Shown: piece by piece, positions 1-64,000 of the stretch
Layout: each line of letters starts with the position of its first letter
Position numbering within the stretch: the first letter of the stretch is position 1
Source of the DNA: an uncultured Oscillospiraceae bacterium
Lineage (GTDB): Bacteria; Bacillota; Clostridia; Oscillospirales; QAMX01
Assembly (NCBI GenBank): GCA_964461815.1
Contig: CAYWVF010000014.1
Span: 1,515 to 65,514 of the forward strand
DNA length: 64,000 nucleotides
Direction of reading: 5' to 3'
Made by a program: the position numbers and the translations under genes
The notes under the pieces: model-generated
The model's input: only the letters and a program-made list of their open reading frames with translations
Told to the model about the DNA's origin: nothing
The model's database searches: none

Positions 1-3
1 AGA

Positions 4-582
4 ATGTATCTGCCGACAGCTTTACCGCTGGTTATGATGGGAGAAACACTCTTTGATAAGGAGCTTGATTACGAGGCTCTTTGCAACAGGTATTTTATCG
101 GCGCTTTCGGAGAGGACGGACTGAAATGCCGTGAGTATCTCGAGACACTCTCCGAGCTTTTCTGCCCGGGTAATATGCGCTCAAGCGGTAAAAATGGGGT
201 AGATGAGGACGGTATTGTGACAAATGATGAGCTGCCAAGGATATGGATCGACAATCCCGAGGTAGCTGAAAAAACGTCGAAGATACCCGATGTGCTCAAA
301 GCCTTTATGCCTGTGATAGAGAAAAATATGCTGCTGGAGAACAGCTGCCAAAGGCTGTCGTGGACATACCTGAGATATCATGCACATATGTGTTCATACC
401 TGTGGAAGGTAGTCAATGCAGGTGCAAACGGCGATATGGACAAGGCGAGAGAAGAATACGATAAGCTGGAGCTGTACATTTCAAAGATCGAGATGGATAT
501 TCACAACGTGTTTGATCTGTTCCTCTTTGAAAGAAGCTTACGTGCGAAGCTCGAGCTTCCGTCTTATCCGTATTACAGCTGA
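4..582 (+). CDS. Hypothetical protein, C-terminal fragment (gene starts upstream of the window)
   Basis: ORF open at the window start and closed by a stop at 582. No motif I can assign with confidence. Followed by a hairpin terminator. Confidence 0.4.
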   Translation: MYLPTALPLVMMGETLFDKELDYEALCNRYFIGAFGEDGLKCREYLETLSELFCPGNMRSSGKNGVDEDGIVTNDELPRIWIDNPEVAEKTSKIPDVLKAFMPVIEKNMLLENSCQRLSWTYLRYHAHMCSYLWKVVNAGANGDMDKAREEYDKLELYISKIEMDIHNVFDLFLFERSLRAKLELPSYPYYS

Positions 583-594
583 GTATAAAAGAAA

Positions 595-637
595 ACACAT
601 GCATCACAGTAGGACTGTGTGCATGTGTTTTGTTATT
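595..637 (+). terminator. Rho-independent terminator candidate
   Basis: 9-bp stem ACACATGCA / TGCATGTGT followed by TTTTGTTATT. Confidence 0.5.
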
Positions 638-682
638 CTTATAAGGATGTAGCGTGAAGACTGCTATATGAACTGACCTGAT

Positions 683-2062
683 TTACAGCTCATCTGCAAG
701 TACCTTTCTCTTTTTCCATCTGCCGAGCAAGAAATAGATCATGCCGGGAATAGCACATCCGTAGGCAGCTACACCGTAGCCGAGAACGAAGCCGTAGAAG
801 CCCCAGTTTAAAATGATGCCGCATAGCCAGCTCAGACCGATTCGCAGCACGACACCGTCAAGAAGTGCAAGTATCATGCTGAGTCTTGCGTTGCCGATGC
901 CCTGTATAAATGCACTCGAACCGCGCATGATGGCGAGAGCAGGGAACATCCAAAGTATAGCGCTGATAAATGTACCTGACAGTTCATGAACACTGGGATC
1001 GTTGGAGAACATCATGAACAGCTGCTTGCCGAAGCAGAGATAAAGCACGATGCACAGTACAGTCAGTCCAAGTGAATAAGCCCATGCATAATAGACTATA
1101 TGCTGACTGCGCTTTTCCTGACGTGCGCCGATGTTCTGACTTATCATAGGCATTGCGGCATACTGTATGCCCTGAGAGATCTTGTTTATGATATCATCAA
1201 TACGTACACCTACACCGAATGTTGCGGATGCGACCACGCCTATACTGTTTACCATGGAGTTTACAAACATCATAGACAGATTTATACATCCTGACTGTAT
1301 TGCCATAGGTGTGCCGAGATCAAGGATCATTTTCGTGTAGTGTCCGTTTAAGATGAAATGCTCCTTTTTGAAATCAAATCCGAAGCTTTCTCTGTGCTTG
1401 TAGAGGTAGTAAAGTGAGAAGATGAACGATACAGCCTGACCGATAATGGTAGCCCATGCAGCACCTGCAACGCCCCATTTGAATACACCTGTGAACAGTA
1501 TATCGAGCACAAGGTTTACTGCCGATGCAATACCGATGAACAGGAACGGTCTCTTAGAGTCACCCATGCCGCGAAGAACAGCGGATACCATGTTATAGCC
1601 TGCCGTAAAGACGAGTCCGGCTCCGCATATTATCAGATAATCGAGAGCCATGGAGTATGATTCCGTAGGCATATTCATTACATCCATGATCCATGTACGT
1701 GCAAGCAGTATGATCGCCGAAAGGATTATGGCTATGATGATTATGAGGCTGAATAACGTACCGATTATATTGCTCATTTCCTTATGCTTTTTCGCACCGA
1801 GAGCCTGAGAGATAAGCACCTGCCCGGCGTTGGAGAAGCCGAGACATACCATTGTGGCAAAATTAAGTATCAGACTGCTCTGCGATACGGCTGAAAGACC
1901 CGGTGTACCTACGTACTCACCTACGATCACCATGTCGATAGTGCTGTAAAATACCTGTAATGCATTTGATGCCATAAACGGTAGCGAAAAGAGCAAAAGC
2001 TGCTTTGCTATGTTTCCTTGAGTGAAGTCCTTTGTAAGACTGTTCGTTTTCATTTTTTGCAA
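683..2062 (-). CDS. MATE family efflux transporter
   Basis: 459 aa, about 12 predicted TM helices. Typical MATE N-terminus and duplicated 6-TM architecture. Confidence 0.85.
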   Translation of the reverse strand: MQKMKTNSLTKDFTQGNIAKQLLLFSLPFMASNALQVFYSTIDMVIVGEYVGTPGLSAVSQSSLILNFATMVCLGFSNAGQVLISQALGAKKHKEMSNIIGTLFSLIIIIAIILSAIILLARTWIMDVMNMPTESYSMALDYLIICGAGLVFTAGYNMVSAVLRGMGDSKRPFLFIGIASAVNLVLDILFTGVFKWGVAGAAWATIIGQAVSFIFSLYYLYKHRESFGFDFKKEHFILNGHYTKMILDLGTPMAIQSGCINLSMMFVNSMVNSIGVVASATFGVGVRIDDIINKISQGIQYAAMPMISQNIGARQEKRSQHIVYYAWAYSLGLTVLCIVLYLCFGKQLFMMFSNDPSVHELSGTFISAILWMFPALAIMRGSSAFIQGIGNARLSMILALLDGVVLRIGLSWLCGIILNWGFYGFVLGYGVAAYGCAIPGMIYFLLGRWKKRKVLADEL

Positions 2063-2161
2063 TGATCCTTTCTTGTCAATATATCGATCTATAAAAAGTA
2101 AAAATGTAAGACATCGAACTAAATTATATCATATATTTGAGGCTATTGCAATAAGCTCAAG

Positions 2162-2194
2162 TATATAAATAAAAGTGCAGTCTAGCTGCACTTT
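2162..2194 (-). terminator. Rho-independent terminator downstream of the GH42 gene
   Basis: Stem AAAGTGCAG / CTGCACTTT with a 5-nt loop. A U-run follows on the minus strand (TTTTATTTAT). Confidence 0.5.
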
Positions 2195-2221
2195 TACGTT
2201 TACAGATAATTATTAAAGCTT

Positions 2222-4204
2222 TTAATTGTCTTTTTTCAGGATGACTACATCGTAGGGAGCGAGCTTGATCTTATCGCAGACGGTATCACCCGTGACAAGA
2301 TTTTTCATTTTTCCGCTGAACCTGTATTCAGCACAGTTTTTACCGGAATATTCTATCAGCATAACGCCGTCGTAGCCATTACCCTTACGTGGAGAAACGA
2401 TCACCTTGCCGTCTGCGCTGCCGTAAGAGATACCGGCGTAATCACAAGCGATGGCGTATATTCTTTTCAGCTCATCGTATTCCGGGAATGTGCCGAGTAT
2501 TATTACGTGCCCCTGTCCGACCTTGCGGTGGATGACGCAAGCTTTATTGACTATAGCACTGTGACCGTTCGTGACAGATACGAGTGTATTTTCGCTGTCC
2601 TCATCGAATATATCATACCATATGCCGCCGTTAAATTTATCGCCGTTGCTCCATGCAGCACCTATTTCCTTATCTCTGTCGGGTATACCGTAGAGCCACC
2701 TTGCACCGGTAAGCTCCTCGAGTATTCCGTACGGCTTATGCTTGTAGCGAGCTCCTACATTGTCACGAATATCGGAGAACGGGCCGACTATCCACGTACC
2801 TCCGTTTCTCACCCAGTCGCATATACGGCTTTGCAGTTCACCCTCTTCAAGTGTCAGCATAAGAGGCGATATGATGAGCTTATACTTGTCAAGCTCCTCG
2901 TATGCATCGATCAGATCGGGACGCAGGCCACTGTCGATGACAGGCTTATAAAAATCGTATATATGCCATGGATCCATATTCTTGACGATAGGCTGCGAGG
3001 TGAGCATATTATAGTTGCGTGATGTAAAATGAATGCCGACCTGTGTCTCAACCTTTGTATTATTGATAAAATCCGAAGCCTTTGACATGATATCGGCTGT
3101 CTGCTGCACCTCACCGAAGACGTGCATCGGCCTGCCGGAGCTGTCCAGTACAGAACCGTGTACAAGCTCGTGACCTGCCCAATGTGTGCGCCACAGCCAG
3201 TACATATTGGCTTCACCGCCAAGTGCTATCGGCATCATGGAGTTGGCTATGCAGAAGCCCTCGGGCTTTACGCTCTGATTTATAGCAACAGAACCGTTCC
3301 AACATGTGGCGGTTTCCGTGTTCCAGAACGGACGAGGCTTCATGACTCGTAAATAGTCGAACCACAGAGCGACGTTGAACAGATTATCCGGCTCGTTGTA
3401 GTGGTTGAACTGGACGATATCAAGCTTTGAGTTGAGCTTTCTGTAATCCATACCGTTGACGGGCATTGTATCGGTACCTATTGGAGCTGATGTATATTTG
3501 TGAAGTATGTCAGACTGCATATGAACGAAGTCGATGTGACTGTTCTGATGGAAGGTCATCCACTCGAGACGCAGATGTGGATTGTGCCATGCATCACGAG
3601 GAGCGGGGATCTCGTCAAAGCTGTCATATGCCTGACTGAACAGGTTCAAATTCCACCTTGAATTGAGATTTTCTATATCTGTGTATTGCTCATGCAGATA
3701 TTCATGAAAGCGTCTCATGCATTCCGGGCAAAAGCAATTGTCACCGTAGATCTCGTTGTCGATCTGCCAGCCGATAATGTATGGGTCATTACCGAATTCC
3801 TCACCCATCCTTTGCACTATCCTTGCGCTGTACTCACGGTAGTGAGGATTGTTGGAGCAGCAGTGACGTCTGCCGCCATGAGATGCTCTGCGACCGTTTT
3901 CGTATTCCGTAAATACATCGGGATAAAGCTTTGACAGCCATCTCGGAGGCGTAGCGGTAGGAGTACCCATGACAACGGCTATCCCGGCTTCACCTAGCTT
4001 ATTTACTACACTGTGAAGCCATTCGAAATCATATTCTCCGGGTCTCGGTTCCATCTTATGCCATGCGAATTCGGCAATACGTGCAACGTTTATACCTGCC
4101 TCCTTCATTTTACTTATATCATATTCCTGCTCACTGTCGTCCCAGTCCTCGGGATAGTAGGCAACGCCAAGATACGGAGGCATAAATTTATTGTTTTCCA
4201 TCAT
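2222..4204 (-). CDS. Beta-galactosidase, glycoside hydrolase family 42
   Basis: 660 aa. N-terminus GVAYYPEDW...GINVARIAEFAWHKMEP is the GH42 TIM-barrel signature. Length fits the GH42 three-domain architecture. Confidence 0.9.
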   Translation of the reverse strand: MMENNKFMPPYLGVAYYPEDWDDSEQEYDISKMKEAGINVARIAEFAWHKMEPRPGEYDFEWLHSVVNKLGEAGIAVVMGTPTATPPRWLSKLYPDVFTEYENGRRASHGGRRHCCSNNPHYREYSARIVQRMGEEFGNDPYIIGWQIDNEIYGDNCFCPECMRRFHEYLHEQYTDIENLNSRWNLNLFSQAYDSFDEIPAPRDAWHNPHLRLEWMTFHQNSHIDFVHMQSDILHKYTSAPIGTDTMPVNGMDYRKLNSKLDIVQFNHYNEPDNLFNVALWFDYLRVMKPRPFWNTETATCWNGSVAINQSVKPEGFCIANSMMPIALGGEANMYWLWRTHWAGHELVHGSVLDSSGRPMHVFGEVQQTADIMSKASDFINNTKVETQVGIHFTSRNYNMLTSQPIVKNMDPWHIYDFYKPVIDSGLRPDLIDAYEELDKYKLIISPLMLTLEEGELQSRICDWVRNGGTWIVGPFSDIRDNVGARYKHKPYGILEELTGARWLYGIPDRDKEIGAAWSNGDKFNGGIWYDIFDEDSENTLVSVTNGHSAIVNKACVIHRKVGQGHVIILGTFPEYDELKRIYAIACDYAGISYGSADGKVIVSPRKGNGYDGVMLIEYSGKNCAEYRFSGKMKNLVTGDTVCDKIKLAPYDVVILKKDN

Positions 4205-4286
4205 ATCACACTTTGTCTCCTTATAAACAGTATAATAAAATCATGTACATATCCATATTATACATTAGATACGGCGGTATTGCAAT

Positions 4287-4328
4287 AAAAAAAGCGGCAG
4301 CATGAACACGTGGTTCAACACTGCCGTA
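4287..4328 (-). terminator. Rho-independent terminator downstream of bcp
   Basis: Stem CGGCAG / CTGCCG followed on the minus strand by CTTTTTTTATT. Confidence 0.5.
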
Positions 4329-4332
4329 GCTT

Positions 4333-4785
4333 TTAAAGATATTCAAGTATTTCAGCTGCGTTTGTATCGGGCTTTACCTTTGGCATAGCCTTTTTAATAA
4401 AGCCGTTTTCGTCTATAATATAAGTTGAGCGCACGACTCCCATACTGACCTTTCCATAAAGCTTTTTCTCCTGCCATACATCATATGCCTGTATAGCCGT
4501 AAGCTCCGGATCGGATAATAAAATAAATGGCAGTTCATATTTCTCAGCAAATTTTTTGTGCGATGCTACAGAATCCTTGCTTATACCGATTACGATAATA
4601 TCCTTTGCTTTGAAGCTGTCATATGCCGCTGCAAATGCACATGCCTGTCTGGTGCAGCCGGGAGTGTTATCCTTTGGATAGAAATATAAAACTATCTTCT
4701 TGCCTAAAAAATCGGATAGACTGACGTCGTTTCCGTTACTGTCCTTTAATGTAAAGCTCGGTGCTTTGATCCCTGTCTCAAGCAT
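4333..4785 (-). CDS. bcp: Thioredoxin-dependent thiol peroxidase (peroxiredoxin Bcp)
   Basis: 150 aa. Catalytic motif PKDNTPGCTRQACAF (peroxidatic Cys in the TPGCT context) characteristic of Bcp/PrxQ. Confidence 0.9.
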   Translation of the reverse strand: MLETGIKAPSFTLKDSNGNDVSLSDFLGKKIVLYFYPKDNTPGCTRQACAFAAAYDSFKAKDIIVIGISKDSVASHKKFAEKYELPFILLSDPELTAIQAYDVWQEKKLYGKVSMGVVRSTYIIDENGFIKKAMPKVKPDTNAAEILEYL

Positions 4786-5515
4786 CGGTTACAGACCTCC
4801 TTTGATTCAGTTCAGTCCTGCGCTCCTTCCAGTCCGGCATCAGCCGTGAAAGCAGAGCGTAGAACTGCTTTGAGTGATTTGCGTGGATAAAGTGACAAAA
4901 TTCGTGCACTATAACGTATTCTATACAGCCTTCGGGATGCTCGATAAGCTTTTTATTCAGTGTTACGAGCTTTTTGCTTACGTGACACGTTCCCCAGCGA
5001 GATCTCATGCTCCTTGTACGCAAACGTGGCATTTCTATTCCGAATACGTGGAATGTGGGATAAATATCATCCATAAGCCTTTGAAAAACCGATAGGCATA
5101 GCGAGTCGGTGAACTTCTGATATACACGCTGCTTTTCGCAAAGATCGTTTATATCGGTCACATGCAGATAAATGAACTCTCGGTCGTATTCAACATACCT
5201 CTGTTCGTCTTGCATGAGCTTTAGTCGTAAAGACTGTCCTAAAAGACATAGCACGTCATTTTCCTCGTATTTGAGCTCGGCAGGCTCGGCTGCACGAAGA
5301 AGCGAAAACCTTTGGAGAGCATCCAGTATAAACTGTCCCTTTGATATAACAAACTCGTCTACCCGACTGACCGAAACAGTGCGATTTGCGGAAACATAAA
5401 CAGCACCGTCATACTTGACACGCATGTTCAGATTCTTTACGTTCTTTCGCTCAAGCTGATACGAGATCTCTGCGCCATTATAATAAACCGTGCGAAATGA
5501 AATATTTCTTGCCAT
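4778..5515 (-). CDS. YgjP-like (DUF45) M48-family zinc metallohydrolase
   Basis: HEFCHFIHANH (HExxH) near the C-terminus. Start chosen at MARNISF with a GAGGAA ribosome-binding site. Overlaps bcp by 8 nt, suggesting co-transcription. Confidence 0.75.
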   Translation of the reverse strand: MARNISFRTVYYNGAEISYQLERKNVKNLNMRVKYDGAVYVSANRTVSVSRVDEFVISKGQFILDALQRFSLLRAAEPAELKYEENDVLCLLGQSLRLKLMQDEQRYVEYDREFIYLHVTDINDLCEKQRVYQKFTDSLCLSVFQRLMDDIYPTFHVFGIEMPRLRTRSMRSRWGTCHVSKKLVTLNKKLIEHPEGCIEYVIVHEFCHFIHANHSKQFYALLSRLMPDWKERRTELNQRRSVTDA

Positions 5516-5686
5516 AATATTGGGTTCCTCGTAAATATATGTTATAGCATACCATATTGAGTGTGCTGATTGCAATGAAAAATGCAAAAATTCATAAATT
5601 ATTCACATGACAGAACTTTTCTTTATGGAATATTTATATGGGATAATGTATAATTATTATATATGCATAAGATGAGAGAGGTAGAG

Positions 5687-6793
5687 ATGAAAAGATTAAA
5701 GACGTTGTTTCCCATATCGGTAAAGGACACACTGCTGGCTGTGGCGATAATGGTGAGCGCAGCGCTTGTGTGCATGTTGTTGAGAACATTTGACGACGGT
5801 GACATATATGTTTCAATGATATTTCTGCTTGCTGTATTTCTGGTGTCAAGGAATACGACGGGGTATTTTTACGGAATAGCATCATCGATAATGAGCGTTT
5901 TTTTCGTAAATTATGTGTTTACAGAGCCTTATATGGCGTTTAATTTTACATTATCTGGATATCCGACTACATTTGTATGTATGCTGCTGGTGTCTGTTAT
6001 AACAAGTGTTATGACGACTCAGGTGAAAGAGCGCGAAAAGCTCAAAAAGGAAGCCGATACCGAAAAAATGCGCTCAAATTTACTCAGAGCCGTATCGCAT
6101 GACCTCAGAACACCGCTGACCTCTATACTCGGCTCGGTATCCGCTGTGCTTGAAAACGGAAATGCACTGGGCGAAAAGAAATGCCGTGAGCTTATACTTG
6201 ATGTAAAGAATGATGCCGAATGGCTGATCAGAATGGTAGAAAATCTGCTGACGGTCACGAGGATCGGTGAGGGACGTGCAGAGCTTCAAAAAATACCGCA
6301 GGCAGTTGAGGAGATAGTAGCGGAGTCCGTTGAAAAATATAAGAAGAGATGGAGCAGAAGACTCGAGGTCGGGTCGGAACAGAGCAAAGTAAACCCATCT
6401 ACACCGCCTGTAACGGTGAGTGTACCCGACGATTTTCTGCTTGTGCCAATGGACGCATTGCTCATAGAGCAGGTCATTATTAATTTGATAGAAAATGCTG
6501 CATTACATGCAAAAAATGCGAAGAATATATGGCTCAGAGTGCGAAAGAATCATGATTCGGCTGTATTTGAGGTGCAGGATGACGGAAGCGGCATAGCACC
6601 CGAGCTGATGGATCATATTTTTGACGGCTATTTCAGTAGAGAAAAGGTAAACGGAGGAGATACAAGACGTGATATGGGCATAGGCTTATCGGTGTGTAAA
6701 TCTATAATAAATGCACACGGAGGGACGATGAAAGCCGAAAATTTGCCTGAGGGTGGAGCAAAGTTTACTTTTGCACTTCCGCTGGAGAAATAA
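5687..6793 (+). CDS. Sensor histidine kinase, KdpD C-terminal type (DUF4118 TM domain + HisKA + HATPase), lacking the KdpD N-terminal/Usp domains
   Basis: Start at MKRLKTLF with an upstream AGAGAGGTAGAG ribosome-binding site. Three to four TM helices resembling DUF4118. H-box RAVSHDLRTPLTSILG. G-box region DDGSGIAPE...GIGLSV. Confidence 0.8.
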   Translation: MKRLKTLFPISVKDTLLAVAIMVSAALVCMLLRTFDDGDIYVSMIFLLAVFLVSRNTTGYFYGIASSIMSVFFVNYVFTEPYMAFNFTLSGYPTTFVCMLLVSVITSVMTTQVKEREKLKKEADTEKMRSNLLRAVSHDLRTPLTSILGSVSAVLENGNALGEKKCRELILDVKNDAEWLIRMVENLLTVTRIGEGRAELQKIPQAVEEIVAESVEKYKKRWSRRLEVGSEQSKVNPSTPPVTVSVPDDFLLVPMDALLIEQVIINLIENAALHAKNAKNIWLRVRKNHDSAVFEVQDDGSGIAPELMDHIFDGYFSREKVNGGDTRRDMGIGLSVCKSIINAHGGTMKAENLPEGGAKFTFALPLEK

Positions 6794-6808
6794 AGGAGAT
6801 TTAAGGGT

Positions 6809-7513
6809 ATGGGAAATAAGCAGTGTATTTTGATAGTTGAAGACGAGAGCAGTATATCAAACTTCATGTCTGCGATGCTTGCGGCAAATGAATACTCTGT
6901 AATTAATGCCAAAAACGGACAGCAGGCAATGACGATGATAGCCTCACACTGCCCCGATCTGATCCTTTTGGATCTTGGCTTGCCTGATATGGACGGACTC
7001 GATATAATACAAAGTGTACGTAAATGGGCTTCAATACCTATTATAGTAGTATCTGCACGAGACAGAGAGCGTGACAAGGTAGAAGCACTTGACGCAGGTG
7101 CAGACGATTATATTACAAAGCCCTTCGGAACATCGGAAATGCTTGCGAGGATACGTACCGCTCTCCGCCATGGCTTCGGCACGGTAGAGTCAAAAACGAA
7201 TATGCCGAGGATGTACTCGTCAGGCGGCTTGACGGTGGATATTGAGCGGCGGCGTGTAAGTGTTGATGGGACCGAGGTGCATCTTACGCAGATAGAGTTT
7301 AAGATAGTAGCACTGCTGACAAAGTACTCGGGTAAAGTGCTCACGTATGATTTTATTTTAAGAAATATTTGGGGTCCGTATACAGATAGAGATAATCAGA
7401 TACTGCGTGTAAATATGGCGAATATAAGACGAAAGCTTGAAACAAATCCTGCCGAACCGAAGTATATACAGACTGAGGTCGGTGTGGGCTACAGAATGGC
7501 TGAGTGCGAGTAA
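6809..7513 (+). CDS. OmpR-family response regulator, KdpE-like
   Basis: Receiver domain (ILIVEDE ... DLILLDLGLPDMDG). Winged-helix C-terminus (LTQIEFKIVALL...RRKLE). Confidence 0.85.
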   Translation: MGNKQCILIVEDESSISNFMSAMLAANEYSVINAKNGQQAMTMIASHCPDLILLDLGLPDMDGLDIIQSVRKWASIPIIVVSARDRERDKVEALDAGADDYITKPFGTSEMLARIRTALRHGFGTVESKTNMPRMYSSGGLTVDIERRRVSVDGTEVHLTQIEFKIVALLTKYSGKVLTYDFILRNIWGPYTDRDNQILRVNMANIRRKLETNPAEPKYIQTEVGVGYRMAECE

Positions 7514-7515
7514 AT

Positions 7516-7556
7516 AAAAACGGCATACCTGTCAGAAAACAGATATGCCGTTTTAT
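7516..7556. terminator. Bidirectional rho-independent terminator
   Basis: AAAACGGCATA ...loop... TATGCCGTTTT with A/T runs on both sides. Lies between convergent genes. Confidence 0.6.
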
Positions 7557-8741
7557 TTATTGCCATGTAAGCTCGATCACGATAGGCTCTGTGGGATAAT
7601 CGTCAATGGGAATGTTATAAATATGATGTGCAAAAGAGCAGTCGGGATCATTCCAAAGCTCCGGCATTTTTTCATATTTAATATTGAGCAGCTTGCCGCT
7701 GTTTAGAAGAACAGCCTTTGAGAGCGTTCCGGGTAAAGCGGCAAAGCTTATTCCTGTAGAGCTGAGCCCATTGTAGAAATGCAGATATGTCTTGCCATTC
7801 TTTTTCAGAGCAATGAATTTATCATCACTGTATAGCTTGTACTCGAATGTATCGGGTACAGTATTTTCAAGTGCTCCGTCGAGCTTTGTATACCATTCGC
7901 CGATGCGCTTAATGATTTTACAAGCTTCAGAGGATATCTCACCGTTTGCCATCGGTCCTACGTTTAACAGATAGCTGCCACCCATAGCCATGATCTTGTC
8001 TATCGATGACATGAGCATACGTTCGGAGTAATAATCCTCATTTGCTCTGTAGCCCCAGCTCTGCATTCCAACGGATTGACATGCCTCTGTCATATGTACA
8101 AACCGTGTTCCGTCGGGAACGGTGCGCTCCGGAGTAGAAAAATCACCTTCGTCATAGCCTCTGTCATTGATAAGTATGCCCGGCTGAAGATGGCGCACGA
8201 GCTCATTTATGCTCCTGTCCTCAAATTTTGGCGGTATATCCCAGAAGAAGGTATATATTTCTCCATAGTTAGTAAGCAGCTCTGTTATTTGTGCTTTTAC
8301 GAAGCTGATGTACTTTGCACGATCCGATGTTTCAGGCTCGGATCTCCATTGATGCGATGATAATGGGTTGTATGCATTTGGATGATGCCAGTCGGGATTT
8401 GAATAGTAGATAGACAACAGCATACCATGCTTTTTGCATGCGTCTGATAGCATTTTAAGGACATCCTTGCCGTAAGGAGTATTCATTATATTGTAAGAAG
8501 TGTATTTTGTATCCCACATACAGAAGCCGTCATGATGCTTTGCTGTAAAGCATATATATTTCATTCCGGCATTTTTTGCAAGCAGCACCCACTTTTCGGG
8601 ATCATATTCTGTAGGATTGAATTTCAGTGCAGCTTGTTCGTATTCTTCTTTTGGCAGATCCCAGCGTGCAAGAACCTGTTCATGAATTTCTAACAGAGAA
8701 TAAATACCCCAGTGGATAAACATCCCGAACTTATTTGACAT
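7557..8741 (-). CDS. Alpha-L-fucosidase, glycoside hydrolase family 29
   Basis: 394 aa. FGMFIHWGIYS...YICFTAKHHDGFCMWDT is the GH29 catalytic-domain signature. Confidence 0.9.
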   Translation of the reverse strand: MSNKFGMFIHWGIYSLLEIHEQVLARWDLPKEEYEQAALKFNPTEYDPEKWVLLAKNAGMKYICFTAKHHDGFCMWDTKYTSYNIMNTPYGKDVLKMLSDACKKHGMLLSIYYSNPDWHHPNAYNPLSSHQWRSEPETSDRAKYISFVKAQITELLTNYGEIYTFFWDIPPKFEDRSINELVRHLQPGILINDRGYDEGDFSTPERTVPDGTRFVHMTEACQSVGMQSWGYRANEDYYSERMLMSSIDKIMAMGGSYLLNVGPMANGEISSEACKIIKRIGEWYTKLDGALENTVPDTFEYKLYSDDKFIALKKNGKTYLHFYNGLSSTGISFAALPGTLSKAVLLNSGKLLNIKYEKMPELWNDPDCSFAHHIYNIPIDDYPTEPIVIELTWQ

Positions 8742-8755
8742 AAATGACCTCCTAC

Positions 8756-10804
8756 TTATGAAAATATTTCACCCTTCGAGCTGAATAGCTTGTCTATTGC
8801 GTTTTTCAGAGCCGTGTGCTCCGGAAGCTCAAGCTTCGGATCTCTTTCGAGTATACGCTTTGCTTCGACGGATGCGATCGACATGATCTCTATGTCACTT
8901 CCAAGCTGACCTATCCTCATAGTGGAAAGTCCGGATTGACGTTCGCCGAGCAGGTCGCCGGGGCCACGGAGCGCAAGATCAGCCTCCGCTATTTTAAAGC
9001 CGTCGTTAGTGGAGCACATTGCCTCAAGTCTGGCACGTGTATCACCTGCATCCGACCCGGAGAACAGCACACAGTAGGATTTGTGTACTCCTCGTCCGAC
9101 ACGACCTCTGAACTGGTGGAGCTGTGAAAGACCGAAGCGTTCACAGTTTTCAATTACAATGATCGCAGCATTCGGAACGTTTACACCTACCTCTATCACC
9201 GTTGTGGACACGAGCAGAGTGATCTCTCCTGCTGCGAAGCGACGCATTATCTCATCCTTTTGCTCGGACTTCATTCGACCGTGAACAAATTCGACGGTAA
9301 AATCGGGGAATATCTCATTCTTGAGCTTTGAAGCATATGCTTCTACGGATTTGCGGTTGTCACTGCCGTCATCGTCCAAGCTGATAACGGGACATACAAC
9401 ATATCCCTGTCTGCCTCGCAGGAAAAGCTTACGCATGAAGCCGTATACAGCGTCACGCTTTTCTTCACTGACAGCACGAGTATCTACAGCCTGACGTCCA
9501 GGCGGAAGCTCGTCGAGTATACTCAGGTCGAGATCTCCGTACATCATCAGAGCGAGAGTCCTCGGAATGGGAGTTGCACTCATTACTAGAACATGTACAT
9601 TATTGCCCTTGGCAGCAAGCGCACTGCGTTGACGCACTCCGAATCGATGCTGCTCATCTGTGATAACGAGTGCGAGAGATGAAAATTCCACGTCCTTTGA
9701 AAATGCCGAATGAGTTGCAATTAGAAAGTCGACCGCACCCTGTGCTACGGCAAAAAGCACCTCGTTTTTTTCACGTGTACTCATTCCTCCGGTCAGGAGT
9801 GCAGTGCGTATACCGAGTGAGGAAAACATAGGATCTAGATCGTTGTAATGCTGAGAGGCGAGTATTTCGGTAGGTGCCATAAGCACAGCCTGATATCCTC
9901 CCGATACGGCAATGTATGCTGCGGCTGCCGCTACTGCGGTTTTTCCCGAGCCAACATCACCTTGAATAAGTCTTCTCATTGGAGGCTTAGATACCGCTGT
10001 CATATCGGCGTAGATCTCACCGATGCATCGTATTTGAGCGGATGTCAGCTTGAACGGAAGAGAATTCGAGAATCGATCGAGGTCGCATTTCGGAAGTGAG
10101 AACGGGCGGTCGCTTTCTCGACATACACGAAGTGCGGACATACCGAGCGACATTACAAGAAACTCTTCGAATACAAGCCTTCGATGCGCTATTTTAAGTG
10201 ATTCAAAGGAGGTTGGATGGTGAATGTTGGAATAGGCAAAATCTATGTGTGCAAGCTCCAGCCGTTCACGCATTTCACGGGGAAGTATGTCCTCGAATTT
10301 GCAAAGCTTCAATGCATTGTCAACAGCCGAGGCTATCATACGATTTGACAGACCTTCAGTAAGTCGATATACAGGTATAATGCTTCCGGATGTACGGCTG
10401 TTGTCGGCAGGCTCAAAGGAAGGATTTATCATCTCTGTCCGTGAGCTTTCCTTTTTTACCTTGCCGTAAAAAATATAGCTGCCCTCCGGTAGCTCAAGAT
10501 AATTCGCATTAAAAAAGGTGATGTAAAGTATGCCTGTATCATCATATGCGGTCGCTCGCATGAGAAGCTTACCGGAGCGTACACGCTGCTTGAACGGAGG
10601 CTTTAATATGTCCGCACGAACACATGCTGTAACGCCATCGGTGAGCTCTTTTATTTTCAGGAATACAGTGCGATCTTCATAATTGCGAGGAAAGAAATTG
10701 ACAAGATCGTACAAATCAGATATGCCAAGCTTTGCAAAAAGCTTGGCACGTGTACTGCCTATGCCCGGCAGAGAGGTAATGCTCATGTTAAGTTTGCTGT
10801 CCAT
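8756..10804 (-). CDS. recG: ATP-dependent DNA helicase RecG
   Basis: Walker A GDVGSGKT. DEQHRFGV (DEQH box). Wedge domain and C-terminal helicase motifs. Start set at MDSKLNM. Confidence 0.9.
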   Translation of the reverse strand: MDSKLNMSITSLPGIGSTRAKLFAKLGISDLYDLVNFFPRNYEDRTVFLKIKELTDGVTACVRADILKPPFKQRVRSGKLLMRATAYDDTGILYITFFNANYLELPEGSYIFYGKVKKESSRTEMINPSFEPADNSRTSGSIIPVYRLTEGLSNRMIASAVDNALKLCKFEDILPREMRERLELAHIDFAYSNIHHPTSFESLKIAHRRLVFEEFLVMSLGMSALRVCRESDRPFSLPKCDLDRFSNSLPFKLTSAQIRCIGEIYADMTAVSKPPMRRLIQGDVGSGKTAVAAAAAYIAVSGGYQAVLMAPTEILASQHYNDLDPMFSSLGIRTALLTGGMSTREKNEVLFAVAQGAVDFLIATHSAFSKDVEFSSLALVITDEQHRFGVRQRSALAAKGNNVHVLVMSATPIPRTLALMMYGDLDLSILDELPPGRQAVDTRAVSEEKRDAVYGFMRKLFLRGRQGYVVCPVISLDDDGSDNRKSVEAYASKLKNEIFPDFTVEFVHGRMKSEQKDEIMRRFAAGEITLLVSTTVIEVGVNVPNAAIIVIENCERFGLSQLHQFRGRVGRGVHKSYCVLFSGSDAGDTRARLEAMCSTNDGFKIAEADLALRGPGDLLGERQSGLSTMRIGQLGSDIEIMSIASVEAKRILERDPKLELPEHTALKNAIDKLFSSKGEIFS

Positions 10805-12425
10805 TTTTATTACCTTTTCCTGTGCCGTTGAACACAAAGAGTGCAGCGGCGAGTGACCAGAACAGTCCCATCATGTAAGGTACCTCGAAGATATTTTCAA
10901 AGTAGCAGTGGACAAGTACGCCGCAAAGACCGGAGTATATGCCGACCGCTACGGGAAAGTATGAGGAACGCTCATGCTTTATACGCATAAGAGCTCGGAA
11001 GCCCAGAATAACAAGTGCGACCACAAGAATCAAAAAAGCTATGAGTCCTGTATAGCCCATTTCTGTACCTATTTTAAGATAGTAATTGTCCATGTAAAAA
11101 TATGAAAAAGCGTCTGTTTCTTCAAGTATCTGATTCTGCATGGCTACAGCTCCGCCGAAACGACCAAGACCGAATCCGAGTATCGGATTTGCACGCATGG
11201 TGGAATATCCGAAGCTCCAGCGAAGTGAACGTCCGCCCACTGCGCTTGCCTGTGCGAAGTCATCCGTAAAGAGATAGAGTATTCTGCTTGATACCTGCGG
11301 TACCATCAGTGCAGCAGTTGCGGCAAATACCAAGAGTCCAAGCAAACGCTTGTCCAGTATAAGTGCGAATACAACTACAGCGACTACCATTCCTACCCAT
11401 GCTCCACGTGAAAACGTTACGAGCAGACATACGCATTCAAGCATGACCGCAGACCACATGAGAAGCTTTGCTTTCATCGAACGGAAACGATATGCAAGTC
11501 CTGCAAATATAGGAGCGGTCATGACCATATATGAGCCTAAGATATTGGGGCTTCCCGTGATCGAATACGCTCTTGTACGAACTCCCTGCTCCGTCTGAGA
11601 GACCCAGCCTGCCGGAATAGGTGCTGCAATGATGTACTGATATATACCGTGGAGCGCCATGGCAAGACCTACAAGCGCTACGGTGAGCTCGAGTATCACG
11701 GCATCCTGCTCACTGTCAAGGAGACGCAGCATCACAAAGAACCACAGCATATACTGGATCGTAGCACGATAACCGTCTATGGCAATGGACATATCGGGAC
11801 TGTTAAAGCACATAAGTGCAAAGCCGACAGCGCAGAAGAAAAGTATCGGGATATCCAAAGCAGAGGCACGGCTGCACTCACCGTTAGGCGATTGAGGCTG
11901 CCTACCCGATATTTTACGGCAGATAATATATGCCACTGCTGCAAAAAACAGCAGCTCATCCCATAGTGAAGAAAGTATGGAGATGGAGATGTAATTTCTG
12001 ATAATGTAGTCAAGAGGCAGATATAATGCAGCAAGGATAATTATAAACTGCTTGAAATGTATGTTAAGCCGTGAGAAAATACGACCTAAAATACTGCCGT
12101 TCCATATTTTTATCAGAAAATGACCTAAAGAACACAGAAACCGATAGATCAGGCTGTTTCTGAATAAAGGCATGAAGAAATCACCGAATTTAGCTGCAAG
12201 TGTCGAAAACCATACGAGAATTGCTGCATAAAACGAGGTGTAGACGCTGCTGTTCCTGTTTACGAAACGGTCAAACAGCTTTTTCGTGTTGCTTGATGCA
12301 TAATGTGATGATAGAAATGCATTGATACGCCCCAAAACAGAGAAGGTATACCATGAATGAGCGTTTTCTGCAATGTGATCGTATGCACGCACGATAAAAC
12401 AGTTTTTCAAGATATTCATAAGCAT
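10788..12425 (-). CDS. O-antigen ligase (Wzy_C) family polytopic membrane protein
   Basis: 545 aa, more than 10 TM helices. TFSRGAWVG motif typical of the Wzy_C/WaaL family. Confidence 0.65.
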   Translation of the reverse strand: MLMNILKNCFIVRAYDHIAENAHSWYTFSVLGRINAFLSSHYASSNTKKLFDRFVNRNSSVYTSFYAAILVWFSTLAAKFGDFFMPLFRNSLIYRFLCSLGHFLIKIWNGSILGRIFSRLNIHFKQFIIILAALYLPLDYIIRNYISISILSSLWDELLFFAAVAYIICRKISGRQPQSPNGECSRASALDIPILFFCAVGFALMCFNSPDMSIAIDGYRATIQYMLWFFVMLRLLDSEQDAVILELTVALVGLAMALHGIYQYIIAAPIPAGWVSQTEQGVRTRAYSITGSPNILGSYMVMTAPIFAGLAYRFRSMKAKLLMWSAVMLECVCLLVTFSRGAWVGMVVAVVVFALILDKRLLGLLVFAATAALMVPQVSSRILYLFTDDFAQASAVGGRSLRWSFGYSTMRANPILGFGLGRFGGAVAMQNQILEETDAFSYFYMDNYYLKIGTEMGYTGLIAFLILVVALVILGFRALMRIKHERSSYFPVAVGIYSGLCGVLVHCYFENIFEVPYMMGLFWSLAAALFVFNGTGKGNKNGQQT

Positions 12426-12428
12426 CGT

Positions 12429-12938
12429 TTATTCTTCCGATTCGAGTACTACGGAATCAATTATAGCATTTGTTTCGAAGAAGCGTGTTTTAAGTGTAAA
12501 TGTACGTCCTGCACGTACCTCCTGATTGCCGATCTTAAGGATAGGAGTCGTAGAGGAAACTGTGCTCTCAACTGTCACGATGACATCACGCTTTGTCGGA
12601 TCCTCTGCATCGACGATAGTACCGTCATCTCTTACCGACTGGATTATATAAGGCGTGATTTCAACGTCTGTAATATATGCATCGATATAGTCATTACCTG
12701 CAATGAGCTGATAGCCTGTAAGATCACGACGCTCGAGCTCTGCGAGAGTGTAGGAATATGTTCCTCTGATCCTCAGGGTAGTCGTCATTTTTGTAGTGGG
12801 TGAAACTGTTTCCTGAACCTTATCTCCGAGCAGCTTCCAGCCTACACCGCCTACGAGAAGCAGAGCGATCAATATGCAGATCAGGTCTACTACATTTATT
12901 ATACCGAACAGCTTACCCTTTTCGTTAATTACTTTCAT
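12429..12938 (-). CDS. DUF4330-like single-pass membrane protein
   Basis: 169 aa. N-terminal TM helix followed by a beta-rich soluble domain. Lies immediately upstream of the Wzy_C-like gene. Confidence 0.5.
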   Translation of the reverse strand: MKVINEKGKLFGIINVVDLICILIALLLVGGVGWKLLGDKVQETVSPTTKMTTTLRIRGTYSYTLAELERRDLTGYQLIAGNDYIDAYITDVEITPYIIQSVRDDGTIVDAEDPTKRDVIVTVESTVSSTTPILKIGNQEVRAGRTFTLKTRFFETNAIIDSVVLESEE

Positions 12939-12958
12939 AAGAACTCCTTTGTAAATGT

Positions 12959-13969
12959 TTAAGTATGCATGACAAATGATGCTTGTCTGAGATGTATTTT
13001 CGTTACTGTCTTAGTGGGGATGCCATCCTCCGAAACGGGGATGATATTGAGCGTATCTGAACGCTGATTTGCAACAAATACAAACCTCTCATCCTCGGAC
13101 AGCTCTATATGGCGAGGCCATATACCGCCGCAATCGACCTCGGTGATATACTTTATCATACCGCCCTGAGATACCTCGAATACAACTATCGTATTTGCAC
13201 CTCTGTTCGTACCGTAGAGAAGGGAGTGCGTCCCGGAATAGCATAGGCTCGCACCGTAGCTTATATCGGTAAAGTCACCCTTCAGTGTACTGAGCCGCTG
13301 TATCACCTTTAATTCACCTGTACGCTCATCTGAGGAGATAACGTACATTATATTCGAGTATTCGGTGATCATGTACATGATCGGAAGATCGGGATGATGC
13401 ATGATATGACGTGGACCGTCACCCGGCTGGAGCTTAAGAAAAGCACACTCACGCACCTCACCGCCGGATACATCATACGTTACGACTCTGTCACGTCCGA
13501 GATCGACAGCATACATGTATTTCTCATTCTTTGATGATATGATACAGTGCGGATGACTTACGATGTTGCTTTCGCTGTAGCAGAAATGTGATACAAGCTT
13601 GCTTGGAACACGGTTTTCATCGAGAGAAAAGAAGTAGACGTCACCGCTGCCGTAGCAGGTACATGCGATAAGACCTTCGGATTCATTGAGACTGAGATGA
13701 CATATGCTGTCACCCGGGAATGATATGCTGCCTATCAGCCTGTAGCCGTCGGGATCATGTGAGAATGCTGCAAGTCCCATGGTGTTTTTTGTCATGACGA
13801 CCGAATACAGCCTTTGACCGTCCTTTGACATACAGAGAAAGTTTGGATTCTCAACTCCGTTTATAGTCTCAAGGCTGATGAGCTTACCGTCCTCCGACAG
13901 CTCACATTCATAAATAGAGTCAAACAGTGAATTGTTATAGCCTGATGCGAGTATCTTCATATGCATCAT
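12959..13969 (-). CDS. Lactonase family protein (7-bladed beta-propeller, 6-phosphogluconolactonase-like)
   Basis: 336 aa. Composition and repeat pattern consistent with the Lactonase (3-carboxymuconate cyclase-like) family. Confidence 0.65.
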   Translation of the reverse strand: MMHMKILASGYNNSLFDSIYECELSEDGKLISLETINGVENPNFLCMSKDGQRLYSVVMTKNTMGLAAFSHDPDGYRLIGSISFPGDSICHLSLNESEGLIACTCYGSGDVYFFSLDENRVPSKLVSHFCYSESNIVSHPHCIISSKNEKYMYAVDLGRDRVVTYDVSGGEVRECAFLKLQPGDGPRHIMHHPDLPIMYMITEYSNIMYVISSDERTGELKVIQRLSTLKGDFTDISYGASLCYSGTHSLLYGTNRGANTIVVFEVSQGGMIKYITEVDCGGIWPRHIELSEDERFVFVANQRSDTLNIIPVSEDGIPTKTVTKIHLRQASFVMHT

Positions 13970-13993
13970 AACCCTTCTGTATATATTTTTACC

Positions 13994-14809
13994 TTAATAT
14001 TTTTCAATTTCTACTCGTGAAACCTTTCCGCAGATATCTCTGCCGAGGAACATGGATGCGTATTTTTCAAAGCTCTCCACACTGTCGCTTACGTAGAAGC
14101 TGTAGCTTCCACCCTCGGTACGACCTGAGCGCTTTTCGGTAACATTTAGAAGCTCGTCAAGCTGAGATACAGCCGCTGCACCTGAATTGATGAGCGTTAC
14201 GCTGTCTCCCATATATTCGCCTATAGCGTCGGCAAGAAGCGGGTAGTGTGTGCAGCCGAGTACGAGCGTGTCAATATCAAAGCTCTTGAGCTCTTCGAGA
14301 TATTCACGAACCATTATCCTGACTACCTCATCATCTGCACGATATCTTCCGTTTTCCACAAGCGGCACGAACAGCGGACATGCTCTTTCGAATACCTCCG
14401 CATCTGAGCGCAGCTCACGTATCATCGTGCCGAAAGCACCTGAGCTTATAGTACCCTGAGTACCGATCACGCCTATTCTGCCTGTTTTACTCAGTGACGA
14501 TGCCATAGCCGCAGAGCTTTTTACCGTGCCTATCATAGGAACATCGAATTTTCCTGCGATAGTATCGTGCGCTACAGAGCTCACTGTGCCGCATGCGATC
14601 ACAACTGCCTTTGCATCAAAGCTGTGAATAAAAGCGATGTCCTGCATGGCATATTTGATGATCGTTTCACGGCTTCTTGTTCCATAGGGAACACGACCGG
14701 TGTCACCGAAGTATATAATATCCTCACCCGGCATTGTGCTCATAAGCTCACGTACCGTAGTCAGTCCGCCGAGTCCGGAATCAAAGACGCCGATAGGGCG
14801 TTTATCCAT
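13994..14809 (-). CDS. murI: Glutamate racemase
   Basis: IGVFDSGLGGLTTVRE N-terminal motif. The two catalytic Cys contexts are present. Confidence 0.9.
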   Translation of the reverse strand: MDKRPIGVFDSGLGGLTTVRELMSTMPGEDIIYFGDTGRVPYGTRSRETIIKYAMQDIAFIHSFDAKAVVIACGTVSSVAHDTIAGKFDVPMIGTVKSSAAMASSLSKTGRIGVIGTQGTISSGAFGTMIRELRSDAEVFERACPLFVPLVENGRYRADDEVVRIMVREYLEELKSFDIDTLVLGCTHYPLLADAIGEYMGDSVTLINSGAAAVSQLDELLNVTEKRSGRTEGGSYSFYVSDSVESFEKYASMFLGRDICGKVSRVEIEKY

Positions 14810-14816
14810 TTAATAC

Positions 14817-15881
14817 TCACCTGACCTTTTCCAGTGCCAATGTTACAAGCCTATCAATAAGCTCGGAATAGGAGATACCGTCATAGCCGAAAAGCTTTGA
14901 ATACATGCTGATATTTGTAAAGCCAGGGAGCGTATTGATCTCATTGAATATGACCTGACCGTTTGTGCGGACAAAGAAGTCAACTCTTGACAGACCATCA
15001 CAGCCCAGTGCGTTAAAGACCTTGAGTGCGTTGGCTTTTATCTCATTGGAGGCTTCGTTGCTGATCCTTGCAGGAATGAGAGTTTTGGAGCTTGCGTCGT
15101 TGTACTTAGCATCGTAGGTGTAAAACTCCTGAACGGGAAGTATCTCACCGACCGTAGATGTGATCTGGCTGCGAAGACTGCCGAGAACGGCAACCTCTAC
15201 CTCCTGACCTACTATACCCTCTTCGAATACGACCTGAAGATCATATTTTGACGCTTCCTCGACAGCACTCTTAAGAGCATCGGCAGTCTTAACCTTTGAG
15301 ATACCTACGGACGAGCCTGTTCCGGCAGGCTTTACAAAGAGAGGCAGACCGAGAGCGTCAACTATGCGCTTTGTCTCAGCCTCTTCGTTTGCAAAGTAAT
15401 CGGATGCAAACATGGAGTACCATTTTGCCTGTGCTACGCCGACCTTGTCGGCAAACATTTTCGTATAGATCTTATTCATGCAGTTTGCACTTGCCGCAAC
15501 TCCGCAGCCTACGTAGGGAATGCCGGAAAGCTCGAAAAGACCCTGGATAACTCCGTCCTCACAATATTGACCGTGCATTACAGGGAATATGACGTCGATA
15601 TGTATGCGCTCGCCGTTGCTTGTGAAAAGACCGTGTACGGAACGGTCGGGAGAGATAGTCGCTTCGATATTGCTTTCACAGCTAAGCCATTCTCCGTTTG
15701 CGACCTGCGACCAGTCGTTACCGCCGTAGAGATACCAGCGTCCGTCCTTTGTTATTCCTATCGGATAAATATTGTATTTTTCTTTATCAACATTTTGTAA
15801 AACTCCGGCAGCGGAATTTTGTGATACCTCATATTCGCTTGACATACCGCCGAAAATTATTGCAAGATTTTTCTTTTCCAT
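14817..15881 (-). CDS. ddl: D-alanine--D-alanine ligase
   Basis: LAIIFGGMSSEYEVS N-terminus. ATP-grasp C-terminal domain. Adjacent to murI. Confidence 0.9.
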   Translation of the reverse strand: MEKKNLAIIFGGMSSEYEVSQNSAAGVLQNVDKEKYNIYPIGITKDGRWYLYGGNDWSQVANGEWLSCESNIEATISPDRSVHGLFTSNGERIHIDVIFPVMHGQYCEDGVIQGLFELSGIPYVGCGVAASANCMNKIYTKMFADKVGVAQAKWYSMFASDYFANEEAETKRIVDALGLPLFVKPAGTGSSVGISKVKTADALKSAVEEASKYDLQVVFEEGIVGQEVEVAVLGSLRSQITSTVGEILPVQEFYTYDAKYNDASSKTLIPARISNEASNEIKANALKVFNALGCDGLSRVDFFVRTNGQVIFNEINTLPGFTNISMYSKLFGYDGISYSELIDRLVTLALEKVR

Positions 15882-15957
15882 GTGATCCCTCCGATATAAA
15901 ATTATATACTATAATGACCTGCAAATCAATTGAATAAAGTAAACAAGATGAAAATTT

Positions 15958-17391
15958 TTACCAAATTGCATATGCGGAACGAAGTCTGGGATACATATCT
16001 CTATATATGTCAAAGCGGCGCAGAATATTACCGCTGAGCTCGTGCGGCTCGACGTATGACTCTATCGCAACATTTGCATCGGCAGCCTCTGTGATATCAT
16101 TATACCATTTTGCACCGACTGCTGCAATGAGTGCCGCACCGAGAGCACCTGACTGCTTTTCACATGGACGCTCCAATGTGCAGCCGAATATGTCTGATTT
16201 CATGCGATTGAGAAATTCATTCTGAGCAGCACCGCCGCCGATACGCATACGATGCTCGATATTGTCGTCTATGGGAAGTATGCTCCACATATGATATGCA
16301 CTGAATACTACGCCCTCAAGTATGGCATACATCATTTCATCACGTGTTGTGGAATCGGAGAGTCCGAAGAATACACCCTTTGCGGAGCTGTCCCAAATAG
16401 GAGCACGCTCTCCGCAGAGATAGGGCAGGAATATCGGAGGCTTTGACTCGCCCTTGCCTGTCTTATCGTAGAGCGCAAGCATGGAGCTGTCATTATAGCC
16501 AAACATATCAAAGCCCCAGTCGATAGACGGTCCGGCAGATGCATTGACACCAAAGGTCATATGACCGTTGAAAAACGGTATGCATATCGTGTTCTCATCG
16601 CCGACTATATCTGAGGTGATGGTACCGACATGCTCGGACGTTCCCGTAATGTCAAAGCTTTGACCTGCCTTTGTTACACCCATTCCGGCAAGAGATGCAT
16701 GGCTGTCGTTGCAGCCGAGGTACACCGGGATACCTGCCTTCAGTCCGAGCTTTGAAGCAGCCTCAGCCGTAAGACAGCCGGGGGCGGCAAATGCATCGGT
16801 GATCTCCGGCAGCTTATCACGTGACGTGCCGACAAGCTCAAGCGTTTCGTCTGTAACTACGGCTTCGGGAAGCTTTACAAGACCGTTCCATGTATATATA
16901 TCGGAATAGATTATACCTGTGAGTACTTTATAAAGATAGTCCTTCGGAGCGAGCAGCTTTTCACATGCGTTCCATTCCTTCGGACGCTGCTCTTTGAACC
17001 ATCTGATACGGGGAGCTGGGTATGAAATAAGCTTCGGGTGAGGCATTGCGATATTTTCAATGTAAAATTCACGGCTTCTCTCACTCAGCAGCTCATCAAG
17101 CTGCTTTTCAGCTCCGCCCTCTGCCCATCCGTATACCGGGATGTCATCGCTTCCCTCATTATATAAAAGATAAGTGCCGACCTGTGTTGTAAGGCCGATA
17201 CCTTCAACGGAGGATACATCGATATCGTCTATTACGTTGCGTACTGCGTCTGCTATAGCATCGACCCAGGCGGCAGGTGACGTTTTTTCACCGTCGTGAT
17301 ACATCGTGCGGCAGGTGCGTATAGCTCCGTCACGGCTGAGAAGTGCGGCTTTTACAGATGATGTTCCTACGTCAAGTCCTATTGTGTACAT
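15958..17391 (-). CDS. FGGY-family carbohydrate kinase
   Basis: 477 aa. N-terminus IGLDVGTSSVKAAL (FGGY N-domain) and C-terminal FGGY_C region. Confidence 0.85.
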   Translation of the reverse strand: MYTIGLDVGTSSVKAALLSRDGAIRTCRTMYHDGEKTSPAAWVDAIADAVRNVIDDIDVSSVEGIGLTTQVGTYLLYNEGSDDIPVYGWAEGGAEKQLDELLSERSREFYIENIAMPHPKLISYPAPRIRWFKEQRPKEWNACEKLLAPKDYLYKVLTGIIYSDIYTWNGLVKLPEAVVTDETLELVGTSRDKLPEITDAFAAPGCLTAEAASKLGLKAGIPVYLGCNDSHASLAGMGVTKAGQSFDITGTSEHVGTITSDIVGDENTICIPFFNGHMTFGVNASAGPSIDWGFDMFGYNDSSMLALYDKTGKGESKPPIFLPYLCGERAPIWDSSAKGVFFGLSDSTTRDEMMYAILEGVVFSAYHMWSILPIDDNIEHRMRIGGGAAQNEFLNRMKSDIFGCTLERPCEKQSGALGAALIAAVGAKWYNDITEAADANVAIESYVEPHELSGNILRRFDIYRDMYPRLRSAYAIW

Positions 17392-17597
17392 TGAGAACGA
17401 TTCCTTTCATGATAAAGATAGATAAAAATATTACTATATAATTGTAAGCTTTTTACGCCGAATTGTAAAGAAGAAAATTTGTATTTTTAATGTCAAAAGC
17501 TGATTTGCGTGACTCGAAGAGAGCAAAAGACGAAAATACCGCATGATCGCATTTTTAGTATTGTAATTTTAACGGTTTTGATGTAAAATATATATAC

Positions 17598-18701
17598 GTG
17601 TATTTATATGTTCGAAAGAGTGAGATAGTGAATACTGAAATATTGAGGATAAACGATATAAAAGCGGATGCGGAAAACGTAAACCGTGCAGGCAGACTGA
17701 TACGGGACGGCGGTATAGTTGCACTGCCTACGGAGACAGTATACGGACTCGGTGCAAATGCGTTTGATACTGCCGCAGTTGCAAGAGTATTTGAAGCAAA
17801 GGGTCGCCCTGCCGATAATCCATTTATTGTACATATCTGCGAAAAGGAACAGATGGATGAGCTTTGTCGCGATATTCCCGATGAAGCAAGAGCACTTGCC
17901 GACAGTTTGTGGCCGGGACCGTTGACGATAATACTCCCGAGAAACAGATCTATTCCGGATATCGTCACCGCAGGTCTTGATACCGTGGGGATAAGATTTC
18001 CGTCGCACCCCATAGCACGTGCGATAATACGAGCCTCCGGCGTTCCCGTTGCGGCTCCGTCGGCAAACAGATCGGGAAGACCGAGTACAACGTCGTTTTT
18101 GCATACCTACGAGGATCTCAACGGCAGAGTAGACGCCATAGTTGATGGCGGTGATGCATACGCAGGAGTGGAATCCACAGTTGTTGAGATATCGGGCGAC
18201 AGACTCAGATTGCTTAGACCGGGAGTTATAACGCTTGATGATATCCGCATGTCACTTGAGGAAAGCGGATTCTCCGGCTACAGCATCGAGCTTGATGCTG
18301 CATTGAAGCGGAAGCTCGGAGAGAACGAAAGACCTCGTGCTCCGGGAATGAAGTACAGGCATTATGCACCGAAGGCTCCCGTAACGGCATTTACAGGCGA
18401 TGCAGATCAGACTGCCGAGGAGATAAGACTAAGAGCTCACGGAAAAGCAAATACGGCAGTGCTCTGCTTTGACGAATATAAGGATATGTTTGACCGAGCG
18501 GTGATATATGGCAGTAAAAATGATCAGGCAGCGCAGGCTCATGAGCTTTTTTCGGCACTGCGAAGCTTTGACAGTATGGATGATGTCGAGGAAATACTGG
18601 CTCAGTGTCCTGATGATGACGGAGTAGGACTTGCTGTCGCAAACAGACTGAAAAAAGCGGCAGGCTTTAATGTTATTAATATAAAGCGGGAAGAAAAATG
18701 A
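17598..18701 (+). CDS. tsaC: L-threonylcarbamoyladenylate synthase (Sua5/YwlC type, with C-terminal Sua5 domain)
   Basis: TETVYGLGANAFD...KGRPADNPFIVHI YrdC signature. Real start may be the GTG at 17628. Confidence 0.85.
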   Translation: MYLYVRKSEIVNTEILRINDIKADAENVNRAGRLIRDGGIVALPTETVYGLGANAFDTAAVARVFEAKGRPADNPFIVHICEKEQMDELCRDIPDEARALADSLWPGPLTIILPRNRSIPDIVTAGLDTVGIRFPSHPIARAIIRASGVPVAAPSANRSGRPSTTSFLHTYEDLNGRVDAIVDGGDAYAGVESTVVEISGDRLRLLRPGVITLDDIRMSLEESGFSGYSIELDAALKRKLGENERPRAPGMKYRHYAPKAPVTAFTGDADQTAEEIRLRAHGKANTAVLCFDEYKDMFDRAVIYGSKNDQAAQAHELFSALRSFDSMDDVEEILAQCPDDDGVGLAVANRLKKAAGFNVINIKREEK

Positions 18702-19300
18702 AGATAATCGGACTTACAGGCTCTACCGGAGCCGGAAAAAGTGCGGCATCGCGAATATTAAGCGCCATGGGCGCAAAAATAATAGACGCCGATGCTGTGT
18801 ATCACGATCTGCTTGAAAGCAGCAAGGCTATGAACTTCGAGCTCGAGAGAAAATTCCCGGAAGCATATGAGGACGGAAGACTCGACAGGAAAAAGCTGGG
18901 CAGGCTCGTTTTCGGCTCGCCCGAGGAAATAAAGATACTTAACCATATAACGCACAGGTATGTGATAAATGAGATAGACTCACTTCTGGAGAGGTACAGG
19001 ACGGAAAATGTCAATGCTGCCGTTATAGATGCGCCGCTGCTGATAGAAAGCGGAGCGGATAAGCTGTGTGACGTAACTGTTGCGATAACAGCACCTAAGG
19101 AGCTCAGACTTGAGCGCATTGCAGCGAGAGACAGCATAAGCCGAGAGTACGCCTCTCTCAGGATAGAGGCTCAGCCGGATGATGCATTTTACAAGAACCG
19201 CTGCACATATACTGTGGAAAATTCTTCGACTGAAGCTGAGCTTGAGAAAAAGATAAAAAAGATAATGATAAATATAATAGATCAGAAAGGAATAAGTACT
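18698..19300 (+). CDS. coaE: Dephospho-CoA kinase domain; reads in-frame, with no stop codon, into the next gene
   Basis: IIGLTGSTGAGKSAAS P-loop. About 200-aa CoaE fold. Overlaps tsaC by 4 nt. Confidence 0.7.
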
Positions 19301-20719
19301 ATGGAAAAAAAGACAAATGAACTTCGAGAAAAACTGTTTTATTCACGTAAAAACGGCTATGACTTGATAAGCCCGTCGGAGAAAAAGGCGGTGTACAGCT
19401 ATGCCGAGGGTTATAAGAAATATATGACACAGTCGAAGACAGAGCGTAAGGCTGTTACATGTACGATCGAGCTTGCAGAATCAAAGGGATTTGTACCGTA
19501 TACACGCGGCATGAAGCTGAAAGCAGGCGACAGAGTTTACACTGTAAACCGCAATAAATCTATGCTGCTTGCTATCATAGGCACGAAGTCAATGAATGAA
19601 GGTGTAAGAATTGTTGCGTCACATATAGACGCTCCGAGACTCGACCTGAAGCCGATGCCGCTCTACGAGGACGGAAAGGAAATGGCTTACTTCAAGACAC
19701 ATTATTACGGCGGTATCAAGAAGTATCAGTGGGTCACAATGCCGCTCGAGCTCCACGGTGTAGTTGCACTTAAGGACGGAAGCGTAGTTGACGTTGAGGT
19801 AGGCACACGTCCCGATGATCCCGTATTTGTTATCACAGACCTGCTTCCGCATCTCGGCAAGGATCAGGGTGCTAAGACACTCAACGATGCTATCGCAGGT
19901 GAAGGCTTGAATATCCTCATAGGCAGCGTACCCTCCGAATCGGACGAGGAAGGCTCCGACAGAGTAAAGCTTGCAATACTCGAATATTTATATGAAAATT
20001 ACGGCTTTACGGAGGCTGATTTCCTTTCGGCAGAGCTTTCGGCTGTACCTGCATATAAAGCTCGTGATATCGGCTTTGACAGAAGCCTTGTAGGTGCATA
20101 CGGACATGATGACAGAGTGTGTGCTTACGCTTCACTGACAGCACTGTTTGACCAGACGATACCGGAAAAAACATGCGTATGCGTGCTTGCAGACAAGGAA
20201 GAGATCGGTTCTATCGGCACGACGGGTATGCAGTCTGCTGTATTTGATACATTTATTAATGACCTTTGCAAGAACGACAACGCAGAGCTTATGGAGTGCT
20301 TTGAAAAATCAGCCTGCCTTTCTGCCGATGTCACGAATGCATTTGATCCGAATTTCGCAGAGGTTTCCGATACTAAGAACAGTGCATATATAAACTATGG
20401 CGTAGATATGATGAAGTATACAGGCTCCAGAGGAAAGTCCGGCTCGAACGATGCAGATGCAGAATACATTGCTCAGCTCAGAGAAGCATTCGATAAGGAG
20501 AATGTTATCTGGCAGACAAGCGAGCTCGGAAAGGTAGATCAGGGCGGCGGCGGAACAGTTGCAGGCTACATGTCGAACAGAAATATAGATACAGTTGATG
20601 TAGGCGTGCCTGTACTTTCAATGCATGCTCCGTTTGAGGTTATTTCAAAGCTTGACCTGTATATGGCACATAGAGCAATGTCGGCATTTTACGGCATGAA
20701 GGATGTCGAAGAAGAATAA
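19301..20719 (+). CDS. M18-family aminopeptidase; own ATG with GAAAGGAA ribosome-binding site, but in-frame continuation of coaE
   Basis: About 472 aa from MEKKTNEL. HIDAPRLDLKP and later metal-ligand regions typical of M18 aminopeptidase I. Confidence 0.7.
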   Translation: MEKKTNELREKLFYSRKNGYDLISPSEKKAVYSYAEGYKKYMTQSKTERKAVTCTIELAESKGFVPYTRGMKLKAGDRVYTVNRNKSMLLAIIGTKSMNEGVRIVASHIDAPRLDLKPMPLYEDGKEMAYFKTHYYGGIKKYQWVTMPLELHGVVALKDGSVVDVEVGTRPDDPVFVITDLLPHLGKDQGAKTLNDAIAGEGLNILIGSVPSESDEEGSDRVKLAILEYLYENYGFTEADFLSAELSAVPAYKARDIGFDRSLVGAYGHDDRVCAYASLTALFDQTIPEKTCVCVLADKEEIGSIGTTGMQSAVFDTFINDLCKNDNAELMECFEKSACLSADVTNAFDPNFAEVSDTKNSAYINYGVDMMKYTGSRGKSGSNDADAEYIAQLREAFDKENVIWQTSELGKVDQGGGGTVAGYMSNRNIDTVDVGVPVLSMHAPFEVISKLDLYMAHRAMSAFYGMKDVEEE

Positions 20720-20751
20720 TTCCATGAATTTCGAAACGGTGGTGATATCAG

Positions 20752-21648
20752 ATGGAGCACGAGGATATATGTGTTATCCGTATGTGCGATAATCCCGATG
20801 GAGATCTGAATTTCTTCATTACGAAGTACAACACAAAGATTCGTGCCACGCAGAAGCATATGCATGAGTTTATGCAGATAAACTATATCCACAGAGGTAA
20901 GGCTATGCACTGTGTAAACGGGAAAAAATGTGAGGTAGTCAAGGGAGATATATTCGTGATACCGCCGCATGTCGTGCATTACATCGAGCCGTGTGATGAT
21001 ACGGATGCAGAGGTGGTGGAATTTGAATTCACACCGTCATTTATAAACCAGAATTTCGAAAATATAAAAAATGCGGAGGCTTTTCTCGATTTTGCATATA
21101 TAGCACCGTTTCTGGTGGATGAAAGTCTCGTAAAACCGAAATTCAATCTGGTCGGCTCGATACAGACTGAGGTCGAAAGCATACTGAATGAAGCATTGAA
21201 AGAATATGAGGAGCGCAAGCCCGGCTTTGTGCTCCTCGTGAAATCACTGCTTTTGAAGCTGCTGGTAATCGTAGGACGTGAGTTTACAAGCTATGTCGAT
21301 AATTCGAAATCGAAGCCGTTATACGAGAAGCACAGAGGCTTGATACTGGGTTCGATCGAGTATATAGAGCAAAACTACGATAAGGATTTGTCGATAGAAT
21401 TGGTCGCAAAGGAATTTACGCTGTCGCAGTCCTATTTCAGCTACCTGTTCAAGAGCATCACCTCTAAAACATTCACGGAATATCTCAACGGTATACGTAT
21501 TTCAAAGGCTCAGGAGATGCTCAAGCTTACCGATAAGCGTGTTATCGATATATGCTTTGAGGTGGGCTTTCATAACGTGAATCATTTCAACAGGATATTC
21601 AAGCAGATAACAGGTATTTCACCTGTGGTTTACCGCAAAAATAAATGA
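20752..21648 (+). CDS. AraC-family transcriptional regulator (cupin sensor + HTH)
   Basis: C-terminal double HTH_AraC (SQSYFSYLFK...GFHNVNHFNRIFKQITG). Confidence 0.8.
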   Translation: MEHEDICVIRMCDNPDGDLNFFITKYNTKIRATQKHMHEFMQINYIHRGKAMHCVNGKKCEVVKGDIFVIPPHVVHYIEPCDDTDAEVVEFEFTPSFINQNFENIKNAEAFLDFAYIAPFLVDESLVKPKFNLVGSIQTEVESILNEALKEYEERKPGFVLLVKSLLLKLLVIVGREFTSYVDNSKSKPLYEKHRGLILGSIEYIEQNYDKDLSIELVAKEFTLSQSYFSYLFKSITSKTFTEYLNGIRISKAQEMLKLTDKRVIDICFEVGFHNVNHFNRIFKQITGISPVVYRKNK

Positions 21649-21676
21649 AAAAGTTATTGAAAAAATGTCGTAAATG
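21648..21676 (+). promoter_or_regulatory. Sigma-A type promoter upstream of metG
   Basis: TTGAAA, 17-nt spacer, TAGAAT. Confidence 0.45.
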
Positions 21677-21786
21677 GAGTAGAATATTGTTTTAGAACAA
21701 TATGATCTGTTGAGATGACGGATATGCTTAAACAGACATGGAGCTTACATACATAAAAGAGAAAGGAGACTCTGCAAATTTTTGAT

Positions 21787-23742
21787 TTGCAGACAGGTTT
21801 TTCTATGGACAAAGGTAAATATTATATAACTACCGCTATTGCATATACGTCCAGAGTGCCGCACATAGGCAATACCTATGAAGCAGTGCTTGCCGACTCT
21901 ATTGCACGCTACAGACGTATGGAGGGCTATGACGTATATTTTCTGACAGGTACAGATGAGCACGGTCAGAAGATCGAGGATCAGGCTAAGAGCGAGGGCA
22001 GGACTCCCCAGGAGCACGTTGATGAGATCGCAGGAGAGATCCGCAGGATATGGGATTTCATGAACGTAAGCTACGATCAGTTTATAAGAACCTCCGACCC
22101 GAAGCATAAGGACATAGTACAGCGCATATTCAAGAGACTGTACGATCAGGGAGATATCTACAAGGGACATTACGAGGGCTATTACTGTAAGCCGTGCGAG
22201 AGCTTCTTTACCGAAACTCAGGCTGTAGACGGAAAGTGCCCCGACTGCGGAGCTCAGGTTTATAAGGCTACAGAGGAAGCATACTTCTTCAAAATGTCAA
22301 AGTATGCTAAGCGTCTCGAGCAGTATATCGAAGACAATCCGACGTTTATACAGCCGGAGTCACGTAAAAATGAGATGCTTAATAACTTTATTCGTCCCGG
22401 ACTTCAGGATCTGTGCGTATCACGCTCATCCTTTAAGTGGGGCGTTCCGGTGACATTCGATGATAAGCATGTAATCTATGTCTGGATCGATGCACTTTCA
22501 AATTATATAACCGCACTCGATTATAATCCCGATGGTGAGAGCGGTGAGCTGTTCAATAAATATTGGCCTGCGAATGTCCATCTCATAGGCAAAGACATTC
22601 TAAGATTCCATACGATATACTGGCCGATCATGCTTATGGCTCTCGGAGTAGAGCTGCCGAAGCAGGTGTTCGGTCATCCGTGGATGCTCTTCGGTGAGGA
22701 TAAGATGTCAAAGTCAAAGGGCAATACGGTCTATGCAGAGGAGCTTGTAAAGCGCTTCGGCGTTGATGCGGTGCGCTACTATGTGCTCCATGAAATGCCG
22801 TTTGCGGCAGACGGAAGCTTCACATATGATCTTATCGTATCAAGGATCAATTCAGACCTTGCGAATATCCTCGGTAATCTTGTCAGCCGCACGACAGCGA
22901 TGGTGAAGAAATATTTCGACGGTAAGATACCTGCACCCTCCGGAGTTGACGAGGGTACAGACAGTGAGTTTAAGGAGCTGGCTGTATCTACATCCACACG
23001 CACGACAAAGGCGATGGAAAATCTGCATGTTGCCGATGCACTTGATGAGATATGGACACTTCTCCGCCGCTCCAATAAGTATATCGATGAGACAACACCG
23101 TGGATACTTGCAAAGAATAATGATACGGCAAGACTCGGCACGGTATTATATAATCTTATTGAATCTATTCGTATCGCATCGGTGCTCCTTAAGCCGTATC
23201 TGCCGGAGACAGCAGATAAGATACAGGCTCAGATAGGCGCAGATGTAGTGGACTTCGAAAGCACATTCTCATTCGGCGCAACAAAGCCGGGTACAGAGGT
23301 GCAGGACGGAGGACAGCTCTTTACAAGACTCGATGAAAAGGCTATCATGGCTGAGCTTGCCGAAGAGAAGGCTAAGAAGGAAGCTGCGGCAAAGGCCAAG
23401 GAGGAAATGGCAAACGTTGCACAGATATCGATCGATGATTTTGCAAAGGTCGATCTCAGAGTAGCAAAGATCAAAGCGTGTGAGCCTGTGCCGAAGGCTA
23501 AAAAGCTTCTTAAGCTGACGGTCGATGTGGCAGGTGAGGAAAGAACAGTAGTTTCCGGCATCGCACAGTGGTATAAGCCTGAGGATCTCATCGGCAGAAG
23601 CGTTGTTATAGTAGCAAATCTTAAGCCGGCTATGCTTCGCGGAGTCGAGTCAAAGGGTATGATCCTTGCGGCAGACGCAGGTGAGAATGATGTCAAGGTA
23701 ATATTCGTGGATGACGTTCCGAGCGGATCACAGGTGAGATAA
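21787..23742 (+). CDS. metG: Methionine--tRNA ligase with C-terminal EMAP-like tRNA-binding domain
   Basis: HIGNTYEAVLAD (HIGH-class motif), KMSKS present, C-terminal tRNA-binding domain. The track start is a TTG; an ATG at 21805 is an alternative. Confidence 0.9.
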   Translation: MQTGFSMDKGKYYITTAIAYTSRVPHIGNTYEAVLADSIARYRRMEGYDVYFLTGTDEHGQKIEDQAKSEGRTPQEHVDEIAGEIRRIWDFMNVSYDQFIRTSDPKHKDIVQRIFKRLYDQGDIYKGHYEGYYCKPCESFFTETQAVDGKCPDCGAQVYKATEEAYFFKMSKYAKRLEQYIEDNPTFIQPESRKNEMLNNFIRPGLQDLCVSRSSFKWGVPVTFDDKHVIYVWIDALSNYITALDYNPDGESGELFNKYWPANVHLIGKDILRFHTIYWPIMLMALGVELPKQVFGHPWMLFGEDKMSKSKGNTVYAEELVKRFGVDAVRYYVLHEMPFAADGSFTYDLIVSRINSDLANILGNLVSRTTAMVKKYFDGKIPAPSGVDEGTDSEFKELAVSTSTRTTKAMENLHVADALDEIWTLLRRSNKYIDETTPWILAKNNDTARLGTVLYNLIESIRIASVLLKPYLPETADKIQAQIGADVVDFESTFSFGATKPGTEVQDGGQLFTRLDEKAIMAELAEEKAKKEAAAKAKEEMANVAQISIDDFAKVDLRVAKIKACEPVPKAKKLLKLTVDVAGEERTVVSGIAQWYKPEDLIGRSVVIVANLKPAMLRGVESKGMILAADAGENDVKVIFVDDVPSGSQVR

Positions 23743-24509
23743 TGATCCTGTTTGACTCTCATGCACATTACGAAGATGAACGCTTCGATGAGGATAGAGA
23801 CGCACTGCTTGCGTCTCTTCCGAACGAAGGAGTAAAATATATAGCAAATGTAGGCTGTAGCGTGAAGGGCTCACGCTTTGCCGTGGAGCTGGCGGAAAAA
23901 TATGAGCATGTGTATGCGGTGATAGGCGTCCATCCGCATGAAGCGGATGAGCTTGATGATGAGAGCATTGCCGAGCTGGAGAAGCTTTCACTAAACAGTA
24001 AGGTGATCGCAATAGGCGAGATAGGACTTGACTATCATTATGATTTTGCCGCACGTGATGTTCAGCGCAGTGCATATCGCCGTCAGATGGAGCTTGCGAG
24101 AAAGCTCGGTCTTCCCGTGTGCATTCATGATCGTGAGGCACATGAGGAGTGCCTTAACATGGCAAAGGAGTTTCCTGATGTGCCGGGTGTGTTCCACTGC
24201 TATTCGGGAAGCCTCGAAACTGCACATGAGCTTGTGAAGATAGGATATATGCTGGGCTTTACCGGTGTTATCACCTTTAAGAACGCAAAAAAATTCGAGC
24301 CGATAATAAGCTCCCTCCCTTTGGACAGGATCATGATCGAAACCGACTGCCCGTATCTGGCTCCGGAGCCGTTCAGGGGAAGCAGAAACAGCTCGGAATA
24401 TGTCTATCGTGTAGCGGAAAAAATCGCAGAGATAAGATGCATGGACGTCGAGGAAATAGCTGCTATCACCACCGAAAATGCGAAGCGCTTCTACGGAATA
24501 AAGGACTAA
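23742..24509 (+). CDS. tatD: TatD-family metal-dependent hydrolase (DNase)
   Basis: LFDSHAHYED N-terminus and conserved His/Asp/Glu ligands. Overlaps the metG stop (ATGA). Confidence 0.9.
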   Translation: MILFDSHAHYEDERFDEDRDALLASLPNEGVKYIANVGCSVKGSRFAVELAEKYEHVYAVIGVHPHEADELDDESIAELEKLSLNSKVIAIGEIGLDYHYDFAARDVQRSAYRRQMELARKLGLPVCIHDREAHEECLNMAKEFPDVPGVFHCYSGSLETAHELVKIGYMLGFTGVITFKNAKKFEPIISSLPLDRIMIETDCPYLAPEPFRGSRNSSEYVYRVAEKIAEIRCMDVEEIAAITTENAKRFYGIKD

Positions 24510-24762
24510 ACAGACCCAACAGCGAAAATCACAGATGATTTTCACTAAAACTTCACATAAAATACACTAAAACAGCGAAAATCTAATATTTATGATGAAG
24601 TTTAACAAAATGGTAACAAATATAATACAGAATATGATAAAATAAAACAAGCAGCTCATTTTGCCTTGCGGAAAAGCAGGATGAGAGGCAGTGTTTTAAT
24701 TTATAAAACCGGAAAACAAACCACAGAGCGTTAAAAATATATTTAACGGAGGAAAAGTCAAG

Positions 24763-25701
24763 ATGATAGAGGTCACGAACCTGTCTAAGTCTTATGGTGA
24801 CAAGCATGCCGTCAACGACATCAGCTTTACCATTAACAGCGGTGAAGTTGTAGGCTTCCTTGGTCCCAACGGCGCAGGAAAAACAACAACAATGAACATC
24901 ATAACGGGATATCTTTCGGCAACCGACGGTTCTGTAAAGGTAGACGGCATTGATGTGCTGGATAATCCGATCGCTTCAAAGCGTCATATCGGTTATCTGC
25001 CGGAGCATCCGCCGCTTTACATGGATATGACCGTAAATGAGTATCTCGGATTTGCTTATGAGCTCAAGGGAGTAAAGGGTATCTCCAAGAAAAAGCATAT
25101 AAACGAGATATGCGAGAGCGTATCTATTTCACATGTCCGCAACAGAATGATCCGCAATCTGTCAAAGGGCTACAAGCAGCGTGTCGGTCTTGCTATGGCA
25201 CTTATCGGAAACCCCGATGTGCTCATACTGGACGAGCCGACCGTAGGTCTGGATCCGATACAGATTATCGAGATCAGAAATGTTATCAAAGAGCTCGGTA
25301 AGGCAAGAACGGTAGTTCTTTCGAGCCATATTCTTCCCGAGGTTCAGGCTATTTGTGAGCGTGTGCTCGTTATAAACAACGGTACGATCGTAGCTAATGA
25401 TACGCCTGAGAATCTGAGTGCATCGATTTCCGGAGAGCATAAGCTCCTCGTTAGAGTTGCCGGAAATAAGGACAATGTGCAGAATGTTCTTCGCTCCTGT
25501 GAGGGCGTGCGTACTGCAAGCCTCACACGTGACGGCGATGATAATACATGCGAGTTTGTTGTTGAATCAGACCCGAATGTTGACGTAAGAAAGCCGATGT
25601 TCTATGCGTTGGCTAATGCAGGCTGTCCGATTCTCATGCTCAAGCCGCTTGATATGAGCCTTGAGGATATCTTCCTCAAGCTTACAACTGAAGAAAAGTA
25701 A
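24763..25701 (+). CDS. ABC transporter ATP-binding protein (GldA-like, ABC-2 type)
   Basis: Walker A GPNGAGKTT. Signature LSKGYKQRV. Walker B ILDEP. Confidence 0.9.
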   Translation: MIEVTNLSKSYGDKHAVNDISFTINSGEVVGFLGPNGAGKTTTMNIITGYLSATDGSVKVDGIDVLDNPIASKRHIGYLPEHPPLYMDMTVNEYLGFAYELKGVKGISKKKHINEICESVSISHVRNRMIRNLSKGYKQRVGLAMALIGNPDVLILDEPTVGLDPIQIIEIRNVIKELGKARTVVLSSHILPEVQAICERVLVINNGTIVANDTPENLSASISGEHKLLVRVAGNKDNVQNVLRSCEGVRTASLTRDGDDNTCEFVVESDPNVDVRKPMFYALANAGCPILMLKPLDMSLEDIFLKLTTEEK

Positions 25702-25714
25702 GGGGGAAATAAAA

Positions 25715-26419
25715 ATGCTGGCTATTTTCAAACGTGATCTTCGCAGCTATTTCACATCTCCCATAGGCTATGTGTTTATCGCTGTATTCCTTGTAGTATC
25801 AAATCTGTTTTTCTACTTATTAAATGTCCTGAATATGTATTCGGATCTGTCCACACTGTTTTCAAATCTTCTCTTCATCCTCATGTTTATCATTCCGCTT
25901 CTTACGATGCGTCTTATGAGTGAAGAAAAGAAGCAGAAAACAGATCAAATGCTGTTGACAGCACCTGTAAAGATCGCCGATATAGTCGTAGGAAAGTTCC
26001 TTGCAGCTTTAACGGTATTCCTTATCGCACTTGTTTGTACTCTTACATGGCCTCTTATAGTCACGATGTACGGTACACCTGCGGTTTATACGATAATCGG
26101 CAATTACGTTGCGATCATTTTTGCGATCTCCACATTTATAGCTATCGGTCTGTTTATTTCTTCACTTACGGAGAGTCAGATCATCTCGGCTATAGTAAGC
26201 TTTTGCGTATTCCTTGCTATTTATTTCATGAGTTCTCTGGGTTCTGCGCTTGATTCGCCTGTTATCTCCAGCGTGCTCAACTGGTTCAGCATCTTCAGCC
26301 GCTATTCCAACTTTACACTTGGAATCTTCTCATTGGCTGATATAGTCTACTATATAAGCGTGACGGTAGTATTCCTTTTCCTGACGACACGCGTTATAGA
26401 GAAGAAACGCTGGGCATAA
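25715..26419 (+). CDS. ABC-2 family permease (GldF-like)
   Basis: Six TM helices. Start set at MLAIFKRDLRSYF with a GGGGGAAAT ribosome-binding site. Confidence 0.8.
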   Translation: MLAIFKRDLRSYFTSPIGYVFIAVFLVVSNLFFYLLNVLNMYSDLSTLFSNLLFILMFIIPLLTMRLMSEEKKQKTDQMLLTAPVKIADIVVGKFLAALTVFLIALVCTLTWPLIVTMYGTPAVYTIIGNYVAIIFAISTFIAIGLFISSLTESQIISAIVSFCVFLAIYFMSSLGSALDSPVISSVLNWFSIFSRYSNFTLGIFSLADIVYYISVTVVFLFLTTRVIEKKRWA

Positions 26420-26434
26420 TGGAGGAAAAAGACA

Positions 26435-27916
26435 ATGAACAATAATAAAAAGTCTACGCACTTTACGAAAAAGAAATTGCAGTACGGCTCTATTTCGATC
26501 GTGCTGGTCATCGTATTTATTGCATCGGTCGTGCTTGTCAATGCAGGCGTCAGCTATTTGACAGACAGATTCAACCTCAAAGCAGATATCTCAGCTGAGG
26601 GACTCTACGAAGTCAGTGAGCAGACAGAGATAATGCTCAAAAACCTTAGAGAGCCTGTAACAGCCTATATTTTGCTCTCCGAGGATGAAGTAATGGCCAA
26701 TACCGGCTATGCCGAGGCCAATGAGCTGCTCAAACGCTATCAGTCAATGTCAAACGGTATGTTCAACGTTGAGTACGTTGATATCTTAAAGAACCCGACA
26801 TTTACACAGAACTACGAAACAAACGAATCACTTTCACGCGGTACCTTTATCATTGAAAGCTCAAAGCGTTATAAGATAGCATCGCTCTTGGATCTGTATG
26901 AGATATCCTATAATTACGATTCCACGACCGGAAAAACAACACAGTACTACTCCGGCTTCGCAGCAGACCAGAGCTTTGCATCAGCTCTCCATTATGTAAC
27001 GACAGAGGATCTTCCTACAGTTGTAACGATCGTAGGTCATAATGAGTATTACGGCACATCCTTCCTCAATATCTTCACATCAAATAACTACTATGTACAG
27101 GAAGTAAATCTCCTTATGGAGGACATCCCGTCAGATGCAGCTATGATCGTTATCGGAGCTCCGACAACAGATTATACGTCTGAGGAAATAGAGAAGATCG
27201 ATGAATACCTTACGGCATCATACGGAAGCGCTATCGTATTCTCCGATATGATGACAGAGGGAACACCGAATCTCGATCTGTACTTTGAAGAGTGGGGCGT
27301 AAAGTATAATGATGAGATGGCTCTTGACACAACACGTGCAGTATCCAGCCCGATTATGATCGCTCCGCTGCTCGTTGATACAACACTCACAGAGAATCTC
27401 TCACTTTCAACAAATGATATCATCCTTGCTCCTTATTCACGCACAATGGAGCAGCTGTGGACATCCAGAGGCGGACGTACATCCAAAGTTATTCTTCAGA
27501 CATCGGATGATTCCTACGCAAAGGCATACAGCACAGATACGCAGATATCAACATATGAGAAGGAAGCAGACGATACAGCAGGTCCTTTGAATGTTGCTGT
27601 GCTCACCACAATGTCGGAATATAAGAACAATACACGCTATGATGCAAATGTACTCTTCTTCGGTACATCTACAATAGCAAGTGATTCCATGCTCGAAACA
27701 GCATCCTTTGCAAACCTTAAGTTCCTTACAGCTGCGGTAGATTATATGAATCCGATGGTCGATGCAGTATCTATTGAGGCAAGAGACTTTACAAATACAG
27801 AGCTTGTTATTCTCGAGGATCAGGCTAATGTGATTTTCTGGACTCTGATAGTAATTCTTCCGCTCATTGTTCTTGCAATGGGATTCGTAGTATGGATTAA
27901 GAGGAGAAACATGTAA
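26435..27916 (+). CDS. GldG-like ABC-transporter accessory protein
   Basis: 493 aa. N- and C-terminal TM anchors flank a large extracytoplasmic domain. Position follows the ABC-2 permease. Confidence 0.7.
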   Translation: MNNNKKSTHFTKKKLQYGSISIVLVIVFIASVVLVNAGVSYLTDRFNLKADISAEGLYEVSEQTEIMLKNLREPVTAYILLSEDEVMANTGYAEANELLKRYQSMSNGMFNVEYVDILKNPTFTQNYETNESLSRGTFIIESSKRYKIASLLDLYEISYNYDSTTGKTTQYYSGFAADQSFASALHYVTTEDLPTVVTIVGHNEYYGTSFLNIFTSNNYYVQEVNLLMEDIPSDAAMIVIGAPTTDYTSEEIEKIDEYLTASYGSAIVFSDMMTEGTPNLDLYFEEWGVKYNDEMALDTTRAVSSPIMIAPLLVDTTLTENLSLSTNDIILAPYSRTMEQLWTSRGGRTSKVILQTSDDSYAKAYSTDTQISTYEKEADDTAGPLNVAVLTTMSEYKNNTRYDANVLFFGTSTIASDSMLETASFANLKFLTAAVDYMNPMVDAVSIEARDFTNTELVILEDQANVIFWTLIVILPLIVLAMGFVVWIKRRNM

Positions 27917-29370
27917 TGAAGAAATACCGTCCATTGATAATTGCGGCGATAGTTCTCGTTATTCTCCTTGCCGCATACTTTTTAATAATAACGTTAGTGC
28001 CTGAGAAGGCTGAAGAAACAACGACAAGCACATCGGCATCGGAAAAGTATGTACTGACCGACTATGAGCTTGTGGATGTTGACTATATGAAATTCACCTA
28101 TTATGATGATTACGAGTATGTGATCGACTGTAAGGTGACATATAATGATGCAGGTGTTGCAACAAGAAACTACATCATCGAGGGTAAGAGCCAGTACGAA
28201 TACGACCGCTCTGCACTCGGTATGGCAGCTATGTATCTTGCCGACATTTCAGTGACAAGCTTTGTCGAAGAAAATCCGAAGGATATAGCAAAATACGGAC
28301 TCGAAGATCCTTATGTAAGATTTGAGATCGCAGACAATGACGGAAATAAATCTGTTGTTCTCCTTGGTGATTCATCACCTGTAGGCACAGGCTCATACGC
28401 TATGCTCGAGGGTGGAGACAAGGTATTTGTGCTCAGCACATCTGTAGCAAAATACATGATCCAGAATGATATGTCGTATCGTACACTTACGCTGACAAAT
28501 TTCGAGGATTACACATCCATCAAGAGAGTATCGGTGACACAGCCGAATGCTGCTGCTATCGAGATCGACAGCAGAACAGAGGAAGAAATGAAGGCAGCCG
28601 GAATCTATGCTTCACAGTATATTTTCAAGCAGCCTGTAGAGCGTGAAGCCAATGACACAACGCTCGCTGAGGAGATATTCCCAAATCTGCTTGCTATTTC
28701 CGCATATCGTGTGGTCGAGGATTCACTGGATAATCTTGAAGAATACGGTCTTACAGAAAATGTAACGGTCTTTGAGATCGAAGATGTAGACGGAAATGTA
28801 AAGAAGGTCACACTTTCCGAACCCGATGAAAACGGATATCGTTATGGTGTCATCACGGGTATAATGTCCGTATATCAATTTAAGGATTCATCCTTTGAAA
28901 GTCTTTTCACAATGGATTACAGACGCTTTATCAACAAGCTCATATGGATCCACACCATTACGGATGTAGGAAGTGTTGAAATCGATATCAAGGGTGAGAA
29001 GCATGTTCTTGATATATATGCTCCTACAGCAGAAGAGGAAGAAGCCGGTAAGGAATTTTATGCGGAATTTGACAACGGCGATATTCTCGAGGATAATGCA
29101 AGAAGACTTTTTGCAAGAGTACTGTCCCCGACATTCTACGATTTGATCGACGGCGAGATCGAAGCAGGCAAGATTGAATACGAGTTTAAGATCATTTACG
29201 ACGAGAAGGATGAAGAGCATGTTCTCCAGTTCGCTCCGATAAATGACAGACAGTATATTGCATATCTCAACGGTGAAGCAACAGATTATTATGTAAATAT
29301 AAATGATCTGAAGACGATCGAGAAAGCTATAGCCACTATTGAAAACGGCGAAATACTTTCGATGACATGA
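27916..29370 (+). CDS. DUF4340-like protein (N-terminal TM anchor plus a large extracytoplasmic domain)
   Basis: 484 aa. ATGA overlap with the upstream gene. This architecture commonly completes GldG-type clusters. Confidence 0.6.
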   Translation: MKKYRPLIIAAIVLVILLAAYFLIITLVPEKAEETTTSTSASEKYVLTDYELVDVDYMKFTYYDDYEYVIDCKVTYNDAGVATRNYIIEGKSQYEYDRSALGMAAMYLADISVTSFVEENPKDIAKYGLEDPYVRFEIADNDGNKSVVLLGDSSPVGTGSYAMLEGGDKVFVLSTSVAKYMIQNDMSYRTLTLTNFEDYTSIKRVSVTQPNAAAIEIDSRTEEEMKAAGIYASQYIFKQPVEREANDTTLAEEIFPNLLAISAYRVVEDSLDNLEEYGLTENVTVFEIEDVDGNVKKVTLSEPDENGYRYGVITGIMSVYQFKDSSFESLFTMDYRRFINKLIWIHTITDVGSVEIDIKGEKHVLDIYAPTAEEEEAGKEFYAEFDNGDILEDNARRLFARVLSPTFYDLIDGEIEAGKIEYEFKIIYDEKDEEHVLQFAPINDRQYIAYLNGEATDYYVNINDLKTIEKAIATIENGEILSMT

Positions 29371-29385
29371 TAGAAGCATAAAAAT

Positions 29386-29421
29386 AGGACCTCGCAGCAA
29401 ATAATGCGAGGTCCTTTGCTT
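29386..29421 (+). terminator. Rho-independent terminator
   Basis: 11-bp stem AGGACCTCGCA / TGCGAGGTCCT followed by TTGCTT. Confidence 0.55.
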
Positions 29422-29455
29422 AGATTATAGCATTGTCACAAAAAAGAGGTAAATT

Positions 29456-29956
29456 ATGGATAAACTTATTGATACTGGAAAAATAGTAAATACACATGCA
29501 GTTTCGGGAGAGGTAAAGATCGAGCCATGGGCAGACAGCCCTGACTTTCTGTGCGGCTTCAAACGCTTTTTCATCAGCGGCACGGAATATGAGGTGGTAA
29601 GAGCCAGAGTTCATAAGGGCTATGTTATTGCAAAGCTCTACGGTGTTGATACTGTCGAGACAGCAATGAGTATGCGAGGCATGATAGTTAGGATTGCAAG
29701 AGAGGACGTCGAGCTGCCCGAGGGCTCCTACTTTATAAGAGATATAATCGGATGCGACGTATACGATCTCAGACTTGAAAAGAACGTAGGCAAGCTAAAG
29801 GATATTTTGTCGCTGCCTGCCGGAGCTGTCTATGTTATAAAGGATGGGGACAGCGAGTTTATGATACCGGAAAACGGTGGATTTATAAAAAATATCGATC
29901 CCAAGGAAAGACTTATCACAGTGATGACAATAGAGGGTATGGAGCATGAAAATTGA
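29456..29956 (+). CDS. rimM: Ribosome maturation factor RimM
   Basis: GKIVNTHAVSGEVKIEPW N-terminal RimM domain and PRC-barrel C-terminus. Confidence 0.9.
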   Translation: MDKLIDTGKIVNTHAVSGEVKIEPWADSPDFLCGFKRFFISGTEYEVVRARVHKGYVIAKLYGVDTVETAMSMRGMIVRIAREDVELPEGSYFIRDIIGCDVYDLRLEKNVGKLKDILSLPAGAVYVIKDGDSEFMIPENGGFIKNIDPKERLITVMTIEGMEHEN

Positions 29957-30704
29957 TATAATGACACTGTTTCCGGAGCAGATAGAGGTCGTAATGGGCG
30001 GCAGTGTTATAGGCAGAGCAGCGAAAAAAGGACTGATCGAGATCAAGGCTACCAATATCCGTGATTTCTCGCCCACACGTAACCGCCGTACAGATGATTA
30101 TCCCTACGGAGGCGGAAAGGGACTTGTAATGCTTGCCGAGCCGCTGTACCTATGCCATACTCATCTGTGTGAGCAGGCAGGGCATAGAGTCCACACAATA
30201 TTGATGAGCGCACAGGGAAGACCATTTACTCAGAAAAGAGCGAAGGAGCTATTGAAGCTGGAGCATATAATACTTGTATGCGGTCATTATGAGGGCGTAG
30301 ACGAGAGATTTATAGAGGAATGTGTCGATGAGGAAATATCACTTGGCGATTTTGTACTTACAGGCGGCGAGATACCTGCAATGGCGGTAGCCGACAGTAT
30401 TTGCCGCATGGTACCGGGAGTGCTGAGTGAAGAGGTATGCTTTACCGATGAAAGTCACTGGGACGGAGTGCTGGAATATCCTCAATACACTAGGCCGGAG
30501 GAGTGGCGAGGCAGAAAGGTACCGCCTGTGCTGCTCAGCGGGCATCATGCCAATATTGCAAAGTGGCAGCGTAAGCAGGCATTGATCAGAACGATGCGCC
30601 GCAGACCTGAGCTGCTTGCAAAGGCTGAGCTGTCATATGAGGATAATGCCTTTTTGTCGGAAACCTTATATAATGCATCTAAAACAACGGATGAAAAAGC
30701 GTAA
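29946..30704 (+). CDS. trmD: tRNA (guanine37-N1)-methyltransferase
   Basis: MKIDIMTLFPE start. SPOUT knot motifs. Overlaps rimM. Confidence 0.9.
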   Translation: MKIDIMTLFPEQIEVVMGGSVIGRAAKKGLIEIKATNIRDFSPTRNRRTDDYPYGGGKGLVMLAEPLYLCHTHLCEQAGHRVHTILMSAQGRPFTQKRAKELLKLEHIILVCGHYEGVDERFIEECVDEEISLGDFVLTGGEIPAMAVADSICRMVPGVLSEEVCFTDESHWDGVLEYPQYTRPEEWRGRKVPPVLLSGHHANIAKWQRKQALIRTMRRRPELLAKAELSYEDNAFLSETLYNASKTTDEKA

Positions 30705-30810
30705 AATTGCAGTTTTAATCACTTTGTAACGAATTTGTTGTTGATTTAAACGATGATAAATGGTAACATATAGCTGTGAAGCGGGAAATAGTGGTAAAGG
30801 AGGCTTACAA

Positions 30811-31440
30811 ATGCTTGAATACTGGGAAAACATATCCGCTTTGACAAGATTCTTTTATTATCTTGCGATACCGGCAACGGCTGTTTTGCTGATACAGACA
30901 GTGCTTGCCATAGTGGGGATCGGCGATTCTGACGGAGATGTTGACGTGGACACGAATGTGGACTACGATTTTGACACGGATGCGGAGATAGCCGACGTTG
31001 ATACGGTGGATGATCTCGCAGAAAGTGCGAGCCCGTCCGGCTTCAGAATGTTTACGGTCAAGGGCATTGTGGCATTCTTTGCGATATTCGGCTGGGTCGG
31101 GATCGTTATGAGTACGTCGGGGTATGATACATTCCTGACGGCTATCGTCAGTATTATTGCCGGAATCGTCGCTATGGCAGGTGTCGCATTTATCTTTTAC
31201 TCCATGTCGAAGCTTCAGTACGACGGTACATTCAATTATAATGATGCTATAGATCACGACGGTAAGGTATATATCCCGATACCGGCAGCGGGAAAAGGTG
31301 TTGGGAAGATACAAATAGGTGTCGGAGAGAGATTTATGGAGCTTGCGGCGATGACAGAAGAGGAAAGCACAATACCGACTGGAACGGTCGTGAAGGTGAC
31401 ACGAGTTGAGGGAAATCTTCTTGTCGTAAGGAGCGTTTAA
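30811..31440 (+). CDS. NfeD-family membrane protein (short form, C-terminal OB-fold)
   Basis: Start at MLEYWEN with an AAAGGAGG ribosome-binding site. Acidic D/V-rich loop, 2-3 TM helices, C-terminal GTVVKVTRVEGNLLVV beta-barrel region. Confidence 0.7.
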   Translation: MLEYWENISALTRFFYYLAIPATAVLLIQTVLAIVGIGDSDGDVDVDTNVDYDFDTDAEIADVDTVDDLAESASPSGFRMFTVKGIVAFFAIFGWVGIVMSTSGYDTFLTAIVSIIAGIVAMAGVAFIFYSMSKLQYDGTFNYNDAIDHDGKVYIPIPAAGKGVGKIQIGVGERFMELAAMTEEESTIPTGTVVKVTRVEGNLLVVRSV

Positions 31441-31524
31441 AGATAGATCGTTTCATGCAATGGGGCTAAAAGCACCGGGCTAAAACGCAGATAAATATTT
31501 TTCAGTAAAGGAAAGGATAGGAAA

Positions 31525-32919
31525 ATGGAAGGTTTGATTTTAGCAACAGTAATCGTATTACTTATTTTCTCACTGCTGATCGCACTCCTGTCACGTTACA
31601 AAAAGTGTCCATCCGATAAGATAATGGTTATTTACGGTAGCGTAGGCAAGATGAATGACGGAGCAGCCAGAAGTGCAAAGTGTATACATGGTGGCGCTGC
31701 ATTCGTTTGGCCGATAGTACAGAGCTATCAGTATATGTCATTGACACCTATTTCTATTGAGGTCGCACTTAAGAGTGCATTGTCAAAGCAGAACATCAGA
31801 ATCGATGTGCCGTCAAGGTTTACGGTAGGTATCTCCACAGAGCCCGGAATAATGCAGAATGCAGCGGAAAGACTTCTCGGACTCAGAATGTCGGAGATAG
31901 AAGAGATAGCAAAGGATATCCTTTTCGGTCAGCTGCGTTTGGTAGTTGCAACGATGGATATCGAGGAAATAAATACAGATAGAGATAAATTCCTTGAAGC
32001 TGTGTCCTACAATGTTGAAACAGAGCTTAATAAGATCGGTCTGCGCCTTATCAACGTTAACGTTACGGATATCAATGATGAGTCAGGCTATATTGACGCT
32101 CTCGGTAAGGAAGCTGCTGCTAAGGCTATCAACGACGCTAAGCAGTCTGTTGCAGAGAAAAACCGTGACGGTTCTATAGGTGAAGCTAATGCTCAGCGTG
32201 ATCAGCGTGTAAACGTAGCGTCTGCAAACTCAAAGGCGATCGAGGGTGAAAACCTTGCGAAGATAACGATCGCACAGTCAGAGGCAGAGCGCAGAATGAA
32301 GGAAGCTGAAGCACTGAGACTTGCAACGGCAGCAGAAAAGGTACAGAGCGCACTTGCAATGAAGGAAGCATATGCGGCACAGGAGGAAGCCGAGGTCGCA
32401 CGTGCCAGCCGTGAAAAGGCAACGCAGGAGGCAGACGTTCTCGTAATCGCCGAGATCAATAAGCGTAAGCTTGAGCTTGAAGCTGAGGCTGAAGCGGAAC
32501 AGATAAGACGCCGTGCTAATGGTGAAGCTGATGCTATTTATGCACAGATGGAAGCTAAGGCACGTGGTACAGAGGAGCTTCTCAGACGTCAGGCAGCAGG
32601 CTTTGCACAGATCGTATCCGCTGTAGGCGGCGATTCCAACGATGCACTTCGTATGATGATCGCCGATAAGCTTGAGACATTGGTCAAGACTCAGGTAGAG
32701 GCTGTATCCAATATGAAGATTGACAAGATCACAGTTTGGGATGGCGGCGGAAACGGCGATAAGACCGCTACATCTAATTTCGTGTCCGGCATGATGAAGT
32801 CTATTCCTCCGATGCAGGAGCTGTTCAACATGGCAGGAATGGAGCTTCCCGAGTACCTCGGTACAAAGAAGACCGAAGAAGCACCGAAAGAACAGACCGG
32901 TGAGTGTACTGCAGAGTAA
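31525..32919 (+). CDS. Flotillin-like SPFH/band-7 protein
   Basis: N-terminal TM helix, SPFH domain, long EA-rich coiled-coil region (EAEALRLATAAEK...). Confidence 0.85.
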   Translation: MEGLILATVIVLLIFSLLIALLSRYKKCPSDKIMVIYGSVGKMNDGAARSAKCIHGGAAFVWPIVQSYQYMSLTPISIEVALKSALSKQNIRIDVPSRFTVGISTEPGIMQNAAERLLGLRMSEIEEIAKDILFGQLRLVVATMDIEEINTDRDKFLEAVSYNVETELNKIGLRLINVNVTDINDESGYIDALGKEAAAKAINDAKQSVAEKNRDGSIGEANAQRDQRVNVASANSKAIEGENLAKITIAQSEAERRMKEAEALRLATAAEKVQSALAMKEAYAAQEEAEVARASREKATQEADVLVIAEINKRKLELEAEAEAEQIRRRANGEADAIYAQMEAKARGTEELLRRQAAGFAQIVSAVGGDSNDALRMMIADKLETLVKTQVEAVSNMKIDKITVWDGGGNGDKTATSNFVSGMMKSIPPMQELFNMAGMELPEYLGTKKTEEAPKEQTGECTAE

Positions 32920-32926
32920 ATATACA

Positions 32927-32964
32927 AGAAATATCCGAGCATCCCGGGATGCTCGGATATTTCT
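32927..32964. terminator. Bidirectional rho-independent terminator
   Basis: 16-bp stem AAATATCCGAGCATCC / GGATGCTCGGATATTT. Lies between convergent genes. Confidence 0.65.
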
Positions 32965-32987
32965 TGTGTGATGGATCAATATTAATT

Positions 32988-33890
32988 TTAAAGCATACCG
33001 ATGATAGCAATAGCCGCACAGCCGAGGATAAAGCCTGTGATTTGAGTACGATTGCTTTTTTCATGGAAAAGGATGTTTGAAAAAATACCTGTTAGGATCA
33101 TGCTTCCGATATTGAAGATAGGGAACTGAATAACGCTTGGGATCTTTCCGGCAAGGGTGAAATTCAGAAGATTTGCAAACCCGAGACATGTACCGCTGAT
33201 AAGAGACAGCTTCAAAAGCTGCTTTTTGTTTGATTTTTCACTCGGATCCTTGACGGTTTCACCTTTTTTTGCGGTTTTAGTCGATATAAGATGAAGTAAG
33301 CCGGACAAGAGCGATGAAAATATAAATGCGAAAATGAGAAAGAACGGAAGCTCGTCGGCGTAATTGCTGCGCTGCTGTATTTTCTGAAAAGCAGCACTCA
33401 GTCCCGACAGCGACATTGACAGGAAAGAGAAAAATAGCCATTTTTTTGATGCCTTGAAGCTTTCTTTTCTTGGATCAACGATCAAGTACAGCGCTGCCAA
33501 TAATAATACAACGCCGAAGATCTGGTATATCGATGCGGTTTCGTTCCAAAAAATAATGCTGACGATTATGGGTATCAGGAAGCCGCATGAATAAATGAGC
33601 GTAGTCGAGGCGGCAGAGCCCAATGACATTGCGATGATCTGCGTCACCTGTGTGAAAAGCATGATAGCAGAAAAGACGAGCGCAAGAAGCACCGTATACG
33701 GAGCAGCATGGAATATATTTACAAGCTCTCTGCCTGCAATGAAGAATGCTATGATAAGCGCAAACAGAAAGGTGAAGCAATTGAGCAAAAATACATTTTT
33801 GAGTGAATATGAGGTCGTGCCGATCTTTTTGAATATCAGGGCTTTGCTCGAGGATATAAGAGTTGAAAAGACAAGAAGCAAATAATTCAT
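32988..33890 (-). CDS. DMT-superfamily (EamA-like) membrane transporter
   Basis: 300 aa, about 10 TM helices. Duplicated 5-TM pattern. Confidence 0.55.
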   Translation of the reverse strand: MNYLLLVFSTLISSSKALIFKKIGTTSYSLKNVFLLNCFTFLFALIIAFFIAGRELVNIFHAAPYTVLLALVFSAIMLFTQVTQIIAMSLGSAASTTLIYSCGFLIPIIVSIIFWNETASIYQIFGVVLLLAALYLIVDPRKESFKASKKWLFFSFLSMSLSGLSAAFQKIQQRSNYADELPFFLIFAFIFSSLLSGLLHLISTKTAKKGETVKDPSEKSNKKQLLKLSLISGTCLGFANLLNFTLAGKIPSVIQFPIFNIGSMILTGIFSNILFHEKSNRTQITGFILGCAAIAIIGML

Positions 33891-33992
33891 TACTGATCTC
33901 CTTTTGTTTTATGGACATATTATAGCATTTATATGAAAAATATGATATAATGAAAATATAAAAAATATAACAAATCTACACTCGGGGATATT

Positions 33993-34868
33993 ATGAAAAA
34001 GGTATACATTCCAAAAACACCGGATAGCGGCGGTACAGAGATGTACGGCTTTGAGTATCAGACGGGCGTGACTGCAACGAATATGCACTGGCATAGCTGT
34101 GCGGAGCTTATATATGTGATAAAGACCGATACACGGATATTTTTTAACAACAGATGGAACACTCTGCATGAGGATGATATGGTATTTATTCCACCGAGAC
34201 GCATACATTACTGCCGATGCATGGATGAGAATGCGGTGCGGCTCGTCGTAGGTATCGGTGAGAGCGTGATCTGTCCGGATAACGAGAAAAGTGACGAGCT
34301 CCTGATACCGTTTGAAACGGAAAGAATAGACGATCACTGCATATTCAGAAATGTTTCAAGAGATAAAATAGGGGAAAAGCTCATGCTTTTGCATGAATAT
34401 GAGAGAAAAAAGCCGTCGGCATACATGCTGCTCTCACGTGCGATACTGATGGAAATATATGCGTATGTATACAGCACATGGGAGGAGAATGATCTGCTTT
34501 CGGAGACACAGCAAAACAGCAGGATAGTAAGAAATATTGCAAAAATGCTGCAAGAAGATATAGTCAATGCACCTACAGCATATGAGATGGCAAATAAGCT
34601 GAATATCAGCTACAGCTATATGAGTAAGCTATTGCGTGATAATCTGAGTACTACATATGGTGAGCTCATAAATAAAGTACGCACAGATGAAGCAAAGAAA
34701 ATGCTATTGACAACAGATAAGAGCGTAACGGATATCGGATACGACTGCGGCTTTTGCGACAGCAGCTATTTTATTAAGATATTCAGACGGTACACCGGCG
34801 TTACTCCGCTCAAGTATAAAAACAACGGATTGTATGATCAAAAAATGCCGCTACAGGAAAAAAGTTAA
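33993..34868 (+). CDS. AraC-family transcriptional regulator (cupin + HTH)
   Basis: C-terminal HTH_AraC (YEMANKLNISYSYMSKLLR ... DCGFCDSSYFIKIFRRYTGVTP). Divergent from the DMT gene. Confidence 0.8.
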   Translation: MKKVYIPKTPDSGGTEMYGFEYQTGVTATNMHWHSCAELIYVIKTDTRIFFNNRWNTLHEDDMVFIPPRRIHYCRCMDENAVRLVVGIGESVICPDNEKSDELLIPFETERIDDHCIFRNVSRDKIGEKLMLLHEYERKKPSAYMLLSRAILMEIYAYVYSTWEENDLLSETQQNSRIVRNIAKMLQEDIVNAPTAYEMANKLNISYSYMSKLLRDNLSTTYGELINKVRTDEAKKMLLTTDKSVTDIGYDCGFCDSSYFIKIFRRYTGVTPLKYKNNGLYDQKMPLQEKS

Positions 34869-34876
34869 ATAAACTA

Positions 34877-34905
34877 TTGACAAAACCGCATATTGAGACT
34901 ATAAT
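34877..34905 (+). promoter_or_regulatory. Consensus sigma-A promoter for the ileS leader
   Basis: TTGACA, 17-nt spacer, TATAAT. Confidence 0.55.
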
Positions 34906-34911
34906 TATGGT

Positions 34912-35160
34912 AATCGTAATATTTTAAAGACGTTGACGAAGACAGTAACATATATCGAATATCCGTAGCGAGTCCGGGAAGGTGTGAGCCGGATGATGAG
35001 TACATATGTGTGAATATCACTTCTGAGTTGCGGGCTGAACCTGTAGTAAGCTTCGACGGCATCCCTCCGTTATTTCGGGAAGCATATGACAGTATGTTTA
35101 ATAGGTGGTATAAACGTAGGCTGAGCCTCGTCCTGTTAATATGGACGAGGTTTTATTTGT
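34912..35160 (+). promoter_or_regulatory. T-box-like leader/attenuator for ileS (putative Ile specifier AUC)
   Basis: About 300-nt leader. GA-motif region GATGATGAGTA. ATCA in a loop context. Degenerate T-box element TAGGTGGTA immediately 5' of a strong terminator hairpin. Confidence 0.5.
35126..35160 (+). terminator. Leader terminator (attenuator) upstream of ileS
   Basis: CCTCGTCC ...loop... GGACGAGG followed by TTTTATTTGTG, about 60 nt upstream of the ileS ATG. Confidence 0.7.
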
Positions 35161-35217
35161 GCTTATGCATACAAAAACTGTCAAAAATAAAATGTATTAA
35201 TATTTTGGAGGTCATTA

Positions 35218-38200
35218 TGTACGAAAAAGTGCCTACAAGTTTGAACTTCGTCGATCGTGAGAAGAAGGTCGAGAAGTTCTGGGCAGATAATAACATCTTC
35301 CGCAAGAGTATGGAAATACGTGAAGGCTGTGAGGCGTATTCCTTTTACGATGGTCCGCCTACAGCTAACGGCAAGCCGCATATAGGTCATGTTCTTACAC
35401 GTGTTATTAAGGATATGATACCGCGTTACCGTACAATGAAGGGCTATAAGGTCGTCAGAAAAGCAGGCTGGGATACACATGGTCTTCCTGTTGAGCTTGA
35501 GGTCGAAAAGCTTCTCGGTCTTGACGGTAAGGAGCAGATAGAGGAGTACGGTGTTGAACCGTTTATCGAAAAGTGTAAGGAAAGCGTCTGGAAGTACAAG
35601 GGCATGTGGGAGAACTTCTCATCTACCGTTGGATTCTGGGCTGACATGGATAACCCGTACGTAACATATCATAACGATTATATCGAATCTGTATGGTGGT
35701 CACTTAAAAAGATCTGGGAAAAGGGTCTTCTTTATAAGGGCTTTAAAATAGTTCCCTATTGTCCTCGCTGCGGTACTCCGCTTTCAAGCCATGAGGTCGC
35801 TCAGGGCTACAAGACAGTTAAGGAACGCTCTGCTGTTGTACGTTTTAAGGTAGTCGGTGAGGATGCTTATATTCTTGCATGGACAACGACACCGTGGACA
35901 CTCCCGTCAAACGTTGCACTCTGCGTAAATCCCGATGAAGCATACCTTAAGGTAAAGGCTGCTGACGGTTACACATACTATATCGCACGTGCGCTTGCAG
36001 ATACAGTGCTTGGCAAGCTTGCAAAGGACGGGGAGCCGGCTTACGAAGTACTCGAAGAGTACGTCGGTACCGATCTTGAACGCAAGGAGTATGAGCCTCT
36101 CTATTCCTGCGCTGTTCCCGTATGTGAGAAGCAGAATAAAAAGGGTCACTATGTAGTTTGTGACAACTATGTAACTATGTCCGACGGTACAGGTATAGTT
36201 CATATTGCTCCGGCATTCGGTGCAGATGACGCACTGGTCGGAAGAAAATATGATCTCCCGTTTGTACAGTTTGTTGACAGCAAGGGTAACATGACAGAGG
36301 AAACACCTTTTGCAGGACTGTTCGTTAAGGATGCAGACCCGAAGGTACTCGTTGATCTTGATGAACGCGGACTTCTCTTCGAAGCACCGAAGTTCGAGCA
36401 TGAATATCCGCACTGCTGGCGCTGCGACACTCCGCTTATATACTACGCACGTGACTCATGGTTTATTGAAATGACCAAGGTCAAGGATGCGCTTATCAGA
36501 AATAATAAGAAGATAAACTGGATCCCTGAATCTATCGGTTCGGGACGCTTCGGTGATTGGCTCAACAATATTCAGGATTGGGGCATAAGCCGTGACCGTT
36601 ACTGGGGCACACCGCTCAATATTTGGGAATGCTCCTGCGGACATCGCCACAGCATCGGTTCTATAGCCGAGCTTAAGGAAATGTCATCCAACTGCCCTGA
36701 GGACATCGAGCTGCATAAGCCGTTTATCGATGCTGTTACGATCAAATGCCCGAAGTGCGGCGGCGAAATGAAGCGCGTTAAAGAGGTTATTGACTGCTGG
36801 TACGATTCAGGCGCTATGCCGTTTGCACAGTGGCACTATCCATTTGAAAATCAGGATATATTTAAGGAAAACTTCCCGGCTAACTTCATCAGTGAAGCCG
36901 TTGACCAGACAAGAGGCTGGTTCTATTCACTCCTTGCTATATCCACACTTATCTTCGATGATATTTCATATAAAAATGTTATCGTTTTAGGACTCGTACA
37001 GGATGAGAACGGTCAGAAGATGTCCAAATCCAAAGGAAATGCCGTAGATCCGTTCGATGCACTCGCAAAATACGGCGCAGATGCCATAAGATGGTATTTC
37101 TACTCCAACAGCGCACCGTGGCTGCCGAATAGATTCTATGATGCGGCAGTTACAGAGGGTCAGCGCAAATTCATGGGTACACTCTGGAACACATATGCGT
37201 TCTTCGTGCTTTATGCGAATATCGATAACTTCGATGCTACGAAGTATACTCTTGAATATGATAAGCTTTCCGTTATGGATAAATGGCTTTTGTCCAAGCT
37301 TAATTCTCTTATAAAGGTCGTTGACGATAATTTGTCAAACTACCGTATCACAGAGACTGCACGTGTTTTACAGGACTTCGTTGATGAGCTTTCCAACTGG
37401 TACGTTCGTCGTTCAAGAGAACGCTTCTGGTCAAAGGGTATGGAGCAGGATAAGATCAATGCTTACATGACGCTCTACACGACGCTTGTTACATTGGCTA
37501 AGCTTGCAGCTCCGATGATACCGTTTATGACTGAGGATATATACCGCAATCTCGTATGCTCTATCGATGCAAATGCTCCCGAAAGCATACACCTCTGCGA
37601 CTATCCTGTTGCAGATGAGAGCATGATCGATGCAGAGCTGGAAGCAAGAATGGAAGAGGTTCTCGAGATCGTTGTGATCGGACGTGCATGCAGAAATGCA
37701 GCTAACATAAAGAACAGACAGCCGATCGGCACGATGTATGTAAAGGCTGAGGAGGCTCTGCCGGAATTCTATCGTGATATCGTCATTGATGAGCTGAATG
37801 TCAAGCAGGCTATCTTTACAGATAACGTTCGTGACTTCACATCTTACTCCTTTAAGCCGCAGCTTCGCACATTAGGTAAGAAGTACGGAAAGCAGCTCAA
37901 TGCTATTCGTGAAGCATTGGCAGAGCTTGACGGAAATGCAGCTATGGATGAGCTGAACGCTACAGGTATTCTCAAGATCGTAGCAGACGGTATGGAGATC
38001 GAGCTTACAAGAGATGATCTTCTCATCGATGCAGCTCAGAAGCCGGGCTTCATGTCTGAAACCGATCATGATATCACAGTTGTTCTCGATACAAATCTTT
38101 CCGAAGAGCTTATCGAGGAAGGCTTTGTCCGTGAGCTGACAAGTAAGATACAGACGATGAGAAAGGACAGCGGCTTTGAGGTGCTGGATAGGATCATCGT

Positions 38201-38372
38201 TCATGAGGCAGGCAACAACAAGGTTAAGGATATCCTTATAAGAAATGCTGAAGAATTAAAATCCGATGTTCTTGCAGAAGAGATCGTATTCGACTCCTCC
38301 TATGAAGGACTTAAGGAATGGAAGATCAACGGCGAAAAGGTAAGCCTCGGCGTTGAAAAGATCAATAATTAA
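35218..38372 (+). CDS. ileS: Isoleucine--tRNA ligase
   Basis: Start at MYEKVPTSLNF. HIGH motif PPTANGKPHIGH. KMSKS present as KMSKSKGN. About 1051 aa. Confidence 0.95.
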
Positions 38373-38384
38373 GTTATAATTAAG

Positions 38385-38417
38385 GAAGCCGGATCGTGTT
38401 GATTCGGCTTCTTTTAG
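38385..38417 (+). terminator. Rho-independent terminator after ileS
   Basis: GAAGCCG ...loop... CGGCTTC followed by TTTTAG. Confidence 0.55.
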
Positions 38418-38438
38418 ATGTGCGAGGATAAGAAAATA

Positions 38439-39134
38439 ATGATAGGACTTGGTACAATAATCAATACTGCGGCGATTGTCGTAGGCGGCACACTTGGGAT
38501 CCTCTTTAAAAGGGTGTTATCAGAGAAGATACGAGATACCTTGATGAAAGCAAACGGCGTTTGTGTCATGTTTATCGGAATGTCGGGTGCATTGAGCCGT
38601 ATGATGTCGGGCAGCTATGATCTTATGACGATACTCAGCTTCGCTCTCGGTGCGCTTACAGGTGAATTGATAGATATCGAAAAGCGGATCGAGCAGTTCG
38701 GGGTATGGCTGAGAGCAAAGACGAAGAATGAAAGTGACACATCCTTTCTCGATGCGTTCCTTACATCATCCTTTACTGTCTGCATTGGTGCAATGGCTGT
38801 GGTGGGATCGATACAGGACGGAATATCGGGAGATTATTCCATACTTTTGGCTAAGGCATTGCTCGACTTCGTCATAGTAATGGTGATGGCAGCATCTATG
38901 GGAAAGGGCTGCGTATTTTCAGCGGTTCCTGTAGCGATATTCCAGGGCGTGATCACAATATTGGCAAGATTTATACAGCCTCTGATGACGGAGCAGGCAA
39001 CGCTGAATCTTTCTCTTACAGGCTCGATACTCATCTTTTGCGTAGGACTGAACCTTGTGTTTGATAAAAAGATAAAGGTAGCCAATATGCTGCCGACGAT
39101 CGTATTTGCAGTGATATTTGCATTCATACTCTAA
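38439..39134 (+). CDS. DUF554-family membrane protein
   Basis: Start at MIGLGTIINT with a GAGGATAAG ribosome-binding site. About six TM helices. Gly-rich N-terminus typical of DUF554. Confidence 0.65.
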   Translation: MIGLGTIINTAAIVVGGTLGILFKRVLSEKIRDTLMKANGVCVMFIGMSGALSRMMSGSYDLMTILSFALGALTGELIDIEKRIEQFGVWLRAKTKNESDTSFLDAFLTSSFTVCIGAMAVVGSIQDGISGDYSILLAKALLDFVIVMVMAASMGKGCVFSAVPVAIFQGVITILARFIQPLMTEQATLNLSLTGSILIFCVGLNLVFDKKIKVANMLPTIVFAVIFAFIL

Positions 39135-39176
39135 AATGATCCGCAGCAGCATACCTGCGATGCTTGTAAAAAAACT

Positions 39177-39222
39177 GACCGTCCACTGTTCACTGTCTGT
39201 GAAGAGTGGACGGTCTTTTTAT
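39177..39222. terminator. Bidirectional rho-independent terminator
   Basis: GACCGTCCACT ...loop... AGTGGACGGTC followed by TTTTTAT. Lies between convergent genes. Confidence 0.6.
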
Positions 39223-39265
39223 CCTTATTTATAATAAGGAGGTCATACAAAATAGTATAACTACT

Positions 39266-39952
39266 TTACCTCTGTGTCAAAAACCATAATTTTATGAGCT
39301 GGAAAACAGCGGGCGCTATGATCCAGATTATCCATGTCAGATGCCATGCTTTAAAAATGAAGCTGAGTAAAAGATATACAGCAACTGCCAGAAGCCAGAA
39401 GGCTGTGACTACCGCACTGAATATTTCGTCATGGTTTTTCTTCGTGTTGTATGATGCAGCTTCCTCGTATTCTCCGTCTGCTCCGTCATATTGAGCCGAT
39501 TTGATCAAATATGGACGAATATCGTTTGGGATCGACATGTTGACATAGATTATCATGCCTGTAGCAATTGATGCTATGAGAAGAAGTACAACGACCGCAA
39601 GGATCGAGACAGTATCATTTGCTGTTATGGATGATGCAACAAGGATCGCAGCTCCGATTATGTACATAGCAACAGCGATAGATGTGAACTTCGCACGTCT
39701 GATACGATGATGCTCGATTTGTGCTTTGAGTTCACGGATATCAGACTCGAACTCTTCGAGAAGCTTTTCTGTATCTCCAAGCGTGGATATTGCTTTTGCG
39801 TATGCTTCGTTCTCGCTGCATCCCTCGGCAACACAATTGTCATAATCTGCGTTGAGGCTTGACAAAATATTCTCTCTCACCTCATATGCACGACGTGAAT
39901 GAGGAACATCCGAAAATAATATGTTTACATAGTTTTCAAGCTTCTTGTACAT
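39266..39952 (-). CDS. Membrane protein with an N-terminal cytoplasmic helical domain (DUF1700/HAAS-like) and a 4-TM C-terminus
   Basis: Start at MYKKLENY with a GGAGGA ribosome-binding site. N-terminal 90 aa are a charged helical domain, followed by four TM helices. No PadR-type partner gene is adjacent. Confidence 0.5.
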   Translation of the reverse strand: MYKKLENYVNILFSDVPHSRRAYEVRENILSSLNADYDNCVAEGCSENEAYAKAISTLGDTEKLLEEFESDIRELKAQIEHHRIRRAKFTSIAVAMYIIGAAILVASSITANDTVSILAVVVLLLIASIATGMIIYVNMSIPNDIRPYLIKSAQYDGADGEYEEAASYNTKKNHDEIFSAVVTAFWLLAVAVYLLLSFIFKAWHLTWIIWIIAPAVFQLIKLWFLTQR

Positions 39953-40251
39953 TTTTGATCCTCCAATCGAAATTCTGAGATATTGTCTTGATATTATTAC
40001 GGCAGAGCAGTCTATCATCGTCGGTTTCGGTACTAGCTCCGAGCATATACGAAAACAGCGGCAATACGATGATCTGCTAAATATATTATATAATAATATA
40101 CATAATCTGTCAACGAATATGATCGTGGGAGCTAAAAAACCATGATGGGATGAAAAGAAGCAAAATTAACATAACACAAACATTTCAAAAAATTTTCGGA
40201 AACATCGTCGTGCTATTATACAGGTACACAATTCGTAAAGGAGAAAATAGA

Positions 40252-40614
40252 ATGAAAAACGAACAGGAATATTTGGTTGAAAAGATCCGCAGTCGATATA
40301 CAGAGAAAAAGCGCATAGAGCTTGATGAATTAAAAGCACTTGATAAAAAGGTAAATACTCCTGCAAATGTATTTGCATATGCCTTTGGTACACTGTCTGC
40401 ACTTGTTATGGGCAGTGGAATGAGCCTTGTTATGACGGATATAGGACAGAAAATAGGTGTTACAAACTCCGATCTTGTAGGTATCGTTATCGGGGTCATC
40501 GGAATGGCGATGGCTATCGCAAACTACCGTATTTATAAATACATTATCGGTAGCAGACGTAGGAAATATGCAAAGGAGATCATTTCACTCAGTGACAGGA
40601 TCATCGGCGCATAA
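40252..40614 (+). CDS. Small 2-TM membrane protein, paralog A (uncharacterised family)
   Basis: 120 aa. AAAGGAGAAAAT ribosome-binding site. N-terminal amphipathic helix, two Gly-rich TM helices, basic C-terminal helix. Paralogous to the product of 43344..43730. Confidence 0.55.
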   Translation: MKNEQEYLVEKIRSRYTEKKRIELDELKALDKKVNTPANVFAYAFGTLSALVMGSGMSLVMTDIGQKIGVTNSDLVGIVIGVIGMAMAIANYRIYKYIIGSRRRKYAKEIISLSDRIIGA

Positions 40615-40722
40615 ATGCGCCAGCACATAAATGCACCTGTGTATAAATTCACCACAGTCAAACAAAACATTAACATTTATATGATAAAATAACGATCAAT
40701 GATGATACTATGGAGGTACGAT

Positions 40723-41394
40723 GTGTTTCGAATATTGGTCGTAGAAGATGATAAGGAGCTTAATCGGACGGTCTGCTCATTCCTGAACGGCAGAGGCTAT
40801 GAGACGGTCGGGTGCCTGAATGCAAATGAAGCGTATGATGCGATATACAGTAGCATGTTTGATATTATCATATCCGATGTCATGATGCCGGGGACGGACG
40901 GTTTTGAATTTGCTGAAAATATACGTGATATCAATAAGAATATCCCTATTATTTTTATGACTGCAAGGGACGATATTGCATCGAAGCAGCGAGGCTTTCA
41001 TGCCGGAGCAGATGACTATATGGTGAAGCCCATTGACTTGGATGAGCTGCTTTTACGAATAGGGGCACTGCTTAGAAGAGCCGGGATAGCAGCTGCACGA
41101 AAAATAGAGATCGGTAATTTTATTATGGATATGGATGAGCATACCGCTTACTTGGGAGATGAAGAGATAAGCCTGACAAACCGAGAGTTTTCGATTTTAT
41201 ATAAGCTTCTCAGCTACCCTAAAAAGACCTTTACACGTACTCAGCTAATGGATGAGTTTTGGGATGCCGATACAGAGACAGCACCGAGAGCGGTAGACGT
41301 TTATATGACAAAGCTGCGCTCAAAATTAGCAGACTGCGACGCATTTGAGATAAAAACCGTTCACGGCTTGGGCTATAAGGCGGTGGTAAAGTGA
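40723..41394 (+). CDS. OmpR-family response regulator
   Basis: Probable GTG start (VFRILVVEDD) 6 nt after GGAGG. Receiver domain and winged-helix domain. Confidence 0.85.
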   Translation: MFRILVVEDDKELNRTVCSFLNGRGYETVGCLNANEAYDAIYSSMFDIIISDVMMPGTDGFEFAENIRDINKNIPIIFMTARDDIASKQRGFHAGADDYMVKPIDLDELLLRIGALLRRAGIAAARKIEIGNFIMDMDEHTAYLGDEEISLTNREFSILYKLLSYPKKTFTRTQLMDEFWDADTETAPRAVDVYMTKLRSKLADCDAFEIKTVHGLGYKAVVK

Positions 41395-42470
41395 AAAGGA
41401 CTGCATATGGATATAGACTTTTAAGAGCTGTATATCGCTATCTGCTGTTTTTTATGCTTGTGGCGTTTGTAACGACATGCTGTATGGTACTGTTTGTCAC
41501 TACATTGACGGAAAGCGTGAATATTACGCTGAATGCCGAAAATTTGAATATGGCATCAAAGCTGACATTCGGAAATGTGATGCTGTTGAGTCTCTTGTTT
41601 ACTCTCATTGACAGTCTGCGCCGAAAATATACGGTGGATAAACCTGTAGAGCAGATCGTTGCAGGTGCCGAAAGAATAATGCAAGGTGATTTTTCGGTAC
41701 GTATCAAATCGAATAAGAGAATGGTGGCAGACGATACCTTTGATGAGATCATCGATTGCTTTGGCAGGATGGCACAGGAGCTTGGAAGTCTTGAAACGCT
41801 CAGAACTGATTTTATTGCAAATGTATCGCACGAAATGAAAACTCCGCTTGCGATCATGCAAAACTACGGAACTCTTTTGCAGGCTGAGAAGCTGTCGGAT
41901 GAAAAAAGAATAGAATACGCAAAGGGAATTACGGATGCATCTCGCAGGATGACGGATATGATAACCAATATACTAAAGCTGAGCAGACTTGAAAATCAGC
42001 AGATATATCCGCAGGTGACACAGTTTGATCTGGGCGAGCAGCTGTGTGAGTGCTTGCTGCAATATGAAAATATATGGGAAAGAGAAAAAATAGAGATCGA
42101 TACGGACATAGCTGAGGCTGTTTCGATCAGAGCCGACAGTGAGCTTCTGAGTCTCGTGTGGAATAATCTGCTTTCAAACGCATTTAAATTTACACCCGAG
42201 GGGGGAGCTGTTTCACTGAGCCTTACAGCCGATGAAGCTTACGCCGTGATCAAGGTCAAGGATACAGGCTGTGGTATGAGCGCCGATGTCGGAGCACATA
42301 TATTTGAAAAGTTCTACCAGGGAGATACATCCCACGCTATGCAGGGAAACGGTCTGGGACTGGCGCTTGTGAAGCGTGTTGTAGATATAATGCATGGCGA
42401 AATATCAGTTGAAAGCACGGTAGGCGAGGGAAGTTTATTTACCGTGAAGATACCGAGGTCACAGATATGA
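41391..42470 (+). CDS. Sensor histidine kinase, intramembrane-sensing type (2 TM, minimal extracellular loop, HAMP, HisKA, HATPase)
   Basis: H-box NVSHEMKTPLA. N, G1 and G2 boxes present. Two N-terminal TM helices separated by about 20 aa. ATGA overlap with the regulator gene. Confidence 0.85.
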   Translation: MKRTAYGYRLLRAVYRYLLFFMLVAFVTTCCMVLFVTTLTESVNITLNAENLNMASKLTFGNVMLLSLLFTLIDSLRRKYTVDKPVEQIVAGAERIMQGDFSVRIKSNKRMVADDTFDEIIDCFGRMAQELGSLETLRTDFIANVSHEMKTPLAIMQNYGTLLQAEKLSDEKRIEYAKGITDASRRMTDMITNILKLSRLENQQIYPQVTQFDLGEQLCECLLQYENIWEREKIEIDTDIAEAVSIRADSELLSLVWNNLLSNAFKFTPEGGAVSLSLTADEAYAVIKVKDTGCGMSADVGAHIFEKFYQGDTSHAMQGNGLGLALVKRVVDIMHGEISVESTVGEGSLFTVKIPRSQI

Positions 42471-43354
42471 AATACAGTAAAGCTCGGAGCTGTCTTCTGT
42501 TTCCGCCTGTTGCCGTTTTAGTCTTACTGATACCGATCTCAGCGGCTGTGCTCGTGTATGCGATGATGTTTTTAGATGAAAGCGACCTGCTTCGTATCGG
42601 TGCATACATATTGTCATTTTACACTCTTGTGATCTTATGTGCTCGTGTGCCGCAGATGATCCGTTTTTTTAAGGAGCTGAAAAGAACGAACAGATACGCA
42701 AGGCTTTGGACGGAGGACGTGCGACTTCGAATGAAGGTAACACTTGCAGGCTGTGTCGTATGGAACGGCGGCTACGCTGTTATGCAGCTTGGACTCGGTA
42801 TTTATAACAGCTCGGCGTGGTTTTATTCACTTGCAGTATATTACTTCCTGCTTGCCACGATGCGCCTTTTTCTTGCATGTCATATATTTAAGTACAGACC
42901 CGGAGAAGAGATGCACCGTGAATTGAAATATTACAGAGCCTGCGGTCGGGTATTTTTAATAATGAATTTAACACTATCCTGTATGCTGCTTTATATAGTT
43001 CGAGGAGATCATATCGTGCATCACGGTGAGATCACGGCTATCGCGATCGCCACATACACCTTTACGTCACTTACGATGGCAACAATAAATGTGATACGCT
43101 ACCGAAGATTTAACAGCCCCGTATTTTCTGCATCGAAAGCCATATCACTGGCATCGGCTTGCGTATCGATAATGACATTGGAAAATATAATGTTGACTAC
43201 CTTTAGCGATAAAGAGATGACGGCACAGGCACAGAGAATGCTTAAGTCCTTGACGGGAGGTGCGATATCGCTGTTTATTGTTGCAATGGCGGTGTATATG
43301 ATCGTCAAAGCAAATAGAGAGATCAAATGCTTGGAGGATAAAAATGAAGAATAA
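42467..43354 (+). CDS. Polytopic membrane protein (about 7 TM), uncharacterised; translationally coupled to the histidine kinase
   Basis: 295 aa, hydrophobic throughout. ATGA overlap with the kinase stop. Confidence 0.6.
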   Translation: MKYSKARSCLLFPPVAVLVLLIPISAAVLVYAMMFLDESDLLRIGAYILSFYTLVILCARVPQMIRFFKELKRTNRYARLWTEDVRLRMKVTLAGCVVWNGGYAVMQLGLGIYNSSAWFYSLAVYYFLLATMRLFLACHIFKYRPGEEMHRELKYYRACGRVFLIMNLTLSCMLLYIVRGDHIVHHGEITAIAIATYTFTSLTMATINVIRYRRFNSPVFSASKAISLASACVSIMTLENIMLTTFSDKEMTAQAQRMLKSLTGGAISLFIVAMAVYMIVKANREIKCLEDKNEE

Positions 43355-43730
43355 TGATACATTTAAAATGACATACTCTGCAAAGCAGCAGGAAGAGATA
43401 AATAAAATTCGAGAGAAATATATTTCCAAAGCTCCGGATAATATGGAAAAACTGCGTGAGCTGGATAAAAGCGTAGGGAAAAAATCGTCGGCGATATCTA
43501 TTGCAGTCGGTGTTGTGGGTGCGATAATAATGGGCTTCGGCATGAGCCTTGTGATGTCCGATTTTGGGAAAATATTCGGCAATAATTCCTTTGCGATAGG
43601 TGTGGCTGTTGGCGTTATAGGAATTGCTATTTTAGGCTGTGCATATCCGTTGTATAGTCGTATGATAAAAAAGGAGCGGGAGAGGATCGCACCTGAAATC
43701 ATCAGATTGACGGATGAATTATTGAAATAG
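43344..43730 (+). CDS. Small 2-TM membrane protein, paralog B
   Basis: 128 aa. Same architecture as 40252..40614 and alignable to it (ELDK.V, GMSLVM.D.G, GVIG.A, EII.L.D). Overlaps the upstream gene by 11 nt. Confidence 0.6.
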   Translation: MKNNDTFKMTYSAKQQEEINKIREKYISKAPDNMEKLRELDKSVGKKSSAISIAVGVVGAIIMGFGMSLVMSDFGKIFGNNSFAIGVAVGVIGIAILGCAYPLYSRMIKKERERIAPEIIRLTDELLK

Positions 43731-43750
43731 CAGCTCATCGGTCAAATGTG

Positions 43751-43796
43751 AAAAAAAGAACGATATCCGACGATCAATATCGGATATCGTTCTTTT
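43751..43796. terminator. Bidirectional rho-independent terminator
   Basis: 14-bp stem AGAACGATATCCGA / TCGGATATCGTTCT flanked by an A-run and a T-run. Confidence 0.65.
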
Positions 43797-43861
43797 GCTC
43801 TGCCTCGGCAAATACACAAAACAGCTAGGCAGATATCTGTGGAAGGTTTTGATCTATATAA

Positions 43862-45883
43862 TCAGCGCATAGAGCGTCTGTTTTTGTAAAGTATGGCAAA
43901 TATGAGTGCAACGAGCATTATCACAAAGCAGATCGCAATTTCTATGAGATTTGCGTAGCTGTGCTGCGTGGAAGCTGATGAACTGCGTGTTTTTTCAACG
44001 TTCGGACGTTCAAAACGCTCGTTTTGAGATGACATAGCTTCTTTATCCATCATGCTTGGTGCTTCTTCATCATCAAACTGCGGTTCTCCGTCACGCTCAA
44101 AGGGCTGTGATATCATGTTTCCGTAGCCATCGGGTGGCTGCATGTCCATTTCACCCATATTATCCGGAGGCTTCATGTCACCCCTTCCGCTTTCGGGAAA
44201 ACCGTCCTGCGGCGGCATATTATTAAGGTCGAAAGCCTCCGGCATAGTAGGCATATCGGGAGGCTCGATACCTCCGCCGTTCTTCATGTCGTGCATGTTT
44301 CCGCCCATTTGACTTCCGAGAACGGAAAGCTCGATGTCCGATGCATCGATGAGCTTAGAGCTGTCCGCTCTTTGTCCCTCAGTCGTAGACGGTATCGAGC
44401 CGTCCAGCTGACCTCTGATGCTTTCGGCACGCATGAGTATCAGCTCGTAGAATTGCTCTGCTGCCGTAAGATACTCATCGTAGGTGTAGAACGAGGTCGG
44501 ATCGGATGCAATGCGTTTGTCGAGCTTTTTACGGAGGCTGAGATAGGTCTGCTCAAATTCACCGCCGTAGATATAGCCCTCAACGAGCTGCTCATAATAC
44601 TCATGGTATTTTTCAAGATATTCATCGTTTTCAAGAAGCTTTGCGAATATGGGTCTGCTCTCAAGTGATACGCCTGAAACGGGTGTGTCTATCGGAAAAT
44701 TAACTACATCGGAGGCATTTCCGCTCTGAAAACCACCAAATGCCAGGTTGTAATCCCACGGTATAAGTGACAGCTTGCCGCCTGATTCACGAAGATAATA
44801 GTTGTGAGTCATATTGCCTGTAAGACTGTCGAGGTTGACGCTGAATGTGTGGACTGCGAGATATTTCAGCATAGCATCAACATCGAGATACTGTTCGATA
44901 TCGTTGCCTTCGGAGATGTTTTTCAGCGCAGCTATGACTCTCTCCTTGTCACTGTCGGAGACGTCACCGAGCTTCGAGCTTTCCCATATCGCAGAGTAGC
45001 TTTCGGGATCATCGTCGGAGTAGGCGAGATCTGAACCGTTGCCTCCCATACCTCCGAATGCACCACCCATTTTCATATTGCGCTTCCCCATATTTTCAAT
45101 GGCATCATCTATAGCTTCGTCTGATCCGTCTGTATGATCGGGAGCATTACCATCGAATGGATCGAAGTCTTCGAATGACATATCGGGCTTTTGAAATTTT
45201 TCAAGCTCCTCCTGCGAAAGACCGTCAAAGACGTCCTTGAAATTCTGCCCTCCGTCGCCCATTTCCATGCTGTCGGGCTTGTAAAGCATACCGTAATCGG
45301 TGCCGTAGTTACGTTCAATGAAGGCTTCCTCCACTGCTTCGAGTGCAAGATAAGTGCCCCACCGCTCACCGTTTATGCTTATATCGGCGTAAGAACACAG
45401 TGAAGCTGATGCTCCGAGATATTTATACATATCATAGACAAAGTATTCCTTCATCATTGTCGCATCGGACATGTTGTTGTTCAGTACGAGCTTGTCGAGC
45501 CCCCAGCAGCTTTGCGAGCTGTCGTAGTGGTCGAACTCTATCTTGAAGCTGTAGCGATCTGTAGTCACCATACTCAGACTCGTATTGCCCTTTGCACGTA
45601 TTCCGACGTTTGAGAAGGTCGTACCGTTTATAACTACATCACAAACGTAGTACTCCTCGTCCAGTGCATTGTTAAGAAGCTCCTGCCACTGAGAATCATC
45701 CATTATTACGTCTACGGTTATGACATCACCGCCGAAGAGCTTCTTTTCATATGCTTTTTGTGATGCGGAAGAATAGCTTTCCAGAGGAAGCAGCCCGGAG
45801 GCATAGGTGAAAAGAAATGTGAGGACTACGGTGACGGAAACCAGTGTTATGATCGCTCTGTCGAAATTTATTTTTCTTGTCAT
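43862..45883 (-). CDS. CotH-family (atypical kinase fold) protein with N- and C-terminal TM anchors and a Pro/Asp/Met/Gly-rich low-complexity region
   Basis: 673 aa. Central region (FSNVGIRAKGNTS...YSFKIEFD...MMKEYFVYDMYKYLG) matches the CotH family. N-terminal signal anchor. C-terminal hydrophobic helix followed by KNRRSMR. Confidence 0.75.
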   Translation of the reverse strand: MTRKINFDRAIITLVSVTVVLTFLFTYASGLLPLESYSSASQKAYEKKLFGGDVITVDVIMDDSQWQELLNNALDEEYYVCDVVINGTTFSNVGIRAKGNTSLSMVTTDRYSFKIEFDHYDSSQSCWGLDKLVLNNNMSDATMMKEYFVYDMYKYLGASASLCSYADISINGERWGTYLALEAVEEAFIERNYGTDYGMLYKPDSMEMGDGGQNFKDVFDGLSQEELEKFQKPDMSFEDFDPFDGNAPDHTDGSDEAIDDAIENMGKRNMKMGGAFGGMGGNGSDLAYSDDDPESYSAIWESSKLGDVSDSDKERVIAALKNISEGNDIEQYLDVDAMLKYLAVHTFSVNLDSLTGNMTHNYYLRESGGKLSLIPWDYNLAFGGFQSGNASDVVNFPIDTPVSGVSLESRPIFAKLLENDEYLEKYHEYYEQLVEGYIYGGEFEQTYLSLRKKLDKRIASDPTSFYTYDEYLTAAEQFYELILMRAESIRGQLDGSIPSTTEGQRADSSKLIDASDIELSVLGSQMGGNMHDMKNGGGIEPPDMPTMPEAFDLNNMPPQDGFPESGRGDMKPPDNMGEMDMQPPDGYGNMISQPFERDGEPQFDDEEAPSMMDKEAMSSQNERFERPNVEKTRSSSASTQHSYANLIEIAICFVIMLVALIFAILYKNRRSMR

Positions 45884-45892
45884 GGCAATGCT

Positions 45893-46564
45893 TTATGACA
45901 TGTAATCGCCGTTGTAGCTGACGAGTACTGCGCTTGTTACACCGTCAAGTGCAGATAGCTTGTTTATAAATTCCGTAGACATTTCACGAAGCCTTACCTC
46001 ATATGTGATCTCGGAATTGCCGGCTGTAATGCTCTTGGATTTAACACTGAAACGCTTTGAACCGCCGCGGATGATCGATACGATATTATCCTCTGCCTTA
46101 GGAGCGTCGAATTTTACTACGAGTATATAAGGACTGTCACCCGACTTTACCTTTGCAAACAGTGTGATAATGATGCCGACGATAACAGCTCCGAATACTG
46201 CGAGCGGTACAAGTCCCGCACCGAGGATTATGCCCTCTGCGATCGACCAAAACAGGAACGCTATGTCAAGCGGCTCCTTGATCGCCGTTCTGAATCTGAC
46301 GATGGACAATGCACCGACCATACCGAGGGAAAGAACTACGTTAGATGTTACGGCAAGTATTACAAGCGTTGTAATAAGCGTAAGTGCTGTGAGCGTGACT
46401 CCAAAGCTCTGGGAATACATAACACCGCTGAAGGTACGCTTATATATATAGTATATAAACAGTCCGATGACTAGCGCAAGCGCAAGTGCGATAACAGTGT
46501 CCAAAAGTGAAAATGATGTGACATTTTCCAGAAAGCTTGATTTAAAGATGTCGTTGAAGGTCAT
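45893..46564 (-). CDS. DUF4956-like membrane protein
   Basis: 223 aa. Four TM helices plus a C-terminal soluble domain. Gene lies 9 nt from the CotH start. Confidence 0.65.
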   Translation of the reverse strand: MTFNDIFKSSFLENVTSFSLLDTVIALALALVIGLFIYYIYKRTFSGVMYSQSFGVTLTALTLITTLVILAVTSNVVLSLGMVGALSIVRFRTAIKEPLDIAFLFWSIAEGIILGAGLVPLAVFGAVIVGIIITLFAKVKSGDSPYILVVKFDAPKAEDNIVSIIRGGSKRFSVKSKSITAGNSEITYEVRLREMSTEFINKLSALDGVTSAVLVSYNGDYMS

Positions 46565-46595
46565 GTTGTTTTACTCCTTAATATTTATTATATTC

Positions 46596-47279
46596 TTATT
46601 CGAACATACGGCATTCCGCGTATTTTGAAAACGCATTCGTTCGTCTGCCGGCACCGGCGGCACAGGCTATCACCTCCGGCAGAAATTCATCGTATTTGAT
46701 CTCAAGTATGATCTTATCCGAGGATGCTGCCGGCAACAGCTTCGAGGAGTCGAAAAGATCCGTAGAACGGATACCGGTACGAAGCTCCGAATCGAAGGTT
46801 ATCCTTATATGCCCCGGCTCGTAGATATACGGCTCACGTGTATAAGCGACAAGTACCTTGGGCTTAAGCTGATCGTTACGCATTCTTATGTACAGCTCCA
46901 GCTTCAAGCTGTCGTCGGACTCGGAAAGAAACTCATAATCACCTCGTATGATCGACTCGCATTCGCTTCGTGTAAGAGGTGCGGAGCATTTCAGACAAAG
47001 CCCGTTGATCTTCGATTTCTTTTCAAGTGAGATAAATGAATCGTCGTCATTGTACATTCGTATACGGAATTTATCACGCTTGTTTACTCCGTCTATCTTG
47101 TCTCGCAGTGCAGAATCGTTGATGTCATCAAAGTAAATACTCTTGATAAAGTATGTGCCACAGTCCGAGGTATGAGAATCAAGCTGCATGATCGGCTTGA
47201 TCTGTGAGCGTATCGTAAGATAGTCGCTGTAGCTTATCATGTATTTAAACTCGTGACGGAACTTATTTGTTGTGTGCAT
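46596..47279 (-). CDS. VTC-domain (CYTH-like triphosphate tunnel / polyphosphate polymerase-like) protein
   Basis: 227 aa. HEFKYMIS start and alternating charged beta-strand pattern typical of VTC/CYTH domains. First gene of the minus-strand trio. Confidence 0.7.
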   Translation of the reverse strand: MHTTNKFRHEFKYMISYSDYLTIRSQIKPIMQLDSHTSDCGTYFIKSIYFDDINDSALRDKIDGVNKRDKFRIRMYNDDDSFISLEKKSKINGLCLKCSAPLTRSECESIIRGDYEFLSESDDSLKLELYIRMRNDQLKPKVLVAYTREPYIYEPGHIRITFDSELRTGIRSTDLFDSSKLLPAASSDKIILEIKYDEFLPEVIACAAGAGRRTNAFSKYAECRMFE

Positions 47280-47407
47280 TTGATATGTTCACCCTTGCTG
47301 TTTGATAAATCGAGTATACATATTTATGCTGTATTTGAAATGGTCTTAAAATGAATTTTGTGTGATGAAGAACTGAAAAAATAAAATAATAAAAATATCA
47401 AAAAATG

Positions 47408-47436
47408 CTTGCAAAATACGTTATGTTGTGATATTA
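47408..47436 (+). promoter_or_regulatory. Putative promoter for secG
   Basis: TTGCAA, 17-nt spacer, TATTAT. Confidence 0.4.
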
Positions 47437-47484
47437 TAATAAGTACTTGTGAATGTATATGTAAAAGAAGAGAGGAATTTTAAG

Positions 47485-47724
47485 ATGGATGTTATTAACA
47501 CGATTCTGAGCGTTATTCAGGTAGTGCTTGCAATAGCTGTTATAGCTCTTGTTATATTGCAGCCAAATAAGCAGGAAGGTCTCAGCGGCGCTATTGGCGG
47601 CGGCTCCGATACATTCTTCGGCAAAAACCAGAGCAAAACGAGCGAAGCATTGCTTAACAAGCTGACAATAATCGGCGCTATAGCCTTCGGCGTAGTTTCT
47701 TTGCTTTTAAACATTATTAAATAA
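47485..47724 (+). CDS. secG: Preprotein translocase subunit SecG
   Basis: 79 aa from MDVINTIL. Two TM helices with the central QPNKQEGLSGAIGGGS loop. Confidence 0.85.
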   Translation: MDVINTILSVIQVVLAIAVIALVILQPNKQEGLSGAIGGGSDTFFGKNQSKTSEALLNKLTIIGAIAFGVVSLLLNIIK

Positions 47725-47848
47725 GCTTTTTTGCAAGCAACACGCATTCTATGAAAATGCGAAATAAAGCCATTTTGCATATTTTATGATGCGAAATGGC
47801 TCGTTTGTTTGTAAAAGTGTATAAACTTTCAAAAAAGAGTGAAAACTC

Positions 47849-47877
47849 TTGACAAATAGGCGAAAATAGGTTATAAT
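47849..47877 (+). promoter_or_regulatory. Perfect-consensus sigma-A promoter driving the S10 operon leader
   Basis: TTGACA, 17-nt spacer, TATAAT. About 380 nt upstream of rpsJ. Confidence 0.6.
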
Positions 47878-48264
47878 ACATAAGGTTGCGATATGAAGAT
47901 ATGATCGCAATGTGCATATGGCGATGATGCCGGAGATTGCTGCCGGAAAAGGCAGGTAACTTTGGCGGAGTATGTCCGCACACCGTAAGAACGGTGAATA
48001 TGTCGGGCGGCTGAGGATACTGTGTACGCGCGTTTGTGCAGTAGCTGTACTGCATGGCACTATGTGCCAAAAAAGGACAAACCAACACGAAGCAGTAAGG
48101 AGCCGGATAGTGTAAAGATAATGGCTTCCGAGGTAACTTGGGAGAATAGTATGTCTGAATGAAAAGATCCGGTTTTTTCATGCAAAGGTTTTAAACGCAC
48201 GGTACGGTTGCAGGATTTCCTCGTCGTACGAACAAAAGTACGTACAAGAAAGGAAAGTTAGGAA

Positions 48265-48570
48265 ATGGAAAAAATGAGAATTCGCCTTAAGGCTTACGAT
48301 CATCAGCTCATTGATCAGTCAGCCCAGAGAATAGTTGAGACGGCGAAGAAAACGGGATCCAAGGTATCCGGTCCGATACCGCTTCCCACACAGACAGAGA
48401 TCGTAACGATCCTTCGTGCTGTTCATAAGTATAAGGACAGCCGTGAGCAGTTCGAAAGACGCACACACAAGAGACTCATCGATATTCAGAGCCCTGCACA
48501 GAAGACAGTTGAAGCTCTTATGAGCCTTGATCTGCCGGCAGGCGTTGAAATTGAAATAAAGATGGTGTAA
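48265..48570 (+). CDS. rpsJ: 30S ribosomal protein S10
   Basis: [15 protein letters not shown]...SGPIPLPT matches S10. Confidence 0.95.
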
Positions 48571-48668
48571 CAAAGCCTCGAAACGGGACGGTAAATTTTA
48601 ATCCGTTTTGAGTTCCGAGTGTCATGTTGGGGTGATGCTCCCCAACCAATAACCGAAGGAGGAAAAGT

Positions 48669-49304
48669 ATGAAAAAAGCGATCATCGGAAGAAAAGTGGG
48701 TATGACCCAGATTTTCACCGAAGAGGGCAAGGTTATTCCGGTAACAGTAATCGAAGCCGGTCCTTGCACAGTAGTCCAGAAGAAGGAAACAGAAAAGGAC
48801 GGATATGATTCCGTACAGCTCGGCTTTGAAGATATTGCCGAGAAGAAGCTGACAAAGGCTGAAGCAGGTCATTTTAAGAAGGCTGGCGTAGAGCTCAAGA
48901 AGGTCATTCGCGAATTCAGACTCGAAAATGCAAAAGAGATGAATGTCGGCGATATCATTAAGGCAGACACATTTGCTGAGGGCGATACAGTTGATGTAAC
49001 AGGTATTTCCAAAGGTAAAGGTTACGCAGGCGTTGTTAAAAGATGGGGCCAGGGCGTACAGTGTCATACCCATGGTGTTGGACCTGTTCACAGAAGTGTA
49101 GGTTCTATGGGTGCTAACACTGACCCGTCAAGAGTTATGCCGGGCAAGAAGATGCCTGGTCACCTCGGCAGCGAGCAGGTTACAATCCAGAACTTAAGCG
49201 TTGTTAAGGTTGACGCTGAACTGAATATGATCGCGGTTCGCGGAGCTATTCCGGGACCGAAGGGCGGTATCGTTGTTATCAAGAATACCGTCAAGAATAA
49301 TTAG
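48669..49304 (+). CDS. rplC: 50S ribosomal protein L3
   Basis: GRKVGMTQIF N-terminus. Confidence 0.95.
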   Translation: MKKAIIGRKVGMTQIFTEEGKVIPVTVIEAGPCTVVQKKETEKDGYDSVQLGFEDIAEKKLTKAEAGHFKKAGVELKKVIREFRLENAKEMNVGDIIKADTFAEGDTVDVTGISKGKGYAGVVKRWGQGVQCHTHGVGPVHRSVGSMGANTDPSRVMPGKKMPGHLGSEQVTIQNLSVVKVDAELNMIAVRGAIPGPKGGIVVIKNTVKNN

Positions 49305-49338
49305 TGCCGAACACGCTTAAAAAGGAGGAAAAGTGAAA

Positions 49339-49965
49339 ATGCCAAAAGCATATGTGTATGATATGACCGGTGCTAAGGTTTCCGAAATGGAGCTTCCTGA
49401 AAGCGTATTCGGAATCACACCGGACGCAGTTGCAGTACACGAGGCTGTTAAGAATCACCTCGCAAATTGCAGACAGGGCACACAGAGCGCTCTTACAAGA
49501 GCGGAAGTAAGCGGCGGCGGCAGAAAGCCGTGGAGACAGAAGGGAACAGGCCGTGCAAGACAGGGTTCAACAAGAGCTCCTCAGTGGACACACGGTGGTG
49601 TAGCATTTGCTCCGAAGCCCAGAACGTATACCTACAGACTTAACAAGAAATATAAGAGAACAGCTCTTCTCAGCGCACTTTCCGCTAAGGCAGCAGCCGG
49701 CGAGATCCTCGTGATCGACAACATCGAGTGTGCAGAGATCAAGACAAAGACGATTGCTAAGCTTCTCAAGGCTATCGATGCTGAGAATAAGGCTTACATC
49801 GTAACTCCGGAGCTTAATCGCAACGTAGTACTCAGCGCAAGAAATATCCCCGGTGCCGTAACAACAATGGCTAACCAGCTCAGCGTTTACGACATCATCA
49901 ACAGCGGCAAGCTCGTTATCGATCGCAATGCCGTTGCAAAAATCGAGGAGGTGTACGCTAAATGA
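49339..49965 (+). CDS. rplD: 50S ribosomal protein L4
   Basis: ATG 10 nt after AGGAGG. Product is L4-like. Confidence 0.9.
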
Positions 49966-50255
49966 AATCAGTATATGATGTAATTGTACGCCCGATAGTA
50001 ACAGAAGCTTCTATCGCAGGTGCAGCTGATAAGAAATACACCTTTGCAGTAGCAAAAGAAGCTAACAAGATAGAAATCCGCAAGGCGGTTGAAGAGATCT
50101 TCGGTGTAAAGGTTGAATCCGTTAACACAATGAATTATGACGGCAAAGAGAAGCGCATGGGTTACCATGTAGGCCGCAAGCCTTCCTGGAAAAAAGCTAT
50201 CGTTACTCTGACCGAAGATTCGAAGGGCATAGAGTTCTTCGAGAGCATGATATAA
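49962..50255 (+). CDS. rplW: 50S ribosomal protein L23
   Basis: Position and sequence (VIVRPIVTE...). Confidence 0.95.
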
Positions 50256-50268
50256 AGGAGTGAATAAA

Positions 50269-51102
50269 ATGCCGATAAAGACCTTTAAGCCCACGACTCC
50301 GTCAAGAAGACATATGACGGTGCTCGATTATTCTGGACTCGATAAGGTAAAGCCGGAAAAAAGTCTTCTTGACAAAAATAAGAAGTACGCCGGTCGTAAC
50401 AGCTATGGCAGAATCACCGTTCGTCACAAGGGCGGCGGAAACAGACAGAAGTACAGAATCATCGACTTCAAGAGAGATAAGACAGACATGGCTGCTACAG
50501 TCATGACACTTGAATATGACCCGAACCGTTCAGCTAATATCGCACTTGTTCATTACGAAGACGGCGAGAAGAGATACATCATCGCTCCGTACGGACTTTC
50601 CAAGGGCGACGTTATCATGTCAAGCGAGAACGCTGACATCAAGCCGGGTAACACATTGCCGATAGGTAATATCCCGGTTGGTACGGTTATCCACAACGTA
50701 GAGCTTTATCCCGGTAAGGGCGCACAGCTCGTACGTAGTGCCGGCGGAGCTGCTCAGCTTATGGCTAAGGAAAACGGCTACGCACAGGTAAGACTTCCCT
50801 CCGGTGAAGTTAGACTTATAAGACTTGACTGTAAAGCAACAATAGGTCAGGTTGGCAACCTTGATTATGAAAATGTACAGATCGGTAAAGCAGGCCGTAA
50901 GCGTCATATGGGTATCAAGCCTACAGTACGCGGTTCAGTTATGAACCCGGTTGACCACCCGCACGGCGGCGGTGAGGGCAAGAGCCCTGTAGGCCGTCCG
51001 GGACCTGTTACACCGTGGGGCAAGCCGGCGCTCGGTTACAAGACACGTTCTAAGAAGAATAAGAGTGACAAGTTTATTGTCAAGCGCCGCGACCGCAAGT
51101 AA
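50269..51102 (+). CDS. rplB: 50S ribosomal protein L2
   Basis: [16 protein letters not shown] start. GGGEGK motif. Confidence 0.95.
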
Positions 51103-51118
51103 AGGGAGGACGTAAGTA

Positions 51119-51400
51119 ATGTCAAGAAGTATTAAGAAGGGGCCATTTGTAGCACCCGAGTTATACAAGAGAATCGCCCAGCTGAATGCAAGCGGCGAGA
51201 AAAAAGTTCTCAAAACGTGGTCGAGAGCGTCAACCATATTCCCTGAGTTTATCGGTCATACAATCGCTGTTCATGATGGCAGAAAGCATGTTCCGGTATA
51301 TGTAACAGAGGACATGGTAGGCCACAGACTCGGTGAATTCGCTCCCACCAGAACGTTCAAGGGTCATGCAGGAAGCAAGACCTCCAACAACGGCAAGTAA
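51119..51400 (+). CDS. rpsS: 30S ribosomal protein S19
   Basis: SRSIKKGPF start. Confidence 0.95.
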
Positions 51401-51414
51401 GGGAGGAAATAGTA

Positions 51415-51765
51415 ATGGAAGCTAGAGCATATTTGAGACATATCCGCATTTCCCCGCGTAAAGTTAAGATCGTTTGCGACCTTATTCGCGGAAAAGACGT
51501 GGCAACAGCCGCTTCTATCCTCATGCATACGCCGAAGGCAGCTAGCGAGCCTATGCTGAAGCTGCTTAAGAGTGCAATGGCTAATGCTGAGAACAATTTC
51601 GGTATGGATATCGAGTCACTCGTTGTAAGCGAAGTATTCGTTTGCCCGGGTCCGACACTTAAGAGAATCATGCCGAGAGGTAAGGGCAGCGCTAACAGAC
51701 TGCTCAAGAGAACTTCACATGTTACACTGGCAGTCAGCGCTCCTGACGCTAGTGACAAAGAATAG
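51415..51765 (+). CDS. rplV: 50S ribosomal protein L22
   Basis: IRISPRKV motif. Confidence 0.95.
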
Positions 51766-51783
51766 GCGAGGAGGTAAGACTAA

Positions 51784-52677
51784 ATGGGCCAGAAGGTAAA
51801 TCCCCATGGACTGCGCGTAGGCGTTATCAAGGACTGGGATTCAAGATGGTACGCTAAAAACGAAAAGGTCGGAGACCTGCTCGTCGAGGATTACAAGATC
51901 CGTAACTATATCAAGAAGCTTTTGTATGATGCAGGAGTACCGAAGATAGAGATCGAGCGTAACCCGGCTAAGGTTCGTATATTTATCCACTGTGCAAGAC
52001 CCGGTATCGTTATCGGACGCGGCGGTGCAGATATAGAAAAGCTCAGACTGGACCTCGAAAAGATGATCGGTAAGAGCGTAGCAGTTAATATTATCGAGAT
52101 AAGAAATCCTGACCTCAATGCTCAGCTCGTAGCAGAGAGCATTGCAGCTCAGCTCGAAAAGAGAGTAAGCTTTAGACGTGCTATGAAGCAGTCTATGGGC
52201 AGAGCTACAAAAGCAGGCGCTAAGGGTATCAAGACAGCTGTTTCCGGTCGTCTTGGCGGCGCTGAAATCGCAAGAACAGAGCATTATCACGAGGGTACAA
52301 TTCCTCTTCAGACAATCAGAGCTGACATCGACTACGGCTTCGCAGAAGCTCATACAACATTCGGTCGTATCGGCGTAAAGGTTTGGATATATAACGGCGA
52401 AGTTCTTACAAGCGGACCGAGACAGAGCACTGTTCCGGCACCGAGACAGGAAAGACGCGACAGACGTGAGAGACGCGACGGCGACCGCGGCGGTTACAGA
52501 CGTGACGGTCAGCAGGGCGGCTTTAAGCGTGATGGCCAGCAGGGCGGTTACAGACGTGACGGTCAGCAGGGTGGCTTCAAGCGCGATGGTCAGCAGGGCG
52601 GATTCAAGCGTGACGGCCAGCAGGGTGGTTACAGACCGAGACCTGCTCAGGCAAAACCGGAAGGAGGCAACGAATAA
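51784..52677 (+). CDS. rpsC: 30S ribosomal protein S3 with a C-terminal Arg/Asp- and RDGQQGG-repeat extension of about 80 aa
   Basis: [12 protein letters not shown] start, KH and S3-C domains. Then six imperfect 9-aa (27-nt) repeats RDGQQGG[FY][KR]. Confidence 0.9.
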
Positions 52678-53129
52678 TGCTTCTGCCAAAGAGAGTTAAA
52701 TACCGTAGAGTACACAGAGGTCGTTTGACAGGTAAGGCGTACCGCGGAAATACAGTTTCATACGGCGAATATGGTCTTGTTGCTATGGAGCCGGCATGGA
52801 TCAAATCAAATCAGATAGAAGCAGCTCGTATCGCCATGACAAGATATACAAAGCGTGGCGGACAGGTTTGGATCAAGATATTCCCGGATAAGCCGGTTAC
52901 ACAGAAGCCGGCTGAAACACGAATGGGTTCCGGTAAAGGCTCACCTGAGTATTGGGTAGCAGTAGTTAAGCCGGGAAGAGTCATGTTCGAAATAGCCGGA
53001 GTAAGCGAAGAAGATGCACGTGAAGCTATGCGTCTTGCAGGCTATAAACTGCCTATAAAGACAAAGTTTGTTAAACGTGCCGATGTCGAGGACAATTCAG
53101 AGGACGGCGGTGAAGTAAATGAAGGCTAA
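52677..53129 (+). CDS. rplP: 50S ribosomal protein L16
   Basis: [11 protein letters not shown] start. Short acidic C-terminal tail. Confidence 0.95.
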
Positions 53130-53310
53130 AGAGATACGTGAGATGACAGTTGAAGAGCTGAATAAGAAGTTAGGCGAGCTTAAAAAGGATCTTTTTAACC
53201 TCCGCTTCCAGAATGTTACGAATCAGCTCGACAATCCCAACAAAATAGTCGAGGTCAGACGCGATATTGCAAGAATCAAGACTATAATCCGTGAGAAAAC
53301 GGCCGTTTAA
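53119..53310 (+). CDS. rpmC: 50S ribosomal protein L29
   Basis: Position and sequence. Confidence 0.9.
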
Positions 53311-53324
53311 GCGAGGAAAGAAAG

Positions 53325-53582
53325 ATGGAAAAAAGAGCTTTCCGTAAAACAAGAGTAGGCCGCGTTGTGTCGGATAAAATGGATAAGACAATCGTGGTAG
53401 CTATTGAGGATAGAGTTAAGCATCCTCTTTACAATAAGATTATGAAGAATACCTATAAGCTTAAGGCTCACGACGAAAATAACGAGTGCGGCATAGGCGA
53501 TAAGGTTGAGGTTATGGAAACACGTCCTCTGTCCAAGGATAAGAGATGGCGCCTTGTTTCAATAATCGAAAAAGCACGCTAA
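53325..53582 (+). CDS. rpsQ: 30S ribosomal protein S17
   Basis: Sequence. Confidence 0.95.
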
Positions 53583-53596
53583 AGGAGGCTATTTGA

Positions 53597-53965
53597 ATGG
53601 TACAAGCTGAAACAAAACTTAGGGTAGCCGACAATACGGGTGCAAAGGAACTCAAGTGCATACGCGTAATGGGCGGATCTGTTGTTAAATACGGTAACAT
53701 CGGTGATGTAATCGTAGCATCAGTCAGAAAAGCTGCTCCCGGCGGCGTAGTTAAGAAGGGTGAAGTTGTTAAGGCTGTTATCGTAAGAACAGCACAAGGC
53801 GTTCGTCGTGCAGACGGTAGCTATGTTAAGTTTGATGATAATGCAGCAGTTATAATCCGTGATGATAAGAACCCGCGCGGAACACGTATCTTTGGCCCGG
53901 TCGCAAGAGAGCTGCGCGATAAGGATTACATGAAGATCCTGTCGCTCGCCCCCGAAGTACTGTAA
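53597..53965 (+). CDS. rplN: 50S ribosomal protein L14
   Basis: [18 protein letters not shown] start. Confidence 0.95.
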
Positions 53966-53980
53966 GGAGGGCACGAAATA

Positions 53981-54298
53981 ATGAATGCTTTAAAGCTTAA
54001 AAAAGGCGATAATGTACTGGTTATTTCCGGTAAAGATAAGGGTAAAAAGGGTAAGATCATAAGCACAATTCCTGAGGCTGGAAAGGTATATGTAGAAGGC
54101 GTTAATGTTGCTACATTGCATAAGAAGCCGAGAAAAGCCGGCGAAACCGGTGGTATCGTAAAGCAGGAAGCTGCTATCTATGCCTGCAAGGTAATGGCTA
54201 TATGCCCCAAATGCCATAAGCCCACAAGAATCAAGACAGAGATATCTGCAAGCGGCGAAAAGTCCCGTATATGCAAAGCTTGCGGCGCTGCTATATAA
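53981..54298 (+). CDS. rplX: 50S ribosomal protein L24, variant with a C-terminal Cys cluster (CxxC...CxxC)
   Basis: KOW motif LVISGKDKGKKGKI. C-terminus YACKVMAICPKCHK...RICKACG. Confidence 0.9.
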   Translation: MNALKLKKGDNVLVISGKDKGKKGKIISTIPEAGKVYVEGVNVATLHKKPRKAGETGGIVKQEAAIYACKVMAICPKCHKPTRIKTEISASGEKSRICKACGAAI

Positions 54299-54316
54299 TA
54301 GAAGGGAGCATATAGG

Positions 54317-54859
54317 ATGGCACGCTTAAAGGATAAATATTTAAACGAGGTCGCACCTGCTCTGATGAAGAAATTCGAGTATAAGAGCCCGATGCAGATC
54401 CCAAGGATCGAGAAGATCGTTGTTAACATCGGCTGCGGCGACGCAAGAGATAACTCCAAGGTCATCGACGCTGTTGTAAACGACCTTACAATAATCACAG
54501 GTCAGAAGCCTATAGTCACAAAGGCAAGAAAGTCAGTTGCTAACTTTAAGCTCCGTCAGGGCATGCCTATCGGCGCTAAGGTTACACTCAGAAGCGAGCG
54601 TATGTGGGAGTTCATGGACAGACTCTTCAACGTAGCACTTCCGAGAGTACGTGACTTCAGAGGAATCAATCCTAATGCATTCGATGGCCGTGGAAACTAT
54701 GCTCTGGGTCTTAAAGAGCAGCTTATATTCCCGGAAATCGAGTATGATAAGATAGATAAGATTCGCGGTATGGACATTATCGTTGTTACAACCGCTAACA
54801 CGGACGAAGAGGCACGTGAGCTGCTTACATTAATGGGCGCTCCGTTTGCTAAGGCGTAA
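54317..54859 (+). CDS. rplE: 50S ribosomal protein L5
   Basis: Sequence. Confidence 0.95.
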
Positions 54860-54873
54860 GGAGGAAAAAGCAA

Positions 54874-55059
54874 GTGGCAAAGAAATCAATGATTTTGAAG
54901 CAGCAGAGAGAGCCTAAGTTCTCAACGAGAAGCTACAACCGCTGCAAGATCTGCGGCCGTCCGCATGCATATCTCCGCGACTATGGCATCTGCCGTATTT
55001 GCTTCAGAGAGCTGGCTTATAAGGGCCAGATTCCGGGCGTTCGTAAAGCAAGCTGGTAA
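54874..55059 (+). CDS. rpsZ: 30S ribosomal protein S14 type Z (zinc-binding)
   Basis: 61 aa with CKICGRP...CRICFRE. Confidence 0.95.
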
Positions 55060-55072
55060 GGAGGAAAAAGTA

Positions 55073-55471
55073 ATGCATATAACAGATCCTATAGCCGATA
55101 TGCTGACGCGTATCCGCAATGCAGGTGCTGCAAGGCATGAGCAGGTTGATGTACCAGCGTCAAATATGAAGAAATCCATAGCCGAGATCCTTTATGAGGA
55201 AGGCTATATCAAGAATTATCAGATCATCGATGACGGTGGACAGGGTATCATCCGTATCACACTTAAGTATATGGCTGATCATACACAGGCAATCGCAGGT
55301 CTCCGTCGTGTTTCCAAGCCTGGTCTGAGAGTATACGCTTCATGTGAAGAGCTTCCTAAGGTTCTTCGTGGTCTCGGTATTGCTATCGTTTCCACATCTA
55401 AGGGCGTTATGACAGATAAAAAAGCGAGAGCTGCCAAAGTAGGCGGCGAGGTTCTCGCATTCGTATGGTAA
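55073..55471 (+). CDS. rpsH: 30S ribosomal protein S8
   Basis: [17 protein letters not shown] start. The track ORF extends upstream, spuriously. Confidence 0.95.
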
Positions 55472-55484
55472 GGGGGACGGAGAT

Positions 55485-56030
55485 ATGTCAAGAATAGGTA
55501 GAATGCCGATCACCATCCCTGCTGGCGTGGATGTAAAGCTCGATGGTCAGAAGATCACAGTTAAGGGTCCGAAGGGCACACTTACACAGGAAATCCATCC
55601 GGTTATCAGCGTTGAAGTAGACGGCAACGTTATTCACGTTAAAAGACCGTCCGACATCGCAGAACATAGAGCACTTCATGGTCTTACAAGAGCACTTATT
55701 GCCAACATGGTATATGGTGTAGATAAGACATTCAAGAAAGAGCTTGAGGTAAACGGTGTTGGTTATAGAGTTCAGAAGCAGGGCAAGAGCCTTGTTATGA
55801 ACATTGGTTATTCTCATCAGGTTATCATGGACGAAATTGATGGTATTACAATTGATGTTCCGGCACCCAACAAGATCGTTGTTAGCGGTCCGGATAAGCA
55901 GGTAGTTGGTCAGTTTGCTGCTGAAATCAGAGAGAAGAGACCGCCCGAACCGTATAAGGGTAAGGGTATCAAGTACGCTGGCGAAGTCATTATCCGTAAG
56001 GAAGGCAAGACCGGCGGTAAGAAGAAATAA
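55485..56030 (+). CDS. rplF: 50S ribosomal protein L6
   Basis: [12 protein letters not shown] start. Confidence 0.95.
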
Positions 56031-56047
56031 AGGAAGGTGTGCCACGG

Positions 56048-56407
56048 ATGGTATCAAGAGTTGACGTAAATAAGCAGCGCGCTAAGAGACATCGCAGAGT
56101 GCGTGCAAAGGTCTCCGGCACGCCGGCAAGACCGAGACTGTGCGTATACAGAAGCCTTAGCAACATCTATGCACAGATCATAGACGATATTAATGGTGTA
56201 ACACTGTGTAGCGCTTCCACAACAGAGAAGATTTTCGCTGAGTACGGCGGAAACTGTGAAGCAGCAAAGAAAATTGGCCTTGCAATCGCTGAGAGAGCTA
56301 AAGAAAAAGGCGTTGAAGAGGTTGTTTTCGACAGAAGCGGCTACATTTATCATGGTAGAATTAAAGAGCTGGCAGACGGCGCCCGTGAGGGCGGCCTGAA
56401 GTTTTAA
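56048..56407 (+). CDS. rplR: 50S ribosomal protein L18
   Basis: ATG 10 nt after [20 protein letters not shown] motif. Confidence 0.9.
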
Positions 56408-56424
56408 GAAGGGGGTCAGAGGAA

Positions 56425-56943
56425 ATGTCAAAGCTGATTGATGCATCTACCCTCGACTTAACTGAGAAGGTAGTAGCGCTGAGCCGTGTATCCAAGACCG
56501 TAAAAGGTGGACGTATCTTCAAGTTCACAGCACTCGTCGTAGTTGGCGATGGCAATGGTATCGTAGGATTCGGACTTGGCAAGGCAAGCGAAGTTCCCGA
56601 CGCTATCCGCAAGGGAATGGAAGACGCTAAAAAGAATCTTAAGAAAATTTCTCTTAAGGGCACAACAATTCCTCACGAAGTAATCGGTGAGTTTGGTGCA
56701 GGCAGAGTACTTCTTAAGCCCGCAGCACCCGGTACCGGCGTTATCGCTGGTGGCCCGGTACGTGCGGTACTGGAGACAGTTGGTATCAAGGACATCAGAA
56801 CAAAGTGCCTTCGTTCCAACAATCCGCAGAACGTTGTTACAGCGACAATGAAGGGTCTTATCTCCCTTCGTAGCGCAGAGCAGGTCGCTGCAGTAAGAGG
56901 CAAGACAGCTAAAGAAGTTTCTCGCCTCGTGCAGAAGGACTAA
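56425..56943 (+). CDS. rpsE: 30S ribosomal protein S5
   Basis: Sequence. Confidence 0.95.
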
Positions 56944-56955
56944 GGAGGTTTAGTT

Positions 56956-57132
56956 ATGGCTGAAAAGAAAATTACACTGATTAAGAGCCTTAACGGACGT
57001 AACAAGAAGCACATAGCTACAGCTCAGTCCTTAGGTCTCAAGAAGATCGGCGATGTAACCGTACAACCTGACAATCCACAGACCGCAGGTAAGATTGCAA
57101 AAATCTGTTATCTCATCAAGGTTGAGGAATAG
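56956..57132 (+). CDS. rpmD: 50S ribosomal protein L30
   Basis: 58-aa [22 protein letters not shown]... below the track's size cut-off. AGGAGG ribosome-binding site. Canonical position between rpsE and rplO. Confidence 0.85.
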
Positions 57133-57143
57133 GAGGCTAAGCA

Positions 57144-57584
57144 ATGAAATTATATGAACTTTCTCCGGCTCCCGGCTCAGTTAAAGAGGGCAAGCGCAAG
57201 GGTCGCGGAATCGGTACAGGCAACGGTAAGACAGGCGGTAAGGGTCATAAGGGTCAGAACGCCAGAAGCGGCGGCGGTGTACGCCCCGGTTTCGAAGGCG
57301 GCCAGATGCCGTTAGTTCGCCAGCTTCCGAAGCGTGGCTTTAAGAATCACTTTGCTACAAAGTATGCCGGCGTAAATGTTGGCAAGCTTGAAGCATTTGA
57401 AAACGGTGCAGTTGTTGATGCAGCAGCACTGAAAGAAATGGCTATATGCAAAAAGCAGCTCGACGGAGTAAAAATACTCGGCGGCGGAAAGCTTACAAAA
57501 TCGCTTACAGTACGTGCAGCAGCATTCTCTGAAAGCGCAAAGCAAATTATAGAAGCAGCCGGAGGAAAGGCAGAGGTGGTATAA
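57144..57584 (+). CDS. rplO: 50S ribosomal protein L15
   Basis: Sequence. Confidence 0.95.
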
Positions 57585-58874
57585 ATGTTTCAGACATTTA
57601 TGAACGCATGGCGTATTCCGGAATTAAGGAAAAAGCTGTTGTACACGCTCATGATGGTCGTCATTTTCCGCTTTGGTTCTGTTGTACTTCTGGTACCTGG
57701 TATAAACACAGAAGGCTTGCGTATCCTGTTCGATAATTATACGCAGCAGGGCAACCTTCTTGGTTATCTCAACGTATTAACTGGTGGATCGTTACAGAAT
57801 GCTACGGTCTTTGCTATGTCGATCACACCTTATATTAACGCATCGATCATTATTCAGTTGTTGACGATTGCAATTCCTGCTCTCGAGCGCCTCGCAAAAG
57901 AAGGCGGCGAAGAGGGTCAAAAAAAGATCGGACTTATCACACGTTATTCTACAGTAGGTCTTGCACTTATACAGGGTATCACATACTATATCCTTCTCAA
58001 GAACCAGAATCTTCTTCTTGATACAAGCTTCTGGAATGCAGTTGTTATAGTAATGAGCTTTACAGCAGGTTCTGCTATAGTAATGTGGATGGGCGAAAAT
58101 ATCTCCGAAAAAGGCATTGGAAACGGTATTTCAATATTCCTTTTCGTTGGTATCCTTTCTCGCGCTCCGTCAATGATATTCGGACTGTATTCTTACATGA
58201 TCATGGGCGGCTGGTACATCGTAGCTACGATCCTTATAGTTATAATGTTCCTCGTTATGGTTGCATTCATCGTTTACGTAACAAATGCTGAACGCAGAAT
58301 ACCGATCCAGTATGCGAAGCGCATGGTAGGCCGCAAAATGTACGGTGGACAGTCTACAAACCTTCCGATGAAGGTCAATATGTCAGGCGTTCTTCCGGTC
58401 ATATTTGCTTCTACACTTCTCAGCTTCCCGGGAACAATTATTCAGTTCTTCTCACCGGCAGAGGGTACTTTCTGGTATAGCGTAGGCAAGTTCCTTTCTC
58501 CGACGAGCTGGTTCTATATTGTAATGTATTTGCTGTTGATATTTGGTTTCTCCTATTTCTACTCTGCAATACAGTTTAATCCGGTAGAAGTTGCCAATAA
58601 TTTAAAGAAAAACGGCGGTTTTGTTATGGGTTACCGTCCCGGCAAGCCAACATCCGATTTTCTTGTAAAAATACTCAATAAGATAACCTTTATAGGTGCT
58701 GTATTCCTCGCTTTGATCGCTGTTGTTCCTGTAATATTCGGTAGCGTAACAGGCATGAGCTCCATAATCATCGGAGGTACGTCTGTACTGATCGTTGTCG
58801 GTGTTGCACTTGAAACATCTAAGCAGCTTGAAGCGCAGATCATGATGCGCCACTACAAGGGTTTCCTTGAATAA
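57585..58874 (+). CDS. secY: Preprotein translocase subunit SecY
   Basis: 429 aa, 10 TM helices. Canonical position. Confidence 0.95.
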   Translation: MFQTFMNAWRIPELRKKLLYTLMMVVIFRFGSVVLLVPGINTEGLRILFDNYTQQGNLLGYLNVLTGGSLQNATVFAMSITPYINASIIIQLLTIAIPALERLAKEGGEEGQKKIGLITRYSTVGLALIQGITYYILLKNQNLLLDTSFWNAVVIVMSFTAGSAIVMWMGENISEKGIGNGISIFLFVGILSRAPSMIFGLYSYMIMGGWYIVATILIVIMFLVMVAFIVYVTNAERRIPIQYAKRMVGRKMYGGQSTNLPMKVNMSGVLPVIFASTLLSFPGTIIQFFSPAEGTFWYSVGKFLSPTSWFYIVMYLLLIFGFSYFYSAIQFNPVEVANNLKKNGGFVMGYRPGKPTSDFLVKILNKITFIGAVFLALIAVVPVIFGSVTGMSSIIIGGTSVLIVVGVALETSKQLEAQIMMRHYKGFLE

Positions 58875-58888
58875 TAGGAGATTTTATT

Positions 58889-59518
58889 ATGAAGCTTATA
58901 TTATTGGGCGCGCCCGGTGCAGGTAAAGGCACACAGGCGGAAGTCATTCGCGATAGACTTGGTATTCCTCAGATCTCCACGGGTAACATCATTCGTGAAG
59001 AGATAAAAAAAGGCAGCGAGTTAGGTCTTAAGGTAAAGAGCGTTGTTGAATCCGGCAATCTCGTATCCGATGAGCTTGTTATTGCACTTGTTCAGGAAAG
59101 ACTTAAGGCTGATGACTGCAAGAATGGTTACATTCTCGACGGTTTTCCTCGCTCAATAAAGCAGGCTGAGGCTCTTGCTGAGTTTGCAGATATTGATACG
59201 GTACTTGAGATCCATGTACCTGATGAGAAGATCATCGAACGTATGTCCGGCAGAAGAAGCTGCCCGGCATGCGGCGCAACATTCCATGTTCTGTACAACG
59301 CACCTAAGGTAGAGGGTAAGTGCGACACATGCGGAGCTGATCTTACGATCCGCCGCGACGACAATCCCGAAGTTGTACGCGATCGTTTAAAGGTATATCA
59401 TGAGCAGACTGAGCCCCTTATAGCTTTCTATAAGGCTCAGGGTAAGGTAAAAACAGTAATCGGACAGGAAGAGCTTGCTGATACAACAAAGCTCACAATT
59501 GAGGCACTGGGTTTATAA
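58889..59518 (+). CDS. adk: Adenylate kinase (zinc-lid form)
   Basis: GAPGAGKGTQA P-loop. CPACG...CDTCG lid. Confidence 0.95.
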   Translation: MKLILLGAPGAGKGTQAEVIRDRLGIPQISTGNIIREEIKKGSELGLKVKSVVESGNLVSDELVIALVQERLKADDCKNGYILDGFPRSIKQAEALAEFADIDTVLEIHVPDEKIIERMSGRRSCPACGATFHVLYNAPKVEGKCDTCGADLTIRRDDNPEVVRDRLKVYHEQTEPLIAFYKAQGKVKTVIGQEELADTTKLTIEALGL

Positions 59519-59522
59519 TACA

Positions 59523-60275
59523 ATGATTGCTTTAAAAACGGCAAAAGAAATCGAAATGATGAGAATAGCAGGGCAGATAGCCGGGGCGGCGCTCGAAGCC
59601 GCCAAGGCTATCATAGCCCCGGGCGTTACTACAAGAGAGATCGACAATGTGGTAAGAAATGCTATCGAAGCTAAAGGTGCGATCCCAACGTTCAGAGGCT
59701 ACAACGGCTTCCCGGGAAGCGCATGTGTTTCGGTAAATGAAGAGGTCATTCATGGGATCCCCGGTAATAAAAAGGTCAAAAACGGCGATATCGTTAAAAT
59801 CGATGTCGGTGCGACCTACGGAGGCTTTGTGGGTGACTGTGCAAGGACATTCCCTGTTGGAGAGATCTCGGATGAAGCAAAAAAGCTGATCGAAGTAACG
59901 CGACAGAGCTTCTATGAGGGCATCAAATTTGCCAGAGTGGGCTACAGGGTATCTGACATATCAAATGCTGTGCAGAAATATGTTGAAGCTAACGGTTTTA
60001 GCGTGGTTAGAGATTTTGTAGGACACGGAGTAGGGCATAAGCTTCATGAGGACCCCGAGGTTCCGAATTTCGGTCGCCCCGGTCATGGACCGAGACTGAT
60101 ACCTGGTATGACATTGGCTGTAGAGCCGATGGTAAACGTAGGTACGTATGAAGTAAATGTTCTGGCAGACCGTTGGACAGTTGTGACTTTGGATCACAAG
60201 TTGTCTGCGCATTATGAAAACAGCATATTGATAACAAGTGGAGATCCGGAGTTGCTGACAGAGTACAAAAAGTAA
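59523..60275 (+). CDS. map: Type I methionine aminopeptidase
   Basis: Start at MIALKTAKEIE. Metal-ligand residues present. Confidence 0.9.
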   Translation: MIALKTAKEIEMMRIAGQIAGAALEAAKAIIAPGVTTREIDNVVRNAIEAKGAIPTFRGYNGFPGSACVSVNEEVIHGIPGNKKVKNGDIVKIDVGATYGGFVGDCARTFPVGEISDEAKKLIEVTRQSFYEGIKFARVGYRVSDISNAVQKYVEANGFSVVRDFVGHGVGHKLHEDPEVPNFGRPGHGPRLIPGMTLAVEPMVNVGTYEVNVLADRWTVVTLDHKLSAHYENSILITSGDPELLTEYKK

Positions 60276-60368
60276 TTTTTCGAAAGGTCAACAAGGCTGC
60301 AACGGATAAATACTGAGGCAGAAAATGCCGAAGTGATCTAAGGTTAAAGCACGAGGGAGGAATAGGTC

Positions 60369-60587
60369 TTGTCAAAGGAAGACGTAATCGAGCTCGAAGG
60401 TACCGTCATAGAGGCGCTGCCAAACGCGATGTTCATGGTTGAAATTCCCGGAGGACATAAAATTTTGGCACATATTTCGGGAAAACTTCGAATGAATTTT
60501 ATAAGAATACTGCCGGGTGATAAGGTAACGGTGCAGATGTCGCCGTACGATCTTACGAGAGGCAGAATTACTTGGAGAAGTAAATAG
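60369..60587 (+). CDS. infA: Translation initiation factor IF-1 (TTG start)
   Basis: [12 protein letters not shown] start. GGGAGG ribosome-binding site. Confidence 0.9.
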
Positions 60588-60609
60588 CAGTTACGAAAGG
60601 AAGGTCAAA

Positions 60610-60723
60610 ATGAAAGTAAGACCATCTGTAAAGCCGATTTGCGAAAAATGCAAATTTATCAGACGCAAAGGCCGTTTAATGATTATCTGCACAAACCCCA
60701 AGCACAAGCAGAGACAGGGCTAA
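60610..60723 (+). CDS. rpmJ: 50S ribosomal protein L36 (C+ zinc-ribbon form)
   Basis: 37-aa [40 protein letters not shown], absent from the track because of its size. Confidence 0.9.
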
Positions 60724-60746
60724 TAAATAAGGAGGTGCGTGAGTAA

Positions 60747-61115
60747 ATGGCACGTATTGCTGGTGTCGACCTGCCAAGGGAGAAAAGAGTAGAAATAGCA
60801 CTGACTTATATCTATGGTATAGGCAGAAAGCTTGCTTCAGACATAATAAAGGCAACAGGAGTTAACCCTGATACAAGAGTTAAGGATCTTACAGAAGATG
60901 ATATCTCTAAGATCAGAGAAGAGATCGACCATAACTACGTAGTAGAAGGCGATCTGAGACGTGATGTAGCTATGGATATAAAGAGACTTATTGAAATAGG
61001 TTCTTACAGAGGCATACGTCATCGTCGTGGACTCCCTGTTCGCGGACAGAGAACCAAGACAAATGCAAGGACACGTAAGGGTCCGGCAAAGACAATTGCA
61101 AATAAGAGAAAGTAA
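60747..61115 (+). CDS. rpsM: 30S ribosomal protein S13
   Basis: [10 protein letters not shown] start. Confidence 0.95.
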
Positions 61116-61127
61116 GGAGGGATAAGA

Positions 61128-61526
61128 ATGGCTAAGCAGCAGAAAAAGGCGGTTACAAGAAAACGCCGTGAACGCAAGAATATTGAGAGGGGCGCCGTTC
61201 ATATCCGCTCATCCTTCAATAACACGATCGTTACAATTACAGACGTAAACGGAAATGCTATCTCTTGGGCAAGTGCCGGTGGACTGGGCTTCAGAGGCTC
61301 AAGAAAATCCACACCGTTCGCAGCTCAGACAGCTGCTGAAACAGCAGCTAAGGCAGCTATGGAGCACGGTCTTAAGACAGTTGAAGTTTACGTAAAGGGA
61401 CCTGGTTCCGGACGTGAAGCTGCGATCAGAGCACTTCAGGCAGTAGGTCTTGAAGTTAGTCTCATTAAGGACGTTACACCGATACCTCATAACGGTTGCC
61501 GTCCGCCAAAAAGACGTAGAGTCTAA
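61128..61526 (+). CDS. rpsK: 30S ribosomal protein S11
   Basis: Sequence. Confidence 0.95.
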
Positions 61527-61550
61527 TTCGGAAGAAGGAGGAAAATTATT

Positions 61551-62150
61551 ATGGCAAAGAATATGCAGCCTATAGCAAAACGTTGCAAGGCTCTGGGTAT
61601 TTCTCCTGGCGATATGGGTTATGCTAAGAAGCTTACAGAGCGTAATTCCGGCAATAAGATGAGAAAGAAGAAGAGCGAGTATGCCCTCCAGCTTCAGGAG
61701 AAGCAGAAGGTTAAGTTCGTATATGGTATCATGGAAAAACAGTTCCGTAGATACTATGACAAGGCAGTTCGTATGCCTGGTAAGACAGGTGAAGAGCTGT
61801 TAAGCTTGATCGAGCGTCGTCTTGATAACGTAGTATACCGTCTTGGTTTCGCTATGACACGCCGTGAAGCTCGTCAGTTAGTAAGTCATGCTCACTTTAC
61901 ACTTAATGGCAAGAAGGTTAACATCCCTTCCATCCAGCTTAAAGCCGGTGATGTTGTTGCTATCTCCGAGAAGAGCCGCAAGAGCGAAAAGTTCAAGGCA
62001 GTTCTCGAAGCAAACTCCGCAAAGCCAATGCCAAAGTGGCTTGATGTTAACCGTGAAACAGCAGAAGGAAGAGTTATCAATCTTCCGGAGCGCGAAGATA
62101 TTGATTTACCGGTAGAGGAGCACTTGATCGTTGAGTTGTACTCCAAGTAA
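61551..62150 (+). CDS. rpsD: 30S ribosomal protein S4
   Basis: Sequence. S4 domain. Confidence 0.95.
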   Translation: MAKNMQPIAKRCKALGISPGDMGYAKKLTERNSGNKMRKKKSEYALQLQEKQKVKFVYGIMEKQFRRYYDKAVRMPGKTGEELLSLIERRLDNVVYRLGFAMTRREARQLVSHAHFTLNGKKVNIPSIQLKAGDVVAISEKSRKSEKFKAVLEANSAKPMPKWLDVNRETAEGRVINLPEREDIDLPVEEHLIVELYSK

Positions 62151-62212
62151 TCATTATAGCTTCGATATAGGCAATAGGAAAACGGAAACGGGAACAAGGA
62201 GGGTAAGACATT

Positions 62213-63160
62213 ATGATTGAGATTGAGAAACCCCGCATTGAATGTGCAGAGTTACGCGATAACGGTTCTTACGGAAGATTCATAGTCGAACCACTGGAAC
62301 GCGGATATGGTACGACACTTGGAAATTCTTTGCGGCGAATCCTGCTCTCTTCACTACCCGGTACAGCGGTTACCAGCATTAAGATCAATGGAGTTGACCA
62401 GGAATTTTCCACGATCCCGGGCGTAAAAGAGGATGTAACCGAAATAGTGCTTAACGTTAAGGGCATTATTGCGAAGCTTCACTGTCAGACAGCGAAGACA
62501 ATTTATCTTAATGCTGTGGGTGAATGTGAAGTTACAGCCGGTGATATAAAGCCTGACGGTGAAGTAGAGATACTTAATCCGGATTGGCACATCGCAACGC
62601 TTGGACCGGATGCACATCTGTCTATGGAGCTTGTACTCAATCATGGCAGAGGCTATGTTCCGGCTGAGAAGAATAAGTCTAATCAGTCTATTATAGGTTT
62701 GATCGCGGTTGATTCAATATATACACCTGTATATAAAGTTAACTATGCTGTTGAGAATACAAGAGTTGGTAATATGACCGACTACGACCGCTTGATCTTA
62801 GAAGTGTGGACAAATTCCACATTGACAGCGCAAGAAGCAATATCCTGGGCTGCAAAGATCTTAAGCGATCTGCTGGTTCATTTCATTGACCTCTCAGATG
62901 AGGTGGGCGATAAATCAACTGTTGTCGAGAAGAGCGAGACTCAGCATGATAAGGTGCTTGAAATGACAATCGAGGAGCTTGATCTTAGCGTCAGATCATT
63001 CAATTGTCTCAAACGCGCCGGAATAAATACAGTTGAGGATCTTATTGACAAGACTGAGGAGGACATGATGAAGGTCCGTAATCTTGGTAGAAAATCGCTT
63101 GAAGAGGTTATCAACAAGCTCAGCGCAATGGGATTGTCGCTGACGAAAAGCGACGAATAG
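62213..63160 (+). CDS. rpoA: DNA-directed RNA polymerase subunit alpha
   Basis: 315 aa. N-terminal and C-terminal domains both present. Confidence 0.95.
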
Positions 63161-63291
63161 AAATTGGATATAGAATCTGCCGCAAGTTAAATTGCGTGCA
63201 AGCAGGTTGTGCGTAAGCACGACTTGCGGTGGATAACATGCAGTCGTGAGACGAATGCATAAAACCAACTGAAAAGAGGAGGTATAACTTT

Positions 63292-63633
63292 ATGCCTGGC
63301 ACACGTAAACTCGGAAGACCGACAGATCATAGAAGAGCTATGCTGCGCGCTATGGTCACATATCTTCTGGAAACCGGCAGGATAGAGACAACCGTTACAA
63401 GAGCGAAAGAAGTTCGCCCGCTGGTTGAAAAGATGATCACATTAGGTAAAACAAATACACTGGCCTCCAGAAGGCAGGCTTTAAGTTTCATAACAAAAGA
63501 AGATGTTGTTAAAAAGCTGTTTGATGAAATAGCTCCCAAGTATGCAGACCGTCAGGGTGGCTATTGCCGTATTATCAAAACAGGTCCCCGTCGTGGTGAC
63601 GCTGCTGAGATGGCTATAATTGAGCTTTTATAA
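63292..63633 (+). CDS. rplQ: 50S ribosomal protein L17
   Basis: Sequence. Terminal gene of the alpha operon. Confidence 0.95.
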
Positions 63634-63651
63634 TAACTTAGTTATTTGAGT

Positions 63652-63706
63652 GAAGCTGCAATATACAGTAATTGATTTTATTGTATGTTGCAGCTTCATT
63701 TTTTTG
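63652..63706 (+). terminator. Rho-independent terminator closing the alpha operon
   Basis: GAAGCTGCAA ...loop... TTGCAGCTTC followed by ATTTTTTTGT. Confidence 0.65.
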
Positions 63707-64000
63707 TATAAATCTTACATTTTAAATGGACTTGACATAATCAGGAATGGTGTGCTATAGTAAAATAGAAGATTTGTAAAAATAGATTGAATGATGTATA
63801 TAAAAGGCGAGAAAAAGAAGTGAACGTAAAAGTGTTTAGCTTTAGCGAAAGGGAAAATTTGCTAAACTTTGGAAATACAGCTCCAATATGGTACTTTGGG
63901 CGGCTGTTGTTTTTGCTATAAGTTTGTACGGCGGTGCTTCGGGTGGTTATGGAGGTATTGTGCTCCGGCGCCGGCACTGCCACAAAATGTATACTTTTTT

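Follow-up and report, generated by a model that had tools for sequence, protein, structure and literature searches.

A genuine and recurrent fusion of dephospho-CoA kinase and M18 aminopeptidase genes in Oscillospiraceae, with a probable internal start for the aminopeptidase

A single stop-free ORF of 673 codons (ATG start, TAA stop) was identified in the window, i.e., the whole 64-kb stretch of DNA analysed here, and was confirmed to be a genuine gene fusion of a kinase of CoA synthesis, dephospho-CoA kinase (CoaE), and an aminopeptidase of the M18 family (ApeA). The explanation that we favour, with a probability of roughly 0.85, is that the coaE::apeA fusion arose by stop loss in a tight operon, that the internal start of apeA is probably used, and that the fused form is tolerated and near-neutral. 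Features of the locus are listed in Table 1.

Fused gene and operon context

The preliminary description of this DNA had reported a 673-aa composite ORF without a stop codon at the junction, comprising a complete CoaE with the P-loop GLTGSTGAGKS that passes in frame into an M18 aminopeptidase, whose start carried its own ribosome-binding site 8 nt upstream, as well as a 4-nt overlap between tsaC and coaE. All of these features were recovered by the ORF listing, profile searches and inspection of the junction. The gene overlapping coaE was of the Sua5/TsaC type; its 5' end was uncertain, the listed GTG start giving a protein of 367 aa against 341–355 aa in relatives. The shared ATGA of the sua5 stop and the coaE start is a layout typical of translational coupling.

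In 106 of 115 assessable related loci, coaE was immediately preceded by sua5, and, among the matches listed, the gap from the coaE stop to the apeA ATG was mostly ≤20 nt, with 4- and 8-nt overlaps being frequent. The sua5-coaE-apeA arrangement is a conserved, tightly packed operon in Oscillospiraceae and related Clostridia. sua5 was likewise found fused to coaE, in every combination (Sua5::CoaE and Sua5::CoaE::ApeA). A separate apeA promoter within coaE was considered and dropped, as sigma-70-like sites occurred there at chance level (9 sites, 9.6 expected) and the site at 19242–19269 was weak.

Table 1. Features of the coaE::apeA locus (positions in the window)
Feature	Position	Strand	Basis
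sua5 (TsaC2-type threonylcarbamoyl-AMP synthase)	17598–18701	+	Pfam Sua5_yciO_yrdC and Sua5_C
ATGA stop/start overlap of sua5 and coaE	18698–18701	+	ORF coordinates and sequence
Fused coaE::apeA ORF	18698–20719	+	ORF listing, domain profiles, homologues; AF2 mean pLDDT 89.7
CoaE (dephospho-CoA kinase) domain, aa 1–195	18698–19282	+	full-length Pfam and TIGR00152 matches
Walker A GLTGSTGAGKS, aa 5–15	18710–18742	+	invariant in 65 fused proteins
D30/D32 (acidic DxD motif)	18785–18793	+	invariant in 65 fused proteins
R137/R140/R144 (lid arginines)	19106–19129	+	invariant in 65 fused proteins
Linker QKGIST, aa 196–201	19283–19300	+	former 3' part of coaE plus spacer between the genes
Shine-Dalgarno-like GAAAGGAA of the internal start	19285–19292	+	followed by an 8-nt spacer to the ATG
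AAAGGA core within the internal SD	19286–19291	+	9 nt before the ATG
ATG of M202, ancestral apeA start and probable internal initiation site	19301–19303	+	conservation of SD and ATG
ApeA-type M18 aminopeptidase part, aa 202–673	19301–20719	+	PRK02256, 2glj_A, Foldseek
Presumed metal ligands H309 / D471 / E502 / D544 / H643	19622 / 20108 / 20201 / 20327 / 20624	+	invariant in alignment of 65 fused proteins
Presumed catalytic base E501	20198	+	invariant in alignment of 65 fused proteins
AraC-family regulator, outside the fusion	20752–21648	+	synteny marker common to L081–L083

Domains of the fused protein

The CoaE domain was matched by Pfam CoaE (PF01121; aa 3–178, 134.1 bits, cut-off 27) and over the entire model by TIGR00152 (aa 3–188, model positions 1–188 of 188, 118.3 bits, cut-off 65.55), and its closest solved structure by sequence was 1uf9. 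D30, D32, R137, R140 and R144 presumably have the functional roles of their counterparts in CoaE structures. No second coaE was found within the 64-kb window; as the locus can give CoaE solely in the fused form, the fused protein has to work as a kinase, except if another coaE lies elsewhere in the genome.

Enzymes of the M18 family form a tetrahedral dodecamer, and their active site consists of H.D.E.D.H binuclear metal ligands and a catalytic Glu (PMC3472314). The second part of the fused protein matched Pfam Peptidase_M18 (PF02127) at aa 242–665. The NCBIfam equivalog PRK02256 was matched at aa 211–665 with 649.3 bits (cut-off 529), whereas the ApeB model PRK02813 reached only 201 bits, under its cut-off of 356, which identifies the domain as ApeA and not ApeB. 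Further, 2glj_A was matched at an E-value of 2.9e-138, Foldseek searches with the AF2 model gave TM-scores of 0.93 to 2glf and 0.92 to 2glj, and pLDDT in this domain was ~90–98. The active-site residues in Table 1 were assigned to DNPEP numbering by motif correspondence (HxD, DD, EE, SAD, SMH), rather than through a computed DNPEP alignment.

The dN/dS ratio of the CoaE domain was ~0.09 against the related locus L081, and that of the M18 domain was ~0.07; dS against a second relative, L083, was saturated, so that dN/dS was not given for this pair. Judged from these alignments, both domains keep their predicted catalytic residues and evolve under purifying selection. The linker was far less conserved, with 28% identity to L083 compared with 59–75% in the two flanking domains. 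It appeared in the AF2 model as a break between helix 179–195 and helix 201–213, where pLDDT fell to 68–74.

Fused and split loci in related genomes

The same fused ORF, with the same linker type and the same synteny (sua5-coaE::apeA-araC-metG), was found in three independent assemblies of the same lineage (L081, L082 and L083, from two JGI metagenomes and one NCBI MAG; identities of 81% and 69%), and none of them contained a stop codon at the junction. Both Pfam domains were present in 108 of the 120 best database matches, which were 640–700 aa long, although the protein search favours fused matches because the query was full length. The fused architecture occurred in more than 100 protein clusters, some of them represented on dozens to 148 independent contigs, and the cultured type strain Pseudoflavonifractor capillosus ATCC 29799 also carried the fused gene (EDM98235.1, 680 aa). 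No relevant publication on a CoaE-M18 or Sua5-CoaE fusion turned up in literature searches.

Among 173 loci listed, 125 were split, 20 were fused (13 non-redundant) and 27 had no coaE directly upstream; the 145 listed loci in which coaE directly precedes apeA thus comprised 125 split and 20 fused ones. Fused genes were a minority, accounting for ~10% of the non-redundant loci with coaE directly upstream of apeA among the matches listed, a proportion drawn from the best 80 of 600 scan matches (protein matches being biased toward fused forms). After clustering at 50%, only three full-length fused representatives were present among the best 150. At the split loci, the three possible frame relations between coaE and apeA were equally common (43/42/40).

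Closely related fused and split forms were found to be separated by one base, namely by a C/CC indel in one cluster (AAGGAGGaaCCaaacctATG vs. AAGGAGGaaCaaacctATGA) and by TAA/CAA in another (CAAGGAGG vs. TAAGGAGG). Fitch parsimony on a neighbor-joining tree of 267 M18 domains indicated at least 34 state changes, a count that depends on the NJ topology. A single ancient fusion inherited by all was ruled out, because fused and split forms were interleaved on the tree; the occurrence of two distinct one-base routes within 90% clusters also spoke against it. The fusion arose repeatedly in one group of gut/anaerobe Clostridia and is recurrent and labile. A true fusion and the loss of the coaE stop codon had been proposed as separate options. 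The one-base pairs bear out stop loss as the evolutionary route, and the fused form is supported as a stable gene with both domains under purifying selection; the two options are not real alternatives, and both are supported.

Members of 340 and 363 aa in the cluster of protein P0082 looked like truncated alleles. This was rejected for P0159, which contained the Sua5 motif IPTETVYGL and did not resemble P0082 significantly; triple fusions probably account for its place in the cluster.

Internal start of the aminopeptidase

Internal initiation is well documented in bacteria, including by a genome-wide survey (10.1101/520783). The duplex energy of the internal SD was −5.9 kcal/mol, and 59% of gene starts and 8% of internal ATGs in the window were at least as strong; together with that of L081, this SD (AAAGGA) was the weakest among fused loci. 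Across loci, the median SD energy was −8.5 kcal/mol at the internal ATG of fused genes (n = 13), −9.3 kcal/mol at the apeA start of split genes (n = 106) and −3.0 kcal/mol at other in-frame ATGs (n = 1,683), with p = 2.8e-9 for fused vs. control and p = 0.36 for fused vs. split. Both the ATG and the SD were kept in all 13 non-redundant fused loci. AAAGGA was found at an unchanged distance from the ATG in L081 and L083 despite saturated synonymous sites. Moreover, 110 of 113 fused proteins had a Met no more than 16 aa ahead of the M18 core (chance expectation, 29%), and the linker residues K at −5 and G/E at −4 were those that AAAGG or AAGGAG would encode.

This conservation of SD and ATG supports the proposal that translation from the internal start yields the aminopeptidase as a separate product too. 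Since the two elements were kept as well as in split genes, synthesis of a separate ApeA from the ATG at 19301 is likely, but unproven.

Origin and significance of the fusion

In this operon, the coaE stop overlaps the apeA start or sits a few bases before it, with the apeA SD inside the last coaE codons, and a single base change removes the sole barrier between the frames. Either a 1-nt indel, for overlapping genes, or a stop-to-sense substitution, for genes that share a frame from the outset, is enough. Such events have been repeated many times, including in the lineage of the window, where the fusion has persisted past the saturation of synonymous sites. Translation from the coaE ATG would yield a polypeptide of ~75 kDa, in which an intact CoaE is joined by six residues to an intact ApeA, and the retained apeA SD and ATG would probably give rise to a stand-alone ApeA of ~52 kDa by internal initiation. 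We infer that ribosomes initiate at the internal start, that both enzymes remain active and that the dodecamer of M18 subunits can accommodate the fused protein.

A missing base or a miscalled stop codon at the junction could mimic a fusion, given that fused and split forms are one base apart. Independent assemblies (81% and 69% identity), however, shared the fusion and its linker type, and, for other species, tens to hundreds of contigs as well as an isolate genome carried fused alleles; the option of a sequencing or assembly error, raised in the preliminary description, is thereby refuted, and an artefact has hardly any probability left. It is also unlikely, in our judgement, that only the full-length fusion is made, with all ApeA activity in the 75-kDa protein and the internal SD and ATG being inert relics or kept for their amino acids. 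The weak SD of the window, equalled by ordinary internal ATGs, would fit this reading, elongating ribosomes arriving from upstream may occlude the internal site, and the K-G of the linker could owe its conservation to the amino acids and not to an SD; fused protein P0056, moreover, has no ATG and just GTG candidates. Against it stand the SD and ATG at split-locus strength in all 13 non-redundant fused loci and the Met of the 110 fused proteins, as well as the AAAGGA-ATG spacing, which is constant in the window's clade in spite of saturated dS and of divergent flanking codons in the linker.

The tethering of CoaE to the ApeA particle might be adaptive, e.g., by fixing stoichiometry, by stabilisation or by linking CoA synthesis with peptide catabolism. 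Some species appear to be fixed for the fusion (all listed cluster members are 664–672 aa), fused clades extend down to 63–65% M18 identity, and the coaE-apeA pair is strongly conserved. The deep all-fused clades are open to ascertainment bias, however, and, by a rough estimate, the fusion has not persisted in the window's clade for longer than neutrality allows. Only ~10% of the non-redundant coaE-apeA loci among the matches listed are fused, with uniform frame relations, fused and split forms occur side by side within 90%-identity clusters, and the sua5-coaE fusions in every combination point to compaction rather than to a specific partnership. Further, we know of no biochemical link between CoaE and ApeA, nor of one between ApeA and CoA synthesis. 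We therefore regard an adaptive role as improbable. A more specific version, to which we give little credence, is that long CoaE-ApeA and short ApeA starting at M202 co-assemble in mixed M18 dodecamers displaying a controlled number of CoaE domains, selection keeping both the fusion and the internal start to set the ratio; if true, the last step of CoA synthesis would be physically tied to a self-compartmentalised peptidase. On balance, we take the fusion to be a near-neutral by-product of operon compaction that is tolerated, and nothing indicates adaptation.

The fusion is real but fairly ordinary and is no new kind of system; its value lies chiefly in annotation and in being a clean example of how fusions originate. 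Public annotation of fused loci was inconsistent, reading aminopeptidase in some and dephospho-CoA kinase in others, and at least one isolate genome recorded only a 470-aa aminopeptidase from the internal ATG. With a record limited in this way, metabolic reconstructions of abundant gut Oscillospiraceae can seem to lack the essential coaE. The locus also shows, at the level of single bases, how neighbouring genes under translational coupling merge into multidomain proteins and separate again, while the initiation signals of the downstream gene survive within the fusion, which makes it a handy natural system for testing internal initiation and the dynamics of fusion and fission.

Comparison with known systems

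In bacteria, infB, clpB and cheA each yield two proteoforms, the shorter one starting in frame within the gene. The locus described here resembles them in that an ATG inside its ORF is in frame, has an SD of its own and is conserved across relatives; it differs in that this candidate start was originally the start codon of a separate gene.

Stand-alone ApeA, annotated as probable M18-family aminopeptidase 1 (HAMAP/NCBIfam PRK02256), has solved representatives from Clostridium acetobutylicum (2GLJ), Thermotoga maritima (2GLF) and Borrelia burgdorferi (1Y7E). The window protein shares with it the equivalog match, TM-scores of 0.92–0.93 and invariant active-site residues but, unlike solved or typical ApeA proteins (440–480 aa), carries 201 N-terminal residues of CoaE plus linker. 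Yeast prApe1 (5JH9) is likewise an M18 dodecamer subunit with an additional N-terminal segment. The prApe1 propeptide comprises ~45 residues and is removed, whereas the segment added in the window protein is a folded enzyme of ~22 kDa, and identity between the two proteins is only ~20%.

Compared with stand-alone bacterial CoaE (TIGR00152; 1UF9, 2IF2, 1JJV), the CoaE domain of the window has a full-length match with intact P-loop, DxD motif and lid arginines, but lacks a stop codon, its C-terminal helix leading through six residues into ApeA. Other CoaE fusions include mycobacterial CoaE with a C-terminal extra domain (PRK03333; 6N39, 415 aa) and the mammalian PPAT-DPCK CoA synthase (2F6R), in which CoaE lies within a larger polypeptide and the partner is the preceding enzyme of the pathway. 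Like the window protein, these and the Sua5::CoaE and Sua5::CoaE::ApeA fusions show that CoaE can be accommodated in longer chains, with partners that differ.

Fused coaE::apeA gene in the window

The preliminary description had reported that dephospho-CoA kinase (CoaE) reads in frame into an M18 aminopeptidase (673 aa), and this was confirmed by a single stop-free ORF with both domains assigned by Pfam (CoaE, aa 3-178; Peptidase_M18, aa 242-665) and NCBIfam. The CoaE equivalog TIGR00152 matched aa 3-188 over all of its 188 model positions, and the 'aminopeptidase' equivalog PRK02256 matched aa 211-665 (649 bits vs. cut-off of 529). The NCBIfam model of ApeB, PRK02813, scored under its cut-off against the fused protein. 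The P-loop GLTGSTGAGKS, also noted previously, was located at aa 5-15. The junction read ...ATA GAT CAG AAA GGA ATA AGT ACT ATG GAA AAA..., without a stop codon. The overlap with the upstream tsaC-type gene (sua5) and the aminopeptidase's own ATG with a ribosome-binding site 8 nt upstream were likewise found as described (table). The mechanical ORF of sua5, starting from GTG 17598, encoded 367 aa vs. 341-355 aa in relatives, and the true start probably lies some codons 3' of this GTG.

Features of the sua5-coaE-apeA region in the window and in related loci
Locus	Feature	Coordinates	Strand	Remarks
Window	sua5, Sua5-type TsaC	17598..18701	+	Pfam Sua5_yciO_yrdC and Sua5_C; end overlaps coaE ATG by ATGA
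Window	fused coaE::apeA	18698..20719	+	single ORF (ORF listing), ATG to TAA, 673 aa
Window	internal ATG (M202)	19301	+	GAAAGGAA at 19285-19292, then 8-nt spacer
Window	sigma-70-like match	19242..19269	+	TTGAGA, 16 nt, AATGAT; 9/12
L173	Sua5::CoaE	1372..2988		538 aa; separate ApeA follows
L152	Sua5::CoaE	481..2115		544 aa; separate ApeA follows
L152	membrane-anchored protein gene	2052..2696		214 aa; between coaE and apeA
L076	membrane-anchored protein gene	3308..3952		214 aa; between coaE and apeA
L179	coaE::apeA	1862..3913		continuous ORF, 683 codons

Operon background and frequency of fusion

A fused-protein profile was scanned against GTDB species representatives and JGI/ENA metagenome contigs, which together with look-ups yielded 173 loci among the matches listed, sorted by tblastn and reading-frame walking. 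Their records named Oscillospiraceae, Acutalibacteraceae, Faecousia, Oscillibacter, Dysosmobacter, Flavonifractor, Butyricicoccus, and relatives. Among these listed matches, for which shares are approximate, a separate coaE lay directly 5' of apeA in 125 loci and 20 (13 non-redundant) were fused; in 27, coaE was not directly upstream, including 8 where the contig end was too close to judge. In split loci, the coaE stop and the apeA ATG were in most cases no more than 20 nt apart, overlaps of 4 nt (ATGA) or 8 nt being common, and apeA was spread uniformly over the three possible frames with respect to coaE (43/42/40, among the matches listed). Since sua5 also directly preceded coaE in 106 of 115 assessable loci among the matches listed, the background is a conserved, compact sua5-coaE-apeA operon, of which the fused state is a minority variant. 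Between coaE and apeA, some high-GC lineages carried a gene whose membrane-anchored product, judged by eye, looks like a lytic transglycosylase (SLT) (table).

When 1.84 billion proteins were clustered at 50%, three full-length fused representatives were found among the best 150 matches, and nearly all others lacked the CoaE part and were at most about 540 aa long. The longer exceptions, P0288 and P0392, had no Pfam CoaE domain. P0288 (676 aa) was an M18 aminopeptidase equal in length to the fusions, with no Pfam match in its N-terminal ~210 residues, so its N-terminal partner may be different or highly diverged.

All fusion combinations of the three genes occurred. The closest unfused relative of the window peptidase (P0117, 67% identity) was preceded by a Sua5::CoaE protein of 538 aa, and triple Sua5(YrdC domain)::CoaE::ApeA proteins of 860-872 aa (P0004, P0057, P0061) were present on many contigs. 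Members of 340-384 aa in the 90% cluster of P0082 (P0159, P0160, and others) did not look like truncated alleles; the one compared (P0159) carried the Sua5 motif IPTETVYGL and had no significant similarity to P0082. These proteins probably entered the cluster via triple-fusion members.

Origin of the fused state

A genuine fusion, loss of the coaE stop codon, and a sequencing or assembly error had all been proposed for the junction. An error was excluded: when orthologous loci were compared for a stop at the junction, the full-length relatives P0002 (81% identity) and P0003 (69%) were likewise fused, and their DNA, from two JGI metagenomes and one NCBI MAG (GCA_012514045.1), shared the gene order sua5, coaE::apeA, AraC-family regulator, metG with the window. 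Moreover, 108 of the 120 best database matches were 640-700 aa long with both Pfam domains, fused alleles occurred on many independent contigs within single 90% clusters (e.g., 148 for P0157, 103 for P0269, and 47 for P0171), and the cultured Pseudoflavonifractor capillosus ATCC 29799 has a fused protein (EDM98235.1; UniRef A6P085, 680 aa).

Stop loss as the origin was borne out by one-base differences between fused and split alleles inside two 90%-identity clusters. In the P0025 cluster, the sequence was caAGGAGGaaCCaaacctATGagc in fused alleles (six loci fetched of 14 contigs bearing the protein) and caAGGAGGaaCaaacctATGAgc in split alleles, which encode 199 aa and 461 aa and lie on three contigs from other studies. 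One C converts the ATGA overlap to an in-frame fusion. In Pseudoflavonifractor, the fused form had ggg CAA GGA GGA aat atc ATG and a split relative gag TAA GGA GGA aat aag ATG, a stop-to-Gln substitution. A same-frame split layout such as that of locus L001 (gag AAA GGA aac TGA att ATG, compared with cag AAA GGA ata agt act ATG in the window) must have been the window's own former state. An NJ tree of 267 M18 domains required, under Fitch parsimony, at least 34 fused/unfused state changes, a number that depends on topology; qualitatively, the differing linkers likewise indicate many independent events.

No evidence of selection for the fused state was found in close relatives, in the 173 loci among the matches listed, or in sua5 fusions: fused and split forms stood side by side in close relatives, the fused share was ~10% of non-redundant loci with adjacent coaE-apeA (among the matches listed), and sua5 fused with equal readiness. 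Deep 'all-fused' clades stem from a search biased to fused matches. By our rough estimate, 0.5-0.9 nonsense hits are expected in the ~8-codon linker over the divergence of the window's clade, and persistence of the fusion there is therefore not surprising.

Probable internal start of the aminopeptidase

The linker ATG and an upstream Shine-Dalgarno (SD) sequence were kept in 13/13 non-redundant fused loci. SD strength, calculated as the duplex energy of nt -20 to -4 with ACCUCCUUU, had a median of -8.5 kcal/mol at internal ATGs of fused loci (n = 13), -9.3 at apeA starts of split loci (n = 106; p = 0.36 vs. fused), and -3.0 at the remaining in-frame ATGs in these genes (n = 1683; p = 2.8e-9 vs. 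fused), of which only 9.9% reached -6 or lower. At the protein level, 110/113 fused proteins carried a Met no more than 16 residues before the M18 core, vs. 29% in random windows, with K at -5 in 73/110 and G or E at -4 in 95/110, which is AAAGG or AAGGAG in translation. Two of the three apparent exceptions have a Met nearby, and P0056 has GTG codons after GAAGGGAAA.

AAAGGA was positioned exactly 9 nt 5' of the ATG in the window and in two fused loci of its clade from independent assemblies (L081, L083), while the spacer and flanking codons all differed; synonymous sites among the three were saturated (dS at least 1.3 or not computable), with linkers only 21-28% identical to that of L083. The window SD was modest (-5.9 kcal/mol), a strength equalled or exceeded by 59% of window gene starts vs. 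8% of internal ATGs. Because the SD and ATG are conserved, the energies resemble those at split apeA starts, and internal initiation is documented in bacteria (10.1101/520783), a separate ApeA of ~52 kDa is likely made from M202 (probability roughly 0.65). A weak sigma-70-like match lay just 5' of the internal ATG (table); such sites were no more numerous in the surrounding region than in shuffled sequence.

Annotation and comparison with known enzymes

The practical consequence of the fusion is annotation. Public databases name coaE::apeA proteins inconsistently, as 'aminopeptidase' or 'dephospho-CoA kinase'. Pseudoflavonifractor intestinihominis (GCA_040096055.1, L179) carries CAA at the position of a relative's TAA, yet its record lists just an aminopeptidase of 470 aa, begun at the internal ATG, and lacks a coaE product; therefore, coaE can seem missing in fused genomes. 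Our literature search found no paper describing the combination, and coaE::apeA is an undescribed, predicted bifunctional protein formed by stop loss between coupled neighbours, probably with the downstream start kept.

Both domains appeared intact. The CoaE residues G8, G11, G13, and K14 (P-loop), D30/D32, and R137/R140/R144 were invariant in 65 fused proteins, as were M18 residues H309, D471, E501, E502, D544, and H643, which by motif correspondence would be the H.D.E.D.H ligands and catalytic Glu of the family (PMC3472314). dN/dS between the window and L081 was about 0.09 (CoaE) and 0.07 (M18). The AlphaFold2 model (mean pLDDT 89.7, pTM 0.71, each domain ~95) dipped in confidence to 68-74 at residues 190-210 and showed a short break between helices 179-195 and 201-213. 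Sequence and structure comparison with solved structures found no chain spanning both domains. M18 enzymes form tetrahedral dodecamers (PMC3472314), and the M18 part of the predicted model superposed on the ApeA structures 2GLF and 2GLJ with TM of 0.92-0.93. Taken separately, the CoaE half is an ordinary member of the CoaE equivalog and the M18 half an ordinary ApeA (M18 'aminopeptidase 1').

Follow-up and report, generated by a model that had tools for sequence, protein, structure and literature searches.

Histidine kinases that lack a sensor domain of their own are common in Firmicutes, and their signal perception is largely obscure outside the Bce, Lia and Sae systems of pathogens. Under Mascher's definition, intramembrane-sensing histidine kinases possess two membrane helices joined by a linker of fewer than ~25 residues and no further sensor domain. 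In the LiaIH-GFSR and VraTSR systems a sensor-less kinase has an adjacent membrane-protein partner, and the main target is the small protein LiaI (~126 aa), with two transmembrane (TM) helices; the Bacillus WalRK-YycHI operon follows the order regulator-kinase-accessory-accessory.

Modulation of kinases by membrane proteins through membrane-helix contacts is described for Abx1-CovS and SpdC-WalK. In Staphylococcus aureus, SaePQ form a complex with the kinase SaeS, and the autoinduced promoter P1 carries two direct-repeat boxes (PMC5083920), while ScrA contacts SaeS via a membrane helix (PMC12239555). The locus described here, from an uncultured Oscillospiraceae bacterium, encodes a response regulator (RR), an intramembrane-sensing histidine kinase (HK), a membrane protein with eight predicted helices (8TM) and two mini-proteins (miniA and miniB); this cassette is widespread in gut Clostridia and has the appearance of a so far undescribed unit for sensing envelope stress or antimicrobials. 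It supplies a new case of a sensor-less kinase in abundant, little-studied gut commensals, adds three protein families that have neither name nor model, and carries a sharply defined candidate operator from which regulon members can be predicted whatever the genome. Should host peptides, bacteriocins, feed ionophores or bile be what it responds to, the cassette would be relevant to colonisation resistance in the gut and to antimicrobial tolerance there.

Relation to described systems

The likeness to SaePQRS is one of functional layout. In both, a sensor-less kinase (two membrane helices, HAMP, HisKA) is paired with an OmpR-type regulator; the 11-bp direct-repeat box, GTTAA-N6-GTTAA in Sae, has a predicted counterpart here in WWAAC-N6-WWAAC; and the Sae layout, a strong autoinduced two-box promoter before the accessory genes and a second promoter before regulator and kinase, is matched by predicted binding repeats at 11-bp spacing before miniA (four half-sites) and RR (two). 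In size and topology nothing about the accessory proteins hints at homology to SaeP or SaeQ, SaeP being a lipoprotein and SaeQ having four membrane helices, whereas those here have eight and two. Further differences are the position of two accessory genes 3' of the kinase gene, in tight coupling with it, a box in the promoter of regulator and kinase as well, a kinase linker of ~19 aa as against 9 aa in SaeS, and gut Clostridia as hosts.

The gene order of WalRK-YycHI recurs here, and SpdC and Abx1 are multi-pass membrane modulators of kinases. The systems differ in that YycH and YycI cross the membrane once and have large domains outside it, that the sensor domain of WalK is external, and that SpdC and Abx1, both Abi-domain proteins, have their genes at other genomic sites. 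Domain searches found no sequence relation of the module to WalRK-YycHI, SpdC or Abx1. With Lia and Vra the locus shares a small two-TM target gene, to which some relatives add a small amphipathic soluble protein, but RR is OmpR-type (Trans_reg_C) and not NarL-type, the kinase has HisKA and not HisKA_3, the accessory proteins have no Pfam match, and a domain search detected no LiaF (DUF2154) or PspA domain. BceRS-BceAB likewise combines an OmpR-type regulator with a sensor-less kinase needing a membrane partner, and part of the present family has an ABC exporter link; a BceB/FtsX permease with a large external domain is missing, however, no BceAB-type transporter was found in the module or among its neighbours, and the ABC-2 genes of relatives are optional, upstream and form a separate unit.

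Organisation of the locus

Table 1. Features of the locus, in coordinates of the window (the whole 64,000-nucleotide stretch analysed)
Feature	Position	Strand	Description
P_A with predicted operator	40166-40219	+	four half-sites, then -10
miniA	40252-40614	+	ORF, 120 aa; two membrane helices; first gene downstream of P_A
Short hairpin across miniA stop codon	40606-40621	+	fold, z -2.1
P_RR with predicted operator	40660-40690	+	two half-sites, then extended -10
RR, OmpR/PhoB-family	40723-41394	+	ORF, 223 aa, GTG start; Pfam Response_reg + Trans_reg_C
HK, intramembrane-sensing	41391-42470	+	ORF, 359 aa; TM1, ~18-20 aa loop, TM2, HAMP, HisKA, HATPase_c
8-TM membrane protein (8TM; helix number predicted)	42467-43354	+	ORF, 295 aa
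miniB	43344-43730	+	ORF, 128 aa; two membrane helices; operon's last gene; miniA paralogue
Intrinsic terminator 3' of miniB	43754-43796	.	17-bp stem, dG -28.3 kcal/mol, z -5.4

The five same-strand ORFs reported in an earlier, sequence-only reading were recovered with the same coordinates and overlaps (Table 1): RR begins 108 nt 3' of miniA, RR and HK overlap by 4 nt, HK and 8TM by 4 nt, and 8TM and miniB by 11 nt. The GTG start of RR aligns with the ATG of its orthologues. For the first gene the 120-aa call of that reading is preferred, because a 154-aa form (ATG at 40150), the longer version in the protein collection, would engulf the conserved promoter. The strong terminator proposed after miniB is present, with UUUUGCU directly 3' of the stem; an A-run lies 5' of the stem and a T-run 3', and it could therefore act both ways.

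The proposal that all five genes make up one module gave way to two units, each with its own conserved promoter, and in many relatives a terminator lies between the miniA unit and the RR unit. Here the corresponding interval holds the hairpin GGCGCA-TAAA-TGCGCC, which has no T-run and would terminate transcription weakly at best, making read-through from P_A likely in this genome. Three 16-nt imperfect repeats at 40609-40656 were set aside: Tandem Repeats Finder reported none, they are not conserved in relatives, and they fold only into a weak hairpin.

Conservation and genomic context

Related loci were found via 8TM (80 loci) and via HK (6 loci), other counts being based on 57, 68 or 73 loci; a scan of species-representative genomes located 542 loci, and a metagenome search with one query only 4. 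The hosts are mostly Oscillospiraceae and Lachnospiraceae. An S10-Clostridia ribosomal leader, together with these relatives, assigns the window to Clostridia. Gene order is kept in relatives, as had been proposed: among the loci found via 8TM, the RR-HK-8TM-miniB arrangement, with HK directly upstream of 8TM, occurs in 70 of 80, miniB lying downstream in 66 of these 70, and both 8TM and miniB follow HK in all six loci found via the kinase. The tight coupling is equally general, with RR and HK overlapping by 4 nt in 66/68 loci, HK and 8TM at most 19 nt apart in 73/73, and 8TM and miniB overlapping or within 20 nt in 68/73. MiniA, by comparison, is no fixed 'bracket' of the module; its orthologous group is distinct from that of miniB and is found upstream of RR in 41 of 57 loci, adjacent in 32.

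Flanking genes are otherwise unrelated from locus to locus. The region had been described as an accessory membrane-protein island, a description that found no support: the flanking genes are housekeeping genes, GC content is near the window average (0.424 in the module, 0.451 in the window), and the flanking membrane genes do not travel with the module, neither the DUF554 gene nor the 'DUF1700-like' gene accompanying it in relatives; the latter has no DUF1700 match. A mobile element was considered and rejected, since an integrase adjoins only the L006 family and no integrase homologue occurs at the other loci. A tblastn search of PLSDB plasmids with 8TM and miniB found nothing.

Kinase and response regulator

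Hydropathy places the two TM helices of HK at ~18-38 and ~57-75, in keeping with the spacing of ~20 residues claimed earlier, and with a loop of ~18-20 aa a large extracellular sensor domain is absent. Pfam identifies HisKA and HATPase_c together with a weak HAMP match, HAMP being a precomputed match in many HK orthologues, and a domain search found no input domain beyond TM1-loop-TM2-HAMP; with its short loop, and with HAMP, HisKA and HATPase_c as the only domains detected, HK falls within the definition of intramembrane-sensing kinases. The membrane helices are well conserved (62-63%), and an AAKLTF motif at the junction of loop and TM2 is nearly invariant. Every homologue recovered in a search with HK was an orthologue of at least 69% identity, and no sister clade with a known partner appeared. 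RR is an OmpR/PhoB-family regulator by its domains (PF00072, E 1e-26; PF00486, E 5e-21), is 70-87% identical across nearly all related loci, and has DrrD, MtrA and BasR as its closest solved relatives; against NCBIfam it reached no equivalog cut-off, that of PhoB included.

Accessory membrane proteins

8TM, described earlier as a 7-TM protein, shows seven hydropathy peaks, but the AlphaFold2 model, of moderate confidence (pLDDT 75.6), gives eight membrane-length helices (2+6): a pair of membrane helices at the N-terminus, joined by a basic amphipathic linker to a predicted six-helix core. With eight TM helices and an N-in/C-in topology, 27 K/R would lie inside and 4 outside, as counted from the sequence. 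In the model, the core matches only the membrane domains of zinc transporters (CDF) and has the CDF six-helix fold; such a transporter fold counts against a role for 8TM as partner of the kinase. 8TM stands alone in 5-7 of 80 loci, in three of these downstream of the operator, which is the behaviour of an output gene and counts against an obligatory co-sensor.

The paralogy of miniA and miniB claimed earlier was upheld by pairwise comparison (37% identity over 115 aa, E 4e-26); of the blocks said to be shared, GMSLVM.D.G and EII.L.D are exact, and ELDK.V is properly LDK.V (miniA reads ALDKKV). MiniA has glycine-rich membrane helices and cytoplasmic N- and C-termini. The mini-proteins lie outside well-known families, with no Pfam or NCBIfam family, and miniA, miniB and 8TM alike gave no significant match in Pfam, NCBIfam, PADLOC, PHROGs and PDB sequence searches; a fold search with the mini-protein structure found no PDB match (best E 0.9). 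Recurring sub-threshold matches to DUF2207_C (16/25 mini-proteins) and DUF202 (15/25) were taken as membrane-helix composition, and a match of miniB to the PADLOC '4TM effector' (E 3e-5, 21 bits) was rejected, as it covers the membrane helices only. Module matches in PHROGs were limited to E>0.003, and neither the PADLOC nor the PHROGs models assign the module to an anti-phage defence or phage family. Natural 8TM-miniB fusion proteins occur in other genomes (P0392, P0303) and fit the topology, the C-terminus of 8TM and the N-terminus of miniB both being cytoplasmic; these fusions could be frameshift or assembly errors.

Promoters and predicted operator

Upstream of miniA, four half-sites at 11-bp spacing (TAACA 40167-40171, AAACA 40178-40182, AAAAA 40189-40193, AAACA 40200-40204) are followed after a 9-nt gap by the -10 element TATTAT (40214-40219). 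The consensus from 50 distinct sequences at related loci, always on the module strand, is tTTAAcAAAACtcAAACATTTc.cAAAa..ttc.aAAACAt-N8-TAtaAT, and the operator copy is unique in the 64 kb; of the shuffled controls none gave two or more matches to the 20-mer, and none matched the three-site pattern. Upstream of RR, two half-sites 11 bp apart (AAACA 40660-40664, TAACA 40671-40675) precede a 9-nt gap ending in TGA (40682-40684) and the hexamer TAAAAT (40685-40690), an extended -10; here the consensus from 73 distinct sequences is aaAAcg.AAACAAAACtTTAACATTT..gTG.TAtaaT, present as a single exact copy at each of 40 loci and likewise unique in the window. Operator motifs in the window are confined to 40166-40204 and 40659-40678; in relatives they lie on the module strand only, always 8-9 nt from the -10 element, upstream of RR, miniA, a small repeat protein, ABC pairs and solo 8TM genes. 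On phylogenetic footprinting, WWAAC half-sites at 11-bp spacing are the predicted operator of RR. The strongest operator is the one before miniA, a placement expected of an effector gene, which counts against a partner role.

The view that the sensing unit involves no ABC transporter stands in so far as there is no BceAB-type transporter, and must be qualified in that 14 of 57 relatives (~25%) have ABC-2 exporters downstream of this operator. The best model for their ATPase is that of lantibiotic-protection ATPases, TIGR03740, with a score below its cut-off, and their permeases are ABC2_membrane_4 and not of the FtsX/BceB type.

Proposed mechanism and alternatives

We tentatively favour, at somewhat below even likelihood, an autoregulated two-component cassette for envelope stress or antimicrobials in which 8TM and miniB are partners of the kinase. 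A kinase without its own sensor domain (two helices, ~19-aa loop, HAMP) would be co-produced with 8TM and miniB, which may form a membrane complex touching its membrane helices and HAMP and signalling that the membrane or its surface is perturbed, an antimicrobial peptide or other membrane-active compound being the likeliest cause; this stimulus is a guess prompted solely by the ABC-2 link of a minority of loci. Phosphorylated RR would bind the tandem half-sites, which, judging from the conserved DNA, may stand in for a -35 element. The two half-sites before its own operon suggest positive autoregulation of RR-HK-8TM-miniB, and with four before its gene miniA may be a strongly inducible paralogue of miniB, acting either as a membrane-protective output or by feedback on the kinase complex in the manner of SaePQ and MgrB. 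A partner role for 8TM and miniB is proposed because of the sensor-less kinase, the linkage seen from both directions, the tight coupling, the fitting 8TM-miniB fusions, the operator motifs, the ABC-2 regulon link, and the Sae, Abx1 and SpdC precedents.

A second reading, possible but doubtful, is that HK senses membrane perturbation via its own two helices, with 8TM, miniB and miniA as regulated outputs that transport or protect the membrane; vanRS-HAX and natKR-natAB, with outputs encoded inside an autoregulated operon, are parallels. The solo 8TM genes behind the operator, which form no separate clade, would fit such outputs, as would the transporter-like fold of the 8TM core, the four-site promoter type that miniA shares with the ABC exporters, and the well-conserved HK helices. 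Against this, the linkage of HK, 8TM and miniB is hardly ever broken, the genes overlapping or being 1 nt apart, whereas the ABC pairs, which are effectors beyond doubt, are often absent and form a separate unit; and both partners are present in every locus chosen via the kinase. With some 8TM genes standing alone behind the operator, an effector role for 8TM is as plausible as that of a sensor.

An elaboration of the partner model, which we regard as unlikely, casts the 8-TM CDF-fold protein as a new 'trigger transporter' co-sensor and miniA and miniB as exchangeable subunits, miniB being made with the kinase and miniA only after activation from the four-site promoter, so that the swap would reset or lock the kinase. 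We know of no description of feedback by subunit swapping in two-component systems.

It is improbable that 8TM is a very divergent CDF metal/proton antiporter without a cytoplasmic domain and that metal efflux is what RR and HK regulate. In predicted fold and topology the six-helix core does resemble CDF transporters (YiiP, ZnT1/4/7/8), but the model is only moderately confident, the protein has two extra N-terminal helices, and sequence similarity is lacking: none of 26 family members matches Pfam Cation_efflux (PF01545) even at E<=1, and no PDB chain matches the 8TM profile at E<=10. The D/H-xxx-D pairs are absent from the helices corresponding to CDF TM2 and TM5, whose conserved polar residues are Y125, Y126 and R133, and S221, C232, S234, T237 and E239; the protein ends ~15 residues after the last helix, with no cytoplasmic C-terminal metal-binding domain; Cys residues are lost in distant members; and nothing about the partner genes, which encode ABC-2 exporters and small membrane proteins, hints at metals. 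Very improbable is Bce-like flux sensing, with HK under the control of an ABC transporter whose genes lie elsewhere, 8TM and the mini-proteins being incidental: ABC exporters do belong to the regulon in some genomes, and Bce-type sensor-less kinases depend on their transporter, but the ABC proteins of the relatives are of the ABC-2 type, neither this module nor three quarters of the loci have them, and no further operator copy lies within the 64 kb beyond the two module promoters.

The 8-TM family comprises >3000 representative clusters, and the four-site promoter elsewhere also precedes a gene for a small soluble protein with 11-residue repeats.

Gene organisation, conservation and genomic setting

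The module belongs to a known type of system, in which a sensor-less kinase is accompanied by membrane proteins, and its three accessory families are unnamed. It comprises a mini-protein (miniA), a response regulator (RR), a histidine kinase (HK), a polytopic membrane protein (8TM) and a second mini-protein (miniB). The ORF table confirms five consecutive plus-strand genes with the positions and overlaps proposed by the sequence-only reading (4, 4 and 11 nt at RR/HK, HK/8TM and 8TM/miniB, with a gap of 108 nt between miniA and RR), and the strong terminator it placed after miniB is likewise present. At the position of the GTG start of RR, every orthologue has an ATG. A longer form of gene 1 in the protein collection (154 aa, ATG at 40150; window 40150-40614) is probably called too early, since its extension overlies the conserved operator before miniA and has no counterpart in orthologues.

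Coordinates of the module and its regulatory elements in the window
Feature	Position	Strand	Details
miniA	40252-40614	+	ORF table; 120 aa
RR, response regulator	40723-41394	+	ORF table; GTG start
HK, histidine kinase	41391-42470	+	ORF table
8TM, polytopic protein	42467-43354	+	ORF table; 295 aa
miniB	43344-43730	+	ORF table; 128 aa
Terminator hairpin	43754-43796		17-bp stem; dG -28.3 kcal/mol, z -5.4; then UUUUGCU; ends unit
P_A operator (predicted), before miniA	40166-40204		-10 TATTAT at 40214-40219
P_RR operator (predicted), before RR	40659-40678		-10 TAAAAT at 40685-40690

One genome per species was scanned with an alignment of the polytopic protein, which gave 542 loci, the best 80 of which were analysed; these derive from uncultured genomes of gut and rumen. 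Oscillospiraceae, Lachnospiraceae and Ruminococcus are their main labels, and Acutalibacteraceae, Christensenella and others make up the rest. The gene order recurs in these relatives, with HK directly upstream of the 8TM gene in 70 of the 80 loci and miniB after 8TM in 66 of those 70; when loci were chosen via the kinase instead, 8TM and miniB lay downstream in all six. Spacing is equally constrained: RR and HK overlap by 4 nt (66/68 loci), HK and 8TM are at most 19 nt apart, mostly 1 nt (73/73), and 8TM and miniB either overlap or are separated by no more than 20 nt (68/73).

To judge from its neighbours, the module is a cassette found in many different chromosomal contexts, because each family of flanking genes turns up in six loci at most. 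The accessory membrane-protein island once proposed for this region finds no support, the neighbours being housekeeping genes (rimM, trmD, ileS, the CotH/DUF4956/VTC trio, the S10 operon) and the GC of the module close to the local value. The trio of CotH kinase-like, DUF4956 membrane and VTC-domain proteins lies directly downstream, all on the minus strand (43862-47279), and an S10-Clostridia ribosomal-protein leader occupies 47916-48000 (Rfam RF03136, 42 bits), which assigns the window to a member of the Clostridia. The minus-strand gene at 39266-40018, previously called DUF1700-like, has no DUF1700 match and does not accompany the module in relatives; it gives near-threshold NCBIfam matches to ‘permease prefix domain 1’ and WxxxWxxW domains and, like miniB, a weak match to DUF2207_C. 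An integrase adjoins the module in one family of loci only, exemplified by L006:1-8617, where the module lies between a PIN/MazE toxin-antitoxin pair, excisionase-like and HTH genes, and a tyrosine integrase, and may ride on an integrative element. Two whole-module copies occur in one Roseburia bin (L072, L078) and one Clostridia bin (L055, L088), making cross-talk or specialisation between paralogous modules possible.

Promoters and predicted operators

Upstream of RR, alignment of 73 distinct sequences reveals a very strongly conserved AAACAAAACtTTAACATTT, followed after about 3 nt by TGnTATAaT; its half-sites, AAACA and TAACA, are 11 bp apart and stop 9 nt before the extended -10, in the -35 position. 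A related element upstream of miniA (50 distinct sequences) carries four half-sites at 11-bp spacing, with the consensus TTAACA AAACtc AAACA TTTCnC AAAAn nTTCn AAAACA T, 8-9 nt, TAtaAT. Tandem direct repeats one helical turn apart that replace the -35 are the classic layout for OmpR/PhoB-type activators, and we infer that RR, a Response_reg and Trans_reg_C protein (Pfam), would bind these repeats. Within about 800 kb of related loci the motifs fall on the module strand only, upstream of RR (68 matches), miniA (33) and a small repeat protein of 74-84 aa (15), as well as before ABC transporter pairs (L034, L035, L050) and stand-alone 8-TM genes (L015, L046, L066); the 64-kb window contains the two tabulated copies and no other, and shuffled sequence essentially none.

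Separate conserved promoters before miniA and RR, together with a clear terminator that separates miniA from the RR promoter in many relatives (the window has a weak hairpin only), indicate that the module forms two units, P_A-miniA and P_RR-RR-HK-8TM-miniB, both apparently under RR control. The five-gene set described from sequence therefore stands, but as two transcription units in place of one. A perfect sigma-70 promoter on the minus strand (40085-40113; TTGACA, 17 nt, TATAAT) faces the divergent gene at 39266-40018. Its distance to the P_A operator is about 55 nt, so one short intergenic region serves both divergent promoters. Between the miniA stop and P_RR (40609-40656) lie three imperfect 16-nt repeats, GCGCATAAATGCGCCA, GCACATAAATGCACCT and GTGTATAAATTCACCA, unseen by Tandem Repeats Finder and not conserved in relatives.

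Kinase, mini-proteins and polytopic protein

HK consists of HisKA and HATPase_c domains with a weak HAMP match (Pfam), the latter precomputed for many orthologues, and hydropathy puts its two transmembrane segments near residues 18-38 and 57-75. The loop between them has about 18-20 residues, and as no input domain was found beyond the two helices and this loop, HK fits the intramembrane-sensing type, as had been supposed. An unrelated two-component pair, ordered kinase then regulator, is encoded at 5663-7513 (24-29% identity to HK and RR).

The suspected paralogy of miniA and miniB is upheld by pairwise alignment (37% identity over 115 residues, E 4e-26), and their duplication is evidently old with both copies kept, since each forms its own orthologous group across genomes. 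The mini-protein model (pLDDT 79) has a short N-terminal helix and then a long helical hairpin, with invariant glycines (G56, G64, G66, G86, G90, G93), an invariant GMS motif in the membrane, and invariant IR..Y, L..LD and R...A..I..L motifs predicted to be cytoplasmic; the family spans 2811 clusters at 90% identity. No Pfam or NCBIfam family and no PDB sequence relative was found for miniA, miniB or 8TM, which places the mini-proteins outside well-known families; the only source name found for any of the three is ‘hypothetical protein’, and the literature searched contains no paper describing them, nor the databases a model.

The 8TM protein is polytopic, as described, but has eight membrane-length helices and not seven in its AlphaFold2 model (pLDDT 75.6), arranged as two N-terminal helices, a basic amphipathic linker (residues 61-83) and a six-helix core. 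Complete-looking relatives of 230-232 aa (P0337, P0345) that omit the first two helices support this 2+6 architecture, and, taking both termini as cytoplasmic, Lys/Arg residues number 27 inside versus 4 outside. The family comprises at least 1289 clusters, and an exhaustive profile search gave 3363 representatives at E<=1e-3, of which 718 reach E<=1e-30. Two proteins from the representative search, P0392 (429 aa) and P0303 (353 aa), join 8TM and a miniB-type protein in frame; they may be genuine or products of a frameshift, and such a fusion makes topological sense, since the two ends that meet at the junction would both be cytoplasmic.

Proposed partners or outputs of the kinase

On balance we favour, tentatively, a reading in which 8TM and miniB, made with the sensor-less HK in one tightly coupled operon, would act as its partners, while miniA, an inducible paralogue of miniB, would either feed back on the proposed HK-8TM-miniB complex or protect the membrane. 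This is argued by the near-invariant HK-8TM-miniB linkage from both search directions, by the 8TM-miniB fusions, by clear effectors (ABC exporters) being optional and separately transcribed, and by documented precedents: SaePQ-SaeS, in which accessory membrane proteins control a kinase (PMC5083920), ScrA-SaeS, a membrane partner of a kinase (PMC12239555), and SpdC-WalK and Abx1-CovS, likewise membrane partners of kinases. The main rival, that 8TM, miniB and miniA are outputs only, is somewhat less likely given this linkage. In its favour are the stand-alone 8-TM genes behind the operator, which form no separate clade, the transporter-like fold of 8TM and the place of miniA behind the strongest promoter.

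A metal-efflux role for 8TM is improbable. It rests on the fold, for which two independent searches put only cation-diffusion-facilitator (CDF) membrane domains on top (in Foldseek, the first 27 matches, best E 3e-3), and is contradicted by sequence features: no family member matches Cation_efflux even at E<=1, and the family lacks both the cytoplasmic domain and the Asp/His metal-site motif. Since no sequence-level relationship was found, 8TM fails CDF membership, and the modelled likeness is a structural lead only. Dependence on a distant ABC transporter in the manner of Bce is very improbable, the defining permease being missing.

Comparison with known systems and candidate regulon

By their defining features neither Bce nor Lia fits: the module has no FtsX-type permease (Bce), and its regulator and kinase belong to other classes than those of Lia, with no LiaF. 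In gene order it comes closest to WalRK-YycHI, and in mode of action to SaePQRS, whose kinase and regulator are of the same types and which likewise has a repeat box and, as predicted here, an autoinduced promoter serving accessory membrane proteins. A close documented parallel to the module's operators is found in sae, with the SaeR box GTTAA-N6-GTTAA and an autoinduced P1 that has two boxes (PMC5083920). The module is widespread in gut commensals, brings three unnamed families, and makes the prediction of its operator and regulon precise enough to test.

Among the 57 loci whose upstream sequence is long enough, 14 have an ABC ATPase paired with an ABC-2 permease, once or twice, between miniA (or P_A) and RR, and so has L097. 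The ATPases have TIGR03740 (lantibiotic-protection ABC ATPase) as best model at 197-207 bits, below its 310-bit cut-off, and the permeases match ABC2_membrane_4; these exporters are not BceAB-type. The earlier exclusion of an ABC transporter as sensor thus holds for BceAB-type pairs, but is qualified by the ABC-2 exporters of relatives. The sole clue to the signal is indirect: the exporters are optional cargo and the main targets are small membrane proteins, which hints that the module may respond to membrane-active antimicrobials.

Just upstream of miniA, behind a four-site operator, the 74-84-aa soluble protein is encoded at L002:3601-3825, L006:3466-3693 and some 17 further related loci, and is absent from the window. 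It has no match in Pfam, NCBIfam, PADLOC or PHROGs, and it contains three 11-residue repeats in tandem (VVxGYKKxExG), a pattern suggestive of a helix binding to the surface of the membrane. LiaH is the soluble partner of LiaI, and by analogy the repeat protein is possibly a soluble partner of miniA.

Follow-up and report, generated by a model that had tools for sequence, protein, structure and literature searches.

Introduction

Prokaryotic polyphosphate synthesis is attributed to PPK1 and PPK2. According to a 2026 preprint, Gram-positive bacteria produce abundant extracellular polyphosphate for which neither of these enzymes is needed. Whitfield et al. found a set of genes for a CotH protein, a polyphosphate polymerase and a DUF4956 protein with pel operons. 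Two descriptions, from 2019 and 2024, treat this trio as accessory to the pel operons of Gram-positive bacteria, which are contiguous with it in streptococci, clostridia and bifidobacteria. In Streptococcus intermedius (SIR_1594/1593/1592), the CotH protein is predicted to be secreted, the VTC protein to be cytoplasmic and the DUF4956 protein to have multiple TM segments and an ACT domain, and the authors of the S. intermedius preprint proposed that the polymer remains cytoplasmic. In the 2024 preprint, no copies of the trio could be identified other than those associated with pel. The NELoc-2 locus of Clostridium perfringens also harbours VTC-domain and CotH genes, together with glycosyltransferase and HEAT-repeat genes; DUF4956 is not mentioned in its description.

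The trio was thus already on record; a preliminary description of the locus presented here had called it an uncharacterised module. That description also held that none of the three proteins has a defined biochemical role, and we found no biochemical characterisation of bacterial members in the literature.

Organization of the locus

The DNA analysed, hereafter called the window, is a stretch of 64,000 nucleotides from an uncultured Oscillospiraceae bacterium. It harbours the following features:

46596-47279, minus strand: gene 1, VTC-domain protein (ORF of 227 aa)
45893-46564, minus strand: gene 2, DUF4956 membrane protein (ORF of 223 aa)
43862-45883, minus strand: gene 3, CotH-family kinase-like protein (ORF of 673 aa)
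46574-46579, minus strand: Shine-Dalgarno sequence AAGGAG of gene 2 (read from the sequence, 9 nt 5' of the ATG)
47280-47448, minus strand: AT-rich divergent intergenic region common to the trio and secG (putative promoter/5' UTR region)
43753-43797, bidirectional: intrinsic terminator common to the trio and a convergent plus-strand operon (18-bp perfect stem, 7-nt loop)
40699-42470, plus strand: OmpR-type response regulator and histidine kinase, in a convergent operon (Pfam Response_reg and Trans_reg_C, HisKA and HATPase_c)

The same three protein families are encoded contiguously here and in the pel accessory set. However, the order is VTC-DUF4956-CotH in the window and CotH-VTC-DUF4956 in that set, the window's trio has neither pel nor DUF4832 nor any further polysaccharide gene nearby, and its CotH protein has a second, C-terminal anchor and lacks an FN3 domain. 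Likewise, the trio is not located downstream of pelDEA(DA)FG in the window; for the related loci, the pel-specific models covered some of the neighbours.

The tight packing of the three minus-strand genes, with gaps of 31 nt between genes 1 and 2 and 9 nt between genes 2 and 3, was reproduced exactly, as were their coordinates and lengths. The strong bidirectional terminator proposed to follow them is a perfect hairpin located between an A-run and a T-run, with U7 after the stem on the minus strand, and the fold of this region has a z score of -4.05 relative to shuffled sequences. A simple terminator scan overlooked this hairpin. No Shine-Dalgarno sequence precedes the ATG of gene 3, and CotH is therefore likely to be translationally coupled to the upstream gene. 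The intergenic region upstream of gene 1 presumably contains the trio's promoter and 5' UTR; promoter-like hexamers, identified as consensus matches only, are found on the minus strand at 47415-47386 and 47465-47436, and an Rfam search for riboswitches in 47280-47448 gave no match at E<=1.

Gene 1 codes for a putative polyphosphate polymerase

The assignment of the three proteins to the VTC, DUF4956 and CotH families was borne out by Pfam searches. Gene 1 matches the VTC signature (PF09359) over model positions 1-230 of 235, with 124.5 bits (E 6.5e-36) for a cutoff of 23 bits. The profile of its family, which comprises no fewer than 1,198 clusters (50% identity, E<=1e-30), matches the structures of Vtc4 (3G3Q, E 0.0016) and Vtc2 (3G3O, E 0.002). 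The catalytic positions of Vtc4 are K200, R264, R266, K281, Y359, R361, E426, S457 and K458, the last of which separates active Vtc4 from inactive Vtc2/3. R72, R74, K88, Y146 and R148 of gene 1 align with Vtc4 R264, R266, K281, Y359 and R361, respectively, and are invariant in 20 homologues. K12, E193 and S218-K219, also invariant, are matched to K200, E426 and S457-K458 by motif and spacing only, because none of the tools used aligned the N- and C-terminal parts of the protein to Vtc4. The conservation of these residues makes gene 1 a candidate polyphosphate polymerase of the Vtc4-type triphosphate-tunnel class.

As in the eukaryotic VTC complex, a triphosphate-tunnel domain is encoded alongside an integral membrane partner, and the residues that bind triphosphate and metal are matched by invariant ones in gene 1, in part by motif and spacing only. 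In contrast with that complex, the 227 residues of gene 1 correspond to the VTC domain alone, with neither SPX nor a fused DUF202 transmembrane domain. There is no Vtc1, Vtc2 or Vtc3, the protein paired with it in the membrane is unrelated, being MgtC-like with an ACT-like domain, and the predicted activity would be directed to the cell exterior rather than the vacuole. Hydropathy analysis revealed no hydrophobic segment in gene 1, which is thus soluble. Its family is basic (median pI of 9.0), and some VTC homologues harbour long, basic, disordered N-terminal tails.

Gene 2 codes for a distant relative of MgtC/YhiD

Gene 2 matches Pfam DUF4956 with 42.9 bits (E 5.7e-11). It is hydrophobic over residues 14-142. 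Five helices are modelled, versus the four TM segments of the preliminary description. In this monomer model, which is moderately confident (pLDDT of 72), no pore is visible. The C-terminal domain (residues ~145-216) is ACT-like and predicted to be cytosolic, and the invariant residues R90, R92 and K96 are located at the predicted cytosolic face. Among relatives, identities are 65-70% for DUF4956, ~50-55% for VTC and ~35-50% for CotH, which makes DUF4956 the most conserved of the three proteins.

The architecture of gene 2, a helical membrane domain followed by an ACT-like domain, fits that of MgtC/SapB/YhiD proteins by remote homology, and DUF4956 is a distant relative of MgtC/YhiD. Nevertheless, we rejected membership of that family: the scores were 12.6 bits for Pfam MgtC (cutoff 31.4) and 26.1 bits for NCBIfam PRK09977 (cutoff 214), and, in contrast with MgtC/SapB/YhiD proteins, gene 2 has an invariant motif of its own, SNVVLSLGMVGALSIVRFRTAIKEP, and is always found with a VTC gene.

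Gene 3 codes for a membrane-tethered CotH-type protein

Gene 3 matches Pfam CotH with 185.8 bits (E 1.8e-54). A Foldseek search with its AF2 model returned CotH of Bacillus cereus (5JD9/5JDA) as top matches (E 6e-16, target TM of 0.79). The protein consists of an N-terminal anchor, a CotH domain (residues ~41-526) that holds a disordered acidic insert (205-284), a disordered Pro/Met/Asp/Gly-rich linker (527-640) and a C-terminal anchor. The relevant features are as follows:

45782-45865, minus strand: codons of the N-terminal membrane anchor, aa 7-34 (hydropathy; helix 2-27 in the model)
44753-44830, minus strand: codons of the active-site block D352...H360-N361...W376-D377 (alignment with B. 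cereus CotH)
43877-43963, minus strand: codons of the C-terminal membrane anchor, aa 641-669 (hydropathy peak of 3.09; helix 640-672 in the model)

D352, N361 and D377 align with D224, N229 and D247 of B. cereus CotH, of which the two Asp residues correspond to D228 and D251 of Bacillus subtilis CotH, with a 23-residue spacing in both. The active-site residues are invariant in 41 homologues. All 45 CotH-type third genes of related loci encode D352 and D377, and at least 44 of them encode N361. Given these catalytic residues and the match to the CotH kinase fold, gene 3 is a predicted enzyme and not a pseudo-enzyme.

Anchoring at both ends and an outward orientation, as first proposed, agree with the hydropathy, the model helices and the flanking charges. 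R3, K4 and R9 come before the first anchor and KNRRSMR comes after the last, placing the intervening domain outside the cell; the CotH domain is thus predicted to be extracytoplasmic and tethered at both ends. In 61 related third-gene products, an N-terminal hydrophobic segment was found in 57 and a C-terminal one in 46.

Gene 3 shares with Bacillus CotH its fold, the two catalytic Asp residues and the Asn. Unlike the latter, to which it is only 15% identical, it is anchored at both ends, faces outward and contains a disordered acidic insert of ~70-80 residues and a 110-residue low-complexity linker; neither a sporulation context nor CotB/CotG-type substrates are found near it. We discarded a role as a spore-coat kinase in view of the two anchors and the predicted outside location of the domain, and of the presence of the cassette in non-sporulating archaea and Bacteroidota. 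No sporulation genes are found among the window neighbours of gene 3.

A conserved pair with an exchangeable third gene

We analysed the synteny of the 80 species-level loci nearest to the window's trio. VTC is directly followed by DUF4956 in 78 of them, across many genera, and a gene for CotH or an alternative extracellular protein comes next in 72-73. The cassette is found, among others, in complete genomes of methanogens, in Coriobacteriia and in Bacteroidota. The synteny expected in the preliminary description is therefore found in other genomes, with a gene order conserved far beyond chance. The cassette is real and present in many gut anaerobes, and stand-alone trios are common, which contradicts the pel-only finding of the 2024 preprint.

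CotH is the third gene in ~51 of the 80 loci; in 22, its place is taken by a Cthe_2159 beta-helix protein, so CotH is a frequent, but not an obligate, member of the trio. Like CotH, the Cthe_2159-type proteins have an N-terminal anchor, an acidic globular ectodomain, a low-complexity linker and often a C-terminal anchor, but they adopt a carbohydrate- and polyanion-binding beta-helix fold devoid of kinase motifs. Cthe_2159 proteins bind polygalacturonate, a linear polyanion. Both types are membrane-tethered, predicted to be extracellular and extremely acidic (median net charges of the two kinds of ectodomains of -55 and -78, pI ~4.1). The core pair is ~59% identical between the two types versus 61% within types. 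As CotH and Cthe_2159 are swapped behind one and the same pair, VTC and DUF4956 form the core unit and the third gene codes for an exchangeable outside partner.

Genomic contexts

In the window, the trio is surrounded by secG, the S10 operon, the two-component system, and genes for IleRS and DUF554. Flanking genes vary at nearly every one of the 80 loci, which weakens the earlier argument for a constitutive function based on the proximity of secG and ribosomal genes. About a third of the related loci have an adjacent OmpR-type two-component system, and GGDEF-EAL genes are found downstream in 4 loci; these neighbours point to regulated expression of the trio. The plus-strand system of the window, 1.4 kb downstream of the trio, is possibly its regulator, although its membership in the cassette is uncertain: its histidine kinase is shorter than the trio-adjoining kinases of other loci and ~25-39% identical to them, that of locus L058 being the closest.

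No polysaccharide-synthesis family is recurrent in the neighbourhoods (125 upstream ORFs and 167 families, each in at most three), and no such genes are found beside the trio in the window. Genes for a CBS-family II pyrophosphatase and a CNNM/CorC Mg2+ transporter are neighbours in some loci (L017, L024 and L030), and P-type ATPases and Na+/H+ exchangers are encoded near some others. More distant versions of the module adjoin exopolysaccharide, pel and c-di-GMP genes. A trio is part of an EPS gene cluster on the Pseudobutyrivibrio plasmid pNP95, and that of Planococcus adjoins glycosyltransferase and HEAT-repeat genes.

Possible functions of the cassette

The linkage of a cytosolic ATP-dependent enzyme, a membrane protein and an outside protein argues for an output outside the cell. 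We tentatively favour a model, to which we assign somewhat less than an even chance, in which a VTC-like synthase and its membrane partner would deliver polyphosphate outward to the CotH enzyme. It is modelled on the eukaryotic VTC complex, in which a membrane channel serves as the docking site of the catalytic tunnel. The operon would be self-contained and horizontally mobile, with a soluble Vtc4-type domain and an MgtC-like DUF4956 protein as its core. On the inner side of the membrane, gene 1 would make polyphosphate from cytosolic ATP. Gene 2, as an oligomer, would anchor gene 1, exert gating through its cytosolic ACT-like domain and move the chain, or phosphoryl groups, to the outer face. 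The tethered CotH would then take the polymer as phosphoryl donor, or modify and tether it, and the outcome would be phosphorylation of surface proteins or glycans, or of the polymer, in an ATP-free compartment. Our analysis establishes the domain identities, the conserved catalytic residues, the gene order and the exchange of the third gene, and predicts the topology; we infer the polymerase activity, the physical VTC-DUF4956 complex, the translocation, and both the phosphoryl donor of CotH and its substrate. The preliminary description had envisaged a membrane complex that links a phosphoanhydride polymer with an extracytoplasmic kinase-like enzyme, which is a reasonable proposal. That the core pair is a prokaryotic polyphosphate synthase-translocase exporting the polymer to the cell surface, where CotH would use it instead of ATP, or cap and tether it, appears doubtful.

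The model is consistent with the PPK-independent extracellular polyphosphate of the 2026 preprint and with the polyanion binding of Cthe_2159 proteins, and the exopolysaccharide, pel and c-di-GMP neighbours of distant versions fit a surface or matrix product. The third product is predicted to be extracytoplasmic in either fold. Against the model, DUF4956 does not resemble the DUF202 subunits that form the channel in eukaryotic VTC, its nearest relatives, MgtC/YhiD, are known as regulators, not channels, and its monomer model lacks a pore. The motif-and-spacing basis of four Vtc4 counterparts and the cytoplasmic polymer proposed for S. intermedius also speak against it. Both kinds of ectodomains are so acidic that polyphosphate would be repelled unless divalent cations form bridges. 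To our knowledge, the CotH kinases characterised to date use ATP. The B. cereus group, in which extracellular polyphosphate was measured, reportedly lacks a VTC4 homologue.

Two separate functions in one operon are an explanation that we consider rather unlikely. Genes 1 and 2 would make and regulate cytoplasmic polyphosphate, with DUF4956 as a membrane anchor or an ACT-domain ligand sensor and not a conduit, and CotH would be an independent ecto-kinase using scavenged extracellular ATP on surface or matrix proteins. The regulatory roles of MgtC-family proteins, whose ACT-like domain DUF4956 shares, and the ATP dependence of known CotH kinases (5JDA holds Mg2+/AMP) speak for it, as do the replacement of CotH by a non-kinase protein, the basic tails of some VTC homologues, which would bind a cytosolic polyanion, and the cytoplasmic location favoured in the S. 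intermedius preprint. Nevertheless, it leaves unexplained the near-constant VTC-DUF4956 pairing and the extracellular, tethered third protein, and PPK1 and PPK2 already serve bacterial cytosolic polyphosphate. We regard as unlikely an accessory role in exopolysaccharide or surface-glycan metabolism, in which the CotH or beta-helix protein would bind, phosphorylate or process a matrix polysaccharide such as Pel, VTC/DUF4956 would supply or regulate phosphate chemistry, and the window copy would act on a polysaccharide encoded elsewhere. The contiguity with pel operons, the pNP95, Planococcus and NELoc-2 contexts, the downstream GGDEF-EAL genes and the carbohydrate-binding, lyase-like fold of Cthe_2159 argue for such a role; the lack of a recurrent polysaccharide-synthesis family in the 80 nearest loci, or of any flanking the window's trio, and the presence of the trio in methanogenic archaea with very different envelopes argue against it.

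It is quite improbable that gene 1 is a triphosphate or polyphosphate hydrolase or sensor serving MgtC-like homeostasis of Mg2+, phosphate or ATP, with the acidic outside proteins as cation buffers. The triphosphate-tunnel superfamily does include many hydrolases, DUF4956 is related to MgtC/YhiD, and the ectodomain pI and the pyrophosphatase, CNNM/CorC, P-type ATPase and exchanger neighbours would be in keeping with this proposal. However, gene 1 matches specifically the VTC family, K219 is the invariant counterpart of the Vtc4 Lys by motif and spacing, though unaligned, and the ion-related neighbours occur, by raw count, at few loci only. Finally, a chance adjacency or a lack of co-expression of the trio, for which the missing Shine-Dalgarno sequence of CotH might be invoked, deserves almost no credence given the short gaps, the common strand, the single terminator and the gene order kept across phyla and domains.

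The export model, if true, would add a third polyphosphate route to those of PPK1 and PPK2, in bacteria and archaea, and give a concrete picture of what fuels a kinase outside the cell. It would thereby explain both the working of such a kinase and the origin of PPK-independent extracellular polyphosphate. The independence from pel, the VTC/DUF4956 core and the exchangeable third gene alter which genes merit joint study. The cassette is an obvious candidate for the PPK-independent route in the many gut and rumen anaerobes, and in some methanogens, that carry it, and also a good one for surface-located polyphosphate synthesis by an unstudied mechanism.

Organization of the VTC-DUF4956-CotH cassette

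The preliminary description had proposed that three tightly packed minus-strand genes code for a VTC-domain protein, a DUF4956 membrane protein and a CotH-family protein, and that a strong bidirectional terminator follows them. The ORF positions were exactly as proposed, with intergenic gaps of 31 and 9 nt, and Pfam searches bore out the three domain assignments, with all scores above the curated cutoffs. As for the terminator, we found a perfect hairpin that forms the common end of the trio and of a convergent plus-strand operon; a simple terminator scan did not include it among its calls.

46596-47279, minus strand: gene 1, VTC-domain protein, 227 aa (Pfam VTC, 124.5 bits)
45893-46564, minus strand: gene 2, DUF4956 protein, 223 aa (Pfam DUF4956, 42.9 bits)
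43862-45883, minus strand: gene 3, CotH protein, 673 aa (Pfam CotH, 185.8 bits)
43753-43797: terminator hairpin, 18-bp perfect stem with A- and T-runs at its sides

An AAGGAG motif is located 9 nt 5' of the gene 2 ATG. No Shine-Dalgarno sequence was found ahead of gene 3, which makes translational coupling probable for the latter, and the trio is likely co-transcribed. No riboswitch was detected upstream of the trio, either in the window or in seven related loci.

A conserved gene pair with an exchangeable partner

The cassette carries annotation and was already noticed in earlier work. It belongs to a large family: at 50% identity, this family comprises at least 8,490 clusters at E<=1e-3, at least 4,212 at 1e-10 and at least 1,198 at 1e-30. 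In a scan of one genome per species, gene 1 had at least 597 relatives, of which the best 80 loci were analysed. They are found in bacteria (Lachnospiraceae, Oscillospiraceae, Clostridium, Acetobacterium, Ruminiclostridium, Coriobacteriaceae, Alloprevotella and Leptolinea) and in methanogens (Methanocorpusculum and Methanimicrococcus, the latter with two copies in a complete genome). In 78 of these 80 best loci among the at least 597 relatives, DUF4956 directly follows VTC, and the synteny of the trio extends beyond the source genome to several phyla and to archaea.

A first clustering assigned CotH as the third gene in 71 of the 80 loci. We rejected this assignment because a minority of the proteins lack the catalytic columns; they had been grouped with CotH on account of shared low-complexity and transmembrane regions. 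These non-CotH proteins harbour a Cthe_2159 beta-helix (Pfam, 176-238 bits), as in the following examples among the related loci.

L011, 11366-13348: Cthe_2159-type third gene
L012, 11408-13630: Cthe_2159-type third gene
L015, 11461-13689: Cthe_2159-type third gene
L026, 11378-13711: Cthe_2159-type third gene
L036, 11390-13105: Cthe_2159-type third gene

After reclassification, the 80 best loci consist of 50 with the pair and CotH (51 with the methanogen locus L005), 22 with the pair and Cthe_2159, 3 with the pair alone, 3 at contig ends and 1 with VTC but no DUF4956. The core pair is 61% identical within versus 59% between the CotH and Cthe_2159 types, and in 61 of 63 cases a locus and its nearest neighbour have the same third-gene type. 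Third proteins of both types are extremely acidic, with an N-terminal anchor in 57 of 61 and a C-terminal anchor in 46 of 61. The Cthe_2159-type proteins are membrane-anchored, with the same architecture as the CotH type, and their ectodomains are even more acidic (median net charge -78). From the near-constant pairing, the two third-gene types and their shared anchors, we infer that VTC+DUF4956 is the invariant unit and that the third gene codes for an exchangeable, membrane-tethered partner outside the cell.

The only one of the best 80 loci in which VTC is not followed by DUF4956, L010 (6568-12356), has three ORFs of 573-616 aa after VTC, with no Pfam match. In the methanogen loci L005 (complete genome of Methanimicrococcus stummii, with two copies side by side), L031 and L042 (Methanocorpusculum), the cassette is approximately 50% identical to the clostridial genes. 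Its presence in gut methanogens implies inter-domain transfer, as well as function in an S-layer envelope.

Features of the three proteins

The gene 1 product is a soluble, basic protein consisting entirely of the VTC domain. A PDB search with its single sequence gave no meaningful match, but a 20-homologue profile of the family aligns to yeast Vtc4 (3G3Q; residue numbering with a chain offset of 185), with R72, R74, K88, Y146 and R148 corresponding to Vtc4 R264, R266, K281, Y359 and R361. The latter are among nine Vtc4 residues that bind Mn-triphosphate and are required for polyphosphate synthesis. For the other four positions, invariant candidates are K12 (in RHExKY), E193-x-K195 and S218-K219, by motif and spacing only; sub-alignments restricted to the first 80 or the last 100 residues of the family gave no match to Vtc4, so that these equivalences remain at motif level. 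As K458 distinguishes active Vtc4 from the inactive Vtc2/3, the invariant Lys219, its presumed equivalent, speaks for an active enzyme. An exact look-up of the gene 1 protein matched a single 1.5-kb Logan contig, and that of gene 3 matched none.

A subset of bacterial VTC proteins, among them P0406, P0416, P0429 and P0469, have a Lys/Arg-rich, apparently disordered N-terminal extension of 140-395 residues, with no Pfam match; these putative polyanion synthases would thereby bear a polycationic tail. P0481 (371 aa) joins in one ORF the first 167 VTC residues, part of DUF4956 and a Cthe_2159-type tail; we rejected this chimeric fragment as a functional fusion, since decay of the locus or faulty assembly probably accounts for it.

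DUF4956 is the most conserved protein of the trio, with homologues 65-70% identical and usually exactly 223 residues long, and its S74-W106 segment is almost fully invariant in the homologue alignment. In the AlphaFold2 model (pLDDT 72), five membrane helices are followed by a C-terminal domain of beta-alpha-beta-beta-alpha-beta topology. Based on charge distribution, the ACT-like domain is predicted to be cytoplasmic, together with the loops at residues 42-52 and 88-100. Residues 74-211 align with E. coli YhiD (hhalign, E 1.4e-4); gene 2 fails to reach the MgtC/YhiD family models, and a PDB search with its single sequence gave no meaningful match.

Foldseek matches to 5JD9/5JDA (E 6e-16, TM 0.79) show that gene 3 has the CotH fold. 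In the alignment, its residues D352, N361 and D377 fall on the B. cereus positions that correspond to B. subtilis D228 and D251, whose mutation inactivates CotH. The active-site check suggested in the preliminary description thus found these residues present, and they are invariant among 41 homologues. The domain is flanked by two helices, the N-terminal one with basic residues before it and the C-terminal one with KNRRSMR after it; these two helices and their basic flanks predict an extracellular location, and both hydropathy and the structural model agree with the two-ended anchoring and outward orientation initially claimed. Unlike Bacillus spore-coat CotH, gene 3 has a disordered acidic insert (residues 205-284) and a disordered 110-residue linker rich in Pro, Met, Asp and Gly. 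In two related proteins, P0248 (1057 aa) and P0249 (973 aa), rejected as CotH fusions with VTC or DUF4956, two CotH domains are in tandem. The second keeps the catalytic residues, and the first lacks them (NLNS/WSYH or NFNS/CNYN instead of NLDS/WDYN), which looks like a pseudokinase-kinase pair.

Genetic environment

In approximately one third of the loci, the cassette adjoins, in either orientation, genes for a regulator of the OmpR type and for a ~400-420-residue histidine kinase, and these kinases align with one another over their full length. This points to frequent two-component control of the cassette, which is a new point. In the window, where the neighbours are housekeeping genes, a two-component system with a shorter kinase type is convergent to the trio, with two small membrane-protein genes between them. 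Comparison did not support its candidacy as an orthologue of the trio-adjoining systems, and any connection with the trio is tentative.

40150-43730, plus strand: convergent operon with gene overlaps of 4-11 nt; products: response regulator, histidine kinase (359 aa), multi-TM protein (295 aa) and two-TM protein (128 aa)
40150-40614, plus strand: 154-aa ORF just upstream of the regulator gene, paralogue of the 128-aa protein
47916-48000, plus strand: S10-Clostridia ribosomal protein leader before the S10 operon (RF03136, 42.1 bits), the sole above-threshold Rfam match in the whole window

The 128-, 154- and 295-aa proteins match no Pfam family. The S10-Clostridia leader and the closest homologues both assign the window to the Clostridia. 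In the related loci, the 125 non-regulatory ORFs lying 5' of the cassette contain 167 Pfam families, none of which is seen more than three times. Occasional neighbours include CBS-family II pyrophosphatases, CNNM/CorC transporters, P-type ATPases, ion exchangers and GGDEF-EAL proteins. In L017 (Ruminiclostridium papyrosolvens, 5925-15151) and in two related MAGs (L024 and L030), phosphate and Mg2+ genes frame the cassette, in the order response regulator, histidine kinase, CBS/DRTGG family II pyrophosphatase, VTC, DUF4956, CotH and CNNM/CorC transporter. Four loci (L034 and those listed below) have GGDEF-EAL genes (c-di-GMP turnover) immediately after the cassette, echoing the diguanylate cyclase/phosphodiesterase reported beside the trio in bifidobacteria.

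L022, 9913-11868: GGDEF-EAL gene
L053, 13765-16893: GGDEF-EAL gene
L059, 4950-6659: GGDEF-EAL gene

Two more distant cassettes (~40% identity) are plasmid-borne. L082, on Pseudobutyrivibrio xylanivorans pNP95 (6527-9666), has the order CotH-VTC-DUF4956 and is inside a glycosyltransferase/pyruvyl-transferase exopolysaccharide cluster. L083, on a Planococcus maritimus plasmid (5389-8245), has HEAT-repeat and glycosyltransferase genes after it, a feature shared with C. perfringens NELoc-2, where VTC-domain and CotH genes have been reported.

Possible functions

The trio is real and was correctly described as to domains and topology. Earlier work described its families as accessory genes adjoining Gram-positive pel operons, and the authors of the S. 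intermedius study could not find the combination elsewhere; the present loci contradict such a restriction. In agreement with the view that no member has a defined biochemical role, literature searches turned up neither biochemical nor genetic tests of any of them, and expression papers gave no usable functional signal for DUF4956.

The reading with the most support, plausible though somewhat less likely than not, is that the trio might work in bacteria on the same principle as VTC, with polyphosphate delivered outward. The polymerase tunnel of gene 1 would lie at the inner membrane face, held and possibly gated by DUF4956; polyphosphate or its phosphoryl groups would pass outward, and CotH would act on or with them, its role being taken in the Cthe_2159 variant by a polyanion-binding beta-helix. 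This proposal is motivated by the near-obligate VTC-DUF4956 pairing, the very strong sequence constraint on DUF4956, the invariance of the catalytic sets in both enzymes and the predicted extracytoplasmic location of the third protein, whatever its fold. Its weak points are that the ectodomains are strongly acidic, that four polymerase residues are assigned by motif alone, and that DUF4956 resembles MgtC regulators, not known channels.

An MgtC-like device for ion and phosphate homeostasis, with a hydrolytic tunnel enzyme, appears quite improbable. That polyphosphate stays cytoplasmic, next to an independent ATP-using ecto-kinase, is rather unlikely in our opinion, although the S. intermedius authors, who reported intact catalytic residues, also proposed a cytoplasmic polymer. 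We similarly regard as unlikely that the trio is an accessory module for polysaccharide modification.

According to a 2026 preprint, the B. cereus group has extracellular polyphosphate that does not depend on PPK1/PPK2 and resists exopolyphosphatase; its authors state that these bacteria carry no VTC4 homologue. The new elements here are the independence of the cassette from pel, its VTC+DUF4956 core, its exchangeable third gene and its spread to archaea and diderm bacteria. Through the cassette, a possible non-PPK route to extracellular polyphosphate becomes directly testable.

Follow-up and report, generated by a model that had tools for sequence, protein, structure and literature searches.

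Low-complexity regions of bacterial ribosomal proteins have been surveyed (PMC6821194); in prokaryotic RNA-binding proteins such regions are enriched in Arg, and the same survey makes an argument from cost for those of the ribosome. Variable length of uS3 has been noted in non-CPR bacteria (PMC9297842), and in Mycobacterium smegmatis the terminal extension of uS3 is flexible, was left unmodelled, and lies at the mRNA entry site (PMC5876184). On the eukaryotic ribosome, the N-terminal extension of uS5 (RPS2) is disordered, Arg/Gly-rich and without an E. coli counterpart; it is unresolved in structures, is given low AlphaFold confidence, and carries RG repeats that serve as dimethylation substrates of PRMT3/Hmt1 and as binding sites of dedicated chaperones (PMC10216425). 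The GAR domains of GAR1, fibrillarin and nucleolin are Gly/Arg-rich with Phe regularly interspersed; the sequences from GAR1 and nucleolin are listed in PMC9957100, and those of GAR1 include RGGFNRGGG units. Among bacterial RNA helicases, the C-terminal disordered regions of RhlE1 and RhlE2 raise RNA binding and unwinding, promote clustering and facilitate phase separation (PMC11260450).

The S3 proteins of Bacillus, Staphylococcus, E. coli and Thermus in the PDB are 217-239 aa long and have no extension. The longest bacterial S3 chains deposited there are those of Mycobacterium (274-275 aa), Mycoplasma pneumoniae (273 aa) and Cutibacterium acnes (269 aa), and several entries deposit just about 206-210 S3 residues. 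None of the solved ribosomes in the PDB contains an S3 with a tail of the repeat type described below, and literature searches on extended uS3, on RGG-containing ribosomal proteins of bacteria and on the repeat motif itself returned no description of this repeat tail.

The DNA analyzed here, a stretch of 64 kb that is referred to as the window, contains an rpsC gene whose product is 297 aa long (Table 1). Domains, score and operon position identify this product as the bacterial ribosomal protein uS3. Pfam recognized KH_2 (PF07650) at aa 38-110 with 76 bits and Ribosomal_S3_C (PF00189) at aa 120-202 with 127 bits, and the TIGR01009 model (rpsC_bact) scored 309 bits across aa 1-209, the curated cut-off being 114.5. 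The gene is flanked by rplV and rplP within an S10-spc-alpha ribosomal operon led by an S10-Clostridia leader, and the gene order around it is identical on related contigs. Since the TIGR01009 model ends at residue 209, 88 residues of this uS3 lie outside the family model.

Table 1. The rpsC locus and the parts of its extended 3' end, in coordinates of the window.
Feature	Position	Strand	Basis
S10-Clostridia leader	47916-48000		Rfam
rplV (L22)	51415-51765		ORF list
rpsC CDS (uS3, 297 aa, and TAA stop at 52675-52677)	51784..52677	+	ORF list, TIGR01009, Pfam
Conserved globular core, aa 1-209 (KH_2, S3_C)	51784..52410	+	TIGR01009, Pfam, AlphaFold2, pN/pS
Proximal linker and mixed-charge block, aa 210-230	52411..52473	+	Read from sequence
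Six tandem 27-nt (9-aa) units	52474..52635	+	TRF, unit table, shuffle test
Pro/Ala-rich end and tip, aa 285-297	52636..52674	+	Read from sequence
GGAGG Shine-Dalgarno of rplP, within codons GAA GGA GGC (E-G-G)	52663..52667	+	Codon and spacing test
rplP (uL16)	52677..53129	+	ORF list; start overlaps rpsC stop

Most of the tail is a tandem array. Its first unit, RDGDRGGYR, is degenerate; the five that follow read RDGQQGG[FK/YR], the last of them being RDGQQGGYR. Tandem Repeats Finder (TRF) reported a 27-nt period at 52489-52636 (5.5 copies, 76% matches) together with a second period of 54 nt (2.5 copies, 89% matches). The 54-nt period is the tighter of the two, which indicates that at least part of the array arose when an FK+YR double unit was duplicated. 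Nucleotide identity at a lag of 27 was 0.73, compared with 0.28 +/- 0.04 (maximum 0.42) in 5000 shuffles. Of the 88 residues, 21 are Gly, 18 are Arg and 6 are Phe or Tyr, the aromatic residues being spaced 9 residues apart; Gly and Gln are abundant, and 22 basic residues are accompanied by 12 acidic ones. Translation of all 64 kb in six frames gave no second low-complexity stretch of this type. With a GC content of 63%, in a window of 45%, the tail is kept against the local base composition; mutation bias as its sole cause was rejected on this ground. An RNA-level role of the repeat also seems unlikely, as the units differ chiefly at synonymous sites and Rfam gave no match there.

An earlier, sequence-only reading of this DNA had described a uS3 extension of about 80 aa made of 27-nt tandem repeats, with an Arg/Asp-rich stretch ahead of them. 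The extension of about 80-88 aa found here agrees with that description, and the Arg/Asp-rich stretch is as stated. Its span of 52430-52677 does cover the tail, but the extension proper begins at about 52411; its count of six RDGQQGG[FY][KR] repeats is right in that six units stand in register, but just five of them fit this formula and one is degenerate. Its likening of the array to RGG/YG-type repeats is not supported, in that the tail is no canonical RGG box. The RGG/RG motif of Thandapani et al. (2013) is reportedly a tri- or di-RGG, or a tri- or di-RG, spaced by 0-4 residues. The window tail holds one RGG (within DRGGYR) and one RG dipeptide, fewer than the at least 2 RGG or at least 2-3 close RG of that definition, and is GAR-like in composition only.

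The best 120 database matches are mostly metagenome proteins; the few named ones among them are labelled Oscillospiraceae, Ruminococcaceae, Oscillibacter, Pseudoflavonifractor or Clostridiales, and nearly all of the 120 are 276-369 aa long. The shortest and longest S3 at 80 loci of species-representative genomes are 221 and 394 aa, and the units number from 0 to more than 10. In Oscillospiraceae/Ruminococcaceae-type relatives the parts follow a constant order: a short linker, an RR(D/E) block, the units in varying number, a Pro/Ala-rich stretch, and a K/R/P-EGG-xx end. The mixed-charge block keeps the same (RRD/RRE)n form, and in 32 homologues P212, R213, R224 and R227 are invariant or nearly so. 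The units themselves are of a Gly-Gly-aromatic-(Asn/Lys/Arg)-Arg type and include GGFNR, GGYNRDNRQ, RPQGQGGY, GPAGGQGGFNR and others.

At least 50 residues follow the KVWI motif of the core, which sits about 7 residues before the core end, in 176 of 188 relatives. In these 176 tails Arg and Gly each average 20%, and the net charge is always positive (+7 to +18, mean +11.5). Aromatic residues are most often 9 positions apart, mostly 8-11. RGG occurs on average 1.1 times per tail, with one or none in 129 tails and at least 3 in only 24. The alignment with related Clostridia that had been proposed as a check of the sequence-only reading finds the tail in nearly all sampled Oscillospiraceae/Ruminococcaceae-type relatives. 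The tail is a lineage-specific extension outside the core, present in this clade and absent from the short S3 proteins of the PDB named above. S3 proteins of 221 aa that lack it occur in the same order, in Clostridium merdae (L045) and in an Acutalibacteraceae MAG (L057), so the tail is dispensable for ribosome function. A protein search with the tail only, for other families sharing the module, gave no scored match, probably because the query is of low complexity.

In-frame tandem duplications and losses, of single 27-nt units or of 54-nt pairs, have built the array and keep changing its size. The 90%-identity cluster of the window protein has members of 297, 294 and 288 aa, the 288-aa form having five units, one fewer; among pairs whose cores are at least 98% identical, just 29% have tails of equal length. 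Variation in repeat number, as anticipated from the sequence, is thus found between close relatives (297, 294 and 288 aa), but no strain-level heterogeneity was seen in the two assemblies of the window protein: the repeats are identical between these independent 297-aa assemblies, as they are among three 288-aa assemblies. Exact-pattern scans of metagenome contigs for strain variants returned no match, though JGI contigs with the sequence exist.

An artefactual origin of the tail, whether through misassembly of the repeat, a frameshift that masks a stop codon upstream or a wrongly called ORF, is effectively refuted and is given next to no weight here. Two observations could be taken in its favor. 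ORFs at 52466-52699 (+) and 51841-52689 (-) also cross the repeat; this is because the repeat has no stop codons in several frames. A very similar short contig (L084) has no tail, but its nucleotide identity falls from 92% to 75% exactly where the core ends, which marks that contig as a likely chimera. For the same reason its 221-aa product (P0022, 97.5% core identity) was rejected as a case of very recent tail loss, and is regarded as a likely chimera or recombinant; the repeat is a place where short-read assemblies break or turn chimeric.

An independent assembly (run SRR14160765) gives the same 297-aa protein, with all 894 nt of rpsC identical; its 2049-nt contig differs from the window at a single base (2048 of 2049 the same), which lies outside rpsC. 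The 288-aa variant was assembled in three samples. The same layout recurs in hundreds of relatives, and among these are cultured isolates, Brotocaccenecus cirricatena (L033; S3 of 278 aa) and Pseudoflavonifractor sp. 524-17 (P0096; 284 aa), so that the tail is no quirk of metagenome-assembled genomes. Substitutions track the coding frame, and the indels that separate the tail from that of a relative with 95% core nucleotide identity (L081) are -6, +3 and -6 nt, all in frame. The tail frame reads into a TAATG stop/start overlap with rplP, and a one-base overlap of this kind is found in 65 of 78 related loci. Misassembly and frameshift, the two dangers named along with the original observation, are accordingly discounted by the identical independent assembly, the in-frame indels and the relatives with tails.

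Comparison of the units with one another bears on selection. In the five regular units, 32 codon differences are synonymous and 12 are not, and all of the latter are coupled swaps between Phe-Lys and Tyr-Arg; of 52 nucleotide differences, codon position 3 accounts for 40 and position 1 for none. In comparisons with close relatives (Nei-Gojobori), pN/pS was 0.11-0.15 for the tail, values drawn from a small number of sites and from repeats whose alignment can be ambiguous, and 0.03-0.05 for the core. The tail is more relaxed than the core, yet clearly constrained at the amino-acid level. Selection keeps its composition, its net positive charge and an aromatic residue every ~9 positions, rather than the exact sequence. 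When S3 serves as a phylogenetic marker, the variable tail should be masked.

The 3' end of rpsC reads ...AAA CCG GAA GGA GGC AAC GAA TAA TG, which places GGAGG 9 nt before the rplP ATG at 52677. A Pro/Ala-rich stretch followed by a K/R/P-EGG-xx end is found in nearly all relatives, and we considered this end as a protein docking tip before which the repeats had been inserted. The codon and spacing test rejected that candidate. At 71 of the 78 loci, GGAGG occurs no more than 20 nt from the rplP start, and in 61 of these the spacer is 9 nt long. The first Gly codon of the EGG tip is GGA in 64 of the 73 loci whose protein ends in EGG; at the other Gly positions of the tails, GGA accounts for only 12% of codons (131 of 1063). 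The same ending is seen on short S3 proteins, ...KKNEEGG in Bacillus subtilis and ...KREGGNK in the tail-less Oscillospirales. Given the EGG end of the short proteins, and the codon and spacing bias across the 78 loci, the "tip" largely reflects a constraint on the nucleotide sequence that serves to couple translation of uL16: the EGG conserved at the C-terminus is largely the rplP Shine-Dalgarno read in frame and not a protein motif. It is possible that the end serves in both capacities. Ahead of this Shine-Dalgarno, the low-complexity region is free to grow and shrink. It should be noted that the last rpsC codons double as the rplP ribosome-binding site, so an engineered truncation of the tail must retain them. 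The Shine-Dalgarno identity of the EGG end was absent from the sequence-only reading.

In an AlphaFold2 model built from a 32-sequence alignment, the core had a pLDDT of about 70-87 over aa 30-210, and aa 211-297 fell below 50 with no secondary structure. The tail is thus predicted to be intrinsically disordered. By analogy with M. smegmatis uS3, with which such a position is consistent, it is reasonable to place it, as the sequence-only reading did, on the solvent side of the 30S head near the mRNA entry.

Our main reading, to which we assign a probability of roughly 55%, is that this genuine, translated and disordered extension of uS3 serves by the mRNA entry site as a flexible, polycationic arm with non-specific affinity for RNA. 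The tail would stay on the assembled 30S subunit, leaving the C-terminal domain of S3 on the solvent face of the head, adjoining the uS3/uS4/uS5 mRNA entry site. From there it could bind RNA non-specifically through its Arg and Tyr/Phe residues, and arriving mRNA, possibly structured, would be captured and held more readily at this place; perhaps the tail would also aid assembly of the 30S head. uS3 belongs to the mRNA helicase ring of the ribosome, and the mode of action may be that of the basic disordered tails of bacterial DEAD-box helicases, namely enhanced RNA binding and unwinding. It is from these likenesses and from the conserved charge and composition that we infer a role as an RNA-binding arm on the 30S head. 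The near-invariance of P212, R213, R224 and R227 hints that the proximal block may make a defined rRNA contact. The presence of 12 acidic among 22 basic residues weakens a simple polycation model, and the rapid turnover in length, with the correlation of length and GC3 given below, is also compatible with a largely tolerated low-complexity region.

Such a tolerated, nearly neutral region with no specific function is the principal competing explanation, one that we consider rather unlikely and nevertheless take seriously. The repeat, which is GC-rich and stop-free and stands at a solvent-exposed terminus, would expand and contract by replication slippage, and selection would just purge harmful versions, those that are aggregation-prone or of the wrong charge. 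The range of S3 length within one order (221-394 aa, some lineages being tail-less) and the quick turnover of tail length even at 98% core identity and above fit this explanation. So do the rise of tail length with core-gene GC3 (Spearman 0.49, not corrected for phylogeny) and the occurrence across bacteria of uS3 tails of unrelated composition, as expected of a permissive terminus. The pN/pS values of the tail, however, lie well under neutrality, and most of the changes from unit to unit are synonymous. The 176 tails have kept their charge, their content of Arg and Gly and an aromatic spacing of ~9 residues, the high GC of the tail contrasts with that of its surroundings, and some 80 extra residues on one of the most abundant proteins of the cell are costly, an argument that has been made for ribosomal low-complexity regions in general (PMC6821194).

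Two further roles of the tail are possible, though each seems improbable to us. The tail may be a built-in RNA chaperone or solubility tag for free S3, working mainly before or during assembly and speeding the late binding of S3 to the 30S head rather than acting in translation. S3 is a late-assembling head protein, and the RR(D/E) block with its near-invariant residues would fit a defined rRNA contact; Arg-rich tails of mixed charge, like GAR domains, are linked to eukaryotic ribosome-biogenesis proteins, such as GAR1 and nucleolin (PMC9957100), and the RG-rich uS5 extension has its dedicated chaperones (PMC10216425). Relatives without the tail, however, assemble ribosomes with the same core, and the sequence offers nothing to tell a role in assembly from one on the mature ribosome. 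Even less probable in our judgement is a role in weak, multivalent clustering of ribosomes with one another or with RNA (in condensates, storage or hibernation), the direction in which the comparison with eukaryotic RGG/YG proteins in the sequence-only reading points. The tail has a sticker-and-spacer look, with an aromatic residue and Arg every ~9 residues in a Gly/Gln/Asn spacer, it is predicted to be disordered, and disordered regions on bacterial RNA helicases phase-separate (PMC11260450). Against this, there are one RGG and only 6 aromatic residues. The tail is also a strong polyampholyte, its 22 basic and 12 acidic residues being evenly mixed along the 88 positions, and such a charge pattern favors expanded, soluble chains.

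The RNA-binding arm by the mRNA entry site thus remains our preferred reading. A more ambitious form of it would make the tail a ribosome-intrinsic, GAR-like RNA-binding module that tethers mRNA or the transcribing polymerase, or clusters ribosomes, with repeat number as a rapidly evolving dial that tunes the translation of structured mRNA across a major clade of anaerobes of the gut; it would then be the bacterial counterpart of the RG-rich extensions at the eukaryotic mRNA entry. We regard this version as doubtful. If the tail is functional, the ribosomes of very abundant gut Clostridia bear a fast-evolving RNA-binding appendage by the mRNA entry, and would offer a natural system for how disordered extensions customize bacterial ribosomes.

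Among known systems, the other bacterial uS3 extensions (Mycobacterium, C. acnes, M. pneumoniae) share with the window protein the same core and a C-terminal appendage beyond residue ~210. Among 50%-identity representatives, long low-complexity uS3 C-termini are common across bacteria and may be A/E/K-rich, A/P/E-rich, RGG-rich or made of Gln/Arg repeats; some of the long entries are frameshift read-throughs into rplP. In many of these representatives the tails are Ala/Pro/Glu-, Lys/Glu- or plain RGG-rich and have no aromatic residues. The window tail, unlike those, is a clean tandem array of 9-residue Gly-Gly-aromatic-basic units whose number is variable.

The eukaryotic uS5 extension resembles the uS3 tail in its disorder, and uS5, like uS3, is one of the three proteins (uS3, uS4, uS5) around the mRNA entry site. 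It differs in being on another protein and at the opposite terminus, and in having true RG repeats, whereas the window tail has a single RG. We know of no PRMT3/Hmt1-type enzymes or dedicated partners for the uS3 tail. To GAR domains the tail is alike in composition, and the S3 proteins of some relatives carry (G)GGFNR units near the GAR1 type, GGQGGGFNR occurring six times in one of them (P0024). The window unit RDGQQGG[FY][KR] departs from GAR sequences in its Asp and Gln and in having almost no RGG, and the tail as a whole has its 12 acidic residues; moreover, GAR domains are found on snoRNP/nucleolar proteins, whereas this tail is on a ribosomal protein. The GAR likeness is most likely one of convergent low complexity. 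The disordered regions of RhlE1 and RhlE2 are, like the uS3 tail, basic, lineage-variable C-terminal tails on a conserved RNA-handling core (PMC11260450), but the two have no sequence relationship, and RhlE is a free enzyme whereas uS3 is a stoichiometric component of the ribosome. As disordered extensions of bacterial ribosomal proteins were known before, the repeat tail adds one well-documented instance to them and no new mechanism.

The regular repeat unit of the tail on ribosomal protein S3, RDGQQGG[FK/YR], is not fixed among close relatives. In the 288-aa relative from the same 90% cluster (P0122, found at loci L085-L087), RDGDRGG[YF][KR] replaces RDGQQGG in several units, so that QQ and DR interchange at unit positions 4-5 between this protein and the window repeats. 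DR at these positions yields true RGG triplets, and the swap from QQ to DR needs several nucleotide changes. The pattern suggests that units have turned over, or undergone gene conversion, inside the array.

Two representatives of 50%-identity clusters, P0160 and P0173, are nominal S3 proteins of 456-568 aa and carry uL16-like sequence downstream, for instance a stretch of 27 residues. They result from frameshift or fusion read-through from rpsC into rplP in high-GC genomes, and are not true long S3 proteins. The contig L084, which lacks the S3 tail, has 92% nucleotide identity to the window across rpsS, rplV and the rpsC core, but only 75% within rplP; the contig was probably created at the repeat by chimeric joining of short reads, or by recombination. 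Four loci (L038, L039, L062 and L064) come from genome bins that bear the labels Collinsella, Bacteroidaceae, Bacteroidales and Alistipes onderdonkii. Their S3 core and tail match Oscillospiraceae-type proteins, including the RTTPRT...KPY linker, with the L062 sequence stopping short of its C-terminus. This disagreement with the bin labels points to contamination of these bins.

Features in and around the ribosomal protein operon, and the related contig L084
Feature	Position	Strand	Details
S10-Clostridia ribosomal-protein leader (RF03136)	47916-48000	+	Rfam, 42.1 bits; gathering score 35.1
rpsJ	48265		downstream of the leader
Antisense ORF	51841-52689	-	282 aa; covers entire rpsC gene
ORF in different forward frame	52466-52699	+	77 aa
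rplP 3' end and rpmC start	53080-53129	+	rpmC starts at 53119, within the rplP 3' end
L084			JGI 3300023371; 1522-nt contig; encodes P0022 (221 aa)

Stop-poor composition is the most likely reason for the two additional ORFs across rpsC, which are probably not genes. The uL16 protein has an acidic C-terminal tail, and a GGAGG-type Shine-Dalgarno sequence at the end of rplP is also translated in frame, as DGGE. Here a predicted ribosome-binding site doubles as C-terminal residues, matching the rpsC case. The RF03136 match is evidence that the window comes from a member of the Clostridia, and it suggests that the operon has the autoregulatory leader of the L4 type.
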